A DNA stretch of 62,933 nt, filler included, from an uncultured bacterium (GCA_965372715.1; 4 parts of 4 records of this genome joined end to end with filler, not necessarily neighbours in it), one strand, 5' to 3'; counted from the whole stretch's first letter, positions 1 to 62,933 are shown. Numbers and translations: made by a program. Notes: a model not told the origin generated them from the sequence alone.

Positions 1-37
1 AGGTTTGCTCTTCCTATCTTGCACACCTGTCAGAGGT

Positions 38-61
38 GGGCGTCTCTTGAGCCGCCCCTAC
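38..61 (-). repeat. GTAG-family REP-like palindrome
   Basis: Reverse complement reads GTAGGGGCGGCTCAAGAGACGCCC (GTAG plus GC hairpin), the same family as the copies at 3607, 43037 and 54993. Confidence 0.7.
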
Positions 62-136
62 AAGATATATTCGCCCAGCTGCGGCCGCAATCCGGGCATC
101 ACGTCGGCAACTCGGCACCTCCCGGGGCGACCGAAC

Positions 137-1312
137 CTACGGTAACCGTTTGACGCCGATGGTCGCGATGGAGGCCTGCTGGGTCAGGCTCAGCGCGATT
201 GATTCTGGCTGAGGGGCGCCGCTTTCGTGTTTCTCCTCGGCCCGCTCCGAAAGCCTAACCTCTACGAGGTGCCTGCCTTTTGACTTCACGTCTGCCGCAA
301 GGAAGTCAGCATCGCCCGAGAGCGCTCGCGCCACGGCCCGGCCAAGCTGCTCCAGGTTGCCCCTGTATCTGACGCTTATCTCGGAGAAGTTCTCGACCTG
401 GGGATCGCCTATCGAGACGCCCTTTTGCATGACGTCGGAGCAGCGAGGGATACTCTGGAGAATCAGTCTCAATTCGGTCAATTGTCCATAGTCGCCAGCC
501 CCAAGAAACCTGACCAAGAACGGATCGCCGTGTTGTTCACGCTGAAGCGCCGACTCGTTGATCCTCTCGAACACCTCGCGGGCAAATGCTTTCGCCGCTT
601 GAGCCACGGCGTTTTTCTCCGCGGACTCTTCGTCCCGCCCGTTGCCCAATCGGTGAAGCACCATCATGCGTTTGACTGGCCTACCCGACGCGGCTTGGAG
701 CACGTATCCCGACACGGTCGCGCGATACGTGTATGGCTCATCGAGGTCGCCTCCGAACCCCATCTTCAAGGTTTTGCACGAGAAGGTTACGACAAGCGCG
801 GCCTGATGGCTGAGGCCCAGTTTCGACGCAGCATCCCTCGGCGTGGTTGTCTTGGCACGCTGATAGGCGGCCCAGTGAATGCCCTGATTGAAAGCTGGGT
901 TGATGAGCGGGACGCCTCGCTCGCCCAGGTCAGCCGCAACAGACCTGAACACGCTGTAGTTGGCGCCCCAGGGCGACGCAACGCTCGGGTCAATAAGGAT
1001 AAGAACCCGCGGTAGGACGGCAGCGACCGTCGAAATCGTCGAGGCTGTGCCAGACCTGTCGCTCCGGTCTGGCAGAACAGCGCCGCAATACGGACAGAAC
1101 CTGCTATCGACCGGAATCGTCGAATGGCACTCAGGGCACTCGATTGTATCTAGCTGCGTCTCGCGCGGCTCGTCGCCGGGCAGCGGACTGGATTCAGGCT
1201 CCTGGGCCAGACTGAGCGCTGCAAGAAGCGACAGGAGCAAAACGCCGACGAGTATGCTACTTTCCGGCGAGCTCGACAACCCAATCCTAGCCATTGGTTT
1301 GAGGAACATCAA
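137..1312 (-). CDS. Secreted protein with double zinc-ribbon and a CsgG/FlgT-like alpha/beta domain
   Basis: Hydrophobic signal (LLLSLLAALSLA-QE), CPECH...CPYCG, and a C-terminal region resembling the neighbouring lipoprotein; fold call is inference. Confidence 0.6.
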   Translation of the reverse strand: MMFLKPMARIGLSSSPESSILVGVLLLSLLAALSLAQEPESSPLPGDEPRETQLDTIECPECHSTIPVDSRFCPYCGAVLPDRSDRSGTASTISTVAAVLPRVLILIDPSVASPWGANYSVFRSVAADLGERGVPLINPAFNQGIHWAAYQRAKTTTPRDAASKLGLSHQAALVVTFSCKTLKMGFGGDLDEPYTYRATVSGYVLQAASGRPVKRMMVLHRLGNGRDEESAEKNAVAQAAKAFAREVFERINESALQREQHGDPFLVRFLGAGDYGQLTELRLILQSIPRCSDVMQKGVSIGDPQVENFSEISVRYRGNLEQLGRAVARALSGDADFLAADVKSKGRHLVEVRLSERAEEKHESGAPQPESIALSLTQQASIATIGVKRLP

Positions 1313-1318
1313 GACCCG

Positions 1319-1972
1319 CTATTGACCGCCTACGGCCCGGCCAGCCTCGTAGTTTCCTATGATGTGCGCCGCAACCTCTGAATAGGCTCTTGCGCTTGCG
1401 AGGACCGCGCCCCAGCACGCCTTCTCGAAACCGGGACCCGGCGTGCCCTCATGCTCGACTTCTTCTCTGTGGAGCACCCTGCCAGACGCGACCTCGACCA
1501 CACTTCCGGAAAACTTGCACGCGCACCTCTGCTCAGAGGCATCAATAGTGGCGAGATTCGGCACGTCCCGAAAAGAGACGATAATCGCCAGTTCAGCTTT
1601 GAGCCTCTTGACGCCCCTCTGAGTCTCAGAGAGATCGTCCCATCCCGAGGCGCGAAACACCCTCAGTCCTTTGGCCTGAAGAGCGGCCACGAGAGCGTCG
1701 AGGCCCTTCTGTGAATAGACGCTCGGCAGATACGGCGCGGGGTCCAGCATGACCGCTGTAACAAGAGGTCCTGAACGTGAGGCGCCGCGGTCCTGATCCG
1801 CCTTTGCGCTAGACCTGGATTGTCTGTGTGTCGTCGGCGTGATCTTCCGCTTCTGCGTCTCCTTTACACAACCGCCAGTGGCCGCCAATGCAACCAGAAC
1901 TATCAGCGCAAATCCCAGATGCCGCCGTAACAGCTGCGTTGTCTTTCGATTCATCTTCCTAAATCCAAACAA
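1319..1972 (-). CDS. Putative lipoprotein of unknown function
   Basis: Basic N-terminus, hydrophobic stretch and lipobox-like ATGG-C; co-oriented and 6 bp from the next gene; exact start uncertain. Confidence 0.6.
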   Translation of the reverse strand: MFGFRKMNRKTTQLLRRHLGFALIVLVALAATGGCVKETQKRKITPTTHRQSRSSAKADQDRGASRSGPLVTAVMLDPAPYLPSVYSQKGLDALVAALQAKGLRVFRASGWDDLSETQRGVKRLKAELAIIVSFRDVPNLATIDASEQRCACKFSGSVVEVASGRVLHREEVEHEGTPGPGFEKACWGAVLASARAYSEVAAHIIGNYEAGRAVGGQ

Positions 1973-2023
1973 CCCGAAATCCGCAATCTGAAGCTGAAAA
2001 ACGAGCTACCAACCCTCGCCAAT

Positions 2024-2115
2024 TGGCGGAGAGGCAGGGATTCGAACCCTGGAAGCGCTTTAAGACGCTTACTCGCTTAGCAGGCGAGCTCCTTCGGCCT
2101 CTCGGACACCTCTCC
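2024..2115 (-). tRNA. tRNA-Ser(GCT)
   Basis: Reverse complement GGAGAGG...CTCGC-CT-GCT-AA-GCGAG, long variable arm, GGTTCGAATCC, ending CCTCTCCGCCA. Confidence 0.97.
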
Positions 2116-2238
2116 TACGAATGAATCCTGTCTCATTGAGCACCGGCAACTGTGCAGAATGCCGCCGATCTTGTCAAGTTTGGACTTAGCGCCTCAAGAA
2201 TCAGATGGCTGGGCGTGAGTTTGGAGACGGGACGTCTT

Positions 2239-2264
2239 GGAGTGCGGTGAGCTCTCACCGCTTT
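2239..2264 (+). repeat. GGAG-family REP-like palindrome
   Basis: GGAGTGCGGTGAGCTCTCACCGCTTT, same architecture as GGAGTGCGGCGGCTTGACGCCGCTTT at 19897. Confidence 0.6.
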
Positions 2265-2373
2265 CGCTTGCGATGACCTGGCATCGCTTCCCAGAAATGC
2301 TTCATTGGCGCTGATGGGGGTCTAGTCGCATATCGAGGTGTCTCGGTTCGGAATAGTCGTAATGTGGTTGCAC

Positions 2374-3522
2374 TTAAACGCTGGTTATGCAGCTGTCCAA
2401 GCGCTCGGTTTCCGGGAACCACCTGCGGACTTGTTCTATCCAGCCGCCGCCAACCAGACAATCGCCGTCGTAGAAGGCCGCGGCTTGGCCGGGGGTTATC
2501 GACGGCTGGGCCTCAGCGAAACGGACGTTGACCGTCGTGTCGTTCCCGTCAATCGGCGTTATCTGCGCCTCTTGGGCCTTGTGCCTGTATCTGATCTTCG
2601 TATCGAGACACGCCGGCCCTTTTGGCGCCAGTCCCTCCGCCCAGACGACGTCGCTGGCCCTGAATTGGCGTGCGTACACGTGCTTCTTGTCTCCTATGAA
2701 CACCGTGTTTGTGGCTGGATCGATGCTCAGGACGTATTTGGGCTTGCCCAATGCGACCGAAAGGCCCCGTCGCTGGCCGACCGTGAAGTTCAGGATGCCT
2801 TTGTGATTGCCGACCTGCCCCAGCTCGACGTCCACAATGGGCCCTGGTTGCGGCTCGTAACCCAGGCCGCTGAATACATCGGTGTGCTTCTTGGCGCCCG
2901 CGAAGCAAAGGTCCTGGCTTGGTTTCAATGACGGTTCGCACAGTCCGTGCCTAATAACCTCGGCGCGCACGTCGGCCTTCTTCATCTCGCCAAGCGGCAT
3001 TAGCGCTCGTCCGAGGTGCGATGACGGGACTCTGCACAAGAAATATGATTGGTCCTTCTTAGGGTCGAGCGCCTGACACACGACTTGCGTCCCGCTTTCC
3101 GGATGCTTTATGACCCTCGCGTAATGCCCTGTGGCGTAAAAGGCCGCGCCAAGCCGGTCTGCTAAGTCCAAAAGGCTAGCGAACTTTATCTTGGCGTTGC
3201 AGACGACACACGGATTGGGTGTGCGACCCCGCTTGTATTCCTCAAGGAATGGCTCCAGCACCAGGCGGCGGAACCTTTGGCCGAGCTCGATAAACAGCAC
3301 TTCAACGCCTATCTTCTCGGCGGACTTGACAAGCCTCTGCTCTCCCTCTGTGCGAGGCGCGTTGTCAATGGGCCGCGGCTGACGCTGGTCGCTTTCCGGG
3401 GAGGAAAACGGGTCGAGCCGGAAATGCACGCCCAATACTTTGTAGCCGTGGCTCTTGAGCGCCCACGCTGCGTAGGTGCTATCAATGCCGCCGCTTAGAG
3501 CGATCAGGACTCGTTCGGACAT
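2374..3522 (-). CDS. mnmA: tRNA-specific 2-thiouridylase
   Basis: SGGIDS PP-loop, TPNPCVVCN, ATGHYA, KDQSYFL, SQDLCF, TVGQRRGL, ITPGQ motifs. Confidence 0.97.
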   Translation of the reverse strand: MSERVLIALSGGIDSTYAAWALKSHGYKVLGVHFRLDPFSSPESDQRQPRPIDNAPRTEGEQRLVKSAEKIGVEVLFIELGQRFRRLVLEPFLEEYKRGRTPNPCVVCNAKIKFASLLDLADRLGAAFYATGHYARVIKHPESGTQVVCQALDPKKDQSYFLCRVPSSHLGRALMPLGEMKKADVRAEVIRHGLCEPSLKPSQDLCFAGAKKHTDVFSGLGYEPQPGPIVDVELGQVGNHKGILNFTVGQRRGLSVALGKPKYVLSIDPATNTVFIGDKKHVYARQFRASDVVWAEGLAPKGPACLDTKIRYRHKAQEAQITPIDGNDTTVNVRFAEAQPSITPGQAAAFYDGDCLVGGGWIEQVRRWFPETERLDSCITSV

Positions 3523-3606
3523 GCTGGTGGCACACGGCTTGATCTTTCCGTGCCAAGAGGCTTGAGCAGGCTAGAGAGAGGCTGGGTCATAACTCGGTGT
3601 GGTTGT

Positions 3607-3630
3607 GTAGGGGCGGTGCTTGCCCCGCCC
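3607..3630 (+). repeat. GTAG-family REP-like palindrome
   Basis: GTAGGGGCGGTGCTTGCCCCGCCC, identical to 43037-43060. Confidence 0.85.
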
Positions 3631-3877
3631 TCCGTCTGTGGCGGCAATGCGCAGGCCGGTGGGTGCCCCCCCCCACTCAGCTGGGAGTGTATGTATGATG
3701 TGGGGGGGCCCCCGGCGCGGCCGGGGGGCGCCCCCCCCTTGGTGTGTGTGGTTTTATGGCCGGCCGCGCGCGCCAGCCCCCGCCCCTCCCGGACCTATCA
3801 CTCGTCCTAAAGCCGCATTCTGGACGTCGCAAGACAATTGAACTCCGCTCTATTGATGACCTTGCGAGTGTGCATCT

Positions 3878-4642
3878 TCATACGACCGGACTCCCCGGGC
3901 GGCGTTGCTGCACTTGTTTGTTCACACGCACGACATCTTCGTGGCTGCTCAAGTAGTCTATCACATCCTGCACGGCCAAAAGCTTACCAGGAAGATAAAG
4001 CTCGCGGAATACGGCTGACAGCATCTGGAAGTCCTCGTGGGTGTCGAGCGTGAGCCTGAGGTCAGGCGCTCCGAGGTCAGACCTGAGTTCTTTGACCCGG
4101 AAGCGGTCTGGCCGTTCACGAATGAATAAAGTAACGTGCTCGCGGTGGTCCGGCCTGTCACATATCTTGTGAAGAAGTTTCAAGGCGGCCAAAGAGACGG
4201 CCTCGCACGAAGTGCCCAACGGCGAGTTCGCGGCGTAGCAATACTGCAAATCTGGGTCCCGGCGCATCGCATCGACAAGACAATCAACGATGTCGAGATC
4301 GACGAGCGGGTTATCGCCGGTCACTCGGACCACGATGTCGGCGCCGATGGCCGACGCCGCGGAGATATACCGCTTCAAAACGTCATCTTCACTGCCTCGT
4401 TCACATCGCACGGAGAGCCTATTGCAGAAACTGACTATCGCGTCGTCAGCAGGATTTTGGGATGTTGCGACCGCGACGCAATCGAGGCTTTTGCAGGCCT
4501 TCAGCCTATCGATTACGTGGGCTAGAACCGGCTTGCCCGCTAGTTCGAGCAAGGTCTTACCAGGCAGCCTCTGCGAACTCATCCGGGCCTGAACAATCGC
4601 ACAGGCGAGCCCTGGCGGCGACTCCTCATCGCACTCCTGCAT
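3878..4642 (-). CDS. SpsF-like cytidylyltransferase family protein
   Basis: IVQARMSSQRLPGK, GSEDDVLKRY, RVTGDNPL, HREHVT, RLTLDT motifs. Confidence 0.88.
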   Translation of the reverse strand: MQECDEESPPGLACAIVQARMSSQRLPGKTLLELAGKPVLAHVIDRLKACKSLDCVAVATSQNPADDAIVSFCNRLSVRCERGSEDDVLKRYISAASAIGADIVVRVTGDNPLVDLDIVDCLVDAMRRDPDLQYCYAANSPLGTSCEAVSLAALKLLHKICDRPDHREHVTLFIRERPDRFRVKELRSDLGAPDLRLTLDTHEDFQMLSAVFRELYLPGKLLAVQDVIDYLSSHEDVVRVNKQVQQRRPGSPVV

Positions 4643-5387
4643 ACTTGACCTCTCTCAGCATCAAAAGCTCTTTCCCGTCCTTGGTGAGTTCGAAGCTGCG
4701 CGCCGACCTGATGTCATCGACCCGGTTGCTGTCCTCGGTTAGAAGTCGCACCACGGCGAGGCGCGAAAGCGGTTTGATCAGAATGTGTCGGATAACCCAT
4801 TCGAGGATAAGGTTCGGATAAGGAGGGTTCTTGTCGGTCAGCGCTATCCCAAGGTTCTCCCGTAGCCTCTCGCTGAACTCATCCAGTTGAACGGCCGAGT
4901 CCGGCTCCAAGGCGAGAACCAGGTCGAGAACATCCGCTCGCCGCTCGGCGATCCTTGCGCCTAAGTCGCCGCGCGGGAAGAGCACTGACCAGGGGTAATC
5001 GTTCACGTATGCGGAAGCAAGCATTATGAGGCGCGTTTCTGGCTCTCTCGAAAGAAAGAGGTAACCGTGTTGCGAGACGCGGAGCGCGCCGTCTGAGGCA
5101 GTCGTCATGCCGGAGAATCGGCAAAGTGTATCGGCGAAGAAGACGTCGGGATAGTGCCGTTCATTCGGCAGATAGCCATACCGCCCGGCAGTCGGATCGA
5201 ATAACCTGACAATCTCCTGAAGGCTTTGATTCGCGATCAGCCCGCTTTCCGGCGACAGGGAGATGCGGTTTGAGTGGACGTAGGTCAGGAATCGCTCGGC
5301 CTGGCCCACGATTGCTGGGCCAGAGTAGGTCTCGTTTGAACTCAATCTTCTATCCCCTCGAGGCCAAACTCCTTCATTTTGGCCCAC
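4626..5387 (-). CDS. Hypothetical protein
   Basis: 253-aa ORF overlapping both neighbours within a co-oriented operon; no motif recognised with confidence; start uncertain. Confidence 0.6.
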   Translation of the reverse strand: MGQNEGVWPRGDRRLSSNETYSGPAIVGQAERFLTYVHSNRISLSPESGLIANQSLQEIVRLFDPTAGRYGYLPNERHYPDVFFADTLCRFSGMTTASDGALRVSQHGYLFLSREPETRLIMLASAYVNDYPWSVLFPRGDLGARIAERRADVLDLVLALEPDSAVQLDEFSERLRENLGIALTDKNPPYPNLILEWVIRHILIKPLSRLAVVRLLTEDSNRVDDIRSARSFELTKDGKELLMLREVKYAGVR

Positions 5388-6715
5388 AGCGTCGATCGGC
5401 TAATGCCAAGCATTCTAGCGGCCTTAGCCTTGTTCCAGTTGGTCAGTCTCAAGACGCTAAGAGTATGTGCTCGTTCAAGGTCTTTGAGCGTAACCGGGCG
5501 CTGGCCCTTGGAATCGGGCCTGCTCGTGCTCTGCACCTCAAGGGCAAGGTCGCCGTCGTCAATGCTCTCGTCGGCGCAGACAATCGCCGCACGTTCAATG
5601 ACATTCTCAAGCTCCCTGACGTTGCCCGGCCAGGGATACTCGAGTAGGGCCTTCTGAGCATTTTCCGTAAGGCCACTTATCCTCTTTCGCTTGGCAAGCG
5701 ACATCCTGTCTAGGATGAACTCCGCCAGGGGCATGATGTCCTCCCGGCGTTTCCTGAGTGGAGGTATTTCGATGGTGAATACGTTAAGCCTGAACAGCAG
5801 GTCCTCCCTAAATCTACCGCTCTTAATGGCCTGCTTGAGGTCCTGATTGGTCGCGGACACGACTCGCACGTCAACCTTCACGGAGTTCTTGGCGCCTAGC
5901 GGCACGAACTCCTCCTCTTGCAGCGCACGGAGGACCTTTGCCTGAGTTGATGGCGACATGTCTCCTATCTCGTCCAAGAATATCGTGCCCTGATTCGCCT
6001 GCAAGAACTTGCCCTGCTTCTCAGAAACGCCCGTCGCGGTGCCCTTCTCGATCCCGAAGAGCTCCGACTCAAGAAGCGTCTCCGGAATCGCGGCGCAATT
6101 GAGCGCCACGAAGGGCATCCTCGAGCGAGGCCCGTTGTAGTGTATCACGCGCGCCAAGAGCTCCTTGCCGGTTCCGCTCTCGCCCACGATCAAGACGCGG
6201 GCCTCGGTCGGCGCGACCTTTCTGACGAGGTCCACAACACGCTTCATCGGCTTCGAGACTGCAATCACCGAATCGTAGCTGAAGCGATTCATCTGCTCGC
6301 GCTGCAAGTGCTGAAGCGACTCGATCTCCCGGGAAATGGCTCGACTTTGTAGCGCCTTCTTGACTTTGAAGACGATTTCCTCATTCTCGCAAGGAGTTGT
6401 AATGTAGTCGCAAGCCCCGAGCTTCGTGGCCTCGATCGCAGTGCTTATCGAGCCGAAGGCCGTTGCAACTATGACCTCCGTCCCTGGGCAAAGACGCTTG
6501 ACCTCTCTCAATACTCTAATCCCAGAGTCACGCTCTTCCATCCTGAGGTCCGTAATGACGAGGTCGAAGCTCTCCTTGCGGATGCGCTTCATCGCTTCCT
6601 TCTCGCTGGAGGCCTCCGCCACCTCATGGCCCTCGGCCTTCAGCAGGAGGCTGAGCGTGGTTCGCATCGACTGATCATCATCGACAACTAGTATCTTGCC
6701 AAAGCAGTCCATCAT
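5342..6715 (-). CDS. NtrC-family sigma-54-type response regulator (receiver-AAA+-HTH)
   Basis: ILVVDDD receiver, GESGTGKE Walker A, FLDEIGDM Walker B, FREDLLFRLNV, WPGNVRELEN, AARMLGISRSTL helix-turn-helix. Confidence 0.95.
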   Translation of the reverse strand: MMDCFGKILVVDDDQSMRTTLSLLLKAEGHEVAEASSEKEAMKRIRKESFDLVITDLRMEERDSGIRVLREVKRLCPGTEVIVATAFGSISTAIEATKLGACDYITTPCENEEIVFKVKKALQSRAISREIESLQHLQREQMNRFSYDSVIAVSKPMKRVVDLVRKVAPTEARVLIVGESGTGKELLARVIHYNGPRSRMPFVALNCAAIPETLLESELFGIEKGTATGVSEKQGKFLQANQGTIFLDEIGDMSPSTQAKVLRALQEEEFVPLGAKNSVKVDVRVVSATNQDLKQAIKSGRFREDLLFRLNVFTIEIPPLRKRREDIMPLAEFILDRMSLAKRKRISGLTENAQKALLEYPWPGNVRELENVIERAAIVCADESIDDGDLALEVQSTSRPDSKGQRPVTLKDLERAHTLSVLRLTNWNKAKAARMLGISRSTLWAKMKEFGLEGIED

Positions 6716-8142
6716 CTGGCGCCCTGCTCCTCTCTGCCATCGCGATTGTCTGCGCCAAGCTGCTTGCTGAGCGTGAACCTGACCCTGGTTCCTCGTTCAC
6801 CCGTTTCTGCCACAATGATTGAGCCCCCGTGGGCCTCGACAATCTGCTTCGCGATGTGCAGGCCAAGCCCGAGTCCCCCCTCATCCTGGGAGCCGCGCCC
6901 GGCGCGAACGAAACTATCGAATATCCTGCCCGTCTTGTGAGCTGGAATACCGGGCCCCTGGTCCTCCACGTCGAACAGCACGAACTTCGCGCCGTCCTTG
7001 GCTGTGAGCTTCAATATCCCGTCGTCACGGTTATACCGGTCCGCGTTGTGAAGCAGGTTGATTATCACCTGAGACACCTTGTCCGCATCAAACAACATCT
7101 CAATAGGCTGCGCCGGAAGCGCTGCCACTAGCTGCTTAGAACGCTTGACCAAGCTCTTCTCAGACTCCTTCACAAGAGCGCGCAAGAACTCGCTCAGATC
7201 GCCCTTCCTTAGATTCAGGCTGAATGCCCCGCGCTCTATTCGCGAGACGTCCAGGAGCTCCTCGATCATCCTGATCAAACGGTCCGCGTTGTTCTTTACG
7301 ACCGAAACCGCCTCATTCTGCTGAGATGTCAGCTCTCCGATCTTTCCCGACAGGAGAAGGTCGTAAGACATCTTCATCGACGAAAGAGGCGTTTTAAGCT
7401 CGTGCGAGACAACCGCCATGAATCTGGACTTCGTCGCATCCAACTGCTTCAGGCGAAGGGATTTGCTCTCTATCTCATTCCGTATCGAAGTATATACGGC
7501 GAGCACAATGAACGATGCTCCGAGAATGGGCAGCACATCGGCCATGTATTTGAACATGTAGTTGGACTTGTCGAAGTAGAAGAAAAAAGCGACGACTTGA
7601 TGAGCGTAAAAGAGCCAGAAAGCCTTCCTGTAGAAGTGATGAACCGAGCCCCGGAGCGCGTAGCACGAGGCAATCGCGAACGACAGGATCATGATATTGA
7701 GCAGCGTGAATAGGAACGGGGTCCAGACCATTAGGTCTCTGTATGGCAGCAGCCTGTCGAAGAAGATGATTTCAAGGACTAGCAGGAATATGAAGCCGAA
7801 GTAAGTAATCAGCAGCTTTTCAAACCTAAGGTGGCTGCGGGCCATGCGTATGATCACGACGCCGGCCAATATCGCAAACGATAGGTTCTCCCAGGCATAC
7901 GTTACTAGTATCGTGAATGAACGGGAGATCGGCCGCTCGCTTACGTGGCTGATGGCGAAGAACAGATAAGGGAAGAGAAGGCGTATCACCAGTATGGTGA
8001 ACGCCAAACCTATTACATAGTAATCCCGGTTGTGGGTGCGCTGCCACTCGCTGAAAGCCATAATCCAAACGAACAGCGCAAATGCAAGCCCAAGGACCTG
8101 GTAAGCGAGTTCTGCCTCAGGCGGGGTGAAGGTTTGCGGCAT
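6712..8142 (-). CDS. Membrane sensor histidine kinase
   Basis: About 7 N-terminal TM segments, VSHELKTPL H-box, NLLHNA N-box, DQGPGI and GLGLGL G-boxes; overlaps the regulator start (ATGA). Confidence 0.95.
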   Translation of the reverse strand: MPQTFTPPEAELAYQVLGLAFALFVWIMAFSEWQRTHNRDYYVIGLAFTILVIRLLFPYLFFAISHVSERPISRSFTILVTYAWENLSFAILAGVVIIRMARSHLRFEKLLITYFGFIFLLVLEIIFFDRLLPYRDLMVWTPFLFTLLNIMILSFAIASCYALRGSVHHFYRKAFWLFYAHQVVAFFFYFDKSNYMFKYMADVLPILGASFIVLAVYTSIRNEIESKSLRLKQLDATKSRFMAVVSHELKTPLSSMKMSYDLLLSGKIGELTSQQNEAVSVVKNNADRLIRMIEELLDVSRIERGAFSLNLRKGDLSEFLRALVKESEKSLVKRSKQLVAALPAQPIEMLFDADKVSQVIINLLHNADRYNRDDGILKLTAKDGAKFVLFDVEDQGPGIPAHKTGRIFDSFVRAGRGSQDEGGLGLGLHIAKQIVEAHGGSIIVAETGERGTRVRFTLSKQLGADNRDGREEQGAR

Positions 8143-8178
8143 AGCCCTCTCGCTTCCATGCTTTTAGCCTAGATGACC

Positions 8179-8661
8179 CTATTTTGAAGCCTTAGGTTCC
8201 TCTTCAGCCTCTTCTTTTTCTACCCATACCTTCAATTCAGCGGTTACATCCTGGTGCAGCCTGATTGGGACCGTGTGAATACCCAATGACCGGATAGGTC
8301 TTTCAAGCTGGACCTTCCTCGAATCAATATCCAGACCCTTCTCCTGAATCGCGGCCGCGATATCCCGGGCCGTAACCGACCCGAACATCTTATCCTCCTC
8401 GCCCGATTGCCGACGGAAGCGGCACTGGATGCTCTGTATGCGCTCGGCGATGCTCTGGGCATCCTTGACCTCGTGCCTCTTTCTCACAGCGACCTGCCGC
8501 TTAACATCCCGGACCACCATGAGGCTCCTCTTCGTCACAGCCACAGCGAGATCACGCGGAATCAAGAAGTTCCGAGCGTAACCATTCTTGACCGTAACTC
8601 TGTCGCCAGCGTTCCCGAGCTTCTCTACGTCGTGCTTAAGAAAAACCTCAACGTTCGCCAT
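8179..8661 (-). CDS. rplI: 50S ribosomal protein L9
   Basis: LGNAGDRVTVKNGYARNFLIP and KMFGSVT motifs; conserved gene order. Confidence 0.98.
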   Translation of the reverse strand: MANVEVFLKHDVEKLGNAGDRVTVKNGYARNFLIPRDLAVAVTKRSLMVVRDVKRQVAVRKRHEVKDAQSIAERIQSIQCRFRRQSGEEDKMFGSVTARDIAAAIQEKGLDIDSRKVQLERPIRSLGIHTVPIRLHQDVTAELKVWVEKEEAEEEPKASK

Positions 8662-8685
8662 CTACATTACCTCTCAAATGCAGCG

Positions 8686-9696
8686 CTAACCGCCCTGTTG
8701 CTCCTGCGGCGTGTCCTTCGACCTTACTTTCCTGAAGTCAATGAATACGTCCAGAAAACCGATGGCTACCGCCAAAGGAAAAAACAGATACCCCGTCACC
8801 AATAAGATTATCAGAAGCCCAGCCCACAGAAAAGCTCTGGATGAAATGACGCGTGCAGCGAAGAAAAACACCACCGCAAATCCCTGCACAGAATACACCG
8901 TCCCCACCGAAATCAGGCAGTTGAGAGACAGACGAAAAGGCGAGCCGTCCGTTAAGAAAAGAAGCACGCCGGCCCCAATGACCAGAAAGACTAGATGGTC
9001 CGGCGCGTGCCAAAGCCTGAACTGTCCTCTGGAAGTCGCCTCATGCACGCTGGCGCCAAAAAGGCGTCTGATAAGCGCCCTCAACGCCACGAACCCGACT
9101 ATCACGTAGAGCAACTCGCCGATCGTTACCAAAGCCGGGAGAACGAGCATTATATATCGAACTGCCTTGCTGGCCTGCTCCTCCCCAATCGAGGTCTTCA
9201 ACTGCTCGAAAGCATCAGCGTTCTCGGCCGGTAGGTTATCCACAAAAAGGCTGTTGAACGCTGCCTCGTCGCCCGGTATCACGGAGCCGGGGGCTGCAAC
9301 CTGCAAACCTATCAAAGTTACGGCCGAAACAGCCAGGGTCCCGGCTACGATTGTCCGAAACGGCGTGAGGCCCCTTCTCACATGTTCGCCCAGGATGACG
9401 CCAAGCATCGCGCCTCCCGCCGCAAAACCCAACGCCTGCTCCAGGGAAACGAAGCCCCACAGAACGAGGCATCCGCCAGCGACTAATCCGAGCACAACAG
9501 TTGGCCCGAAAAGGATATAGCTCAAGGCGACCGGAAGAGGCATTAGGACCTTGGTCAGGACCCGAAGCGGCGGCAACATGAAATGGACAGCGCACAGCAT
9601 CAACGTTACCCCAACGGCGCCGAATGCTATCCGCCCAAACGATGCGGCGCTGAGGCCCCCTCGCTCCGCCGCGTTCCTTGCTTCAGATGGCTCCAA
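8686..9696 (-). CDS. DUF2232/YybS-family membrane protein
   Basis: Multi-TM protein ending GFLDVFIDFRK, in its usual position between rpsR and rplI. Confidence 0.85.
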   Translation of the reverse strand: MEPSEARNAAERGGLSAASFGRIAFGAVGVTLMLCAVHFMLPPLRVLTKVLMPLPVALSYILFGPTVVLGLVAGGCLVLWGFVSLEQALGFAAGGAMLGVILGEHVRRGLTPFRTIVAGTLAVSAVTLIGLQVAAPGSVIPGDEAAFNSLFVDNLPAENADAFEQLKTSIGEEQASKAVRYIMLVLPALVTIGELLYVIVGFVALRALIRRLFGASVHEATSRGQFRLWHAPDHLVFLVIGAGVLLFLTDGSPFRLSLNCLISVGTVYSVQGFAVVFFFAARVISSRAFLWAGLLIILLVTGYLFFPLAVAIGFLDVFIDFRKVRSKDTPQEQQGG

Positions 9697-9706
9697 TCCT
9701 GCCGCC

Positions 9707-9934
9707 TTATTCTCCTACGAATGGGAGGAGAGCCAGAATCCTCCCACGCTTTACCGCGGTCGTAAGCTGACGTTGGTGACGTGCGCAGGCGCCGGATATA
9801 CGACGGGGGATGATCTTTCCCCGGTCCGTTACGAAAAACTTCAAGAGGTCCACTTCCTTGTAATCGACCTTGTCGATCTTCTTCTCGCAGAATCTACAGT
9901 ATCGCCTCCTGTAAGGCCTGAAACCTATTGGCAT
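9707..9934 (-). CDS. rpsR: 30S ribosomal protein S18
   Basis: CRFC...VDYK...[18 protein letters not shown]; start placed at ATG 9934 behind a purine-rich RBS. Confidence 0.97.
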
Positions 9935-10011
9935 TGCTCTTTCCCAAAACTCCTGCTCAAAATGAATATGTCGAAAACGAGACACTCATGCGTCAGGACA
10001 CGAGTGCGACA

Positions 10012-10428
10012 TTAGAAGGGCAAATCGTCGTCCGAAACGAGGTCTGTATTGGGCTTTTCAAAGCCTTGATCCTTGAAGGCGCCAGCCCCGCCCTCCGCCC
10101 TTGGAGAAGACAAGAACTGAACATTGGACGCAACAACCTTGAGCATCTTTCGCTTCTGACCCTCCTGCTCCCATTCGTCCATCCGCAGTTTGCCCTCAAC
10201 AAAGACCAGCTTCCCTTTCAAGAGGTGCTCTGCCTTTGCCTCGGCACGCTCGCCCCAAAAGGAGATCCGGTTGATGAACATCGTCTCATCAGTCCACCCC
10301 TCGCCTTCACGTTTGGGGGTGTTGATCGCGAGCGAAAACTGGCAAACGGGACGGTTCGACGTCGTGTATTTCAGCTCGGCATCGTGCGTGAGGCGCCCGA
10401 CCAAGAAAACTCTATTCAGATCCGCCAT
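10012..10428 (-). CDS. ssb: Single-stranded DNA-binding protein
   Basis: LNRVFLVGRL, KGKLVFVEGKL and acidic C-terminal DDDLPF. Confidence 0.98.
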   Translation of the reverse strand: MADLNRVFLVGRLTHDAELKYTTSNRPVCQFSLAINTPKREGEGWTDETMFINRISFWGERAEAKAEHLLKGKLVFVEGKLRMDEWEQEGQKRKMLKVVASNVQFLSSPRAEGGAGAFKDQGFEKPNTDLVSDDDLPF

Positions 10429-10445
10429 AGCAATGTCCTCTTTCC

Positions 10446-10793
10446 CTAGCTTGACGCTTCCTCTTCGGACTCGTCAAGTTCGACATCTTCCTCCAAGGCC
10501 TTCTCCGCTTCTTCGAGCCTAACGAAAAGGTGACGAAGAACCTCGTCCGTCAATTTGAGCTGCCGGTCAATCTCGTCTTTCGCAGAAGAGTCGCCGAAGA
10601 AACGCATGATGACGTAGTACGCTTCGTGAAACTTCTTCAGCTCATACGCAGTTCTTCTCATGCCCCATTCCTTAACCTCGGTCCGAATGCAGCCGAGGCG
10701 CTTGCCAAGCTCTTCGAAACGCTTAATCTGAGAGACCCTATTCTCTTCCGTGAGATTTGGCCTCAGAGCGTAAACTAGTTCATATGCTCTCAA
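10446..10793 (-). CDS. rpsF: 30S ribosomal protein S6
   Basis: MRAYELVYALRP, WGMRRTAY, VLRHL; TTG start overlapping the pth stop. Confidence 0.96.
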   Translation of the reverse strand: MRAYELVYALRPNLTEENRVSQIKRFEELGKRLGCIRTEVKEWGMRRTAYELKKFHEAYYVIMRFFGDSSAKDEIDRQLKLTDEVLRHLFVRLEEAEKALEEDVELDESEEEASS

Positions 10794-11428
10794 GTGAGCT
10801 TTCCTCTCTCTGTGGTTCTTTTGTTATGAATATTCATCGCGGCAACACCACCTTGTGTAGCAAAATCCACCACCGCTTTAGAGCATCTTCGCAGAACATC
10901 GCCCAGCAACTCAAGCTGCTCTTGAGCGAACGGAGACAGAACCCAGTCAACTCTCGACGCGCCACGCTGTGGATGGCCAATACCAACCCTCAGCCTGTAA
11001 AAGTCTGAGGCGCCGAGCCTCTCAATGATCGACACCAAGCCCTTGTGGCCTACGGAGCCGCCGCCAAACTTGAACTTATAACGCCCCACTTCTAACGCGA
11101 TATCGTCGTGCACGACCAGAACTTTGTCAACATCAATTTTAATCCGTTCAACAAGATACTTCACATAGGTCCCCGAGTTGTTGACATAAGTCCTGGGCTT
11201 CGCAAGCAGACCTGACTTAGCCTTCATCTCCCAGTTCCAGACATCTCCCCGCCAGAGCCGGCGAAATCGGCCGCCTTCGGCACTAGCTAGAGCGTCGAGA
11301 ACCATGAAGCCCACATTGTGCCGGGTCTGTGCATATTCACTGCCCGGGTTGCCGATACCGGCCACCAGGAAATCCTGTGCCCTTTTGGGGGGGCGCTTTC
11401 GCCTCAACGATGTCCAAAAGCCACTCAT
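10790..11428 (-). CDS. pth: Peptidyl-tRNA hydrolase
   Basis: GIGNPG..YAQTRHNVGF, KPRTYVN, VHDD, GHKGL, RLRVGIG; start placed at ATG 11428. Confidence 0.96.
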   Translation of the reverse strand: MSGFWTSLRRKRPPKRAQDFLVAGIGNPGSEYAQTRHNVGFMVLDALASAEGGRFRRLWRGDVWNWEMKAKSGLLAKPRTYVNNSGTYVKYLVERIKIDVDKVLVVHDDIALEVGRYKFKFGGGSVGHKGLVSIIERLGASDFYRLRVGIGHPQRGASRVDWVLSPFAQEQLELLGDVLRRCSKAVVDFATQGGVAAMNIHNKRTTERGKLT

Positions 11429-11438
11429 GGCTCGGCTG

Positions 11439-12065
11439 CTACTCGCTTGCTGTCTCTTCCGCTTCGGCCTCCTCGGCTTCCTCCTCAAGCTTTGCCACTT
11501 CCTCGCCCTTCTTGGCGAGAATGGTCACAACAGTCCTTTGAGGCTCCTCAGTTATCTCAATCGTATCCGGGACCAAAAGGTCTCTAATGTGAACGGAATC
11601 GCCAACCATAAGGGCGGCAACATCTACCTCTATCTGGTGAATGAGGTCCCTGGGAAGGCATCGGATCTTGGCAATCCTCATGTTGTGCTGGAGCATCCCG
11701 CCCATCTTGACGCCCTGTGCCGTGCCAACCAAGACAATCGGAACGTCAACCATGACCTTCGTGCCTTTGATGACTCTGAAAAAGTCGATGTGCAGCAGCC
11801 GCTCGCCTATGTGATCGAACTGCGCCTCCTTCACGAGAACATCCATCGACTTACCGTTGTCTATCCTCATGTCGATCAATTCCGTCTCGTAATCGGACAG
11901 CCGTAATATCGGCGCTAGATCGCCCGCTGTAACCGAGACCGGAACGGCCTCCATCTCACGACCATAGACGACGCCTGGGATCAGCCCTCTTCGGCGCATC
12001 TTTCTCGCGCCGCCCTTGCCTCGCCAGTCTCTGGACGAGGCGCTCAATTTCAGATTCTCTGCCAC
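11439..12065 (-). CDS. rplY: 50S ribosomal protein L25 / Ctc (long form)
   Basis: GKGGARKMRRRGLIPGVVYG, HIDF, GVKMGG; start placed at GTG 12065 after GGGAG. Confidence 0.96.
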   Translation of the reverse strand: MAENLKLSASSRDWRGKGGARKMRRRGLIPGVVYGREMEAVPVSVTAGDLAPILRLSDYETELIDMRIDNGKSMDVLVKEAQFDHIGERLLHIDFFRVIKGTKVMVDVPIVLVGTAQGVKMGGMLQHNMRIAKIRCLPRDLIHQIEVDVAALMVGDSVHIRDLLVPDTIEITEEPQRTVVTILAKKGEEVAKLEEEAEEAEAEETASE

Positions 12066-12087
12066 CTTATCACTCCCCAATAGTATC

Positions 12088-13032
12088 CTATTCAAACATC
12101 TCGCTTACCGAGAGAGACATACTTATTCTCTTGATCGCCTCACCTACGAGCGAGGCTATAGACAGAACAACAACCTTATTCTTTGAATCCCGCTTTTTGT
12201 CAACCGGGATTGTATCGGTCGTTATCACCTTTTCTATGGGTGATGTAGTCAGCCGCTCATGCGCCTCTCCGGAGAACACTGGATGCGCGCACGCCGCGAA
12301 TATGCGCCTCGCCCCAGCAGCTTGAAGCGCAACCGCGGAGTTGACGATTGTGCCGGCGGTATCGATCATGTCGTCCAGGAGAACCACATCGCGATGCAGA
12401 ACGTCGCCGATTATGTGACAGACCTCGGCCACATTCGGCGACGGCCGGCGCTTGTCAATTATTGCCAGCTCGCTGGTAAGCCTTTTGGCAAACTGTCTCG
12501 CGCGTTCAACGCCGCCTGCGTCCGGCGAGACGACGACCAGGTCCTTTGTGTCCAGACCCTGAATATAGCCTGCCAGAACCGGCGCGGCCAGTAAATGATC
12601 AAATGGAACATTGAAGAAGCCCTGTATCTGGCCAGCGTGCAGGTCAACAGACAAAACCCGGTCCGCGCCGCTTGCCGATAGAAGGTCAGCAACCAGCTTC
12701 GCGGAGATCGGCACGCGCGGCATTCGCTTTCTGTCCTGACGAGCGTAGCAATAGTAAGGCAATACCGCCGTAATTCGATCTGCCGAAGCCCGTTTCAAGG
12801 CGTCGATCATCAGCAGGAGCTCCATGAGGTGTTCGTTCACAGGTTGAGCCATCGACTGAACGACAAAAACGTCCCTGCCGCGAACGTTCTCGTTTATCTG
12901 AACCATCGTCTCGCCGTCGCTGAAACGACCTACATCCGCATCACCGAGCGGGATACCCAAGTACTCACAGATCATTTGGGCCAGGGGTCTATTGCCGTTT
13001 CCCGTGAATACCCTTAACTGATCCCCAATCAT
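12088..13032 (-). CDS. prs: Ribose-phosphate pyrophosphokinase
   Basis: FSDGE, YARQDR, DLHAGQIQGFF, VSPDAGG, DDMIDTAGT; ATG 13032 after GGAGG. Confidence 0.98.
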   Translation of the reverse strand: MIGDQLRVFTGNGNRPLAQMICEYLGIPLGDADVGRFSDGETMVQINENVRGRDVFVVQSMAQPVNEHLMELLLMIDALKRASADRITAVLPYYCYARQDRKRMPRVPISAKLVADLLSASGADRVLSVDLHAGQIQGFFNVPFDHLLAAPVLAGYIQGLDTKDLVVVSPDAGGVERARQFAKRLTSELAIIDKRRPSPNVAEVCHIIGDVLHRDVVLLDDMIDTAGTIVNSAVALQAAGARRIFAACAHPVFSGEAHERLTTSPIEKVITTDTIPVDKKRDSKNKVVVLSIASLVGEAIKRISMSLSVSEMFE

Positions 13033-13080
13033 AAGAAACCTCCAAAACAATGCTTGTCACACAAAGAACACACTGCGCTA

Positions 13081-13151
13081 CTGGGGCGGGAGGATTCGAA
13101 CCTCCGATGCAGGATCCAAAGTCCTGTGTCTTACCACTTGACGACGCCCCA
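13081..13151 (-). tRNA. tRNA-Gln(TTG), CCA not encoded
   Basis: TGGGGCG acceptor stem, CAGGA-CT-TTG-GA-TCCTG anticodon arm, GGTTCGAATCC; usual position upstream of prs. Confidence 0.96.
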
Positions 13152-13490
13152 ATCAATCGCGTCAGAAGCGCCGGTCGGAATCACGATTATAGATGCACCA
13201 CCTACTCCCTAATTGTCAAGTCGCATTCGGGAGGAGTTTCCCCGCCGCGGAAACAGAAGAAAAGGAAAAGCAGACTTTGCCGTAGTGCCTCCTTCGCCAC
13301 AGCGCTTGCGGCGGACAAGAGGGCGGAAATGGAGAGACCAATAGTAGCCAGAGAGGCTCGGTCCTGTGCCTGGCGAATCCGAGACAGCTAATCGCAGCGC
13401 CCTTTTCGTGGACAGACTCATGTGTGCCTGCACAACACGCGATCGTGCCGAGAGACGGACTCAAAGCCTCCGGACTTCAGGCGCTTCTAT

Positions 13491-15062
13491 TTAGGGCCTG
13501 TTCGGCCTCGCGGAGTATGCGCTTACCAATGAGGCCTCGATCGTGCCGCCTGGGTTACCGCCGCCGGGCACCGACTGGTTGTCTGACGTCATCAGCGTCC
13601 CATCCACGAGCGCCCAATCACCCACGACGAGGTCCCCAAAACCCGACGGACGGTCGTTGCGATAGATACTCGTGCTGCGCGTGATCGATACGACTATCCT
13701 ATTCTGCATGACGATGTTGGGACCCAGGGAATAGGCGCCCGAGAGGATAATCGTGCTCTCGTCGTGGTTGATCCGCTCGATAGTGCCCTCAACGAAGACC
13801 CATTCGACGCCCCCGAACGAGAAATCGACCGTCCAGGCGAGGAAAAACTCGCCGTCGCCGACATACTGCCAGCTTCCCGTGGCGACGGCCAAGTCGCCTA
13901 CTTGTATTTCCTCAAACTCGATGGGGCGCCCCATCCGTGTCAGCTCCGCATCGTCAGTTAGCTGCACAAATACTCGTTCAAACGGGTCCTCAGCGTCATA
14001 AACCATCTCGGAAAGCCAAAAGGCGCGCTGCTCAGGCATTATCTCATCGACGCTGCCCGATACGTACTCCGGCCACGAGGAATCCTTGACCTCGATTCGC
14101 TCAGCCGTAACCACGGGGCAGCACGTTCCGTGCACGTCCTCTTCCCAGCCTTCTACTAAGACGTAATCGCCGACTATTATGTCAGCAAGCGGAATCTCCT
14201 CATCTTCCTTCGTTATCAACGTGTCCTCGGTCACACGAACTAACCAGCATTCCCAGAAGCCGGGGGCCGTCTGATCTTCATACCAAACGCCGCTCTCAAC
14301 TTGTAGTAACCCATTGTCCACGAAGGTGACAAAGCCTTCGCACTCAATCGGCGGCCCGTGCTGGCTGTTCTTGTCAAACGTGAACGGTTCCGCCCAATCG
14401 CCTGGCCCGTCACCAAATATCGTTTGCACCCGCCAGCTGTATTCACCGTCCGGCAGCTCAGCGGCGAGGTGTGGCTCCACGGTGAGCGAGGTGAAGAAGA
14501 AGGGCAGCGAGACGGAGACCGCCTCCTCGTCCGGGAAGACAATCTCGAAGTTGTATCCCAACGCCTCAGGGACACTGCTCCACTTGAATGTGATCGGCAT
14601 GCCGCGGAAGATGGCCGACCGGTCCGGCGGGCTTAACAGCTCGGGCACACGCGGGTCGTGGTCTGTGATAGAGAGGATAAACGGCTCGGGCTCGCTGATC
14701 TCGCCGGCAGCGCTCACCGCCACGGCGGAAAGCACGTAGTGGCCAGGAAGGAGAATCCCCGGTATGTTAGGGACTGTCCAATCTCCTTCCCAAACGGTCA
14801 ACGTGTCCGTCCTATCGACCTCTTCAAGCGCCATGAGCGGGAAGAACTCATAAACGATCCAGACGCCTATGACGCTATCCGTAGATTGCGGAACAGCCAC
14901 CTCGGCCCAGAAAGTAACTGTGTCGCCATAGGTTACAAGATACGGGGTGGCGCCGCCTGCAATTACCTCCGGAACCTCCTGCGCGTTGGCCGAAAGCCCT
15001 AGTCCCAAAAGTAGCACAGCAAGCAGCAAAGTGATTTGGTTGGTCTTCTTCCTTGCGGTCAT
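13491..15062 (-). CDS. Secreted protein with Ig/FN3-like domains and three DUF5666-like OB-fold repeats
   Basis: Signal peptide (SANA-Q), TFKWS...YSWRVQ FN3-like segment, three repeats of GxVxx...VxxTxDTxI...IxVGDxVxVxG. Confidence 0.7.
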   Translation of the reverse strand: MTARKKTNQITLLLAVLLLGLGLSANAQEVPEVIAGGATPYLVTYGDTVTFWAEVAVPQSTDSVIGVWIVYEFFPLMALEEVDRTDTLTVWEGDWTVPNIPGILLPGHYVLSAVAVSAAGEISEPEPFILSITDHDPRVPELLSPPDRSAIFRGMPITFKWSSVPEALGYNFEIVFPDEEAVSVSLPFFFTSLTVEPHLAAELPDGEYSWRVQTIFGDGPGDWAEPFTFDKNSQHGPPIECEGFVTFVDNGLLQVESGVWYEDQTAPGFWECWLVRVTEDTLITKEDEEIPLADIIVGDYVLVEGWEEDVHGTCCPVVTAERIEVKDSSWPEYVSGSVDEIMPEQRAFWLSEMVYDAEDPFERVFVQLTDDAELTRMGRPIEFEEIQVGDLAVATGSWQYVGDGEFFLAWTVDFSFGGVEWVFVEGTIERINHDESTIILSGAYSLGPNIVMQNRIVVSITRSTSIYRNDRPSGFGDLVVGDWALVDGTLMTSDNQSVPGGGNPGGTIEASLVSAYSARPNRP

Positions 15063-15438
15063 TCCGGTTCCTCCACTGCGGTTGTGATTTACGAAACAAA
15101 TACGCCTGCGTGGTCGAGCTGACCGATGCCATGCTGAATGTCAAGGCGGTTTTTTGGACGAGGGGTCTCCGCTCGCGGTTTGTCGAGGCGCTATTTCTCA
15201 GTTAGCTCCAACACTCAATTCATCCTCACATACTCCCCCGCGACCTTCCGCACTATCGCAATCAACGGATCCCTCTTATCGTCTTATAGCGCAAAACCTA
15301 ACGGTCCAATGCCCGAGATGGCCTTACGCAAATCGCGGGCGGTCGGATTGATGTTGGGCCGACCCTGGTCTTCAAATCCATCACCCAAATGTCCGCCTTG
15401 CAGTTCGTTGCTCATAGGGAATTGCCCCGATTCTGCGC

Positions 15439-15466
15439 TTGACATCAGGTCGGCTTCGGCGATCAT
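15439..15466 (+). promoter_or_regulatory. Sigma-70-type promoter, probably giving a leaderless mRNA
   Basis: TTGACA-N16-GATCAT then 6 nt to ATG 15473; no Shine-Dalgarno; near-copy at 17613. Confidence 0.55.
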
Positions 15467-15472
15467 AGCGCC

Positions 15473-17476
15473 ATGAACCGAGGCAAACAGATGGCCTTTT
15501 GGGTCGGGATTTGTGTGTGCTTGGCGGTATTTGTCTGGCTTGCTGCGCGCGAGTCTGCCCTGTTGAAGCTGCCCGAAGACGACAGATTTATTGGGTTCAG
15601 GTATTCGCGGAACTTCGCCCGCGGGAATGGACTGGTTTACAACACCGGCGAGAGAGTAGAGGGCTACACGAGCTTCTTGTGGTTCTTTCTCGTTGGACTA
15701 TTGATCAAGGTCGGGTTTGATCCGGCCACACACTCCCAGCTGCTTTCGCTGGCGTTGGGCATCGCAACTATCATCGTTGTTGCAAGGACAGCACGCCATT
15801 GCGACTCTGAGCCAGACCGACTTCTCCCCCTTGCGCTGGTACCCCCGCTCTTGCTTGCCATTAGCGACAAGTTCGCCTACTGGGCCGGCTCGGGCTCGGG
15901 GATACCTATGTATGCACTTGCGATTCTGCTGGCCAGCAACGCAAGGCTCCGCGAGCTCAACAAGCCTCGCTGCTTCCCTGTCTCCAGCATACTGCTTGCG
16001 CTGGTCGCACTTATCAGGTTCGACGGCTTGCTTTTTTACGCCTTCTTCTTTGCCCACAGCGTTCTTCTCGCACTGATCGGACCGGCGCCCAGACCGAGCC
16101 TGCGCTCTTTTGTCACCGCCGAGGCCAGGAGGTTCTCAGTGTTCCTGCTTATCTATCTGCCCTACACCATTTGGCGCCTGGTCTATTACGGCGGTCTCCT
16201 GCCCAACACATTCTACGCCAAGACGCAGTTTGCTGATGGCTTGAGTGCTCAGCTCATTTATGGGGCTGCCTACACCTATGCCTTCTTCGCATCCACCGCC
16301 GGCATCTTCTTTCTTGTGGGTCTTTCTGCGCTGTTTAGCCGGGGTCTGAGGGCCTCGGCCTCTCTGCGCCTCACACTGATTGTTGGACAGACACTGTTCA
16401 TCGTTGCTGTCGGCGGCGATCACATGCGGTTTTCGAGGTTTTTCGTGCCCATCCTGCCATTGCTCTTCCTTTTCTTGGCGGACGGTGTAGAGGTCCTCGC
16501 GTCCTGGACATCAAAACTTAGACGACCTGCGGCGAGGGCGGCCACTGTATTCTTGGTGGCCGGGCTAGCCTGGGTGGTTGTGGATTTCGGGTTCGACTCG
16601 ATAAGCAGACAGGCCCGCGTCCCCGGTTTGGCATCTCCCGACCCCCGCAAATCCTCGGGAGTCTTAGGGGCTATCCTAAAAAAAGGCAGGGAGATTGATT
16701 CCCCGATGGCTCTGCAGATACCTGATCTCGAAATCCGCTTGAAGAGTTTCGGCCTATGGCTGCGCGAAAACGCACACCCCGACGCGTCGGTGTTCACTGC
16801 CGCCGCCGGAGTCATTGGCTACTACTCCCAATTATATACGGTAGATATGTGGGGCCTGACGGACGCGCACATCGCCCACCTTTCCGCCCAATCGCCGGAA
16901 AAGTTCTTTCCGGGCCATCTCAAATCCGACCTAGAATACGTCCTAGCCAAGCAGCCTACATACTTCTGCTTACCCAGGGGCATCTTCGGCTTCTCTGAAA
17001 TGACCAAAGAATACGGTCGCTTCTATGTTCCCTGTGAGCTCCCAACCGCCGAGGGCTCAAAGGTTCACGTCAGGGCGGAAGACCGTCTCATTGATCTGGG
17101 CCCAGGCGACAGCCCAGTGCACATTCGCCAGGGATGGGGACTCCCGTTGGTAGCGGAGGGCCAGGACTTCAGAACCATGGTCGCCCGAACAGCTGCCCTT
17201 ATCGTCTATCTCTACCAACCCCAAGAGAGAACCATCACCATCCGCGCAAAAGGAATAGGCCCACTTGCATCGGACTGGATCGCTCTGGAGGTGAACGGCA
17301 AATTCGCCGGCCGGGCAAACCTCTCAGATCAATTCCAGAACCTCGGATTTGTCTGCGACTCAGACCTCTTTAAGTTCGGCGTTAACCGCCTCGAACTCTC
17401 CGCTGGGCCGGCAGCGGGCTGTGCGGTTGACTGGTTGAGGACTGAAGAGCCCGTCCTCGTCGGGCCCAGGCCCTGA
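15473..17476 (+). CDS. GT-C fold membrane glycosyltransferase (AftB-like)
   Basis: EDDRFIGFRYSRN, GLVYNTGERVEGYTS, RFDG, LPNTFYAK, GGDHM, DMWGLTD motifs; multi-TM with soluble C-terminal domain. Confidence 0.82.
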   Translation: MNRGKQMAFWVGICVCLAVFVWLAARESALLKLPEDDRFIGFRYSRNFARGNGLVYNTGERVEGYTSFLWFFLVGLLIKVGFDPATHSQLLSLALGIATIIVVARTARHCDSEPDRLLPLALVPPLLLAISDKFAYWAGSGSGIPMYALAILLASNARLRELNKPRCFPVSSILLALVALIRFDGLLFYAFFFAHSVLLALIGPAPRPSLRSFVTAEARRFSVFLLIYLPYTIWRLVYYGGLLPNTFYAKTQFADGLSAQLIYGAAYTYAFFASTAGIFFLVGLSALFSRGLRASASLRLTLIVGQTLFIVAVGGDHMRFSRFFVPILPLLFLFLADGVEVLASWTSKLRRPAARAATVFLVAGLAWVVVDFGFDSISRQARVPGLASPDPRKSSGVLGAILKKGREIDSPMALQIPDLEIRLKSFGLWLRENAHPDASVFTAAAGVIGYYSQLYTVDMWGLTDAHIAHLSAQSPEKFFPGHLKSDLEYVLAKQPTYFCLPRGIFGFSEMTKEYGRFYVPCELPTAEGSKVHVRAEDRLIDLGPGDSPVHIRQGWGLPLVAEGQDFRTMVARTAALIVYLYQPQERTITIRAKGIGPLASDWIALEVNGKFAGRANLSDQFQNLGFVCDSDLFKFGVNRLELSAGPAAGCAVDWLRTEEPVLVGPRP

Positions 17477-17612
17477 AGAGGACCTCGGGAATGACCGGAC
17501 CGCTCATGCCTGGGTCCCGTCCCGAGACAACTGCGCGAGATACCAGAGTGTCTCGGCTACGATCCAACTTCCGCCCTCCTTTGTCCTTTGTGGAGTGTCT
17601 CCTATTCAACGC

Positions 17613-17640
17613 TTGACATTAGACGGGCTTTCGGCATCAT
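17613..17640 (+). promoter_or_regulatory. Sigma-70-type promoter, probably leaderless, for an ORF starting at 17648 and truncated by the contig end
   Basis: TTGACA-N16-CATCAT then 7 nt to ATG; similar to 15439-15480. Confidence 0.45.
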
Positions 17641-17726
17641 ACCCGCCATGAACCGATTCCGTAGGTTGCACCTACGGTTCGCCGCGCGGCGAATGGTCCC
17701 CCTTCGGGGAACCGAAACGCAGCATC

Positions 17727-17826
17727 NNNNNNNNNNNNNNNNNNNNNNNNNNNNNNNNNNNNNNNNNNNNTTAATTAATTAANNNNNNNNNNNNNNNNNN
17801 NNNNNNNNNNNNNNNNNNNNNNNNNN
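17727..17826. other. Artificial contig linker
   Basis: N44-TTAATTAATTAA-N44, stops in all six frames. Confidence 0.99.
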
Positions 17827-19833
17827 TGACGCCTGGCCCGCCTCGATCTTCTTCACCGCCCGGCCCACAGGACTTCCGTTCCTCTCTCGATACCATTCCA
17901 GCCAGGCGAACTGTGACGGCAAGCGGGTCGGCTGGGTGAACATGACGGAGATGAGGTCATACGCAACCGTGTCCAACGGGGTATCCTCCGTGTCCAGACA
18001 CCCGACGGTTCGCCGATTGATGTCGCAGGCGGCAAACCTCGCTCCCAACTCGTCGCGCGGACCGTTGAACGCAAAGGACAGGATGTCCGGCGGCGGCATC
18101 AGGTAAGAGGCCTGCCGCGCCCTAAGGAGCGCCTCGACGTCATCACGCCGAGTGATCTTTTCGTCGGCCTGCCCTATTACAACAAGCTCATCCAGCCTAG
18201 TGTCAGGGCATTCGGCGATCTTCTGAAGCACGTCTTCAATCAGAGCGAAGCGAAGCTCTCGGCCGGAGATGAGCGTTGCCAAAGCCCGAACACGGTCAAT
18301 AAAGACTGGCTCGCCCTCCTTGACGAATTCCGGCTTAGTCGCAACTACTGTGAGCGGCGCGGTTCGATCGGGCAACTGAGGGCCGAGTTTCACAGCATGA
18401 ACAGCAAAGTATTTAGGTTTTTTCGCGAGCGCGTTTTCTTCGGGCAACTGAGCGCCGAGACTCTCTACCGGGATCCTGCCCCTCCCGCCCAATCTACACG
18501 CCCAGGGGAAGTCCATCGCCAGACCGAAATTGCTGGCCGCGATGAGGGCCACCAGCATAAAGCCTACAACGCTTGAGGCCCGGAGCCGCCCTCTTCTCCA
18601 GGCATGTAATAGTAGAGCGAGTGCCAACGCAAGCCCTCCCAGCACGAATACGGAGCTCGGGCCGTCCTGCTTCACGAACGCGTAGAACGTGCCGCCCGCC
18701 AGTGCAACGAGTAACCCGATCTGAAGCGAAGCAATCCTGGGCCTGGGCCTCCCCTCGAACGTCTTTAGGACCAAGACCAGCATAAGCGCAAATGCGACGC
18801 TGGCGGGATAGCCATACCTCATCTGCGGTCCCTGGAGAAAGGCTGGACTCAGCAAGACCAAGGCTAGCAGAGCCAGAATCCGCGTTCTGGCCTGAAGCAC
18901 GCATAATAGAAAGAAAATCGCGCCAAGCGCCCCGAAGAAACCATATTCAACTGGACACCAAAGGATCGTCAACAAGCCATGGCCGGTCCTCAGCAAGAAG
19001 CTAGGCGTGATCTCTAGGGTGGGAGTCATAAAGGCCAGCGCGGACTTCAGCGTCATGTAGCCGGCAACCAGGACAACTGAGATCGCCGCTGCAATTAGAA
19101 TCCTTCTTTTCGCCCCTTCTGCAGGCCTCTCGAAGGGGAGGAACCAGATAAGCCCTAGTACAAGAGGCATGACCAGCGCAAACTCCTTGCTGGCTATGGC
19201 AAGGAGCATAGACAGAGATAGGGCAAACAGCGCGCCAATGCCGCCTTGACGCACGTACCTGACCGAAAACAGAACAGCTGATAGCATAAATGTCGTGCAG
19301 ATGGCGGTATCGTTGGCCGAAAGCCAGGCCACCGCCTCGAAGTTAAACCAAAAGACCGCAAACAGAAGCGAGGCGCACAGCGACCATACACGGTCAAGGC
19401 CTAGCAGTCTCCGCGCAACGACGGAAACGAGCACGGTGTTGATCAAGTGAACGAGGACGGCCACGGCGTGGTAATACTCGATTCGTGTCCCAAACACTGC
19501 GAATTTGAGAGCCCAGACATAATCAGCGAGAGGACGAAAGAACCTAGATTCCCCTGGACTCAGTCCCGGTCTTTCCCCTCTGAAGAAATAATTGACTAGA
19601 GTCTCGCCGAGCTCCTTGTGCCCGTAGGAGACGAAGTCATCGGTGAAAAGGTCGAACTCAAGAGACGGCAAATAAAGGCCGGCGAGCAATCCCAGTATCA
19701 AGAACCACAACCAGACGTAGCGAAACGTGGGCGTTCCCATTCTGTCCAAATCCGAAAGACCTGACCATTTCATCACTGACCCATCGGCAGCACTTGCGGA
19801 GTGCACGATCCAGTAACGATAGCAGCTGACCAC
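17827..19833 (-). CDS. GT-C-like multi-TM glycosyltransferase, 3' truncated at contig edge
   Basis: FTDDF acidic motif after TM1, FFRPL, YHAVAVLVHLIN, EAVAWLSA, ASKE; start uncertain. Confidence 0.75.
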
Positions 19834-19857
19834 TCTGAGTCAAGGCCAGTGGCTAGA

Positions 19858-20183
19858 CCCGAAAAATCAGATTGACGCCGGCGGCTCTGGCCTTTTGGAG
19901 TGCGGCGGCTTGACGCCGCTTTCATTGGTGGTGGCTTGACACCGCCCTCTCATAGATTGCCTTCTTGACCTTTCAGACGGTGGTCCGGAGGCCTGGACGC
20001 CAATCGACGTAGGGTCGATGCCGCGTCAAGCCGCGGCGAGCCAAAGCGGTGTCAAGCCACCGCACTCCGAAATCACCCAATGGGTGCAACTCACAGACCG
20101 ACTCCTGTCGAGCTCATAACCTCTGGGCAGCGAAAAAACGTGTTCATCCCTCCATGTCCTTTGCCGTCAATCTGATTATTAGG
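19858..20183. repeat. Composite GGAG-family REPIN/MITE-like element
   Basis: Inverted GGAGTGCGGCGGCTTGACGCCGCTTT ... AAAGCGGTGTCAAGCCACCGCACTCC with internal hairpins; right part recurs at 33943-34151, left part at about 49498-49596. Confidence 0.8.
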
Positions 20184-20602
20184 GCTAGAGGAGTTTCCCC
20201 AACGGGGAAACGGGAGAAAAGGGGAAAGGGAAAAAAGGAGAAGAGGGACTGCTGTGCCCCAGTGTAAAGGCTCCAAACCCCCCTCACGAACGCAGGGCGG
20301 CCTGTCGCGCGGGCCTTCTGCCAGATAGACGTATTCCACTTCCCAAGGGTCCTGAACGTGGCTATGCAGGAACTCACTCAAGGATTTGAACCTCGGGTTT
20401 GGGGAAACTCCTGCAGTAGCTAGGCCGGGCAATCAGATTGGCGGCGTTGACGTTGTGGGCTCATCTGTTTGAAAGGCGATTGATGTTGCCAATCGGCGGC
20501 AATGCTGCCGTCCATCCGTTCATGTCTGAGGCGAGCTCGGCACATGCGAGCCGACCAGTTTCGCTCGCCAGCAAAAGGATCTTTGGGAGTGCGGCACGCA
20601 CC

Positions 20603-20631
20603 TTGACAGGAATTGGGGTGGGTGATATTAG
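20603..20631 (+). promoter_or_regulatory. Sigma-70 promoter candidate for the duplicated membrane operon
   Basis: TTGACA-N17-TATTAG upstream of 20698. Confidence 0.55.
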
Positions 20632-20697
20632 AGGGGTTCGCGGTTAGGTTGGCGGCTACGGACGTTCTTTTCTCACGAATAGTCAGAGGGGAAGTAT

Positions 20698-21912
20698 TTG
20701 CGCACGCCTAGGTCGAGAAGGTCAGGTAGGTCACGGTCGGTTCCGGTCCAGGTTTTCTTACTTGCCGTTACGATAATGGCCGCGGGCGCGAGTTTTGGCG
20801 TGGGCACATCTTCGTCCGGCGTTCGCCCCGGGCCTCCGGTTAATCCTTCCGTGCGCGACAGGCCCAACGATGCGGGCTGTGCCATTGAGGTCACATGGGA
20901 GGCTTCTTTCGACGACTCCAGGGGCCGCGGAATCGTCAACTCATATTCGATTTTTCGCTCTTTGGAAGCGGTAAGTGGTTTTGCGAACGTAGCCACAATC
21001 AACTCAGGCCGTGAGCGATACCTATATGTTGACGAGAAGGTCGAGGACGACAAGCGGTATTTTTACAAGATAGTCGCGGAGACTGGAAGCGGCGCCTTCT
21101 CCGAGCCAAGCGTCATAGGCCCTGTCATCTCATCCGCCCAGTGGTTCCACACCGACCGCTACAACATGCTCTTCGCCTTGATCATTGTCTCGGCATCGGT
21201 ACTGATATTCATCTCTATGGCTCGCAAAGGGAAAGAGCTCTACATCAGGCCGATTGCTGGCCTCCAGGCGGTTGACGAGGCGGTGGGCCGCGCAACCGAG
21301 ATGGGGCGCCCCGTTCTCTACATTCCAGGCATTCTGGATATGGACGACGTCCAGACAATAGCCGGGGTTGCCATCCTGGGCCGGGTCGCAAGAAAAACAG
21401 CGGAATATGAGACGCCGCTGTCGGTCCCCGTTTCGCGCTCCGTCGTTATGTCCGCCGCGCAGGAGACTGTGAAGGAGGCGTATTGGGACATGGGCAAGCC
21501 GGACGCCTATCACCCGGAGATGGTTCGCTATCTCACTGACGATCAATTTGGCTACGCGGCCGGCGTCGATGGCATTATGCTCCGCGAGAAGCCCGCCACC
21601 GTCTTCTTTATGGGCGCGTTCTATGCGGAGTCTCTAATACTCGCCGAAACAGGCCACTCAATAGGAGCGATACAGATCGCGGGCACGGCCATGACCTCAC
21701 AGCTGCCGTTCTTCGTTACCGCGTGCGATTACACCCTCATCGGCGAGGAGCTCTTCGCGGCCGGGGCATACTTGACAGAAGACCCCCGCCTGCTCGGAAG
21801 CCTCAAGGGCCAGGACGTCGCCAAGGGGCTTGCGATTGCCTTCATAGTGATCGGGATCATCCTCGAGTCGTTCGGCTATCACTGGCTAACCGACTTCCTT
21901 AAAGTGAACTAA
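20698..21912 (+). CDS. Subunit A1: FN3 domain plus DUF6754-like membrane-anchored domain
   Basis: Signal-like N-terminus, FN3-like segment, TM, IRPIAGLQAVDEAVGRATEMG, AESLILAETG, QLPFFVTACDYTLIGEELFAA, C-terminal TM. Confidence 0.8.
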   Translation: MRTPRSRRSGRSRSVPVQVFLLAVTIMAAGASFGVGTSSSGVRPGPPVNPSVRDRPNDAGCAIEVTWEASFDDSRGRGIVNSYSIFRSLEAVSGFANVATINSGRERYLYVDEKVEDDKRYFYKIVAETGSGAFSEPSVIGPVISSAQWFHTDRYNMLFALIIVSASVLIFISMARKGKELYIRPIAGLQAVDEAVGRATEMGRPVLYIPGILDMDDVQTIAGVAILGRVARKTAEYETPLSVPVSRSVVMSAAQETVKEAYWDMGKPDAYHPEMVRYLTDDQFGYAAGVDGIMLREKPATVFFMGAFYAESLILAETGHSIGAIQIAGTAMTSQLPFFVTACDYTLIGEELFAAGAYLTEDPRLLGSLKGQDVAKGLAIAFIVIGIILESFGYHWLTDFLKVN

Positions 21913-21925
21913 TCAGGGCAGGTTC

Positions 21926-22567
21926 ATGAGGCGCGAATTTCCGCTGGTCATTACATTCGTTTGCGGCATCACGATGATCGTTCAGTTCTTCATCCCTCAC
22001 GAGCCTTTCGGCGGCATGAAGTCCTACTTCCAGCACTCTTACATGATCATTGCCGCGTTTGCGATGCTGCTGGGAATCGGCAACTTGACGAAAATCCACG
22101 TCAAGAAAATCCGCGACAAGAGACCACAGTGGGGATATAGCATCGTCCTTTTGGCTGGGTTGCTCGGCATGGCAATTCCGGGCCTCTTCATCGGCGGAAT
22201 CAAGGAAGACACCATCTTTGATTTCCTCTTCAAGAACGCGCACGTGCCGATGCAATCGACTATGTTCTCTCTTCTCGCCTTCTTCGTCGCCTCGGCCTCG
22301 TATCGCGCGTTTCGAGCGAGGACCGTGGATGCGGCGCTTCTTCTCATAGCCGGCTTCGTCGTCATGCTGGGCAGGGCGCCAATCGGCGATTATCTGACCT
22401 CGTTTATGCCGGACGGCTGGCAGATGTCCGATTACGCAAACTGGATAATGGCGATTCCGAATACGGCCGGCCAGCGTGCGATCATGATGGGCGCCGCGCT
22501 GGGCGTCGTTGCTACATCACTGCGTGTGATTCTCGGAATAGAAAGGAGTTACCTGGGCGGTGAGTAG
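21926..22567 (+). CDS. Subunit B1: conserved multi-TM membrane protein
   Basis: About 5-6 TMs, STMFSLLAFFVASASYRAFRART, LRVILGIERSYLG; paralog of 25320-26006. Confidence 0.85.
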   Translation: MRREFPLVITFVCGITMIVQFFIPHEPFGGMKSYFQHSYMIIAAFAMLLGIGNLTKIHVKKIRDKRPQWGYSIVLLAGLLGMAIPGLFIGGIKEDTIFDFLFKNAHVPMQSTMFSLLAFFVASASYRAFRARTVDAALLLIAGFVVMLGRAPIGDYLTSFMPDGWQMSDYANWIMAIPNTAGQRAIMMGAALGVVATSLRVILGIERSYLGGE

Positions 22568-23426
22568 CATGGCGCCCGCGATGAAACGCGGCATAGTCGA
22601 TAGGCTCAGGGACATTGATCGGCGCATCATATTCATCTTTATCGTCGCCGCGGTTGTCATCCCGCTCTTGAGGCCGATTGGCCTCCCTCTGAAATCCAGC
22701 CCGCCATCGAGGGCGCTTTACCAGCAGTTCGAGAGCCTCCCTCAAGGTGCGGTGGTGCTCATGGCTTTTGACTACGACCCCGCAACGGACGTCGAGCTCG
22801 GTCCGATGAGCCTCGCAATACTGAAGCACTGCTTCCGGAAGGGCCACAAGGTCGTGGGTCTCGCGCTTTGGCCGCAGGGCGCCGGCCTTGCCAGGGCGAC
22901 CTTTGCGGAAGCGGCAGAAGGATTCAACGTTAAATATGGTGTCGATTACGTCAACCTGGGCTTCAAGGCTGGGGGGCTTGTGGTCATCGATTCTCTGGGC
23001 AGGAGCTTCAGCGGGAGTTTCCCGAAGGACATTGACGGAAGACCGGTTGAGAACCTGCCGCTGATGAAGAACATCAACACCTACGCGGATATCGACTTCG
23101 TGATGAGCATGTCGGCCGGGGACCCCGGGCTTCCGTTCTGGATCATGATGGCCCAGGGCCGCTACGGCAAAAAGGTCGGCGGCGGCTGCACAGCCGTTTC
23201 GGCCCCGATGCTCTATCCATATTACCCGAACCAGTTGGTTGGCCTCTTAGGAGGCATGAAGGGCGCCGCGGAATACGAGCTCCTGGTCAGTGCCAAGGGC
23301 GCCGCAACGAAAGGTATGGACGCGCAATCGATCGCGCACGCCGCCATAGTGTTGTTCGTCATCATCGGGAACATCTTCTACTTCATCAGCAGGCGGCGTG
23401 AAGGCCGAGGAGGCTCTCGGATATGA
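22560..23426 (+). CDS. Subunit C1: membrane-anchored alpha/beta protein of unknown function
   Basis: DRRIIF N-terminal TM, FDYDP...EL, YGVDYVNLG, GLLGGMKGAAEYE, MDAQSIAH C-terminal TM; paralog of 26018-26884. Confidence 0.85.
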   Translation: MSSMAPAMKRGIVDRLRDIDRRIIFIFIVAAVVIPLLRPIGLPLKSSPPSRALYQQFESLPQGAVVLMAFDYDPATDVELGPMSLAILKHCFRKGHKVVGLALWPQGAGLARATFAEAAEGFNVKYGVDYVNLGFKAGGLVVIDSLGRSFSGSFPKDIDGRPVENLPLMKNINTYADIDFVMSMSAGDPGLPFWIMMAQGRYGKKVGGGCTAVSAPMLYPYYPNQLVGLLGGMKGAAEYELLVSAKGAATKGMDAQSIAHAAIVLFVIIGNIFYFISRRREGRGGSRI

Positions 23427-24043
23427 GCCTCGAGTTCAGCACGTGGCTGGCAGCGCTTCTGACGCTCTGCATCTTCAGTTTTCTTTACAAGGATAATCCC
23501 TTCTATAAGTTTGCCGAACACCTCTTCGTCGGTATCTCCGCTGGCTACTGGCTCTGCTATAACTACTGGAACATGGTCAAGCCAAACCTGATCGATAACC
23601 TCTGCGAACACGAATGGCGGTATCTTCTTCCGGCAGTCCTTTCCGCATTCATGCTCATGAGGCTGGTTCCCAAAATTGGATGGCTCTCCAGGTGGCCGAT
23701 TGCGTTCATGGTCGGCTCCGGCGCCGGCCTCATGATTATCACCTATTTGCAGACGAACTTCCTCCAGCAGATAAGAAATACATTGGTTTCGCTTGACCCA
23801 GCCGGGCAGCCCTGGTATGTTGTCTTTGATAGTCTCTTACTCTTCGCGGGTGTGGTATCTGGACTTGTTTATTTCTTCTTCTCAAAGGCTCATACGGGCG
23901 TTACGGGCGGCGTTGCTCGCGTCGGCGTCGTCTTTCTCATGGTATGCTTTGGCGCCTCGTTCGGATACACCGTCATGGCGCGTATCTCACTTCTGATCGG
24001 AAGGATGTACTTCTTGATGCACGAATGGCTTGGATTGGTATAA
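23423..24043 (+). CDS. Subunit D1: conserved multi-TM membrane protein
   Basis: FLYKDNPFYKFAEHLFVGISAGY, FGASFGYTVMARISLLIGR; ATGA overlap with C1; paralog of 26886-27542. Confidence 0.85.
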   Translation: MSLEFSTWLAALLTLCIFSFLYKDNPFYKFAEHLFVGISAGYWLCYNYWNMVKPNLIDNLCEHEWRYLLPAVLSAFMLMRLVPKIGWLSRWPIAFMVGSGAGLMIITYLQTNFLQQIRNTLVSLDPAGQPWYVVFDSLLLFAGVVSGLVYFFFSKAHTGVTGGVARVGVVFLMVCFGASFGYTVMARISLLIGRMYFLMHEWLGLV

Positions 24044-25274
24044 CGTGCCAAGATTGAGGAGTAATCTGCGTCTTCTCTCGCCTGGCTTATCCCCGGCATT
24101 CGTATTCTCTTTCTTGATCGTATTGTTCGCCCTTTGTGGCACAGCATATTCTCAGGTGGAAGCCTTCGACGCCCCTCCCGCCCCAGCCACGAATGTAGTG
24201 CTGAAGGACGCACCCGACGACGAAGGTGGCGCGATAACGATTTACTGGACGCTTTCGGCGGATGATGCAGGCGGAGCAATGGACGTCGTTGGTTATGAGA
24301 TCCGTCGCTCGGAGGTTCCCCATGGCCCGTTCGAGACCGTCAAGTCGGTTCCGAGGGGTTCTTCTGAAGCCGCGGACGAGACCGACCTCGAAAACGACGT
24401 CAACTACTTCTATCAGGTTGTGGTCAAGGACGTCTCAAGTGAAACGCCCTCCGCAGTGGCAGGTCCGATTCAGGCGAAGGTTCAGTGGTTCAATCTTGGC
24501 CGCCTCAACACTCTTATCGTAACTTCCATCTATATCGGTCTTCTCCTGTATTTCATCTTGCACGCCAAGAAGGGCACGAATCTATTCATCCGTAGGATCG
24601 CCGGCCTTGATGCGCTTGACGAGGCGGTTGGCCGGGCAACTGAAATGGGCAAGCCGATTCTATACGTTCCTGGTATCAGCACTATCAGCGACGTTGCCAC
24701 AATAGCGTCGATTAACATCCTGTCGGGCGTCGCCAGGACCGTCGCGGAATACGATACGAGGATAATCGTGCCGAACTACGACCCGATCGTGATGACGGTG
24801 GCTCAGGAGGTTGTCAGGGAGGGGTTCCTGGCGGCAGGGAAGCCCGACGCCTATAACGAGCAGGACGTGTTCTACGTGACCACGAACCAGTTCGCGTTCG
24901 TCGCCGCCGTTGATGGGATCATGGTCCGCGAGAGGCCAGCCACGAACCTATTCATTGGCATGTTCTTCGCAGAATCGCTGATTTTGGCGGAGACCGGCGC
25001 ATCGACCGGCGCAATCCAGATAGCCGGCACCGACGCGGTCGCCCAGCTGCCGTTCTTCATAGCGGCCTGCGATTATACTCTCATCGGCGAGGAGCTCTAC
25101 GCGGCGAGCGCTTACCTGAGCCGTGCTCCGTTGCTTATGGGCAGCCTCAAGGGACAGGACTGGATGAAGATATTTCTTATTGGCTGCATCCTGATTGGTA
25201 TTGTTACGCTCTTGTTTGACTATGAAGGCTTCAAGAATCTGTTTGAGACACCATTGATGATTTTTAGGCAGTAA
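24030..25274 (+). CDS. Subunit A2: FN3 domain plus DUF6754-like membrane-anchored domain
   Basis: Same motifs as A1 (IRRIAGLDALDEAVGRATEMG, ACDYTLIGEELYAA); start may be GTG 24045. Confidence 0.8.
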   Translation: MDWYNVPRLRSNLRLLSPGLSPAFVFSFLIVLFALCGTAYSQVEAFDAPPAPATNVVLKDAPDDEGGAITIYWTLSADDAGGAMDVVGYEIRRSEVPHGPFETVKSVPRGSSEAADETDLENDVNYFYQVVVKDVSSETPSAVAGPIQAKVQWFNLGRLNTLIVTSIYIGLLLYFILHAKKGTNLFIRRIAGLDALDEAVGRATEMGKPILYVPGISTISDVATIASINILSGVARTVAEYDTRIIVPNYDPIVMTVAQEVVREGFLAAGKPDAYNEQDVFYVTTNQFAFVAAVDGIMVRERPATNLFIGMFFAESLILAETGASTGAIQIAGTDAVAQLPFFIAACDYTLIGEELYAASAYLSRAPLLMGSLKGQDWMKIFLIGCILIGIVTLLFDYEGFKNLFETPLMIFRQ

Positions 25275-25319
25275 CGTTGTTTGGCGGGCTTGTGGGTTGT
25301 ATAGGACTTCAGATTTGAC

Positions 25320-26006
25320 ATGATGAGAAGACAGCTTCCTCTCATAATCTGCTTCGTTGCTGGCATGGTGATGTTGGCGCAGAACTTCATCCCTCCGCTA
25401 ACGTGGATATATCAGCAAGCGATCGCCTGGGCAAGGATCATAGCGAGTATTGCGCTCTTCATAGGTTTGATCAGCCTGGTCCGTGTGCACACAACCAAAT
25501 TGAAGCGAAAGGCCCCTGGCTGTCAGTATAGCTATGTAACCCTCTTCGCTCTGTGTTACATGATGCTCGCCGGACTCCTGACTCGCTATCACTTCTTTGT
25601 TTGGCTGCATGACAAGAGCGACGCTGGCTCGACAGGCGATTACATTGTCTCGGTATTCGAGAACGCATTCAACTTCCAGGAGTTATTCCTGAATATTCAG
25701 ATCCCTATTCAGGCTACGATGTTCTCCCTATTGGCGTTCTTTATCGCCTCGGCGGCGTTCCGCGCTTTTAAGGCGAGAACGTTTGAGGCGACGCTGCTCC
25801 TGATCGCGGCGACGGTCGTCATGCTCGGTCGTGTGCCGCTCGGCCAGATGATTCCGTGGATACCGGAGATCACAACTTGGATTCTTGAGGTGCCGAACAC
25901 AGCCGCAAAACGCGGAATAATGATTGGTGTCGGCCTGGGCATGAGCTCAACAGCATTGAAGATCATGCTCGGGATCGAGCGGACATATCTGGGCATGAAA
26001 GACTAG
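25320..26006 (+). CDS. Subunit B2: conserved multi-TM membrane protein
   Basis: ATMFSLLAFFIASAAFRAFKART, MLGIERTYLG. Confidence 0.85.
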   Translation: MMRRQLPLIICFVAGMVMLAQNFIPPLTWIYQQAIAWARIIASIALFIGLISLVRVHTTKLKRKAPGCQYSYVTLFALCYMMLAGLLTRYHFFVWLHDKSDAGSTGDYIVSVFENAFNFQELFLNIQIPIQATMFSLLAFFIASAAFRAFKARTFEATLLLIAATVVMLGRVPLGQMIPWIPEITTWILEVPNTAAKRGIMIGVGLGMSSTALKIMLGIERTYLGMKD

Positions 26007-26017
26007 GTGAGACAGCG

Positions 26018-26884
26018 ATGAGTTTTCTGCGGTTCTTACTCAGGATGGACAGGCGGATCGTTTTCGTCCTCGTTGCGCTTGCTGTTGTAACGCCGTTGAT
26101 ATTTCCGCTCAATCTGCCGATTGAGGTTACCCAGCCAGTACGGCAACTGCATTCAGCGATTGACCGGCTTCCGGCCAGGAGCCGCCCTGTTCTCGTCTCC
26201 GTGGATTATGATCCATCGACCGTGCCGGAGCTTATGCCGATGACGCTCGCGGTTCTCAGACACTGCTTCAGCAAAGAGATACCAGTCATCGTAACAACTA
26301 TGCTCCCCGCCGGCGCAGGACTTGCAAGAGACGCCATGGAGACCGTTGCGAGAGAATATCCCAATCTGTCCTATGGGACGGATTACGCATATATGGGCTA
26401 CAAGCCCGGCTATTCGCTGGTCATGCTCGGAATCGGTGAGGACTTTCATCAGACCTATCCCTCGGATGGATTTGGAACTCCGAGCTCGGAGCTGCCAATC
26501 CTCAAGAACGTGAAGAACTACGATGATATAGCTATGGTGGTTGATTTCACGGCCTCAGCAGCTTATGAGGTCTGGATCATGTTTGCGCATCAGAAATATG
26601 GATGCATGGTCGGCGCAGGAGTTACCGCTGTCATGGCAAGTGATGCGTATCCGTACCTGAACGCGGGGCAGCTTGAGGGATTGCTCGGCGGCCTCAGCGG
26701 GGCCGCCGAATACGAGAAGCTCATCGACAAGCCGGGAGATGCCACCGTCGGAATGGATGCCCAGTCCATTGCGCACATCCTCATCATCATTCTGATTATC
26801 CTCGGCAACATCGCCTACTTCGCTACGAGGCGCGAGGGCAATACGACTCAAACTGCCGCTCGGCAACAGGGAGCCAGCAAATAA
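26018..26884 (+). CDS. Subunit C2: membrane-anchored alpha/beta protein of unknown function
   Basis: DRRIVF, VDYDP...EL, YGTDYAYMG, GLLGGLSGAAEYE, MDAQSIAH. Confidence 0.85.
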   Translation: MSFLRFLLRMDRRIVFVLVALAVVTPLIFPLNLPIEVTQPVRQLHSAIDRLPARSRPVLVSVDYDPSTVPELMPMTLAVLRHCFSKEIPVIVTTMLPAGAGLARDAMETVAREYPNLSYGTDYAYMGYKPGYSLVMLGIGEDFHQTYPSDGFGTPSSELPILKNVKNYDDIAMVVDFTASAAYEVWIMFAHQKYGCMVGAGVTAVMASDAYPYLNAGQLEGLLGGLSGAAEYEKLIDKPGDATVGMDAQSIAHILIIILIILGNIAYFATRREGNTTQTAARQQGASK

Positions 26885-26885
26885 C

Positions 26886-27542
26886 ATGACTGGAATTGAG
26901 CTCTTCTGGGCCTGGGTTGCCGCATTTCTCACGCTGAGTATCTACTCATTCCTATACAGGGACAATCCCTTCTATAAGTTCGCCGAGCATCTCGTCGTCG
27001 GCGTCTCTGTCGGTTACATCTTCACGATCAACTGGTTCCAGGGACTGCACCCCTATCTGTTCGACCCGCTGGCAGATTCCGGGGACAACCCAATCAACCT
27101 GCTCCGACTCATACCCGCTTTCCTGGGCCTGCTATTCCTGCTCAGAATCAGCCGCAAATACAACTGGCTGAGCCGATTCACGATCGCCCTTCTAATGGGG
27201 ATAAACTGCGGTGTGGCGATTCCCTACACGATTGAGACCAGGATCATCCAGCAGACCAAGGCCTCAATGATAAACCTCATTGACCAGCCGAGCTTCTGGG
27301 CGGGCTTCTGCAGCGTTCTGATTCTCATTGGCACAGTCTGCACCCTGATCTTCTTCTTCTTCTCGAAGGAGCACAAAGGCGTCCTGGGTGGCACGGCAAG
27401 GGTCGGCATTGTCTTCCTCATGGTCGGCTTCGGCGCCTCATTCGGCTACACCGTCATGGCCCGTATATCGCTTCTGATCGGCCGCCTCAACTTCCTCATC
27501 AACGACTGGGTTCTTGGCACCTGGGACTTCATCTGCGGATAG
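26886..27542 (+). CDS. Subunit D2: conserved multi-TM membrane protein
   Basis: FLYRDNPFYKFAEHLVVGVSVGY, FGASFGYTVMARISLLIGR. Confidence 0.85.
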   Translation: MTGIELFWAWVAAFLTLSIYSFLYRDNPFYKFAEHLVVGVSVGYIFTINWFQGLHPYLFDPLADSGDNPINLLRLIPAFLGLLFLLRISRKYNWLSRFTIALLMGINCGVAIPYTIETRIIQQTKASMINLIDQPSFWAGFCSVLILIGTVCTLIFFFFSKEHKGVLGGTARVGIVFLMVGFGASFGYTVMARISLLIGRLNFLINDWVLGTWDFICG

Positions 27543-27614
27543 AAGCGATCTATCGCCCCACCCGCTGGTTTACGTGCCATTGTTCCCTCGCGCGAATGGA
27601 CGCGCTTCGGTGTC

Positions 27615-27730
27615 GTAGCAGGCCCCCGCGCCTGCCCTATCTTATTGATCGTAAAGGGCAACCGCGGGGGGATTGCCCCTACACTGAGCGGGCGGCCACT
27701 TATGTCCCAGCCTCCAAGCACCGCCCCTAC
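27615..27730. repeat. Cluster of degenerate GTAG-family REPs
   Basis: GTAGCAGGCCCC... paired with ...GATTGCCCCTAC, plus a further CAAGCACCGCCCCTAC. Confidence 0.65.
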
Positions 27731-27790
27731 ACCATGTTTTCGTCGGTGTGCTAATCTCTCTGTGTTCTTAGCACGTAAGGGAAGGAGAGA

Positions 27791-29695
27791 ATGCAGGACA
27801 GTTTCGCCAGACGAAAGGCCGCATACATAGACCTCTCAAACGGGAAGGTGGAGCAGCGGCAGATTCCCGAAGATGCGAGGCGGACGCTGCTCGGCGGGCG
27901 AGGCGTCAATATGCTTGCGCTGCTCAAATACGCGCCGCCTCATCTCGAGCCGCTCTCGCCTGAGTCGCCGCTTATTGTGGGTAACGGCCTTCTATCCGGC
28001 ATCCCGGGCATCTGCCTTGCGAGAACGTCTATCTCCGGCGTCTCACCCGAATCGGGACTGCTGGGCGATTCCAACGTTGGCGGCCACTTCTGCGCCTCGA
28101 TGCGCCGGACCAGTTTTGATCTGCTGGTGATTACCGGCGAATTCGAGGGCCCCAGCATCATCGTCATTGACGGCGACGCGGTCTCCTTTGAGGACGGCGC
28201 CTGGCTGTGGGGCAGGGATGCGTTCGAGGCGCAGGACGCGCTGAAGTTGCGGTTTGGGAAGGATGCTGAGGCGCTGGTCATTGGCCCGGCCGGGGAGAAC
28301 CTGATTCGCTTCTCTCAGGTGCGAGCAGGTGGGCGGCACGCGGCGTCGAGGACAGGCCTCGGCTGCGTCATGGGCGCGAAACGCATCAAGGCTATCGTTG
28401 CCAGAGGAAGGAAACGGGACATGATGGCAGACCTCTTCGACCGTGACGCGTTTGCACGGCTTACGAAGCGCCTGCGCAAGGTAGTGTCGAGCGTTGACGT
28501 TGTGAGGCATCTCGCCAAACGCGGCACGCCATTCTTGTACGACGTGCACAGCCGCATGGGACTGATAAGAACCAAGAACGCCACGTCCGAGCCGCTCGAG
28601 AAAGGCAATGCGCTTCGCAGCTCGAGGCTCGTCGAGAGATACTACGTTGGCCGGTCGGGCTGCTTCTCGTGTCCCGTCCGATGTCAGCACAGCTACAGGA
28701 TACCCGACGGCAAATACGCCGGCATCGAGGGGCACGGCATCGAATACGGCACGCTCGGCACAATCGGCCCTGTCCTCGGAATCGCCGACCTTGACGCAGT
28801 CCTCGCAATCAATCACAGGCTCAACCGCCTCGGCATCGACTCCTGCACGACCGGCAACCTCATCGCCGCAGCAATCGAGCTCTTTCAACGCGGTGTCATA
28901 ACCGAGAAGGACACGGGCGGACTGCGCCTCAGCTGGGGCGACGCCGACATGGTCATGCAACTTGCCGACCTTATCGCCAGAAAAGAGGGCTTCGGGGCGC
29001 TTCTCGCGGAAGGCGCCAGCGCATTGTGCGAGCGATTCGGCGAGGTGGCAAGGGACGCTATGATCTGGTCGAAGAAACTGCCGCAGTCGGACCCGGTGGA
29101 TGTTCGCGGCCACAAGGGCTTTGCGCTCGGCGTCGCGACGGCCACACGAGGCGCGGACCATCTGCGGTCGCGGCCCACGCTTGAGGCGCTGAACCTGAAT
29201 AGCAAACGGCTGAAAGAGATGTTTGGCGTGGAAGTCTCGCCGGACCCCGCGTCTTACGTTGGGAAGGCTGAGATGGTTCGCCACTCCGAGTCCCTCTTCG
29301 CCGTGTCGGACGCGGTCGGAATATGCAGGTTTGTCGTCAAGTTCAACAGCCCTGACCTTCTGGGCTTTGAGGAATTGGCCGAATACATCAGCGCCGCCAC
29401 GGGGCTAGACCTCAGCCCGGCGGACCTCGAGACAATCGGCCAGCGGATCAACACAATTGAGCGATTTTGGCTCGCCAAACGCACGAATGGCGAGAAGCTC
29501 GACGGCCTCCCGAAGCGCTACTCGGAGCCGATGCCCGCCGGCCGCTTTAAGGGCCAACGCATCGAACAGCGCGAGTTTCGAGCAGCCCTGTCCCGCTTCC
29601 ACGAGATATCGGGCCTCGACCCGGCGACCGGCGCCCCGCTCGAAAGCACGCTTCGCGAGCTAGGCATAGACGATTCGCTGCTTGAGCTGGTGTGA
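27791..29695 (+). CDS. Aldehyde:ferredoxin oxidoreductase family (W/Mo-pterin, 4Fe-4S)
   Basis: LGGRG, SPESG, IGPAGEN, GLGCVMGAKRIKAI, GCFSCPVRC, EYGT, RGADHL, GICRF motifs. Confidence 0.93.
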   Translation: MQDSFARRKAAYIDLSNGKVEQRQIPEDARRTLLGGRGVNMLALLKYAPPHLEPLSPESPLIVGNGLLSGIPGICLARTSISGVSPESGLLGDSNVGGHFCASMRRTSFDLLVITGEFEGPSIIVIDGDAVSFEDGAWLWGRDAFEAQDALKLRFGKDAEALVIGPAGENLIRFSQVRAGGRHAASRTGLGCVMGAKRIKAIVARGRKRDMMADLFDRDAFARLTKRLRKVVSSVDVVRHLAKRGTPFLYDVHSRMGLIRTKNATSEPLEKGNALRSSRLVERYYVGRSGCFSCPVRCQHSYRIPDGKYAGIEGHGIEYGTLGTIGPVLGIADLDAVLAINHRLNRLGIDSCTTGNLIAAAIELFQRGVITEKDTGGLRLSWGDADMVMQLADLIARKEGFGALLAEGASALCERFGEVARDAMIWSKKLPQSDPVDVRGHKGFALGVATATRGADHLRSRPTLEALNLNSKRLKEMFGVEVSPDPASYVGKAEMVRHSESLFAVSDAVGICRFVVKFNSPDLLGFEELAEYISAATGLDLSPADLETIGQRINTIERFWLAKRTNGEKLDGLPKRYSEPMPAGRFKGQRIEQREFRAALSRFHEISGLDPATGAPLESTLRELGIDDSLLELV

Positions 29696-29741
29696 GCAAT
29701 TGGCTCTTATGGCTGGGTTATAAGCCCGCGGATGGTCTTGT

Positions 29742-29809
29742 GTAGGGGTGTTCGCCGCGCGGCGAACCGCACCCGTCTGCGTTTAGGGCGGAGCAAGCAG
29801 CGTCACTAC
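29742..29809. repeat. GTAG-family REP doublet containing the TTCGCCGCGCGGCGAA palindrome
   Basis: GTAGGGG...CTAC ends; the palindrome recurs at 17678, 33774 (variant) and 61005. Confidence 0.6.
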
Positions 29810-29968
29810 AGGCGGTTTCGGGCGTCAAGGACGACAATCGCTACGTTGCCTGTAGAAGGAGGCAACACGAACCCGGCGCACAGGTGTCATTCTGTTGATT
29901 ATCAAGCGTCAGTCGGGTTTGACTTTGGTATCTTTCAGTGATTTGGCTTGTTGTCCTAACGTAATTCG

Positions 29969-29996
29969 TTGACAGGCTACTCTCGTTGAATATAAT
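29969..29996 (+). promoter_or_regulatory. Consensus sigma-70 promoter
   Basis: TTGACA-N16-TATAAT, 60 bp upstream of the aminotransferase ATG, which has a GGAGG RBS. Confidence 0.8.
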
Positions 29997-30056
29997 CTGC
30001 CCGTAAAATGAAGGCAGCTACCCTCAACAACAAGACGGTTTGAAGGAGGCAAGAAA

Positions 30057-31130
30057 ATGAAGTTCAACAAGTTGTTTATTCCCGGTCCGACGGAGGTCCG
30101 CAAGGACGTTCTGGAGCGAATGGCCTGGCCCATGATCGGCCACCGGGGCGGCGATTTTGCGGAGTTTTTCAGCAACCTCACGCCGAAGTTGAAGAGGCTT
30201 TTGGCCACGGAGGGTCATGTCTTTGTCTCAACCTCAGCATCCACCGGCGTCATGGAAGGCGCGGTCCTAAACTGCGTCGATAAGCGCTGTCTGAACGTAA
30301 CTTGCGGGGCGTTTGGCGAGCGTTGGCACGAGGTAACGATGGCCTGCGGCCGCGAGGCGGACATCTTACCGTCCGAGGAATGGGGCAAGGCAAACCACGT
30401 CGAGGATGTTGATAAGGCTCTTGCGACGGGCAAATACGACGCAATGACGATGCAGGTCAACGAGACCAGCACCGGCGTCATGAACGACTACCACGCCTTC
30501 GCGGAGATGATGAAGAAATATCCGGACGTGATGTTCCTCGTTGATGCGGTCAGTGCGATGGCGGCGGTCGAGATCAACGTCGATGAGCTGGGCATGGACG
30601 TGTGCCTCGCCGGCGTGCAAAAGGCCTTTGCGGTGCCGCCGGGCATTACGGTTTTCTCGGTCTCGGAAAAGGCGATGGAGAAGTCCAGCAAGGCGCAGCG
30701 GAAGGGCTATTACTTCGACTTTGAGGTCTTCAAGAAGTATCTCGAGAAGGGCCAGACGCCGACCACACCGGCCGTGAGCCTGCTTTACGCGCTCGATTAC
30801 AAGATGGACCAGATGTTTGAGGAGGGCCTGGAGAACAGATACCAGCGGCACGTCCAGATGGCGGAATACACCAGGGCGTGGGCCAAGGACCGGTTCGACA
30901 CGTTCGCCGAGGAAGGCTACGAGTCCGTAACGCTGACGACCGTTCGCAACTCACGCGCGATCTCGGTCGCTGACCTCTCCAACTTCCTTGCGGACAAGTA
31001 TGCGCTCCAGATCGCCAACGGCTATGGTAAATTGAAGGAGAAAACGTTCAGGATCGGACACATGGGCGACTTGACGCTCGATGAGATCAAGGACCTACTC
31101 AGCAAGATCGACGGATACCTGGGAATATAG
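30057..31130 (+). CDS. Class V PLP aminotransferase (serine-pyruvate/alanine-glyoxylate family)
   Basis: LFIPGPT, GHR, NETSTGV, LVDAVS, GVQKA PLP-lysine, TPTTP, FRIGHMG. Confidence 0.93.
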   Translation: MKFNKLFIPGPTEVRKDVLERMAWPMIGHRGGDFAEFFSNLTPKLKRLLATEGHVFVSTSASTGVMEGAVLNCVDKRCLNVTCGAFGERWHEVTMACGREADILPSEEWGKANHVEDVDKALATGKYDAMTMQVNETSTGVMNDYHAFAEMMKKYPDVMFLVDAVSAMAAVEINVDELGMDVCLAGVQKAFAVPPGITVFSVSEKAMEKSSKAQRKGYYFDFEVFKKYLEKGQTPTTPAVSLLYALDYKMDQMFEEGLENRYQRHVQMAEYTRAWAKDRFDTFAEEGYESVTLTTVRNSRAISVADLSNFLADKYALQIANGYGKLKEKTFRIGHMGDLTLDEIKDLLSKIDGYLGI

Positions 31131-31189
31131 ACGGGCCAATTGCCCAAACCATCGGACGCAAACCGTCTGAAATAAGCGGAGGTGATAAT

Positions 31190-32101
31190 ATGACTCGTGT
31201 CTTAGTCTGCGACCCTGTAGCGCAAGAGGCGGTCCAGAAGATGCAGAAGGGTGGCCTCACGGTTGACGTGAAGACCGAAATGACGCCCGAGGAGCTCGTC
31301 GCGACAATCGGCGATTACGACGCGGTGATCGTCCGCAGCGCGACGAAGATTACGAAGGACGTCATCGAGGCCGGCAGGAATCTGAAGGTCATCGCCCGTG
31401 GCGGCGTCGGGCTTGACAACATCGACCTCGATGCGGCGAAGGCCGAGGGAAAGACCGTTATCAACACCCCGGCGGCGAGTTCCGTCTCCGTGGCCGAGCT
31501 TGCGATGGCGCACATGCTCGCTATCTCGCGGTTCATCCCCCAGGCCAATGCCACGATGGCCGCTGGCAAGTGGGAGAAGAAGAAGTACAAAGGCGTGGAG
31601 CTCTTCAAGAAGACGCTTGGCGTCATCGGAATCGGCAGAATCGGGCGTGAAGTTGCCAAGAGGGCGCTTGGCTTCGAGATGACGGTCATCGCGTACGATC
31701 CATATATAACGCAGGACATGCTCGGCGACCTTCCGGTGAAGATGATCAGCATGGACGAACTGCTCGAGCAATCCGACTACATCACGCTCCACATGCCGCA
31801 CAACGACGAGACGCATTACCTTCTCGGTGAGGCGCAATTCGCCAAGATGAAGGACGGCGTGCGCATCGTCAACTGCGCCCGCGGCGGCGTCGTAAAGGAG
31901 GCTGCGCTGCTTGAGGCGATGAACAGCGGCAAGGTCACTTTTGCGGGCATCGACGTCTTCGAGAATGAGCCTGTCAAGGGCAATGAGTTCACTTCGCTGC
32001 CCAATGTCTCGCTCACGCCGCACATCGGCGCCTCGACCAGCGACGGCCAGTTCCGCGTCGGGATGGAGCTTGCCGAGAAGCTGCTGGAGCTCTTGGGCTG
32101 A
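31190..32101 (+). CDS. D-3-phosphoglycerate dehydrogenase-like 2-hydroxyacid dehydrogenase (no ACT domain)
   Basis: IVRSAT, RGGVGLDNID, GIGRIG, NCARGG, DVFENEP, TPHIGAST. Confidence 0.9.
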   Translation: MTRVLVCDPVAQEAVQKMQKGGLTVDVKTEMTPEELVATIGDYDAVIVRSATKITKDVIEAGRNLKVIARGGVGLDNIDLDAAKAEGKTVINTPAASSVSVAELAMAHMLAISRFIPQANATMAAGKWEKKKYKGVELFKKTLGVIGIGRIGREVAKRALGFEMTVIAYDPYITQDMLGDLPVKMISMDELLEQSDYITLHMPHNDETHYLLGEAQFAKMKDGVRIVNCARGGVVKEAALLEAMNSGKVTFAGIDVFENEPVKGNEFTSLPNVSLTPHIGASTSDGQFRVGMELAEKLLELLG

Positions 32102-32250
32102 TCACCCGACCGATATGTTAGAATGAGCTCCGGCCGTTTGCTGTCGGCTGTTGCTGATTCGCAGTATTATGGGGCTAATGCCTTGTTGAGGTAGTCCCGC
32201 AGATCGATGCAGGATCTTGTAGCCCTCTGTTTCTGGATATGTAGCGTTCA

Positions 32251-32275
32251 GGGCGGGGCATAGCACCGCCCCTAC
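32251..32275 (-). repeat. GTAG-family REP-like palindrome
   Basis: GGGCGGGGCATAGCACCGCCCCTAC. Confidence 0.8.
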
Positions 32276-32366
32276 ATAGGTATGATGCGACCGATGTCCG
32301 CCAGATCCTGAACGGGGAGCAAATGTTGGGATCACTGTGAATGCGTGATGAAATGAGAGACCTGAC

Positions 32367-32852
32367 TTGAAGAAGCGTCTGCCCTGGGACGAGTATTTTA
32401 TGCAGATAGCCCGGCTGATGGCGGAGCGGTCAACCTGCCTCAGGAGGCGAGTCGGCGCGGTCATCGTCAGGGACAAGCGAATCCTCGCGACGGGCTATAA
32501 CGGCGCCCCGACCGGCCTGCGGCACTGCGAGGAGGTCGGCTGCCTCCGCGAGAAGCAAAACGTCCCGTCCGGCAAGATGCACGAGCTTTGCAGGGGCCTC
32601 CACGCCGAGCAAAACGCCATCATCCAAGCCGCAATGTTCGGCGTGTCAATCAAGGACGCCGAGATATACTGCACCAACGTCCCTTGTATAATCTGCGCCA
32701 AGATGCTAATAAACGCTGGTATCGGCAGACGCATTTACTACCAGGATGGCTATCCGGATGAACTCGCACTTGAGATGCTTCAAGAAGCGGGGATGCAGCT
32801 GATCTGCATCCCGTTCAACGAGGCAAAGGGCGGCGAGAATGGAGACCAATAG
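32367..32852 (+). CDS. dCMP deaminase / ComEB-family zinc deaminase
   Basis: [34 protein letters not shown]. Confidence 0.93.
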
Positions 32853-33657
32853 CGACGCCACCAAGATGAGAATCGCGCATCTGGGTCTGTTTACTGGCCT
32901 GTTGCTGGCCGCATTCCTAACGCTATCCTGCGCCTCGACCAACGAGGTTGTCCTTGACGACGAGGAACTGTTCCTCCTTGCCAGCAAGAAACTGGAGACG
33001 AGCCGGGAGGCGGGCTTGGTCCGGGCTATCCGGCGCCCCAAGAAGCGGAAGGAGGCGGTCGAGCTCTTCGACCAACTGCTCGACAAGTATCCCGAAAGTC
33101 CCCACGCGAAGGACGTGCAGATGCTGCTGGCCGACCTCTGGTTCGACGACGAGAAATTCGAGGAGGCCGAGGCGGAATATACCGTGTTCCTGAGATTCTA
33201 TCCTTCCGATGACGGGGCGGAAAGGGCGCAGTTTCGGCAGCTGCTGACGCATCAACGGCGGATAGGAACCTACGACCGCGATCAGTCATTCACTCACAAA
33301 ACGCTCGCTCTGTGCAAATATTACCGGACCAGGTATCCGGGCGGAGAGTTCACGCCGAACATCGCCCTGATTGAGCGCGAGTCGCTCGCGATGCTCGCCG
33401 AGCACGAGTTCTACGTCGGACGGCTCTATTACCGTCGGCACGGGTATGCCGCTGCAACGTCGCGGCTTGAAGGCATCCTTCGCGACTTCCCGGACTCCGA
33501 GGCCGCCTGCAAGGCGCTCCTTTTGCTGGCAAAGCTCGACGCGAAGCTCGAACGACCCGCCGACGCCATCGAGAAGCTCCAGCGCCTCATCGAGGAATAC
33601 CCCGGCTGCGACTCTAACGCGAAGGCCAAGAGACTGCTGAAAGGCCTCAGGCAGTAG
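32839..33657 (+). CDS. bamD: Outer-membrane assembly lipoprotein BamD
   Basis: Lipobox LSC, TPR-like repeats, [21 protein letters not shown]. Confidence 0.85.
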
Positions 33658-33842
33658 AGCAGGCGGCGTTTGCCACCGCGAAAAGCGTTTTCGTCGGGGC
33701 AGGCCACGTGAGGCCTGACATAGGCCCGTCCGGGGATCGGGAAGGAGGTGGGATTCCTCCCGCTGTCCTCGCATTCGCCGCGAGGCGAACCCCTACATCA
33801 GCCCTCGACCATATCAGGCCAATCTCAGACCACGCCCCTAAT

Positions 33843-33942
33843 NNNNNNNNNNNNNNNNNNNNNNNNNNNNNNNNNNNNNNNNNNNNTTAATTAATTAANN
33901 NNNNNNNNNNNNNNNNNNNNNNNNNNNNNNNNNNNNNNNNNN
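33843..33942. other. Artificial contig linker
   Basis: N44-TTAATTAATTAA-N44. Confidence 0.99.
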
Positions 33943-34151
33943 AGACGGTGGTCCGGAGGCCTGGACGCCAATCGACGTAGGGTCGATGCCGCGTCAAACC
34001 GCGTCGAGCCAAAGCGGCGTCAAGCCGCCGCACTCCAAAATCACCCAATGGGTGCGACTCACACCCCGACCCCCGTCCCACTCATCACCTTTGGGCAGCC
34101 GCAAAACGTCTTAGCCCCACCATCTTTCTTGCCGTCAATGTGATTATTGGG
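33943..34151. repeat. Partial copy of the composite element at 19975-20183
   Basis: Begins AGACGGTGGTCCGGAGGCCTGGACGCCAATCGACGTAGGGTCGATGCCGCGTCAA, identical to 19975 onward. Confidence 0.85.
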
Positions 34152-34165
34152 GGAGATGATTTCAT

Positions 34166-34609
34166 TTGATATCATCTATCCTCGTCTGGTATCATGTTCC
34201 CTTCTACGAGAGACCGCGGTACACATACGCATGGCTAGGCTACAAATATGGCGCGACGATTCGCCATGATTACGTCTTTGATTATACGGGTGAGCAGATG
34301 CTGACGGCCTGGCAGATGGCAACGGACAAGATCGAGGACGAGTATAACGGCACGTGCGCCGACTTGGACAGCGCGCCGATTCCGGAGGGCTTGCTGGACA
34401 CGCGCGAATACCAGCTTCCGCCCAGCTACGCCAACGACCTGGGGGGGATGATTGAAGATATGGGCGATTTTGCTAAGGCGTTCTATAACTATCTTGGCGG
34501 GCAAGGGCTTGGATCTTGCGTGCAGACGTATGCAATCCCAGGTTTGCCCGATGACAACACGCTGATGGGCTACTGTAACGCTCCTGCGACGCCCTTAGAG
34601 AGATGGTAG
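34166..34609 (+). pseudogene. Probable 3' remnant of a larger gene (copy 1)
   Basis: Abuts the repeat, weak TTG start; homologous start-less copy at 37438-37674. Confidence 0.55.
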
Positions 34610-34634
34610 TTTAGAGATTAAGGAGAGGATAGCT

Positions 34635-37229
34635 ATGAGGATTCTGCGGTTTTCTTCCGCGGTTTTAGTGATTGTGCTTTTCGTGGGGGCTCAGGAGAGG
34701 ATTTCCGTTGCTCGATCGCCCACGATCGACCATGCGAGCTACATCCCGTACTTTGATCTGCCCTACCGTTACCGCGATCTCTCCCTGGGGCAAGGTAGGA
34801 TTGCGGTGGGCACCGAGCAAGGGGCGGTGCTGATAGACAGGGCAACGGGTTTGCAGACTCACCTTTTCTCATCGGAGGAAGCGTCCGTTGTCGGGCTTGT
34901 GGCCGGCGGGGAGCTCTGGTCAATCCTTCCGTGGCTCTTGACTAGTTATGAAGGGCCTGGCCAGGCCACGAAGGGGGCGATACGTTGCTATGACGGGTTA
35001 GGATTGCGCGACTTTGACGAGCGTTGCGGTCTTCCGGGCATTGGCGGTGGCTCGCCGTGGGCCATCGTGAACCCGGCGTTCGTCCGCGACATGGCCGGGG
35101 AGATTTGGTTCGCGTATCCGGAAGGAATATGGCACTTCGACGGGCAAAGCTACGAGAGCTTCCTTGTGGACGACCTTCTACCAGGCAACTCAGTGCGCGC
35201 TTTCGCCATTGATACCTTGGACAGAAAGTGGGTGGGCCTTGTCGGGGCGGTTGCCGTCCTGGATGCCGGCGACTGGAGGATTTACTGGCTCGAGGATACT
35301 CTGGGGCCGGGCCAGGCGCAGAAGATTGCTCCGGGCGTCGCTGGAGACATCTGGGTGCTCTGGGGGACATGGGGTGTGTACCCCGGGGGAGTTCTGAAGG
35401 TCATGCATTTTGTCGATGGCGAACTCACTGTCCTCTCGTTTGACCCGCCGGTAGAGACATGGGCGTCAATGGCCGTGGACGCGCAGGGCCGTGTGTGGAT
35501 AGGGACTCGTGGTGATGGGGCCTACTTCCTCGACGGAGGGGCCTGGCGGCGTGTTACCATGGCTGACGGCCTGGCCACTGATTACATCGTGGACATTGAC
35601 GCTGATGACGAAGGGGATGTTGGTTTTCTGTGCAACCCGGCTGACGATTCATGGGGAGCGTCTTGCGTTGTCTCGGTCCTTTCAGAGGGTTCTTGGCTCA
35701 CCTATCATGTCCAGGCTGACTTGCCGTGGGAGGAGGCGGACATTCTCAAAATCGATGACGAGGGGTCGATATGGCTTGGAGGCGGCGAGACCTGGTCCTC
35801 CCAGACAGACTTCCTATGGCGTATCGGTCGAGGGGGGCGTTGCGATAGCTTCCCTCCCCCGGCTGCGTCTCTGCTTCGCCTTGGACCAGCCCGGCTGGGC
35901 GAGAGCTTCGTTTTTGCCTGGGCTGGCTCTGATGAGTATGGCTTGGCAGTTCTTGACGGCGACACTTGGCAGACACGCACTGATTGGGACGGTATTCCGC
36001 TTAGCAACATCGCCCAGATCGAGGCAGACGCATTCGGGAGGCTCTGGCTGCGGCGGGACCTGGGCCCATATCAGCCCACTTCGCTGGTGTGTATCTGGCC
36101 GGAGGCGAACTGGGCGGCTGAGTTCCGCCCCAGAGGTTACCCGTTTGACATATCTCGCATCGCACCCGACCGCGTGGATGATTGCATCTGGTTGTCATTC
36201 AAAGGGAGGGAGCAGTGTTACGGTTACGGCCGGTATGGAGGCTTTCAGAAGCTCAGTGCAACGGGCATCGAGCGGATACTCGAGAATGCACCTCGTTCCT
36301 ATGTGGGGGTTGACGCACGAAACATGAAGTGGCTGAGGGAGTGGACAGGAACATCTACGCGCTTCGAGTTATTCGACGGCCAGAACTGGCACGATATGCC
36401 AGCCCTGCCCTGGCCCAACCTGAGGATACCGAGTGGCGATACGGCACGGATAGTGGAACACAGCGGTGATTTCGTGGCGCTGCTCTATGACCGCGAGAAG
36501 AAGTCGGCGGTGCTGGACGACCGTAACGCTGGCAGTACTTGCTCGGTGATTGCGGTCTATAATGGGGAGGAGTGGCGCGGCTTCACCTGCCCCGAATCGG
36601 TTGCGCAGAGCAGCACTGCCATCACTGGGGTGGATTGGCTTGGGAACTACTGGTTGGGGCTCGGGGTCCTCGTGCCGCCGGAGAACTTCATCCTTGCTCC
36701 GAAGGCCCGCGTCGCAAACCTGGAGACTGACGAGTCGCTTCAGCTCAGCATGTCGATAGAGTATCGGGCGCATCCGCACAACGCGGACATCTATGTTGGG
36801 ATTCAGGCGCCGAGCGGGCAGGTATTCTACGTTGCACCTCAAGAGGCGGCGCCTCCGTTTCCGATATTCTATGCGGCGTTTGCTGGCAGCACTCAGTTCT
36901 TGGAGCCGGGGCCTTACTACGACGGGCCGGGGTCGATACCGAACACGCCGGACATGAAGGACCTCGCGCCTCCGCCGCTGCCCCTGCCTGACCCGCCCGA
37001 CGGCCAGGGCCCGACCGGCCTCGCCCTCTTCGCCTACCCCGTGCCCTACTTCGCCAACGTCCCGCTGCCCGCATACGGCTCAATCGAGAACCTCGTCCTC
37101 CTCAACACCGAGCTCCCCGAAGAGGCGCCAACAGGCACATACACGTTCCACGTCGGCATGACCGCCCCCTCCTCAATCTCAAACCTCTATCGCACCGCGC
37201 AAACCACCTTCGAGGTGACGGAACAGTGA
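34635..37229 (+). CDS. Secreted beta-propeller protein 1 with conserved C-terminal module
   Basis: GGAG RBS, signal peptide, repeats such as AIDTLDRKWVG, AVDAQGRVWIGT, ADGLATDYI. Confidence 0.85.
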   Translation: MRILRFSSAVLVIVLFVGAQERISVARSPTIDHASYIPYFDLPYRYRDLSLGQGRIAVGTEQGAVLIDRATGLQTHLFSSEEASVVGLVAGGELWSILPWLLTSYEGPGQATKGAIRCYDGLGLRDFDERCGLPGIGGGSPWAIVNPAFVRDMAGEIWFAYPEGIWHFDGQSYESFLVDDLLPGNSVRAFAIDTLDRKWVGLVGAVAVLDAGDWRIYWLEDTLGPGQAQKIAPGVAGDIWVLWGTWGVYPGGVLKVMHFVDGELTVLSFDPPVETWASMAVDAQGRVWIGTRGDGAYFLDGGAWRRVTMADGLATDYIVDIDADDEGDVGFLCNPADDSWGASCVVSVLSEGSWLTYHVQADLPWEEADILKIDDEGSIWLGGGETWSSQTDFLWRIGRGGRCDSFPPPAASLLRLGPARLGESFVFAWAGSDEYGLAVLDGDTWQTRTDWDGIPLSNIAQIEADAFGRLWLRRDLGPYQPTSLVCIWPEANWAAEFRPRGYPFDISRIAPDRVDDCIWLSFKGREQCYGYGRYGGFQKLSATGIERILENAPRSYVGVDARNMKWLREWTGTSTRFELFDGQNWHDMPALPWPNLRIPSGDTARIVEHSGDFVALLYDREKKSAVLDDRNAGSTCSVIAVYNGEEWRGFTCPESVAQSSTAITGVDWLGNYWLGLGVLVPPENFILAPKARVANLETDESLQLSMSIEYRAHPHNADIYVGIQAPSGQVFYVAPQEAAPPFPIFYAAFAGSTQFLEPGPYYDGPGSIPNTPDMKDLAPPPLPLPDPPDGQGPTGLALFAYPVPYFANVPLPAYGSIENLVLLNTELPEEAPTGTYTFHVGMTAPSSISNLYRTAQTTFEVTEQ

Positions 37230-37437
37230 GCGCATGCACCGCCAGCGGGAAGCGCCAGCTCCCTGATAGTTTTGCGCAATCATGGGGCCTCGCCGGTCTT
37301 TTGAGGTCTGAATGTGCGTTTTGTCAGCTTTCAGGGCATTTGACACGAATCCTGCTGCGTAAAACATTTGGCGAAAGGTTGTAAGACATGTTGACCATCA
37401 ATAGGGGAGGCAACCAGGATTGGGAAACGGAGGTTAG

Positions 37438-37674
37438 AGACCGCGGTACACATACGCATGGCTAGACTACAAATATGGCGCGGCGATTCGCCATGATTAC
37501 GCCCTTAATTATATGGGGGACCGGATCTTGGATGACATGAACCTCTTCAAAAACACATACGAGAACTTCCTAAGTCGAAGGCACAGCTTGTCTTGTGTGC
37601 AGGAATATGCCTCTAAGTTTCCTGCAACTGACGATTTGCCAAGTGACGATGTGCTGATGACCTACTGTAACTAA
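37438..37674 (+). pseudogene. Start-less 3' gene remnant (copy 2)
   Basis: Reads RPRYTYAWLDYKYGAAIRHDY...SCVQEY...LPSDDVLMTYCN*, preceded by an in-frame TAG; lacks about 50 aa present in copy 1. Confidence 0.7.
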
Positions 37675-37736
37675 AGGCCCTTCACTTGAGAGGTATGAGC
37701 ACCTAACATCAACTCTGAGGATAAGGAGATAATCCT

Positions 37737-40337
37737 ATGATGACCTCCGCGCGTTGCGTTATTGCTGTATGCATCCTTGCTGGGCTCCTGCTTTGTGCCC
37801 TCGGATCGGGCCATGCCGGGGTGATCGAGGAGGGGACCTGGATGCGCTACTATACACCGCCTCCTATTCATGAGATTTCCTTTTCGGAGGGACGGATTGT
37901 TTTCGCGACTTCCCAGGGCCCGTTATTGATAGACAGACGGACCAGTATTCAGTCTCGTCTTCCGTGGAGCGATAACACTGAACGAATGGAATTGATGCCG
38001 GGGGGTGATTTCTGGTCGCTGCTCCCGGAGTTAAAAACGCCTGTAGGTGTAGGTAGGGGAGCAATAAGGCATTACGACGGGCTTGAATGGCGCGATTTCG
38101 ACGAGAGCTGTGGGCTTCCGCAGCTTTTCGGGATGTGGCGATACTTGAATCCGATGTTCGCCAAGGACGCCTCTGGCGATGTTTGGGCGGCCTATCCTCC
38201 TGTAATATGGCGATTCGATGGTGAACGCTACGAGAGCTATCAGGTACATGACTTCCTACCTGGCAATTGGGTTAGATGCCTTGCGGTTGATGCTTCTGAC
38301 GCCAAGTGGTTCGGGGTTGACGAGGGAGGAGCGGTCAGCTTCGACGGTTCTGGCTGGCAGTTTCACGACTGGTCGGACAGCTTGGGAACGGGCGGCGTTG
38401 TGAAACTGGCTGCGGACCCGGAGGAGGGCATTTGGGCGTTGTGGGGCTACGGATGGGGAAGTTGCACAATCACCTCCCTTTCGCGCTTCGTCGCCGGCGC
38501 CCGAGAGGACTGCCGGTTTGAGCCTCCGATGGTCACGCGTAGGGTGTCTATGGCTGTGGACCCGGCGGGCCGCGTCTGGATAGGCACGTATGGCGAGGGC
38601 GCTTACTGCCTCGATTCGGGAGAGTGGCGCCATTACAGGACCGCCGATGGCCTGGCAAGCGATTACATCGTGGACATAGACGCGGACGAGGATGGCGCCG
38701 TGGGGTTCCTGTGCTATTCGGAAACATCTTCGGAACGTCCGACGAGCGAATACGCGGTCTCTGTGCTTTCAGAGGGAGCTTGGCTCACCTATCATGCCGA
38801 AGCTGACCTGCCCTGGGAGGAGACGGACATTCTGAAGATCGATGACGAGGGGTCGATATGGCTTGGAGGAGGTGAGGCCTATTCCTCCCAGACAGACTTC
38901 CTATGGCGTATCGGTCGAGGGGGGCGTTGCGATAGCTTCCCTCCCCCGGCTGCGTCTCTGCTTCGCCTTGGACCAGCCCGGCTGGGCGAGAGCTTCGTTT
39001 TTGCCTGGGCTGGCTCTGATGAGTATGGCTTGGCAGTTCTTGACGGCGACACTTGGCAGACACGCACTGATTGGGACGGCATCTCGCTTGATAACATTAA
39101 GCAGATCGAGGCAGACGCATTCGGGAGGGTTTGGCTGCGGCGCGACCTGGGCGCATATCAGCCCACTGCACTCGTCTGTATCTGGCCGGAGGCGAACTGG
39201 GCCGGTGAATACCGCCCCAGCGGTAACCCATTTGACATCTCTACGATCGCAATTGATCGCGAAGATGACTGCATCTGGTTGTCATTCGAAGGGAGGGAGC
39301 AGTGTTACGGTTACGGTCAGTATGGAGGCTTTCAGAAGCTCAGCGCAAGGGGCATCGAGCGCATACTCGAGAATGCACCTCGTTCCTATGTAGGGGTTGA
39401 CGCACGAAACATGAAGTGGCTGAGGGAGTGGACAGGAACATCTACGCGCTTCGAGTTATTCGACGGCCAGAACTGGCACGATATGCCGGCGCTGCCCTGG
39501 GCCAACCTAAGGATGGTGGATGGCAGGGGCGGGCGAGTCGTGGAACATACAGGGGACTTTGTGGCGCTGCTCTATGACCACGAGAAGTGGGCGGCGCTAG
39601 ACGATCCCTCCGCTGCAACGACGTGCTCGACGATTGCGGTCTATAGCGGGGAAGAATGGCGCGGCCTCACCTGCCCCGAATCGCTTAATCCGGAGAATCC
39701 ACCACGATATACATGGTGTAGCATTCCCATCACGGGCGTGGATTGGCTTGGGAACTATTGGTTGGGGCTCGGGGTTCTCGTGCCACCGGAGAACTTCGTC
39801 CTCGCTCCGAAGGCCCTCATCGGCGCCCCAGAGAATGACGAGGCGCTTCAGCTGAGGATGTCGATTGGGTATCAGGCGCATCCGCACAAGGCAGACCTCT
39901 ATGCCGCGCTTCAGGCGCCGAGCGGGCAGGTGTTCTACGTTGCGGGTCACGGGGCGGAGCCGCCGTTTCCGATATTCTATGCGGCGTTCGACGGCAGCAC
40001 GGAGTTCTTGCAGCCGGGGCCTGATTACGATGGCCCAGGGTCAATCCCGAACACGCCTGACATGAAGGACCTCGCACCTCCACCGCTTCCCCTGCCTGAC
40101 CCACCCGATGGCAACGGCCCGACCGGCCTCGCCCTCTTCGCCTACCCCGTGCCCTACTTCGCCAACGTCCCGCTGCCCGCATACGGCTCAATCGAGAACC
40201 TCGTCCTCCTCAACACCGAGCTCCCCGAAGAGGCGCCAACAGGCACATACACGTTCCACGTCGGCATGACCGCCCCCTCCTCAATCTCAAACCTCTATCG
40301 CACCGCGCAAACCACCTTCGAGGTGACGGAACAGTGA
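37737..40337 (+). CDS. Secreted beta-propeller protein 2 with conserved C-terminal module
   Basis: AAGGAG RBS, signal peptide (GHA-G), full-length paralog of 34635-37229. Confidence 0.85.
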   Translation: MMTSARCVIAVCILAGLLLCALGSGHAGVIEEGTWMRYYTPPPIHEISFSEGRIVFATSQGPLLIDRRTSIQSRLPWSDNTERMELMPGGDFWSLLPELKTPVGVGRGAIRHYDGLEWRDFDESCGLPQLFGMWRYLNPMFAKDASGDVWAAYPPVIWRFDGERYESYQVHDFLPGNWVRCLAVDASDAKWFGVDEGGAVSFDGSGWQFHDWSDSLGTGGVVKLAADPEEGIWALWGYGWGSCTITSLSRFVAGAREDCRFEPPMVTRRVSMAVDPAGRVWIGTYGEGAYCLDSGEWRHYRTADGLASDYIVDIDADEDGAVGFLCYSETSSERPTSEYAVSVLSEGAWLTYHAEADLPWEETDILKIDDEGSIWLGGGEAYSSQTDFLWRIGRGGRCDSFPPPAASLLRLGPARLGESFVFAWAGSDEYGLAVLDGDTWQTRTDWDGISLDNIKQIEADAFGRVWLRRDLGAYQPTALVCIWPEANWAGEYRPSGNPFDISTIAIDREDDCIWLSFEGREQCYGYGQYGGFQKLSARGIERILENAPRSYVGVDARNMKWLREWTGTSTRFELFDGQNWHDMPALPWANLRMVDGRGGRVVEHTGDFVALLYDHEKWAALDDPSAATTCSTIAVYSGEEWRGLTCPESLNPENPPRYTWCSIPITGVDWLGNYWLGLGVLVPPENFVLAPKALIGAPENDEALQLRMSIGYQAHPHKADLYAALQAPSGQVFYVAGHGAEPPFPIFYAAFDGSTEFLQPGPDYDGPGSIPNTPDMKDLAPPPLPLPDPPDGNGPTGLALFAYPVPYFANVPLPAYGSIENLVLLNTELPEEAPTGTYTFHVGMTAPSSISNLYRTAQTTFEVTEQ

Positions 40338-40449
40338 GCGCATGTACCGCCAGCGGGAAACGCCCCCTGCCTGTTACTTCTGCACGATTCTGGGCCTCGC
40401 CGGCCTCTCCGAGGCGCGTGTGTGCGTTTTGTCAGCTTTCAGGGCACTT

Positions 40450-40465
40450 TGGCACGGATCCTGCT
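40450..40465 (+). promoter_or_regulatory. Sigma-54 (-24/-12) promoter candidate
   Basis: TGGCACGGATCCTGCT matches TGGCAC-N5-TTGCW with correct GG/GC spacing, 74 bp upstream of ATG 40540. Confidence 0.65.
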
Positions 40466-40539
40466 CAGTAAAAGGGCAGCATGAGGTTGTAATGTATTCT
40501 GGGAATGAATAGGGCCGTTGATTTGACTCGAAAGGAGAG

Positions 40540-43032
40540 ATGGCTATGTTTAGTGTCAAACATCTAAAACACTCACCGATTCTATGTCTTTTTCTGCTGC
40601 TATCGCCTATATGGCTCTGCCGGAGCATCGGCGCCGAGCCGCTCTTCATCAACTACACCTCTGGCAACCGCCTCAACTGCCTGGCGTTGGGAGACGGGCA
40701 CGTCTGGCTTGGCGCGCAGGGCGGCCTTGTGCGCTTCAACCCGCAAAACCAACAGAGGGTCAAGTTCACGCCCGCTGATTGGCGAGGTACATGTTGCGTA
40801 GCGGAGGTTGTGATCGACTCACGTGGGGTGTTGTGGGCTTCGCACGAAGACCTCATCGGTAACCACGAGCCGGGTGTGGTAGAGTTCGACGGGGTTCAGT
40901 GGCAGTGGCATGAAGCTCTGCCCGAGCCGGGAGTGCCGGCAAAGATCTATGGTCTGGCCGCGGACGAGCTCGGATACGTGTGGTTCCTGTACGGAGGGTA
41001 CGTCGTCCGGTTTGACGGGACTGCATGGCATAGCTGGCGGCCGTATGAGATAGTGAGGGAGCCAATGGTGGGAATCGCTGCTAGACGCGGTCGGGGATGG
41101 GGCGTTGGGTGTAACACGGTCTGCATGTTTGAGGCATTCGATGCAAGCTGCACGGGAACCATCCCGGAGTATGGGGGATGGCGGCACGTTGCGGCTGATC
41201 GGGATGAGCGTGTATGGTTCACGACGTGCAGTAGGTACCTTGTTTACTACGACGGCCAATCCTTCACGACCTTCAACCTCCCGGTGAGTGATGAGTGGGC
41301 TTATGTGACTCTCCTGCGCATTGACGATAAGAACACAAAATGGGTTTTTGGGCGGATCTATGGCGATTGGGACAATCAGGGGGACGCAGCAAGTCTGTCG
41401 CAGGATGGCGTTTGGCAGGTTTACCGGAACGTGTGGCCGTACATCCTGGGTATTGACAGGTTCAGCGATCTGAGATTCGACGCAACGGGCGCCGCCTGGA
41501 CCATCCCTGGCTTTGTGTTAACTGACCAGGATGAGGAGCAGCAGCCTTTCCTCATTCGATATGATGGCCAGGGCCTGGAGTCGTTTTGGGCGTTTGACCC
41601 TGTTGTGGGTACAATTGTAGAGCAGCTGTGCATAGATACCAGCGGAAGTGTGTGGTTTACCTCCAGTCGAACGTGGTATGCACTCCCGCGCTATCTCACG
41701 CGATGGCTTGGTGGCGACTCTGAGATTCTCTGGCCCGGGGAACGGGAACTGCCGGATAGGATCAATTCCATAGCAGCAGCGCCGAACGGCGAGATTTGGT
41801 TCGGGACGGACGAGGGCGCGTATAGGTTCGACGGGCAAGAATGGGATCGGTATCTTACGGGCGAGCGAGTAAGTAAGGTTAAGATAGGCCCAGATGGGCA
41901 AGTTCTTGGCATCTGCTACGTCTCTGATTATGCCCGTGTCGTCAAGCGCTTTGACGGAACTAACTGGGAGACGGAGTACGAACCTGACTGGTCAGGACAG
42001 GAGATAACTGATGTGGCCCTAGACAGCAAGGGCGTGCTTTGGGTGTCCTGTGGTAACGACATTTACTATGGTACACCATACAACTACGCCGGGATTCGCT
42101 CTTGGGACGGCGACAACGAGGGGAAATATGAGACCGGATGTGCGTACCGTGGGATCGCGGTTGACCAAAACGACGTCGTCTGGGCACCCCGCGGCTGGAT
42201 CTGTAAGATCGAAAGTGGCAGCGTTAGCAGACTGTGGTCCGATGATTTGGGCGGATACAGCACGGGAGCTCCTCTTTTTGCCGATAGTCACAACCGCAAG
42301 TGGTGCAAAGCTTACCAAAGCGTACACTCTCGTTACGGGCTTCTGTGTATCGACGAGAATGAAGAAGTCCGCTTCTACTCCACCAGCGACGGTCTCTGTT
42401 CTGGCGAGATCAACGACATAGATGAGGACCCATACGGGAACATCTGGGTCTCGACCGGGCGGGGCATAAGCGTCCTGCTGGAGGAGTCATCTTTCGAGCT
42501 TGATGCTAACGTCGTCGTTGACGACCAGATTCCGGCAACTCTGAACGCATCGACGTCGGTATCGTATCCTGGTCCTCAGACCAGCGCCGACGTCTATGCC
42601 GCCCTTCAGGCGCCGAGCGGGCAGTTGTTCTACGTTGCGGGTCAGGAGGCGGCGCCGCCGTTTCCGATCTTCTATGCGGCGTTCGCTGGCAGCACGGAGT
42701 TCTTGGAGCCGGGGCCTGATTATGAAGGTCCGGGGTCGATCCCGAACACGCCGGACATGAAGGACCTCGCGCCTCCGCCGCTTCCCCTGCCTGACCCGCC
42801 CGACGGCCAGGGCCCGACCGGCCTGGCGCTCTTTGCGTATCCCGTGCCCTACTTCGCCAACGTCCCACTGCCCGCATACGGTTCAATCGAGAACCTCGTC
42901 CTCCTCAACACCGAGCTCCCCGAGGAGGCGCCAACAGGCACATACACGTTCCACGTCGGCATCACCGCCCCCTCCTCAATCTCAAACCTCTATCGCACCG
43001 CGCAAACCACCTTCGGGGTCAGCGCAGAGTGA
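40540..43032 (+). CDS. Secreted beta-propeller protein 3 with conserved C-terminal module
   Basis: AAGGAG RBS, signal peptide, many DxxGxxWxG repeats, YSTSDGLCSGEINDI; same C-terminal module. Confidence 0.85.
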   Translation: MAMFSVKHLKHSPILCLFLLLSPIWLCRSIGAEPLFINYTSGNRLNCLALGDGHVWLGAQGGLVRFNPQNQQRVKFTPADWRGTCCVAEVVIDSRGVLWASHEDLIGNHEPGVVEFDGVQWQWHEALPEPGVPAKIYGLAADELGYVWFLYGGYVVRFDGTAWHSWRPYEIVREPMVGIAARRGRGWGVGCNTVCMFEAFDASCTGTIPEYGGWRHVAADRDERVWFTTCSRYLVYYDGQSFTTFNLPVSDEWAYVTLLRIDDKNTKWVFGRIYGDWDNQGDAASLSQDGVWQVYRNVWPYILGIDRFSDLRFDATGAAWTIPGFVLTDQDEEQQPFLIRYDGQGLESFWAFDPVVGTIVEQLCIDTSGSVWFTSSRTWYALPRYLTRWLGGDSEILWPGERELPDRINSIAAAPNGEIWFGTDEGAYRFDGQEWDRYLTGERVSKVKIGPDGQVLGICYVSDYARVVKRFDGTNWETEYEPDWSGQEITDVALDSKGVLWVSCGNDIYYGTPYNYAGIRSWDGDNEGKYETGCAYRGIAVDQNDVVWAPRGWICKIESGSVSRLWSDDLGGYSTGAPLFADSHNRKWCKAYQSVHSRYGLLCIDENEEVRFYSTSDGLCSGEINDIDEDPYGNIWVSTGRGISVLLEESSFELDANVVVDDQIPATLNASTSVSYPGPQTSADVYAALQAPSGQLFYVAGQEAAPPFPIFYAAFAGSTEFLEPGPDYEGPGSIPNTPDMKDLAPPPLPLPDPPDGQGPTGLALFAYPVPYFANVPLPAYGSIENLVLLNTELPEEAPTGTYTFHVGITAPSSISNLYRTAQTTFGVSAE

Positions 43033-43036
43033 CGTT

Positions 43037-43094
43037 GTAGGGGCGGTGCTTGCCCCGCCCGAAGGCGGACGGGTGCAGCAAGGGGCACCCCTAC
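43037..43094. repeat. GTAG-family REP doublet (REPIN-like)
   Basis: GTAGGGGCGGTGCTTGCCCCGCCC followed by an inverted GGGTGCAGCAAGGGGCACCCCTAC. Confidence 0.85.
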
Positions 43095-43139
43095 AGGCAG
43101 ACTTAGCCCGAATAATTCAAGGCCGTGACTTCGGTCGGT

Positions 43140-43246
43140 GTGGGGCAGGCTTTCCAGCCGCCAAAGACAGGGTCTCGCGCGATAGAGTGTTCCATGTGAG
43201 GGATGCGGCAATCGTTACAAAAGGCAGGCTGGAAAGCCCGCCCCAC
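43140..43246. repeat. GTGG-family REP doublet
   Basis: GTGGGGCAGGCTTTCCAGCCGCC ... GGCAGGCTGGAAAGCCCGCCCCAC inverted pair. Confidence 0.75.
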
Positions 43247-43287
43247 ATCTCATCGCATCCTCAGTTTGTGAATAATACGGGTTAGAT

Positions 43288-44715
43288 CTACCGGCGCTTC
43301 TCGAATAGCAGGTATTTGAGGAAGCCGGCTGCGGTTGAGGCGTAGTATTTGAGGGCCTTCAGGCTATTGATGCGCCTCAGTGTGGCGAGGATGAAGCTCG
43401 GCGAGAAGGAGTAGCGCAGGTAGAACCAGCGCTGGAGCCTGACGAGCTCCTCCGAGGAGAAGTGCTCGGTGCGCCAGGACGGCTGTGTGTGCGTGCAGTC
43501 GAACTTCTCCCAATCCAGCGTCTCAGGCATGTAACCGCCCGCTTCCATCATGTCGTAAAGCTCTGTCCCCGGGAAGGGAGTCACGACGTTGACGACAATG
43601 AAGTCGGGCGCGACGCGCTTGGCCAATTTCAGCGTCATCTTCACCTCGGCAAGCGTCTCGCTGGGGTGGCTGCCAATGATGAAAAACGCCTGCGTTAAGA
43701 GGCCAACTCTCTTCGCGGCATCAAAGGCGGTGGTGATCTGCTCCTGCGTCGTGCGCTTCTTGATCAAGTTCCTTATCCGCTGGCTGCCCGATTCGATGCC
43801 GAAAGCCACTTTCTTGCAGCCGGCGGCCTTCATGTCGGCGAGCATCGGCTCATCGACGGCGTTGACACGCGTGTCGCAATCCCAGGCGATTCCGAGCGAC
43901 GCAAAGCCCTCGAGTATCCTCTCGAGGCGCTTTCTGTTGAGCGTGAACGTGTCGTCATCGATCGTGAAGTGGTCAAAACCGAACTTGCCGATGCAGTCCT
44001 TGACCTCGGCCAGGACGTGCTCCGCGGAGCGGAAGCGGAGCTTGCGCAAGAAGGTGATCTTGGACGCGCAGAACGTGCAATCCTCGGCGCATCCTCGCGA
44101 CGTGAACAAGACGGTCGAGTTGCAGGCAGAATCGCCCACGCCGGGCGTTGTTCCGCTCCGATACAGCTCGAGGTTTAGAAGATGTCTAGCTGGAAACGGT
44201 AGCGCGTCCAGGTCTTTTATCAGCGGCCTTCTCTGTTCGAGGACGACTTCCGAGCCCGTGCGATACGCGACGCCTCGCACGCCGTCCAGCTTCGGGACCT
44301 TGCGGTCAGCGACGCGCCGGCAGACCTCGAGCAGCGTCTCTTCGCCCTCGCCGAACACTGCAACGTCGAACGCCTCGAATTCCTCCAAAGCACGCTGCGG
44401 CATGGCGCTGATATGCGGCCCCCCGGCCACCGTGAGCGTCTCCGGCGAGTGCCTCTTGATGATCCCGGCGAGCCGATTTGCGGCAATAACGGTCGGCGAA
44501 AGGCACGTAAAGCCGACCAGGTCGGGTCCGTAATCCAAGACCCTGGCCGCAAACTCATCGTCGGTCGGGAATGCGATCTCAAAATCAATTATCCTTACCT
44601 CAATGCCATTTGAGAGCAGATATGCGGCGAGTGTCGCGATGTTGATCGGGTGTTGAACGGAGCTTTTTTCGAGGCCGCCCATGATCCTGGGTGGCCTGAC
44701 GATTAGCGCTTTAAT
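43288..44715 (-). CDS. B12-binding radical SAM protein (probable ATT start)
   Basis: GGPH, GEGE, SRGCAEDCTFC, DDDTF, GIESG, TPFPGT; N-terminal strand IKALIVRPP begins at ATT 44715. Confidence 0.9.
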   Translation of the reverse strand: MKALIVRPPRIMGGLEKSSVQHPINIATLAAYLLSNGIEVRIIDFEIAFPTDDEFAARVLDYGPDLVGFTCLSPTVIAANRLAGIIKRHSPETLTVAGGPHISAMPQRALEEFEAFDVAVFGEGEETLLEVCRRVADRKVPKLDGVRGVAYRTGSEVVLEQRRPLIKDLDALPFPARHLLNLELYRSGTTPGVGDSACNSTVLFTSRGCAEDCTFCASKITFLRKLRFRSAEHVLAEVKDCIGKFGFDHFTIDDDTFTLNRKRLERILEGFASLGIAWDCDTRVNAVDEPMLADMKAAGCKKVAFGIESGSQRIRNLIKKRTTQEQITTAFDAAKRVGLLTQAFFIIGSHPSETLAEVKMTLKLAKRVAPDFIVVNVVTPFPGTELYDMMEAGGYMPETLDWEKFDCTHTQPSWRTEHFSSEELVRLQRWFYLRYSFSPSFILATLRRINSLKALKYYASTAAGFLKYLLFEKRR

Positions 44716-44734
44716 GGCTTACTCCGAGTATGAA

Positions 44735-44758
44735 GGGCGGGGCAAGCACCGCCCCTAC
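44735..44758 (-). repeat. GTAG-family REP-like palindrome
   Basis: GGGCGGGGCAAGCACCGCCCCTAC, the reverse complement of the 3607 copy. Confidence 0.85.
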
Positions 44759-44837
44759 AGGACCTATCACGCGTCCTGTAGGCAGATTCTGGACATCGCA
44801 ACACAATTGAAGCGCGCCCCACAACCACGCTCGCGGG

Positions 44838-45215
44838 CTACATCGCGATGGCATCGACCTGGCCGGCGCCGACTATCCTGACCACAACCTCATTTGGCAC
44901 ACAGACTATGATCTGCCCAGCGGCCCGGGCCTTGCCGGTCTTGACGCACAGCTTGTTCGGACAGCAGGAACCCTCGACCCAAACGCAGCCATCCTGACAT
45001 ACGACGGTCGTTTGGCCGAGGGGCCCGAGCGCCTCGTATCTGAAGTTCCGGCTCAGCGGCGTGCGATAAGCGACCTCGCCCCCGGCGACGATCTCCACAT
45101 CCAGCGCAGTCTTTGGCGTCCCTGCGCCCGCCCAGATCATGAATAGCGCTGAGGCGCCAAGCGCCGCGAACACTATGATGTCCCCTGTTCGCACGATCTT
45201 CGTCTTCTCAGACAT
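44838..45215 (-). CDS. NusG domain II-containing (DUF1312-like) membrane-anchored protein
   Basis: GDII TM start, GPLG, SCCPNKLCVKTG, IVCVPNEVVV. Confidence 0.88.
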   Translation of the reverse strand: MSEKTKIVRTGDIIVFAALGASALFMIWAGAGTPKTALDVEIVAGGEVAYRTPLSRNFRYEALGPLGQTTVVCQDGCVWVEGSCCPNKLCVKTGKARAAGQIIVCVPNEVVVRIVGAGQVDAIAM

Positions 45216-45446
45216 CCTTCATATCACCTTTGGTATGCACACTATCCCAGCTAGCGACACGTGGCGCCGGATTTCGTCCAGAAGCCGCCCCTACGGGACT
45301 TCCGCTGTAACCCGCAACAGAACCTCGACGACATGAATTATGGGACTGCCTCTCAGAATTAAGCCGCAAGTTCGATATCCGGCCACGAGGATCATCCAGC
45401 ATTCGAGGCGCCCTATTCATGCCGCGGTTCTTTCGCATAGTCAACA

Positions 45447-47141
45447 TCAGCCCTTCTTCTTCGATACGAGGAAGGCGCCGATGGCGAGGTAGTCGAGGGC
45501 CGTGTTTGTGAACGACGCGAGGGCATGCTTGGGAGCACACACAATTGGCACGCCTCGCTCATTGTACGACGTGTTCATCAGCATAGGCACGCCTGTGAGC
45601 TTGTCAAACTCCTCGAGCAGCCTTCTGTATCGCTGGCCGCGGGAGTTCTTTGGCACCGACTGGACCCTCGCACTGCCGTCCGCGTGAACGACCGACGGGA
45701 CCTTGCTCTTGACCTCATCTTTGAACTGGAAGTTGAGCGTCATGAACGGGCTTGGATACGGATTGTGGAACCATTCCGGCATCCGCTCCTCAAGGACAGC
45801 GGGCGCAAGCGGACGCCAGTGCTCGCGGCCCTTGATGTCGTTGACCACATCCTTCATGTAAGGCTCCATCGGGCTGGCCAGAATGCTCCTTGCGCCGAGC
45901 GCCCTGGGGCCGAACTCCATCCGGCCCTGAAACCACCCCACGGTCTTGTTGTTGGCCAGATGCTTCGCGACTGGCTTTTCGATCTGCTTGTAGTACTTGT
46001 ATTCAATACCGGGCGTCAAGTCGAGCACCATCTTTATATCGTCGTTCGAGTACTCCGGCCCGAGAAACACGTCCTCCATCACGTCCGGCCGCGGCTCGCC
46101 CGAAAGATGCGCGACCCAAATCGCCGCGCCGAGCGCCGCGCCCATGTCCATCGCAGCCGGCTGGATGAAGATGTGGTCAACCATATCGGAATTCAAGAGG
46201 ACCGAGTTCATCACGCAATTGAGCGAGACACCGCCGCCGAGGCACAGATTCCTACATCCCGTCTTGGCGTGCATCAGCCGGGTCATCTCGGTCCCGGCCG
46301 ACTCGAGCCGTTCCTGAAGGGTTGCGGCGATGTCCTTGTGGATGTCCATTATCGGCTGGCCGTCGTCGCGTGCGAACTTCCAGAGCCCACGGAGCGGCTT
46401 GAACTTGATGTCATAGGAATACGGGTAAACCGACATGTATTTGCCAAGCTCCTCCCGCGGCGTGCCATAAGCGGAGAGGCCCATCGTCTTGCCAGCGTCG
46501 AAATAGACGAAGCCGCATATCTGCGAGACGGTTCGATACAAAGTGCCGAGCGACTGATGTGGATGAAACTGCTTGATCGGGATGAGCTCGCCGTCTCTGC
46601 CGTAGTAAAGCGACGTTGGCGATTCGTCCCCGACTCCGTCAGTAACAAAGACATTCGCTCTATCAAAACTGGAGCAATAGTATGCGCTCGCAGCGTGGGC
46701 CAGGTGGTGCTTCACAAAGACGACTTCCTTGAACCGGCGCCTGAGCTCCGCAAAGTAGGCTCTCCGATTCAAGAAAAAGCCGAACGTTGCGCCAGGGATG
46801 ATGTTCATCCCGGGATCGTTCTTGGATTTCTGCTTGAAGGCGCTTTTGATCGACATCTTCTGTATCGCCTCGGAGAAGATGTTGAAGAGCATCCGCATCA
46901 TCGTGAGAGCGTTGACGTCGAAGCTCACAGCAACCGCATCTATCTCGCTTTCGCGCACGCCGAAGTAGTCGAGGAGCCAGTTGACTGAGTAGTTCGGCGG
47001 CTTGCCCATGAGGCAGAAACCGAGGGCGTGCTTCTCACCGGAGAGCCGCTCCTCCTCAACCGCGCCGACCAGTTTGCCATCTTTGAGTAGAACGGCCGAT
47101 GTGTCGTGCAAAAGCTCGTTTATGCCAAGAATATAGCCCAA
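45447..47141 (-). CDS. Carbamoyltransferase (NodU/CmcH/TobZ family)
   Basis: HDTSA, VEEERL, HHLAHAASAY, DGVG, GGVSLNC, GRMEFGPRALGARS, HADGSARVQ, NTSYN. Confidence 0.95.
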   Translation of the reverse strand: MGYILGINELLHDTSAVLLKDGKLVGAVEEERLSGEKHALGFCLMGKPPNYSVNWLLDYFGVRESEIDAVAVSFDVNALTMMRMLFNIFSEAIQKMSIKSAFKQKSKNDPGMNIIPGATFGFFLNRRAYFAELRRRFKEVVFVKHHLAHAASAYYCSSFDRANVFVTDGVGDESPTSLYYGRDGELIPIKQFHPHQSLGTLYRTVSQICGFVYFDAGKTMGLSAYGTPREELGKYMSVYPYSYDIKFKPLRGLWKFARDDGQPIMDIHKDIAATLQERLESAGTEMTRLMHAKTGCRNLCLGGGVSLNCVMNSVLLNSDMVDHIFIQPAAMDMGAALGAAIWVAHLSGEPRPDVMEDVFLGPEYSNDDIKMVLDLTPGIEYKYYKQIEKPVAKHLANNKTVGWFQGRMEFGPRALGARSILASPMEPYMKDVVNDIKGREHWRPLAPAVLEERMPEWFHNPYPSPFMTLNFQFKDEVKSKVPSVVHADGSARVQSVPKNSRGQRYRRLLEEFDKLTGVPMLMNTSYNERGVPIVCAPKHALASFTNTALDYLAIGAFLVSKKKG

Positions 47142-47156
47142 TTGTCCTTACCGGTG

Positions 47157-47197
47157 AGTTTCAAGTTCCAAGTTTCAGGTTTCAAGTTCCAAGTTTG
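47157..47197. repeat. Heptamer tandem repeat
   Basis: AGTTTCA AGTTCCA AGTTTCA GGTTTCA AGTTCCA AGTTTG. Confidence 0.85.
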
Positions 47198-47297
47198 TCC
47201 GCGGTCCGGCCTACGCTGAACCTTATGTTCAGGCCTCAAACGCGAACAGCAAAACGAAAACCACAGGAGGCTCTTCTCCTTGCGTGCCCAAGCATTG

Positions 47298-48260
47298 TCA
47301 GGCGTTCGGCCGTTGCGACAACTCATCAAACTTGGCGTTAATGTATCCCATTATCCGTTCGTGAAGCAAGCTGTTACTGGCCGCGATGCACGATAGTCTC
47401 GTTTCGGGCCCCGAGCCAAGCAAGCGCCTGTCGTCGAGTGGCTCGCCATAAGCATCGGTCATCACAATCCCCGCCTCCTTTGCGATGAGATAGGCTGCGG
47501 CGATATCGTAAGGAAAAAGGCCGAGCACCTGCTTCTGGCCTGCCTCAGACATCCGTTCAACTGAACCGGGCACCTCCTCAACGACGCGGGCGCCAACATC
47601 GACGTAAGCGTCAAACCGACCGAGCACGATCCGAGAAACGGCAAACGTCGTGCTGTTGAGAAGAAAGCAGCCGCCGCGAACCGCCGACGCGTTTATCAGG
47701 TCCCCGATGATACAGAAAATCTCTTTGGCAGGGCGGCCGCAAACCTCGAAGCCCCAAGCCATGTCCTCAAGCCCGCGAGCCACGCTCGGAAACGGGGCCA
47801 CCGCCCGACCTTCCCGCGTTATCGTGGCCCCTCGGCCAGCCCTCGCAGCGAAGACTGTATCGCCTTTCGTCTCCCAAAGGTAGCTAAGGCCGATGTCTTT
47901 GAAGCGCGTCTCCTCTTTCCCAAGGAACTGCGCCACGGCAATCGAGACGCAGGCGGTCTCAAGCCCCGCCCTGAAGGCACGCGAGCCGTCGAGCGCATCA
48001 ACCACAATGACATATTCAGGGCTATCATGCTCGCACACAAAACCCGTGTCCTCAGTGTAAGCCGCGAGGGGAACGGGACACCTCCGCAGCCACTCCTGGA
48101 CCGTCTTCTCGGCCGCAAGATCGACGTTGAAGGACGCATCCCCGCTGTCGGTCAAACCGGACACGGCCCTCATATCGGCGTCATTTGCAGCGGATCGTAT
48201 CCCGGAAAGAATCGCGCCGCCTAGCTCCTCGATCCTCGGGGCAAGCTCCTCTATCTGCAA
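47298..48260 (-). CDS. Inositol monophosphatase / FBPase family protein
   Basis: VDLAAE, TED, VVDALDGS, FDAYVD, YDIAAAYLIAKEAG. Confidence 0.88.
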   Translation of the reverse strand: MQIEELAPRIEELGGAILSGIRSAANDADMRAVSGLTDSGDASFNVDLAAEKTVQEWLRRCPVPLAAYTEDTGFVCEHDSPEYVIVVDALDGSRAFRAGLETACVSIAVAQFLGKEETRFKDIGLSYLWETKGDTVFAARAGRGATITREGRAVAPFPSVARGLEDMAWGFEVCGRPAKEIFCIIGDLINASAVRGGCFLLNSTTFAVSRIVLGRFDAYVDVGARVVEEVPGSVERMSEAGQKQVLGLFPYDIAAAYLIAKEAGIVMTDAYGEPLDDRRLLGSGPETRLSCIAASNSLLHERIMGYINAKFDELSQRPNA

Positions 48261-49372
48261 AACCTCGCGACCTCTTCTGCCATGTCCGTTGTCGAGGCGC
48301 CGCCGCCCATGTCGTAGGTTCGGACCTTGCCCTCGGCGATGACCCTACCCACGGCGTTCTCGATCACCTGCGCCTTCTCGTCCTCCTTTAGATACTCAAG
48401 CATCAGCTTCGCGCTCAGAAGCGCCGCCATCGGGTTCACCTTGTTCATCCCGACGTATTTGGGCGCGGAGCCGTGCGTTGGCTCAAACAGAGCGTAGTCG
48501 TCGCCTATGTTCGCGCTCGACGCGAAACCGAGCCCGCCGACCAGCTGCGCGGAAAGGTCCGAGATTATGTCGCCGAACATATTGCCCGCGCAGAGCACGC
48601 TGTAAATCTGGGGGTTTTTCACCAACCACATGCACATCGCGTCGATATTCGTCTCCCACAGCTCAACATCGGGAAACTGCTCTGCAATTGTTCTCGCCTC
48701 GCTGAGCAGCAGCCCACCGGTCTCGCGCAGGACGTTGGGCTTCTCGACGACGGTCACATTTGGGCGATTGTGCTTCTTGGCGTATTCAAAGGCCTGCGTA
48801 ACGATCGAGCGGCAAGCCTTCCGCGTGAAGAGTCGCACTGTAATGGCTATGTCATCGAGCGGCACGTCGGCGAAGCGGCGCGCCTTGGGCTCGTGCTCAG
48901 CAAAAAGCCGCATGATGTCGGCCGGGACGGGATGAAACTCGATGCCGCTGTAAAGCCCCTCCGTGTTCTCGCGAAAGACGACGATGTCGATGTCGTCGCG
49001 AAGATTCAGCGGATTGCCCTTGAAGGCCTTGCACGGCCGCATGTTGGTGCGCAGATTGAAGAGCTGACGAAGCCTCACGATGGGGCTGAAATAGACGAAG
49101 CCCTTGTCGCGAAGCTCGGGCGCGAGCTCCCTGGCCGCCTCGTCCCGCGGCTTTGAGGTTATCGCGCCGAAAAGGCAGCAGTCCGTGGTCTTGAGCATCT
49201 CGATCGTCCTGTCGGGCAGCGGGTTGCCCTCGTTGCACCAGAACTCCCAGCCAACGTCCCCTGGGACGTATTCCGCGTCGACGCCAAGCGCGTCCAAGAC
49301 GATCTTTGCCGCGTTCAGGACGTCGATCCCAATCCCATCGCCCGGCAGCCAAGCGATCTTATGTTTTGCCAT
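48251..49372 (-). CDS. Isocitrate/isopropylmalate dehydrogenase family protein
   Basis: LPGDGIG, RENTEGLY, NMFGDIISDL, FEPTHGSAPK, NPMA, RTYDMGG. Confidence 0.95.
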   Translation of the reverse strand: MAKHKIAWLPGDGIGIDVLNAAKIVLDALGVDAEYVPGDVGWEFWCNEGNPLPDRTIEMLKTTDCCLFGAITSKPRDEAARELAPELRDKGFVYFSPIVRLRQLFNLRTNMRPCKAFKGNPLNLRDDIDIVVFRENTEGLYSGIEFHPVPADIMRLFAEHEPKARRFADVPLDDIAITVRLFTRKACRSIVTQAFEYAKKHNRPNVTVVEKPNVLRETGGLLLSEARTIAEQFPDVELWETNIDAMCMWLVKNPQIYSVLCAGNMFGDIISDLSAQLVGGLGFASSANIGDDYALFEPTHGSAPKYVGMNKVNPMAALLSAKLMLEYLKEDEKAQVIENAVGRVIAEGKVRTYDMGGGASTTDMAEEVARFCR

Positions 49373-49497
49373 CCTTATCCTCCGAAGGAAAAATGCTATC
49401 GCCTCTTCACTTTCTACGTATAAATCGCCCCGCAGATCACGAGACGAGGGGCAAGTCTCGCATCAAACCACAGAAGGATCAATGCACGATGAAATCC

Positions 49498-49596
49498 TGA
49501 AAAATCAGATTGCTGGACGTGAGCTTAGAGACAGGCCATTTTGGAGTGCGGCGGCTCGACGCCGCTTTGGCTGGCCGCGGCCTGACGCGGCTTGAC
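49498..49596. repeat. Left part of the composite GGAG-family element
   Basis: GAAAAATCAGATTG ... TTTTGGAGTGCGGCGGCTCGACGCCGCTTT matches 19861-19922. Confidence 0.75.
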
Positions 49597-49696
49597 NNNN
49601 NNNNNNNNNNNNNNNNNNNNNNNNNNNNNNNNNNNNNNNNTTAATTAATTAANNNNNNNNNNNNNNNNNNNNNNNNNNNNNNNNNNNNNNNNNNNN
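49597..49696. other. Artificial contig linker
   Basis: N44-TTAATTAATTAA-N44. Confidence 0.99.
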
Positions 49697-49722
49697 TTCT
49701 CTGATGCGACCGAACCTATCAA

Positions 49723-49746
49723 GGGCGGGGCAAGCACCGCCCCTAC
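49723..49746 (-). repeat. GTAG-family REP-like palindrome
   Basis: GGGCGGGGCAAGCACCGCCCCTAC. Confidence 0.85.
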
Positions 49747-49763
49747 GGGCGATTTGCCGCCTC

Positions 49764-51110
49764 TCAGACACCCGTTTCCCTCCCCAGTAGTCGTCTGACG
49801 AGCTTCTTTGCCCCGTAGATCGCTCCGAAGATGCGTCCAAGCAGCCTAGTGCGCCTGTTCATGTAGAACAGCCGCTTCAGGCCTTTTCGTGTCGCCGGAA
49901 GCATCGCATGATCGGCGGAGAGTATGCCCTCCTTGACGGCGATGTCGTGGAGCGCGGTGTGCGGCTCGACCCGGATGTAGCTCGCGAAGGCTCTGCATCG
50001 GGAGCGGAGTCTCAGCTTTGCGCCGATGAAGAACCTGAGAAGCCGAAGGAAGTCGGCAGGCGTCTCTCCTGGCGGGCTTATGAAGAAATTGTAGGAGACG
50101 GAGGCCCTGGTGTCGTTGCGGGCCATCTGAAGCGTCCGTTCGATATCCGCGCGCGTGGACAACTTGCCCATTTTCTTGAGGACAGAATCAGCGAAGGCAT
50201 CCGGTGAAAACGCGAACTCCACGCAGCCCGCCTCGAGCGCGAGGTCCCACTGCTCCTTGCTTAGGAAACGTTCGGCGAACCATCCGATCCAATCAGCCTT
50301 TCCGCCGAGGTCGCGCCCGATCATCTCCCGGCATACCGCCTCGCAGTGAGCCGGCGGGATGTTGAAGACTGGGGCAATGAACTGAAACGTCTTGACGCCG
50401 TGCTGCTCGACGAGCATTTCGACCTCGTCAACGATCTTCTCGGGTGGTCTTAGTCTCACCTTTGTGCCATTCAGGAAAGGATACACGCAATAGACGCACT
50501 TCTGGGCGCAGCCGCGCGAGCTCTCGACGCCGATGCCGAATGGAACATCCCGGTAGGGCTCGATAGGCACAGCGTAGGGCGCGTCGTCTGGATAGTCGGC
50601 CAGGTCGAAGAGCTCGGCGGGGCCTGTGCTTTCCACGTTTCCATCCCTACGGAAAAACACGCCGGGGACCGATGCGGGGCTGTCGAGATTGTCGAGCAAG
50701 GCTGGGAACGTTCGCTCGCCCTCGGACACGACGCCGAAATCGATCTTAGGCGCCGCCCGCATGATCTCGTGCGAATAGATCGAAAACCCGGGGCCGCCAA
50801 TGACGAGGCGGCAGCTGGGGCTCGTCTGTTTGATCGTGTCCACGATGCGAGGGACTTCCTCGAAATAGTAGAAGCGGTCTCTGTATTGAGTGGTATCGAC
50901 GTTGCGAAGCGAGATTCCGACGACATCCGGCCTGTCATCGAGAAGCGCCTCGTCAAGGGCGTGATATGGCAGCTTGTGGATGTTCATGTCGAGCACGGAG
51001 ATGTTGTGTTCTGTCCGCAGCGCTAGGTATCGGCCAAGCGCGTTTAGCCCGGCGGGGAAAATCGGCGGCTCGAATCGGCCGAGGTACGCCTGAACAAGCA
51101 GGATATTCAA
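49764..51110 (-). CDS. B12-binding radical SAM protein
   Basis: MNILLVQ, GISLRNVD, GGPGFS, SEGE, SRGCAQKCVYC, RVEPHT. Confidence 0.9.
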   Translation of the reverse strand: MNILLVQAYLGRFEPPIFPAGLNALGRYLALRTEHNISVLDMNIHKLPYHALDEALLDDRPDVVGISLRNVDTTQYRDRFYYFEEVPRIVDTIKQTSPSCRLVIGGPGFSIYSHEIMRAAPKIDFGVVSEGERTFPALLDNLDSPASVPGVFFRRDGNVESTGPAELFDLADYPDDAPYAVPIEPYRDVPFGIGVESSRGCAQKCVYCVYPFLNGTKVRLRPPEKIVDEVEMLVEQHGVKTFQFIAPVFNIPPAHCEAVCREMIGRDLGGKADWIGWFAERFLSKEQWDLALEAGCVEFAFSPDAFADSVLKKMGKLSTRADIERTLQMARNDTRASVSYNFFISPPGETPADFLRLLRFFIGAKLRLRSRCRAFASYIRVEPHTALHDIAVKEGILSADHAMLPATRKGLKRLFYMNRRTRLLGRIFGAIYGAKKLVRRLLGRETGV

Positions 51111-51568
51111 CGCTTATTTCTCTTTCGCGATGTTCTGAGGCCGGCGAGTAAGAGAATCGTTATCTGGGCAAAAGCCGCGCCGAGCAGGTCTGCGCCAATG
51201 TCGGGCAGGCTGGCATATCTACCACTCACGAAGAATTGGTGAAACTCGTCGCTTACAGCGTAGGCAACGCAGAAGAGCGTCGCGATGACGGAGGCCATCC
51301 CGATGCGGAACGATAGCGGCCTGGTCCTGAACGCGAGGTTTGCCAAGAGGCCCATTATGAAATACTCGATGAAATGGAGCACATAATCAGGAATCTTGCT
51401 CAGCTCCCGGGGCACATCTGAGATGGAGGACCCGACGAACACCAGGGCGCAGTATCCGCCCAATATGGCCCAAACCAATACTGGGCGATTCGTGAGGCTC
51501 GTCCGGTTGCCAAATGGCCTCTGGCGGCCTGAGCCGGGGGACCTCTTGTGTTTGTCCTTATTCAACAT
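51107..51568 (-). CDS. VanZ-family membrane protein
   Basis: DYVLHFIEY, YAVSDEFHQFFVSGR, DIGADLLG. Confidence 0.9.
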   Translation of the reverse strand: MLNKDKHKRSPGSGRQRPFGNRTSLTNRPVLVWAILGGYCALVFVGSSISDVPRELSKIPDYVLHFIEYFIMGLLANLAFRTRPLSFRIGMASVIATLFCVAYAVSDEFHQFFVSGRYASLPDIGADLLGAAFAQITILLLAGLRTSRKRNKR

Positions 51569-51793
51569 CGTGAGCTCATATCTCCACCCGTGACGGTTAT
51601 TTCAGGGCGTGGTAATCTCAGCCTAACCAGTTCTGTCCACCCCTTTCCCCGCAGATTATATGCAACCGGGGCGGTTGGGCAAGTTGCGGAGGCATCCTGT
51701 GGGGTGCGGCGTGAGTCGGCACAGATGTGTGGAGACAACGTTCGTGAGCAAAAGTGGTTGCAAGGCGTTGCCCGGTGGCTTACTTTTGGTAAT

Positions 51794-51885
51794 GGAGAGA
51801 TGCCGGAGAGGTCGAACGGGGCCGACTCGAAATCGGCTGTGCGGCTTAAACCGCACCGGGGGTTCGAATCCCTCTCTCTCCGCCA
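51794..51885 (+). tRNA. tRNA-Ser(CGA)
   Basis: GGAGAGA acceptor, GCCGA-CT-CGA-AA-TCGGC, long variable arm, GGTTCGAATCC, CCA end. Confidence 0.97.
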
Positions 51886-51964
51886 AAGGCCACCGCTTGA
51901 GGGTTGCGCAAGCCTGCGATCATAAGACAGATAAGCGACGTGAGTGGAAGTTGAACAAAAGGTG

Positions 51965-52141
51965 ATGGATAGAGAAAAAGGCCTCAGGCGTTACAAGGGA
52001 AGCGCAGTCCGAACCGGCATAGGTTTTGGTTCAGCGTTGGCAATCGCTATCTCTTGGTCAGTCAACAAGTCGATTCTTTGGGCGATAATTCACGGGCTGC
52101 TGTCTTGGATATACGTGATCTACTTCGCCGTGACACGTTGA
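51965..52141 (+). CDS. Small two-TM hypothetical membrane protein
   Basis: GIGFGSALAIAISWSVNKSILWAIIHGLLSWIYVIYFA; AAGG upstream of ATG 51965. Confidence 0.75.
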   Translation: MDREKGLRRYKGSAVRTGIGFGSALAIAISWSVNKSILWAIIHGLLSWIYVIYFAVTR

Positions 52142-52228
52142 TGATATGTCCGCTTCACGGAGGTAGTGGCGTCGGACTCCGCTGAGCCGATTGTCTCGCG
52201 GAGGTCCCCTTTTGGCATTTGTGTTTTC

Positions 52229-52317
52229 GGAGAGGTGTCCGAGAGGCCGAAGGAGCACGACTGGAAATCGTGTAGGCGGCTTAAACCGTCTCGGGGGTTC
52301 GAATCCCCCCCTCTCCG
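52229..52317 (+). tRNA. tRNA-Ser(GGA), CCA not encoded
   Basis: GGAGAGG acceptor, CACGA-CT-GGA-AA-TCGTG, long variable arm, GGTTCGAATCC; followed by CCG. Confidence 0.96.
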
Positions 52318-52369
52318 CCGGCCGGGAAAACAGGTTGCTGACTCGCCCTCTGAGAGGGCTCACCAGCCG

Positions 52370-53160
52370 ATTTTAGACGCAAAATCGAATTGTTTGTCTT
52401 GCAGAGTTATGTTGCTTCTGATATTAGTAAATAATATCGTGACTTAGGAGTATGAAGAATAAACCAATTTTTGCAGGAACAGGGAACTTTATTTTCAGAA
52501 AAGAATTTGCCACCAAAGAAAATTAAAAAATATGGATAAAAAAATCATTTCGGAGAAGTTAAGTTGGTTTAGGGGGAATATAATTTCAGATGCAACTGTA
52601 ATAGAGACAGCTCTCGGTTGGAATCTAAGAACATATTTTTTCCCTAAAACTAATAGGCAAGCTTCAATTTTTTATTATTATATTATCAACACATCTCATT
52701 TTAATTTCGATAAAAAGATTTCACTCTATGAGCAAATCCCATATTTTAAAAAATTAAAACGATACCCACAAGTCAAAAACTCTTTAAGGTTTGTTCAAAA
52801 ATTGAGAAACGCAGTAGCCCATTGGGAATTAGATGAAAAGATGAGTAACAAGAATGAAATTATTATTCGCAATCCAGTTACATTTCGGAGATTAAAATTA
52901 GATGATAAATTGATAGAACAGTTTAAAGAACATGAAAAATTTCTTCTAAAAATCTTTGGTTGGGAAGAAACCCTTAAAGAAAAAAAAGAATTCGCCGCCA
53001 AAGAGTAAAATTGTTAGAATTTTACCTGCGGGCTATCGCCCGCTGAAAACTTGAAATCGTCCTTTTCGCTTCCGCTTCAAGGCGAGGCGGGTGGAAGGGG
53101 GGTTTGGGCGGAATTCCTCCCGCCGAGCCCAGTCAGTTCGGTTCGGATATTTTCAAACAG
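52370..53160. mobile_element. AT-rich horizontally acquired islet downstream of tRNA-Ser(GGA)
   Basis: Abrupt drop in GC with long A/T runs; no integrase or duplicated att site seen; boundaries approximate. Confidence 0.65.
52532..53008 (+). CDS. Putative HEPN-superfamily protein
   Basis: All-helical pattern, N-terminal IETAL glutamate, LRNAVAH Rx4H motif. Confidence 0.65.
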   Translation: MDKKIISEKLSWFRGNIISDATVIETALGWNLRTYFFPKTNRQASIFYYYIINTSHFNFDKKISLYEQIPYFKKLKRYPQVKNSLRFVQKLRNAVAHWELDEKMSNKNEIIIRNPVTFRRLKLDDKLIEQFKEHEKFLLKIFGWEETLKEKKEFAAKE

Positions 53161-53375
53161 ACACCGCCAGCGGGCCGAGGGCCTGCGCTCCCGTAGTTCC
53201 TTCGGCCAGAGAATGCAGCCGGACGGCTTGCACGTGCCGAGCTCGCATCCGGCCTGGAATCTCACCACCCGTAGTGGCAAGCCGCGAAGCTGCGCCCACC
53301 GCAGCTCACGTTTGATAGTATCGTGCTCTGTGATATTGTGGGGGAGAAGATAACACATAGTATCTGGAGACGAGG

Positions 53376-54962
53376 ATGCAACGTCCCAAACTAGCAGTTC
53401 TGATAATAATGGATGGGTGGGGGCTGAGCGACGAGAGGGAACACAATGCTGTTTATCAGGCAAAGACGCCGAACGTGGATAGACTGTGCAAGCAGTATCC
53501 ATATACGACGCTTTTGGCGTCCGGCGAGGCGGTCGGCCTTCCCGAGGGTCAGATGGGCAACTCCGAGGTTGGTCATCTCAATCTCGGCGCGGGACGAATC
53601 GTCTATCAGGACTTGGTGCGAGTATCCAGGGCGATACACGACGGCTCCTTTTTTGAGAACAGGGCGTTAGTATCGGCAGCTGACCATGCGAGGCGGAACG
53701 GCGGCGCCGTTCACGTTTTGGGCCTGCTTTCTGATGGCGGCGTGCATACCCATTTGCGGCACATACACGCGCTCGTCAAGCTCTACGAGGAGCAAGGCGT
53801 CGATAGGCTGTTTCTACACTGTTTTCTGGACGGCAGGGATACGCCGCCTCAAAGTGCGCTCGGCTACATAAATGACACCGAGGAATTGCTGGGAAAATTC
53901 GCCGGAGGGCGCAATCTCGCCAAAGGCGGACTCGACGGCCCCAAGATTGCCACGGTTGGCGGGCGTTACTACGGAATGGACCGCGACAACCGTTGGACAC
54001 GTGTTGAGAAGGCATACAACGCGATCGTGATGGGGCAGGGACTTCTAGCACAGAGCGCTGCCGAGGCCGTTCAAATGGGATATGCGCGAGGTGAGGTGGA
54101 CGAGCTCATGCTTCCTACGGTTATCGTTAATGACAAAGGTGAACCCATTGCTCGGATGCAGGACGGAGACGCCGTGGTGTTCGCCAATTTCAGGGCCGAC
54201 CGAACGAGAGAGATGACCTCTGCACTCATCTATCCTGATTTCAGTCGTTTTGAGCGCAAGTTCTTCCCTAAACTCTCGAAGTTCGTCTGCATGACGGAAT
54301 ACAAGGAGGAGTTCAACGAAGCGGACATCATTGAGGTGGCGTATCCGCCTCAGAAGCTCGAGCGGCTTCTTGGAGCTGAAATCGAGACGGCCGGCAAGAG
54401 GCAGTTTCGTACGTCAGAAACGGAGAAGTATGCCCACGTAACTTTCTTTTTCAACGGCGGGATTGAGGAGCCCTTTGAGCACGACGATAGAGTTCTTATT
54501 CCTTCTCCTTCGGTCGCGACTTACGATCTGAAACCCGAGATGAGCGCCTATGAGGTGAAGGACGCCGTGATCGACCGGATACTCTCGCGGGAATATGCAT
54601 TTGTGGTGGTGAACTTCGCCAATGCTGATATGGTTGGCCACACAGGAGTGTTCGACGCGGCGATCAAGGCAGTTGAGACAGTTGATGAGTGCGTGGGCGA
54701 GGTGGTGAAAGCGACGCTTTCTGTTGGGGGCTGTGCGATTGTTACAGCTGACCACGGCAATGCCGAGAAGATGTGGGACGAGGCTACCAACGGGCCTCAT
54801 ACGGCCCACACGACGAATCCGGTGCCGTGTGTGGTGGTTGGCTACTTAAGCGGTCCTTTGGTCGAACAGGGCAAGCTGGCGGACATAGCCCCGACGATTC
54901 TCACGGTGCTCGGACTTGAGGTCCCTGAGCAGATGAACGGGGAGGTGCTTTTCGCCAAATGA
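53376..54962 (+). CDS. gpmI: 2,3-bisphosphoglycerate-independent phosphoglycerate mutase
   Basis: MDGWG, GQMGNSEVGH, SDGGVH, DGRDT, GRYYGMDRD, ETEKYAHVTFF, DMVGHTG, TADHGN. Confidence 0.98.
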   Translation: MQRPKLAVLIIMDGWGLSDEREHNAVYQAKTPNVDRLCKQYPYTTLLASGEAVGLPEGQMGNSEVGHLNLGAGRIVYQDLVRVSRAIHDGSFFENRALVSAADHARRNGGAVHVLGLLSDGGVHTHLRHIHALVKLYEEQGVDRLFLHCFLDGRDTPPQSALGYINDTEELLGKFAGGRNLAKGGLDGPKIATVGGRYYGMDRDNRWTRVEKAYNAIVMGQGLLAQSAAEAVQMGYARGEVDELMLPTVIVNDKGEPIARMQDGDAVVFANFRADRTREMTSALIYPDFSRFERKFFPKLSKFVCMTEYKEEFNEADIIEVAYPPQKLERLLGAEIETAGKRQFRTSETEKYAHVTFFFNGGIEEPFEHDDRVLIPSPSVATYDLKPEMSAYEVKDAVIDRILSREYAFVVVNFANADMVGHTGVFDAAIKAVETVDECVGEVVKATLSVGGCAIVTADHGNAEKMWDEATNGPHTAHTTNPVPCVVVGYLSGPLVEQGKLADIAPTILTVLGLEVPEQMNGEVLFAK

Positions 54963-54992
54963 CGCCCACTTTGATCCGAGATTCGCCAGACT

Positions 54993-55061
54993 GTAGGGGC
55001 GGCGCTTGCCCCGCCCTTCGGACGTTCGGTCACAGATGGGCGGTGCTTGCCCCGCCCCTAC
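54993..55061. repeat. GTAG-family REP doublet
   Basis: GTAGGGGCGGCGCTTGCCCCGCCC ... GGGCGGTGCTTGCCCCGCCCCTAC. Confidence 0.85.
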
Positions 55062-55149
55062 GATGCCCGACACCGAATTATGACCCAGTCTCCTCGTCTG
55101 CGCCCGTTTCAGCTTACGGGACAGCCTCTTCTGGTGAAAGGCGCGATTG

Positions 55150-56772
55150 ATGCATAGCGACAATGTCCTTTACTACGGGGACAATCTGGAGGTCCTAAGG
55201 CTGCATGTTAGGGATGAGTCCGTTGACCTGATCTATCTTGACCCGCCTTTCAACAGCAACCAGACCTACAACGTTCTCTTTGCTGAGCAGAACGGTTCCG
55301 AGTCGGCTGCGCAGATAAAGGCTTTCAAGGATACCTGGCACTGGGACCTTCAGGCAGCCGAGACCTACGAGGACGTAGTTGAAGCAGGAGGCAGCATCTC
55401 CGAGGCGATGCAGGCCTTCCGAAAGCTTCTCGGCAGCAGCGACATGATGGCCTACGTAACGATGATGGCTCCGCGCCTCACGGAGCTTCGCCGCGTCCTG
55501 AAACCGACTGGCAGTATATACATTCACTGCGACCCCACGGCGAGCCACTACTTGAAGCTTCTAATGGATGCTGTTTTCGGCCCGAAGAATTTCCGCAACG
55601 AAATAGTATGGCAGCGAACCGGGGCCCATAGCGACGCCAAGCGATTTGCGAGGCTCACTGACACGATTCTATTCTACAGCAAGACCGGGTCCTTTGTTTG
55701 GACGAGGCCCCGGCGTGGCTACGATGACAAGTATGTCAGAACGCATTACACGCAGATCGACGGCGAAGGTAGGGTCTTTAGATACGATAACTTGGTCAAG
55801 CCCAAAGGCAGCAAGGGCTATTTCTACACGCTGCTTGGGCATCCTGCCCCACGAAATGGATGGCGGATGCCTCTTGCGAGGGCTAAGGAGTGGCTTGCCA
55901 AGGGCAGAATCGAGATACCGCCCAAGGGCAAGGTCCCGGCTTACAAACGGTATTTGGAGGAGGGCAAAGGGCCACTTCTCGGGAATCTCTGGAGTGATCT
56001 CCCACCCATCAATTCACAGGCCAAAGAGTCGCTCGGCTATCCGACACAGAAGCCCGAGTCGCTTCTTGAACGGATTATCAATGCGAGCAGCAATGAGGGC
56101 GACGTGGTGCTCGACCCGTTTTGCGGATGCGGCACCACGGTCTCAGTCTGCCAGCGACTCAACCGCCGCTGGATAGGTATCGACATAACGCATCTCGCGG
56201 TTACTTTAATCAAGTATCGCCTTCGGGACACGTTTGGCGACGAGGTTGACTATCAGGTCATCGGCGAGCCGGTTTCCATTTCAGGCGCGATGGCGCTTGC
56301 GAAGGAGAACCCGTATCAATTCCAGTGGTGGGCGCTCGGCCTAGTTGGGGCAAGGCCTGTTGAGGAGAAGAAGGGCGCCGACAGGGGCATCGATGGCCGG
56401 CTCTACTTCCACGACGAGGCAAGGGCCGGCAAGACCAAACAGATTGTCTTCTCGGTGAAGGCCGGCCACGTATCCGTCTCTCACATTCGCGACCTCCGTG
56501 GTGTGGTTGAGCGTGAGAACGCCCAGATTGGCGTGCTGGTCACGATGTTGCCGCCCACGAAGGGGATGCTGGACGAGGCGTTAAACGCCGGGTTCTATGA
56601 GTCTCCGACGTGGCAGAAGCGTTATCCCCGTATCCAGATACTCACGGTTGAGGACCTGATGCGCGGCCGGGGTATTGATTGCCCACCGCTCAAACGAACG
56701 AACGTCACGTTCAAGAAGGCCCCGAAGGCCGAGAGAGCCCGGGAAAGCAACAACAGCAAGTTGTTCGAGTGA
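55150..56772 (+). CDS. N6/N4 DNA methyltransferase (beta class) with C-terminal Mrr-like domain
   Basis: LYYGDNL, YLDPPF, YPTQKP, LDPFCGCGTT; C-terminal GADRGIDG...SVKAG. Confidence 0.92.
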   Translation: MHSDNVLYYGDNLEVLRLHVRDESVDLIYLDPPFNSNQTYNVLFAEQNGSESAAQIKAFKDTWHWDLQAAETYEDVVEAGGSISEAMQAFRKLLGSSDMMAYVTMMAPRLTELRRVLKPTGSIYIHCDPTASHYLKLLMDAVFGPKNFRNEIVWQRTGAHSDAKRFARLTDTILFYSKTGSFVWTRPRRGYDDKYVRTHYTQIDGEGRVFRYDNLVKPKGSKGYFYTLLGHPAPRNGWRMPLARAKEWLAKGRIEIPPKGKVPAYKRYLEEGKGPLLGNLWSDLPPINSQAKESLGYPTQKPESLLERIINASSNEGDVVLDPFCGCGTTVSVCQRLNRRWIGIDITHLAVTLIKYRLRDTFGDEVDYQVIGEPVSISGAMALAKENPYQFQWWALGLVGARPVEEKKGADRGIDGRLYFHDEARAGKTKQIVFSVKAGHVSVSHIRDLRGVVERENAQIGVLVTMLPPTKGMLDEALNAGFYESPTWQKRYPRIQILTVEDLMRGRGIDCPPLKRTNVTFKKAPKAERARESNNSKLFE

Positions 56773-56812
56773 TCGTGGCCTGGGCCGTCATTGACGCTGT
56801 AATCATCATATC

Positions 56813-57937
56813 ATGAAGGTTAAGAGCTATTCCGACCTTTACAGGAGGCTTGTCGGGCTTCACGCCAGACTCCCATATCACATCTCGCCCAAGAAGGCTC
56901 TGCCCCCGCTACAGGCCTTCTTCGAGGTTACATATCGCTGCAATCTTAGGTGCGAGATGTGCCAGTTCACCGATTTTTTTGAGCAGAATCTTGCGGCCGC
57001 TGACAAGCTTGGCGAGCTGAGCACGGACGAGATCAGGGGCATCATCCGACAGGTCCCCAAGTATTCGCTGTTGTCGTTCAGCGGCGGCGAGCCGTTTGTG
57101 CGTCGCGACCTGATGGAGATACTCGAATGGGCGTCGCGCCGCAACACAACGCACGTCATTACCAACGGCACTCTTGTTAACGAGGAGAAGGCCAGGAGGC
57201 TAGCCGAGTTGGGCGCGGGGGCGCTCGGTACCAAGGGGCTCGTTCTCGTCGGCGTCTCGATACAAGGCGACGAGAGCCTTCACGATGAGATAACGGGCTC
57301 GAGCGGCTCGTTCGATAAGGCGTGCAAGACCGTCGAAATGATCCGATACCACCGCGACAGGCTGGGCAAAAAATACCCGCTCATCAACATCAAGACGGTG
57401 ATCACGCATAAGACGGTTCGCTTCCTCGCAGACATGTTCGACCTCGCGGAGAGGCTTGGGGCCGACATCTGCAACCTTCTGACCATGAACAGCGCGCTGG
57501 ACTTCTACTGCCGTCTGGCGAGGCTCGAGGACATGGGCAGGATAAGGGCTTGGGCGAACAGCCCGGCAGTTCCTGAGAAGCTGGATGTCGATCTGCTCGA
57601 TACGATGCTGCAAAAAGTCGAGCAACGGGCGGCGGCGTCCCGCGTCCAGCTGAGGCTCTCGCCGCAGGGCATCCCCAGACAGGAGCTCGTCGATTTCCAT
57701 AGGGACAGGCTCAATCTCGCGCGATACGTATGTTTCATGCCCTGGTCGAAGGTATTCATCTCGGCCTACGGCGACGTTTTGATCTGTTTCAACCAATGGG
57801 TAGGCAACCTCCGCGAGAGCAGCCTAAAGGAGCTCTGGATCGCGCCCAAGATGATGCGATTTCGGCAGATGCTCAAGGACGCGGGCATATTCCCCGCCTG
57901 CGCTGGTTGCTGTCAATCTGAGTTCGCCGGGGGTTAG
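56813..57937 (+). CDS. Radical SAM protein with SPASM/twitch domain
   Basis: CNLRCEMC, SGGEPF, ITNGT, CFMPW...GDVLIC, PACAGCC. Confidence 0.92.
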   Translation: MKVKSYSDLYRRLVGLHARLPYHISPKKALPPLQAFFEVTYRCNLRCEMCQFTDFFEQNLAAADKLGELSTDEIRGIIRQVPKYSLLSFSGGEPFVRRDLMEILEWASRRNTTHVITNGTLVNEEKARRLAELGAGALGTKGLVLVGVSIQGDESLHDEITGSSGSFDKACKTVEMIRYHRDRLGKKYPLINIKTVITHKTVRFLADMFDLAERLGADICNLLTMNSALDFYCRLARLEDMGRIRAWANSPAVPEKLDVDLLDTMLQKVEQRAAASRVQLRLSPQGIPRQELVDFHRDRLNLARYVCFMPWSKVFISAYGDVLICFNQWVGNLRESSLKELWIAPKMMRFRQMLKDAGIFPACAGCCQSEFAGG

Positions 57938-57942
57938 CTGCT

Positions 57943-59565
57943 TTGGCCAGGTCGCATCCCAGTGTAGGCGCCTCCGCTGCACGCGATCGCCCTGTCCGTA
58001 GTTGGGGCCGGCGTGCACCGATTGTGCTGATAACGCTGCTCGCGGCGGTGCTTCGGCTTTATCGGCTCGGTCATCTCTCGTTCTGGTATGACGAGGCGGC
58101 GACGATTGTACTCTCTAAGAACATCAGCGTTCTGCCCCAGTCGCTCACAACCTCCGCCCCGCTGCCCCTCGTGATCGCCCACTACTGGAACCTCCTGGGT
58201 CATTCTGAGTTCTGGATCAGGCTGTGGGCCGCAGCCTTCGGGATCGCCCTCGTCCCGCTGGTGTGGGCGCTCGGCAAGCGCCTGTTCGGCAGTCGTGCAG
58301 GGCTTTTTGCCGCGGCGCTCGTCGCGGTCAATCCGCTCTGCATCTACTACTCGCAAGAGACGCGGGCATACTCGATCCTGCCGTTTTTCGTCGTTGGCTC
58401 CGCTTATTGCTGGCTCGTCGCCGGAAAGAAGCAGAAATGGTGGGCTCACGGCCTGTGCGCCTCGTTTGCGCTCGCCCTTGCCTTCTATTCCCATTACTAC
58501 GCGGTCCTATGGATAGCTTCGTTACCGCTCTCGATCTTGCTGATGGCCCGGTCGAGGCGCGGTCTTGCCTCGGCAACCAGGCTGGGCCTCAAGACGCTTG
58601 TTGCTTCGCTCGTTCTCGTGGCCCCGTGGCTTACGATATTCTTCGATAAGGCCACCACCACCGTATCAGCGGCCGATTTCTGGGTTCCCAAGCCGACGTT
58701 CAAGACGCTCTTGATCAGTCTCAAGAACATGTCCATCGGCTTTCAGGCGCCTTTGAGCGCAGGCGCCATCGCCGCAGTTCTCGTGGCGGTGGCGGCAGTC
58801 TTCGGCCTCTGCTGCGCGCTGATTCGCGGATGGAGTGCCCAGCTGCGATTTCTTGCGGTAAACGCCTTCGTCCCGATCTTCCTTGCTTTTGCGATATCGC
58901 AGCTGGCCCAAAACTCCATCTACCTCGATCGCTGCCTTATCCCGTCGGCCGTGTTCTTTCTAATGATAGCGGCTTATGGCATCTCCATACTGCGAAGATG
59001 GACGGCTCTCGCTGTGCTCCTGTTGCTATTTTTTCTGACGTCATTTTCTCTCTACAACCACTACAGCAATGTCATCCCCGACATATCACACTGCCCGGGC
59101 GTGCGCGAGCGCAAGGACTTCAGGCAGGCGGCAGAGTTCGTCAAGCAGAACCTTGTCGAAGGCGATCTTATCGGCCACACGTGCAGAAGCTCGCTTGCGC
59201 CGTTCATGGTCTATCTTCCAGAGGAGCAGAAACAAATAGTCCTCGCATCGAGCTGGCAGCACAGGGCGAAAGTGATGCAGAAATATCCATACAAAGGCCT
59301 GTGGAACAGCAAGCTGTCGGAGATGACGCTCCCTGTCCCGGTTTACGACCTGCCCCCGGGTTACAAAAGACTGATCCTCGTCGCAAGCGAATGGGACATA
59401 GGCAAGGGAGATTTTTACTCCGAGGAGAAGAGCGTTATCAAGCGGTTTCTCGACAGCAATTATCCCCTCATCATGTCAAAGGAGTTCTATGGCGCCCCGC
59501 TATACTTCTACGATTTGACGAAGTCGCTGACGCTGGGAGGACCGATTCGCGAGGGCGGATTCTGA
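57943..59565 (+). CDS. GT39/PMT-like (GT-C) membrane glycosyltransferase
   Basis: LRLYRLG.SFWYDE, SEFWIRL, YYSQETRAY, YSHYY. Confidence 0.88.
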   Translation: MARSHPSVGASAARDRPVRSWGRRAPIVLITLLAAVLRLYRLGHLSFWYDEAATIVLSKNISVLPQSLTTSAPLPLVIAHYWNLLGHSEFWIRLWAAAFGIALVPLVWALGKRLFGSRAGLFAAALVAVNPLCIYYSQETRAYSILPFFVVGSAYCWLVAGKKQKWWAHGLCASFALALAFYSHYYAVLWIASLPLSILLMARSRRGLASATRLGLKTLVASLVLVAPWLTIFFDKATTTVSAADFWVPKPTFKTLLISLKNMSIGFQAPLSAGAIAAVLVAVAAVFGLCCALIRGWSAQLRFLAVNAFVPIFLAFAISQLAQNSIYLDRCLIPSAVFFLMIAAYGISILRRWTALAVLLLLFFLTSFSLYNHYSNVIPDISHCPGVRERKDFRQAAEFVKQNLVEGDLIGHTCRSSLAPFMVYLPEEQKQIVLASSWQHRAKVMQKYPYKGLWNSKLSEMTLPVPVYDLPPGYKRLILVASEWDIGKGDFYSEEKSVIKRFLDSNYPLIMSKEFYGAPLYFYDLTKSLTLGGPIREGGF

Positions 59566-59596
59566 GAGGTTGCGTCGCAGATGGATGGCTATTCTT

Positions 59597-59946
59597 GTAG
59601 GGGCATGGTCTCTGACCTGACAATTATGCGCATATTTCAGATGAGTCGCGTTGGGCGCTTCATCGCCCGGCTTCAGCCGAGGCGATGCAAGAGGGCTATC
59701 ATTATCCTAACCCCCATCTTCAGATGGGGGATTTGGGGGCAGCCCGACACCCTCCTCTATATCCCCTTCAGATGAGGATTCTGGCGAGGGAGCAGGTGCA
59801 CGATTCGGCCTCTTCTGGTCACCCGAATGAATTCGGGTGTTATGATAATGAGAGCCATTTATATGACCGCGTTAAAACACGGTGAGTCAGTGAAACATAC
59901 TTCCAGAATATACGTACAATTGCTAGATCTGAGACCGCGCCCCTAC
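59597..59946. repeat. REP pair enclosing several unrelated palindromes
   Basis: GTAGGGGCATGGTCTCTGACCT ... AGATCTGAGACCGCGCCCCTAC, with internal hairpins at 59661, 59711 and 59820. Confidence 0.7.
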
Positions 59947-59976
59947 GATCAATCGCAAGCGGTATGTGAATGACCC

Positions 59977-61311
59977 ATGAATCTGAAGGCATCGATCAAG
60001 AACTCGTATAATGCGCTGGCCGATAGGGCCACGCAGAACATAGCCTTTTCGGCCGCATTCCGCATCGTTCGCGACCTTCGAATCGGTCTCGAACTGCTGG
60101 CTCCGCAGCGGTTTTTCGAGAGGACAATTGTCGTTTTCGACCCGGCGGACGGCAAGCGCGCCTCGTTCACCACTTGGGGAAACGAGAGCAGCCTGTGGTA
60201 TCTCTCGCGATGCTTCGAGAGGTCTGGTCTCTCCATCGAAGAAACTGACGACCCCACGGAGGTCGAGTCACAGCCGTCGATCAGGTTCGTGTGGCACAAC
60301 CGCGCTCTCTCGGCGAAGTTCAGGCGTCGCGGCTGGCTGGTGCTGCCGGGACAGGTTCGCTCACGCATCGACCTGTCGTGTGGCATGGATGCTGTCCGCG
60401 CGAAGTTCTTGCGGAGCGCGAAGGCCGCGGTGCGCAACATTCACAAGCAGGGACTGCGTTATCACGTCTTCCCCTCCGATGACGTTCTCCAGCAGTTCTA
60501 CGACGAGATGTATCTGCCGTATCGCAGCGTCAGGTTCCCCGGCAATCCGATCGTCAAGGAGTTCGACCTCGTGCGCGATTTCGCCAGAGGTTCGATCATG
60601 CTTGCCGTTACCGAATCAAAGGTCAGATCGCGGCCGAGATTGGATGATATGCTCGGAGCGCTCATCATCCGACGGACGGGCGCAAGCGCCACTCCCGATA
60701 TGCCGGGCATCAACGGCGACCCAGAAGCGGCGCTTAGGCGAGGCGTCATCGAGGCGCTTTATTACTTCTCGCTGGACTGGTGCCACAGTCAAGGCGTTCA
60801 ATCGGTCGATCTTGGCCAGAGCCACCCGTTTCTCGACGATGGCATCCTTCGCTTCAAATCCAAGTGGGGCGCGAGCGTCGAGGCCAGCGACACGGGTATT
60901 CATAACCTCGCGGTCCAGTTCTTGGACAACGGCTGGCTCGGGAAGCATCTCCTCGAGAATCATCCGCTCATCATCTATCTCAAGCACAAACAGCCAACCG
61001 CCAATTCGCCGCGCGGCGAACCAACGGGTAGTCTCACGGGTCTAGCTTATCTCTCAGCTGACGAGTTTTCCTCTCGAGGCCTTAGGAAACTGAGACGGAG
61101 CAGGATGATAGACGGCCTGCGGGAGCTGGTTGTCGTCTCCGACCCCGAATCTGCGGTCTGTAGAGGCGCCGCTTGCTGTGCCCTGGATCTACATTCGGGG
61201 ACGTCAGAGGAGAGCGGGGCAAGCACCGCCCCTACATCTCAGATGCCCATCATCCGATTCCTTCCCTGCTACGACCTGCGCTACCTCGCGGATGCAGTGA
61301 ACTTGATGTGA
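59977..61311 (+). CDS. GNAT/FemAB-like protein with in-frame REP insertion
   Basis: FYDEMYLPY, ALYYFSLDW, VDLGQSHPFLDDGILRFKSKWGA (FemAB-like C-terminal signature). Confidence 0.7.
   Translation: MNLKASIKNSYNALADRATQNIAFSAAFRIVRDLRIGLELLAPQRFFERTIVVFDPADGKRASFTTWGNESSLWYLSRCFERSGLSIEETDDPTEVESQPSIRFVWHNRALSAKFRRRGWLVLPGQVRSRIDLSCGMDAVRAKFLRSAKAAVRNIHKQGLRYHVFPSDDVLQQFYDEMYLPYRSVRFPGNPIVKEFDLVRDFARGSIMLAVTESKVRSRPRLDDMLGALIIRRTGASATPDMPGINGDPEAALRRGVIEALYYFSLDWCHSQGVQSVDLGQSHPFLDDGILRFKSKWGASVEASDTGIHNLAVQFLDNGWLGKHLLENHPLIIYLKHKQPTANSPRGEPTGSLTGLAYLSADEFSSRGLRKLRRSRMIDGLRELVVVSDPESAVCRGAACCALDLHSGTSEESGASTAPTSQMPIIRFLPCYDLRYLADAVNLM
61160..61235. repeat. GTAG-family REP doublet inside a CDS
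   Basis: GTAGAGGCGCCGCTTGCTGTGCCC ... GAGCGGGGCAAGCACCGCCCCTAC. Confidence 0.85.
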
Positions 61312-61315
61312 GTGG

Positions 61316-61398
61316 AACCACGAATCAACACGAATGAACACGGATGCACACGAAGAGCTGTGATGTTCTTTCTTAGTGTGCCTTCGTGTCCTTCGTGG
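61316..61398. repeat. Short tandem ACACGRA units with an inverted counterpart
   Basis: ACCACGAATCAACACGAATGAACACGGATGCACACGAA ... TTCGTGTCCTTCGTGG. Confidence 0.7.
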
Positions 61399-61432
61399 AT
61401 CGCTTCTACATGCAGAATGGCGCAGCATCGCA

Positions 61433-61461
61433 TTGACGCAGCCAATTCGAGCAGGTAGATT
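61433..61461 (+). promoter_or_regulatory. Sigma-70 promoter candidate
   Basis: TTGACG-N17-TAGATT upstream of ATG 61515. Confidence 0.5.
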
Positions 61462-61514
61462 CCATCGCGGCGACCAAGCGCTGATTGTTGTAAGAGAATG
61501 GCAAAGGACTTCAC

Positions 61515-62933
61515 ATGAAGTGTCATAACTGCGGGACCGAGCTACCCGAAGGGTTCAAGTTCTGTCACGAATGCGGCGAGGCGCAGCGCGCACCCATAGA
61601 GCCGATCTTTTCGGAGGAGGAGATCGCCGAGATTCAACAAGAATCGCAGCCGGATGAGTATCTTGCGAAGCTGAAGAAGATCGTTGAAGAGGGGTTTCGG
61701 ATTGAGCGCCGGGATGTGGCTGTGCTCTTCGTTGATCTTTCGGGTTACACGGGGATGTGTTCAAGGCTTTCCGAGGACCAGCTTCGTGAGGTAATGCGGG
61801 ACGTCTATTCCGTGATGTCCGAGGCGATTACCAAGCGGGAAGGCTATGTTGACAAGTTCGTCGGAGACGAGGTCATGGCGCTTTTCGGGGCGCCGATCGC
61901 CCTGGAGCGTCCGTGCCAGCGCGCCGTAACAGCGGCGGACGAGATAGTCATCGGGCTATCAGGCGTCAACCATCGATTCAAGGATATACTGCCTGCGCCT
62001 CTTTCGGTGCATGCTGGCGTAGCTTTCGGGAAGGTGCAGGCCGGTAGGCTCGGTGATTCGATGAAGCTGGAGTACGCAGCTCTGGGTGAGGCAGTGAACG
62101 TCGCCAAGAAACTGACGGATGCGGCACTTTCTGGGGCTGTATTTGTCACCAGGAAGGTCGAGGACCGCGCCAAAGAGGCTTTTGACTTTCAGAGTCTCGG
62201 CACGCTGCGGCTTACGGACATTGAGGAACCGGTCGAGGTTCTTTGTCTGGTCGGACCACGGAGCGTAGCTGGCGAGCGGCCCAGATTCTCAAAGCTCGGC
62301 GCCCCGATGTTTGGCCGCGACAAGGAGTTTGGCGAGCTTAAAGAAGTATTTGACAAGTTGGCAAGTTGCTATCCGGAGCCAGAAGCCTGCGAGACGGGGA
62401 AGGGCAAATATCGCCAATTATCGCGGATAATCAGTATCATTGGCGAGGCGGGCGTCGGCAAATCGCGTCTCAATCGCGAGCTCAGAAACCATCTTCGCCA
62501 GCACCTTAAAGAGGAGGGTTTCCGCTGGCTTGCCGGAGCTGGCTGGACTATCGGGCAGACGCCGCTGTATTGGCCCATTAAGATGCAGATAGCTTCCGAG
62601 CTTGGGTTCGACCCGGGAGCAGGCAGCCAGACCATCTCCGAGGCGCTCTCGAGGCTGACGCCCGATGCCAGCGATGAGAAGGAGCTCGTGCCGTATCTGC
62701 ACCATCTCTTCGGGCTTGAGTATCCAGACAGCCCGCTTTTGGCACTTGAGCCAAAGTCAATCAAGGACAACCTTTGGATAGCAATAAGGCAGCTGTATGC
62801 GCGTTGGTCGCAGCAGAAGCCGCTTGTTCTGGTCTTTGAGGATGTACATTGGTCCGATGGCGGGACGGCCGATTTTACAGACTACCTGGCCGATTTCGTG
62901 AGCGATTTTCCCATTCTTATGCTGATTATCTAT
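61515..62933 (+). CDS. Zinc-ribbon / class III nucleotide cyclase / AAA ATPase protein, truncated at window end
   Basis: Not in the ORF track because it has no stop. Manual translation: MKCHNCG...FCHECG, VLFVDLSGYT, VDKFVGDEVMALFGAP, GEAVN, FGRDKE, GEAGVGKSRL, LVFEDVHW. Confidence 0.92.
   Translation, partial: MKCHNCGTELPEGFKFCHECGEAQRAPIEPIFSEEEIAEIQQESQPDEYLAKLKKIVEEGFRIERRDVAVLFVDLSGYTGMCSRLSEDQLREVMRDVYSVMSEAITKREGYVDKFVGDEVMALFGAPIALERPCQRAVTAADEIVIGLSGVNHRFKDILPAPLSVHAGVAFGKVQAGRLGDSMKLEYAALGEAVNVAKKLTDAALSGAVFVTRKVEDRAKEAFDFQSLGTLRLTDIEEPVEVLCLVGPRSVAGERPRFSKLGAPMFGRDKEFGELKEVFDKLASCYPEPEACETGKGKYRQLSRIISIIGEAGVGKSRLNRELRNHLRQHLKEEGFRWLAGAGWTIGQTPLYWPIKMQIASELGFDPGAGSQTISEALSRLTPDASDEKELVPYLHHLFGLEYPDSPLLALEPKSIKDNLWIAIRQLYARWSQQKPLVLVFEDVHWSDGGTADFTDYLADFVSDFPILMLIIY

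Follow-up and report, generated by a model that had tools for sequence, protein, structure and literature searches.

Eight genes in two paralogous sets

The window (i.e., the whole 62.9-kb stretch of DNA analysed) carries, at positions 20698 to 27542 on the + strand, eight co-oriented, closely packed ORFs that make up two A-B-C-D sets (Table 1). Gaps at the successive junctions from A1 to D2 are 13, -8, -4, -14, 45, 11 and 1 nt. The first-pass annotation had described eight tightly coupled genes here, and all eight reading frames were recovered where it had placed them. For A1, a TTG start is favoured because a 404-aa homologue (91% identical) aligns with 100% coverage and no other start yields a signal sequence. 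BLASTP comparison of set 1 with set 2 found identities far beyond chance, ranging from 41 to 50%, i.e., 190/410 positions for A (46%; E 1e-113), 96/233 for B (41%; E 3e-55), 120/265 for C (45%; E 2e-60) and 102/205 for D (50%; E 6e-64), which bears out the earlier description of two intact paralogous sets. All seven motifs that had been called nearly invariant, including DEAVGRATEMG, ACDYTLIGEEL, TMFSLLAFF, GAAEYE, MDAQSIAH and DNPFYKFAEHL, were letter-perfect in both sets. The placement of the genes behind one TTGACA promoter is not established, because the hexamer exists but a consensus promoter scan of positions 19800-27900 did not return this site, and promoter-like sites in that region were not above chance (3 found versus 4.9 expected from shuffles). 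Terminator-like sites in the region were not above chance either (8 found versus 7.2 expected).

Table 1. Genes, putative signals and parts of subunit A1 at the locus
Feature	Position	Strand	Length	Description
Promoter-like site (weak)	20603..20637	+		TTGACA at 20603-20608, 17-nt spacer, TATTAG; ~90 nt upstream of A1
A1	20698-21912	+	404 aa	ORF
A1, signal/anchor	aa 17-35			from hydropathy and profiles
A1, FN3-like part	aa ~44-145			from hydropathy and profiles
A1, helix	aa 157-175			from hydropathy and profiles
A1, DUF6754 core	aa 146-400			from hydropathy and profiles
A1, C-terminal helix	aa 374-392			from hydropathy and profiles
B1	21926-22567	+	213 aa	ORF
C1	22560-23426	+	288 aa	ORF
D1	23423-24043	+	206 aa	ORF
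A2	24030-25274	+	414 aa	ORF; paralogue of A1
B2	25320-26006	+	228 aa	ORF; paralogue of B1
C2	26018-26884	+	288 aa	ORF; paralogue of C1
D2	26886-27542	+	218 aa	ORF; paralogue of D1
Terminator-like hairpin (weak)	27618..27635	+		76 nt after D2

Characteristics of the four subunits

The resemblance of A to DUF6754 (PF20539) was confirmed, as both A1 (E 3.1e-124, 413.7 bits, profile positions 2-256 of 257) and A2 (E 1.3e-119, 398.5 bits) are full-length members of this Pfam family, far above its gathering cut-off of 27 bits. Database entries of this family frequently carry the name "fibronectin type III domain-containing protein", and A1 and A2 have the same FN3 + DUF6754 layout. A profile of A matched titin FN3 chains over positions 28-136 (E 1.8e-15 and 6.6e-13), and a model of A showed a beta-sandwich in the FN3 part (pLDDT 80-93); as a whole, A modelled alone folds poorly (pLDDT 62.8, and < 40 over residues 285-371). 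Identity between the two sets was 33% for the FN3 part as compared to 62% for the DUF6754 core. The core showed 43 invariant columns among 112 sequences and was 56-66% identical to the long forms listed, Eremiobacterota and Armatimonadota among them. The ectodomain of A differs in other lineages, where PQQ/BamB-like beta-propellers, multiple FN3 domains or repeated C-like domains take its place, and one DUF6754 protein carries an additional C-terminal RHS-like repeat.

B1 and D1 each have approximately six helices by hydropathy. In B1, helices 4 and 5 are the best conserved (TMFSLLAFF...YRAFRAR); the loop between helices 3 and 4 is longer in B2 than in B1. In D1, the conserved motifs YKDNPFYKFAEH and FFFSKxH are located in loops that are probably cytoplasmic, while the last helix holds the conserved motif FGASFGYTVMARISLL. 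Both B and D have invariant charged residues in or beside helices. Sub-threshold matches to TMD0_ABC in 18 of 43 B relatives (best E 0.00043) are read as helix noise.

C1 consists of a helix, a six-stranded Rossmann-like alpha/beta domain, a second helix and a basic tail, and its AlphaFold2 model is of high confidence (pLDDT 93.4). R21, R22 and F25 are invariant in C, and the alpha/beta domain is 44% identical between sets. Fold comparison gave MTH777 as best match (1kjn; Z 10.6, 138 residues, rmsd 3.3), followed by KTN/RCK chains of TrkA/KtrA (Z approx. 8-9 for TrkA/KTN) and the lobes of periplasmic sugar-binding proteins (Z approx. 8), with identities of 5-13%. As judged from the model, these matches appear to be generic to Rossmann-like folds, with Z values in the range common for such folds. 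Unlike these proteins, the C domain is predicted to be extracytoplasmic and between two helices, and its sole GxGxxG-like string occurs late (residue 207 in C1, 199 in C2), not after the first strand.

Predicted membrane arrangement

Natural fusions, together with hydropathy, FN3 profile matches and the C model, suggest that the C domain is extracytoplasmic, on the same side as FN3, and that DUF6754 is cytoplasmic. The fusion P0244 runs from a lipoprotein-type signal through a C-like domain, FN3, a helix and DUF6754 to a final helix; in P0241, two helices flank two C-like domains; in P0243, C and D are fused, with a single additional helix where they join; and P0245, a further natural fusion, was also used for the topology of A and C. 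The predicted order was thus ectodomain, helix, DUF6754 and helix for A, and helix, alpha/beta domain and helix for C, with the C domain and DUF6754 on opposite sides of the membrane. Each cassette would form one inner-membrane unit of approximately 16 helices, in which A would contribute an exported, lineage-variable ectodomain (FN3 here) and an extremely conserved cytoplasmic alpha/beta domain (DUF6754), C would expose its Rossmann-like domain on the outer side between two helices, and the six-helix proteins B and D would direct their conserved loops toward the cytoplasm.

Comparison with characterised transporters

A Pfam and NCBIfam search with all subunits matched no transporter family at the cut-off; the best score was for Na+/H+ antiporter subunit G, with 17.2 bits versus 151. 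No Pfam or NCBIfam family at all was matched by B, C or D, and profiles of these three against PDB sequences found nothing at E values up to 1. PF20539, which is catalogued without assigned function, represents one of the four subunits, and no family model exists for B, C or D. At the level of sequence, the earlier claim that the genes match no characterised transporter family thus agrees with these searches; a literature search by accession found no paper. None of the eight proteins contains a Walker A, CxxC or CxxCH pattern, as also claimed previously. An ABC transporter was rejected on the lack of Walker A and of any ABC family match, and at the level of sequence, membership in characterised families of secondary transporters, channels and PTS EIIC (MFS, TRAP, TTT, Mrp and others) found no support, as none matched at the cut-off.

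Conservation, copy number and age of the duplication

In 80 loci from many phyla, 105 A genes had a downstream sequence of 2.7 kb or more, and 103 of them preceded B, C and D in this order, with median gaps within a set of 11-13 nt; the exceptions were L040, where A stands by itself, and L015, whose second A has no more than a partial B after it. This fixed order elsewhere agrees with the earlier view of a membrane system that has multiple subunits and is uncharacterised. Two or three complete sets were present in 27/80 loci and one in 38/80. DUF6754 matches were found in 285/285 genomes of the phylum of G048 (mostly 5 each), in 24/25 of the phylum of G001 (mostly 2) and in 17/17 of the phylum of G029 (mostly 1; a single match in 12/17), as well as six times in the 2.3-Mb genome G002, and in 0/14 control and model genomes.

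In a tree of A (112 rows), A2 falls in a clade of 23 rows (support 99) that also holds the final sets of Zixibacteria-type loci, and A1 is located on the opposite side of the tree. The type of A predicts the types of the other subunits in the same set, with concordance for 95/98 C, 96/97 D and, less well, 99/108 B (Fisher values for these concordances ignore shared ancestry). On these sequence comparisons, the duplication is ancient and cassette-wise, the four subunits of a set having diverged together. A recent origin of the tandem duplication described in the first-pass annotation is at odds with the placement of the two sets in old paralogue classes common to other phyla. Overall, the window almost certainly contains two full versions of the conserved A-B-C-D cassette that separated long ago, and this cassette is very common among candidate phyla of the FCB group and also occurs outside it.

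The near-universality within phyla and the very conserved A core would fit a housekeeping role no less than the uptake of nutrients. We considered an envelope machine that flips, recycles, inserts or exports a lipid-linked or polymeric precursor, with DUF6754 and an ATPase at the inner face and C and the A ectodomain at the outer face. That the A core is so extremely conserved even between distant phyla would be expected of such a machine, and in one DUF6754 protein (P0169) a PMT_2-type GT-C glycosyltransferase takes the place of the ectodomain; a PMT_2-like gene is also located divergently upstream of the cassette pair, both in the window and in the close relatives L085 and L088. However, the GT-C fusion represents 1 of the 120 long forms listed, on a single contig, and its GT-C part shows no detectable likeness to the PMT_2-like protein of the window (E 0.86), PMT_2 does not recur as a neighbour across the 80 loci, and a copy number of 1 to at least 6 DUF6754 matches in genomes that usually have a single full-length ATPase would be unusual for a biogenesis machine. 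We regard an envelope machine as unlikely.

Linkage to an actin-fold ATPase in other genomes

The cassette adjoins, in other genomes, a gene pair for a GlmL/MutL-type ASKHA ATPase (PF13941; 618 aa), upstream in 22/80 loci, and an unnamed partner protein of approximately 375 aa, upstream in 23/80. In eight genomes with PF13941 and DUF6754 on the same contig (G006, G007, G009, G010, G012, G014, G016 and G017), PF13941 is located between the two DUF6754 matches, as illustrated by locus L083. PF13941 was present in 24/25 genomes of the phylum of G001 and in all 9 further DUF6754-carrying genomes tested (4/4 and 5/5), a set in which nearly all genomes have both and which therefore represents no true test of association. 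There is usually one full-length ATPase per genome as compared to 1 to at least 6 DUF6754 matches. Neither the ATPase nor the partner had a tblastn match in the 62.9-kb window; we assume that ATPase coupling also applies in the source organism, with the pair encoded outside the window.

The linkage to the ATPase and its partner in other genomes suggests ATP coupling and speaks against the "secondary" transporter proposed in the first-pass annotation. A secondary transporter or channel that is coupled to ions or protons and complete in itself, with the two sets as one hetero-octamer, would agree with the absence of nucleotide-binding motifs from the eight proteins and of the ATPase gene from the window, with the translational chaining of the sets through the 14-nt overlap of D1 and A2, and with the charged residues of B and D. 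Yet only one of the carrier genomes tested was without the ATPase, which also recurs beside the cassette, and such an ATPase-free system is decidedly unlikely. An obligatory hetero-octamer, in particular, is unlikely because single-set loci and genomes are common and two sets are hence not required, and the divergence of subunit types within sets is as expected of separate cognate complexes.

A further explanation is a trans-membrane device for anchoring, signalling or motility, in which the ectodomains bind wall, outer-membrane or external partners and DUF6754 couples to the actin-fold ATPase as cytoskeleton or motor. Across lineages, the ectodomains change between well-known types of module that bind proteins or glycans, namely FN3, beta-propeller and RHS-like repeats, and the ATPase, a member of the actin/Hsp70 superfamily, weakly matches an MreB-like C-terminal domain. 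However, from Pfam matches and general family descriptions, PF13941 proteins are presumably closest to GlmL/hydantoinase-type enzymes and not to filament formers, two six-helix proteins with invariant intramembrane motifs exceed the needs of an anchor, and no motility or chemotaxis genes were recurrent beside the cassette in the 80 loci. Such a device is very improbable.

Genes of TonB-dependent uptake operons were also found near the cassette (ExbB in 12, ExbD in 8, TonB in 8 and a TonB-dependent receptor in 5 of the 80 loci). These loci are a minority and mutually related, and the genes are located outside the cassette and are absent from the flanks in the window.

A possible modular transport system

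The function of the cassette is probably to move something across the cell membrane. We hypothesize, at a probability of roughly 0.4, that each cassette is a membrane unit dedicated to its own substrate within a modular transport system that is coupled to an ATPase and most probably serves uptake. The outward C domain and the A ectodomain would contact the cargo, the helices of B and D would provide its path, and the cytoplasmic DUF6754 domain would dock a shared energising pair, i.e., the GlmL/MutL-type actin-fold ATPase and its partner of approximately 375 aa. Points in favour of this reading are the constant gene order and the prevalence of DUF6754, the occurrence of one ATPase alongside several sets, the joint divergence of the subunits of a set, the faster divergence between sets of the outer parts (FN3 and the C domain) as compared to the DUF6754 core, the topology of the natural fusions, and the TonB-type uptake genes near some loci. 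Set 1 and set 2 would then serve two different cargoes, and two specificities are plausible.

In PTS, general EI and HPr proteins serve many EII complexes, and in ECF systems one EcfAA'T module serves many S components. The cassette resembles both in having several membrane units per genome and usually one full-length cytoplasmic energising pair, but it shows no sequence or family match to PTS, ECF or ABC components and has no Walker A; the likeness is thus an analogy of organisation, not membership. We know of no transporter that employs an ATPase of the actin (ASKHA) fold as motor. A bolder version, in which the A-B-C-D units belong to an unrecognised primary active transport or group-translocation machine, with the ASKHA ATPase and its partner serving several cassettes and with cargo captured by C and the A ectodomain, is on the unlikely side.

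The finding is that of a four-protein unit, near-universal in several little-studied bacterial phyla, that matches no studied transporter or enzyme. If the bolder version is correct, one cytoplasmic ATPase pair would serve several cassettes, as EI and HPr do for EII complexes, and a single operon in the window would join two specificities that separated long ago.

Two paralogous four-gene sets

Eight co-oriented, closely packed ORFs form two paralogous sets (hereafter also cassettes), i.e., A1-B1-C1-D1 and A2-B2-C2-D2, in which every protein has one counterpart in the other set (46% identity, E 1e-113, for A1 and A2; 41%, E 3e-55, for B1 and B2; 45%, E 2e-60, for C1 and C2; 50%, E 6e-64, for D1 and D2). 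From A1 through D2 the gaps between consecutive genes are 13, -8, -4, -14, 45, 11 and 1 nt; as the gaps are small across all junctions, the two sets are linked to each other as tightly as the genes inside each set. This layout, reported by the first-pass annotation, was confirmed, and all 7 of the 7 motifs quoted there were found letter for letter in both sets; a pattern search of the eight proteins likewise found no Walker A or Cys-cluster pattern. The same annotation placed all eight genes behind one TTGACA promoter. The hexamer is present at position 20603, while its role as the one promoter for all genes is unproven, as it is absent from the list of sites obtained by a consensus scan; moreover, the number of promoter-like sites across the cluster region was not above chance (3 found, 4.9 expected). 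No additional copy of any subunit was found outside the cluster when the whole window was searched by tblastn, and in an Rfam scan only tRNAs reached gathering scores, with no match within or adjoining the cluster. No RNA data set appeared among the sequencing runs listed, and all 18 of these runs contain just small fractions of the sequence words searched.

Positions of the eight clustered genes and of two features upstream of them
Feature	Positions	Strand	Description
PMT_2-like (GT-C) membrane glycosyltransferase	17779-19833	-	divergent from the cluster; 3' end in masked bases, translation ending in X
Imperfect inverted repeat	19893-20072	n/a	in the 864-bp gap from the divergent PMT_2-like gene to A1
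A1	20698-21912	+	ORF, 404 aa
B1	21926-22567	+	ORF, 213 aa
C1	22560-23426	+	ORF, 288 aa
D1	23423-24043	+	ORF, 206 aa
A2	24030-25274	+	ORF, 414 aa
B2	25320-26006	+	ORF, 228 aa
C2	26018-26884	+	ORF, 288 aa
D2	26886-27542	+	ORF, 218 aa

Characteristics of the four subunits

The resemblance of A to DUF6754 that had been noted earlier was verified, as both A1 and A2 match this Pfam family over its full length (E 3.1e-124 and 1.3e-119, respectively). The N-terminal third of A, which is preceded by a signal or anchor of basic and hydrophobic character, matches solved fibronectin type III (FN3) domains (titin, E 1.8e-15), and hydropathy places one hydrophobic helix on either side of the DUF6754 stretch. 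Modelled alone, A reached a pLDDT of 62.8, with poor values outside FN3 and values < 40 over residues 285-371. Hydropathy further indicates approx. six helices each for B and D, and one helix at each end of C.

For B, C and D, no Pfam or NCBIfam family scored above cut-off, and profiles of these three subunits retrieved nothing among PDB sequences at E values up to 1. Loose Pfam scans covering 43 relatives of B and 39 of D yielded helix noise only; in the Protein Atlas, the clusters nearest to B are unnamed and D had no usable match. At the sequence level (Pfam, NCBIfam and PDB-sequence profiles), the subunits thus match no characterized transporter family. The model of C (pLDDT 93.4; pTM 0.87) shows a six-stranded Rossmann-like alpha/beta domain between the two helices. 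Fold searches with this model (Foldseek, VIA-align) provided no functional lead, with generic matches only, i.e., 1kjn (Z 10.6), TrkA/KTN domains (Z approx. 9) and, at Z approx. 8, short-chain dehydrogenases, GT-B glycosyltransferase half-domains and lobes of sugar-binding proteins. Co-prediction of B, C and D with residues 146-404 of A as their partner gave scores of 0.78, 0.77 and 0.78, as compared to 0.00 and 0.00 for controls with the partner replaced and 0.75 for a control with C replaced; these values were not counted as evidence on binding in either direction.

Two further possibilities were rejected. Profile-profile comparisons of A with C (probability 10.7% over 20 columns) and of B with D (0.3%) detected no homology and hence gave no support to the cassette being a doubled two-gene unit. 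Tat export of C, suggested by an invariant RR-x-x-F ahead of helix 1, was rejected as a general property because the Tat motif is spaced differently from this RR-x-x-F, the hydrophobic stretch is long, and TatC had no match in 2 of the 5 carrier genomes searched, one of these two being assembled to chromosome level.

Distribution and conservation of gene order

Relatives of A number at least 8000, as all 8000 scored candidates passed; Coatesbacteria (80% identity), Latescibacteria, WOR-3, Stahlbacteria and Zixibacteria are among the named sources. When species genomes were scanned, at least 592 relatives were obtained, from which 80 loci were kept. Among the A genes in these loci that have at least 2.7 kb of sequence behind them, 103/105 precede B, C and D in this fixed order, showing that the subunits co-occur. 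The two exceptions are a solitary A with none of the other three genes within 10 kb (L040; CP070824.1) and a second A followed by a partial B only (L015, positions 13694-15035). Median gaps are 11-13 nt within sets and 29 nt between sets. One complete set was found in 38 of the 80 loci, two in 16 and three in 11; many of the 15 loci without a complete set lie on short contigs. The tandem A-B-C-D, A-B-C-D order recurs in relatives close to the window (75-98% identity; loci L087 and L088).

DUF6754 was detected in all 285 genomes of the phylum that includes the Zixibacteria-type genome G048 (usually 5 matches each), in 24 of the 25 genomes of Coatesbacteria, the phylum of G001 (usually 2), and in 17/17 genomes of the phylum of G029 (usually 1); a 2.3-Mb WOR-3 chromosome (G002) contains 6 matches. 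None of 14 model-organism control genomes showed a match. Universal presence within phyla, together with extreme conservation, would favor a housekeeping cell-envelope machine, a role that we regard as rather improbable.

Membrane topology and natural fusions

Searches with C as the query identified 10 long forms. One of these (P0244; four member sequences on three contigs) consists of a lipoprotein-type signal, a C-like domain, FN3, a helix, DUF6754 and a second helix; P0245 carries four C-like repeats where the ectodomain of A would be, P0241 has two C-like domains flanked by one N-terminal and one C-terminal helix, and P0243 is a C-D fusion with one additional helix at the joint. Taken together with the positive-inside pattern, these fusions suggest that the alpha/beta domain of C shares the extracytoplasmic side with FN3, that DUF6754 is on the cytoplasmic side, that D starts outside, and that B and D turn their most conserved loops toward the cytoplasm. 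RHS-like repeats beyond the last helix of A in another protein (P0153) fit an outward-pointing C-terminus of A. With this topology, the cassette would represent a four-subunit inner-membrane unit. In P0242 the C-like domain comes with a HEAT-repeat insert of approx. 350 aa, and in P0246 and P0248 it is preceded by N-terminal double zinc-ribbon regions; P0247 is a further relative of C.

Comparison of the two sets shows faster divergence of the outward parts (33% identity for FN3 and 44% for the C domain) than of the DUF6754 core (62%). Of 701 long A forms, 120 were listed; these frequently have a PQQ/BamB-like beta-propeller (in Eremiobacterota, Armatimonadota and Vulcanimicrobiota) or several FN3 domains as their ectodomain, and their DUF6754 part shows 56-66% identity to A1.

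Age of the duplication

A FastTree phylogeny of DUF6754 domains (112 rows) places A2 in a 23-row clade (support 99) whose other members include the last sets of Zixibacteria-type loci that contain two or three sets. A1 is located on the opposite side of the tree, beside loci of WOR-3, Latescibacteria and Stahlbacteria that hold one set each. These positions indicate that the split is older than these lineages and that the two sets stem from an old divergence rather than a recent tandem copy. Subunit type (i.e., nearer to set 1 or to set 2) matched the type of A in 95/98 cases for C, 96/97 for D and 99/108 for B among 115 sets, the agreement being less strict for B than for C or D and the Fisher values being inflated by shared ancestry. 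This agreement inside sets indicates that cassettes are inherited and diverge as units, which fits cognate complexes.

The first-pass annotation proposed a secondary transporter or channel, with two specificities or a hetero-octamer. As loci and genomes with a single set are common, one set is enough; a hetero-octamer is thus unlikely as the obligatory form, and we consider an ATPase-free secondary transporter or a hetero-octamer to have a low probability.

Neighboring genes and possible function

Upstream of the cassette, 22 of the 80 loci encode an actin-fold ATPase of the PF13941 "MutL/GlmL" type (approx. 618 aa) and 23 an unnamed protein of approx. 375 aa; rarer neighbors are ExbB (12 loci), ExbD (8), TonB (8) and TonB-dependent receptors (5). 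PF13941 is present in 24/25 Coatesbacteria genomes, is located between two DUF6754 copies in 8 genomes of this phylum with both on one contig, and was found in 9/9 additional DUF6754 carriers tested, although these genomes were sampled from phyla in which nearly every genome has both, so that the numbers are not a true association test. Neither the ATPase nor its approx. 375-aa partner had a tblastn match in the 62.9-kb window. On a Coatesbacteria chromosome (L019; G001:C1:382270-393314), two cassettes are convergent and PF13941 occurs in two parts, one on each strand (profile positions 1-206 and 171-450), a pattern that resembles a misassembly or an inversion running through the gene.

We propose, with a probability of approx. 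0.4, that cassettes act as substrate-specific membrane units within a modular transport system that is coupled to an ATPase and probably serves uptake. This reading draws on copy numbers from 1 to at least 6 with usually one ATPase pair, on the divergence of whole cassettes as units, on variable outward parts combined with an almost unchanging cytoplasmic face, and on TonB-type uptake genes as occasional neighbors. PTS and ECF systems resemble the cassette in organization only; the sole catalogued relative is Pfam DUF6754, a family entry without assigned function. That the cassette instead serves as an anchoring, signalling or motility device seems very doubtful.

In the window, the cluster has ordinary flanks, with the PMT_2-like glycosyltransferase gene upstream and, downstream, genes for an aldehyde:ferredoxin oxidoreductase, a class-V aminotransferase and a 2-hydroxyacid dehydrogenase. 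Two close relatives (L085 and L088) each have two PMT_2-like matches upstream of the cassettes, divergent as in the window, and in one DUF6754 protein (P0169) a PMT_2 domain replaces FN3. The GT-C part of P0169 showed no significant likeness to the PMT_2-like protein of the window (E 0.86), and the PMT_2 link was retained as a lead only. The window contains 264 N (first at 17727, last at 49696), one run of which truncates the PMT_2-like ORF at its 3' end.

Other features of the window

The inverted repeat upstream of A1 has arms of 53 nt that are 77% complementary and 74 nt apart, contains four copies of GGCTTGACRCCGC and, as RNA, folds at -105.9 kcal/mol (z -7.0); it has no Rfam match. GGCTTGACRCCGC has 7 matches in the window (0.26 expected), those beyond the repeat being at 34014, 47953 and 49553. 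The structure may represent a palindromic repeat element, a cluster of operators or a structured leader.

Three ORFs of 864, 866 and 830 aa follow one another in the same orientation (34635-43032, plus strand); the last two have "Reg_prop" beta-propeller repeat matches and the first has no Pfam match. Two B12-binding radical SAM proteins and one radical SAM/SPASM protein are encoded no more than 15 kb apart (43288-44682 and 49764-51110, minus strand; 56813-57937, plus strand), with a carbamoyltransferase gene nearby (45447-47141). One 541-aa ORF (55147-56772, plus strand) combines an N6/N4 DNA methylase domain with an Mrr-type restriction-endonuclease-like domain and may encode a fused restriction-modification enzyme.

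Significance

The window is one among thousands of instances of the four-gene module. Three of the four subunits (B, C and D) have no family model; literature searches by accession (DUF6754, PF20539 and PF13941) found no publications, and broader word searches showed nothing relevant among the papers listed. The window provides a clean example of two old cassette classes in a chain without the ATPase, and the fusion proteins supply a topology that can be tested. If the actin-fold ATPase does drive the module, this would represent a new mode of energizing membrane work. In several large and mostly uncultured phyla, A through D rank with the most conserved membrane proteins, and the DUF6754 module often occurs there in 2-6 copies per genome; whether its role is in uptake, envelope building or another process, the module is probably central to the life of the organisms that carry it.
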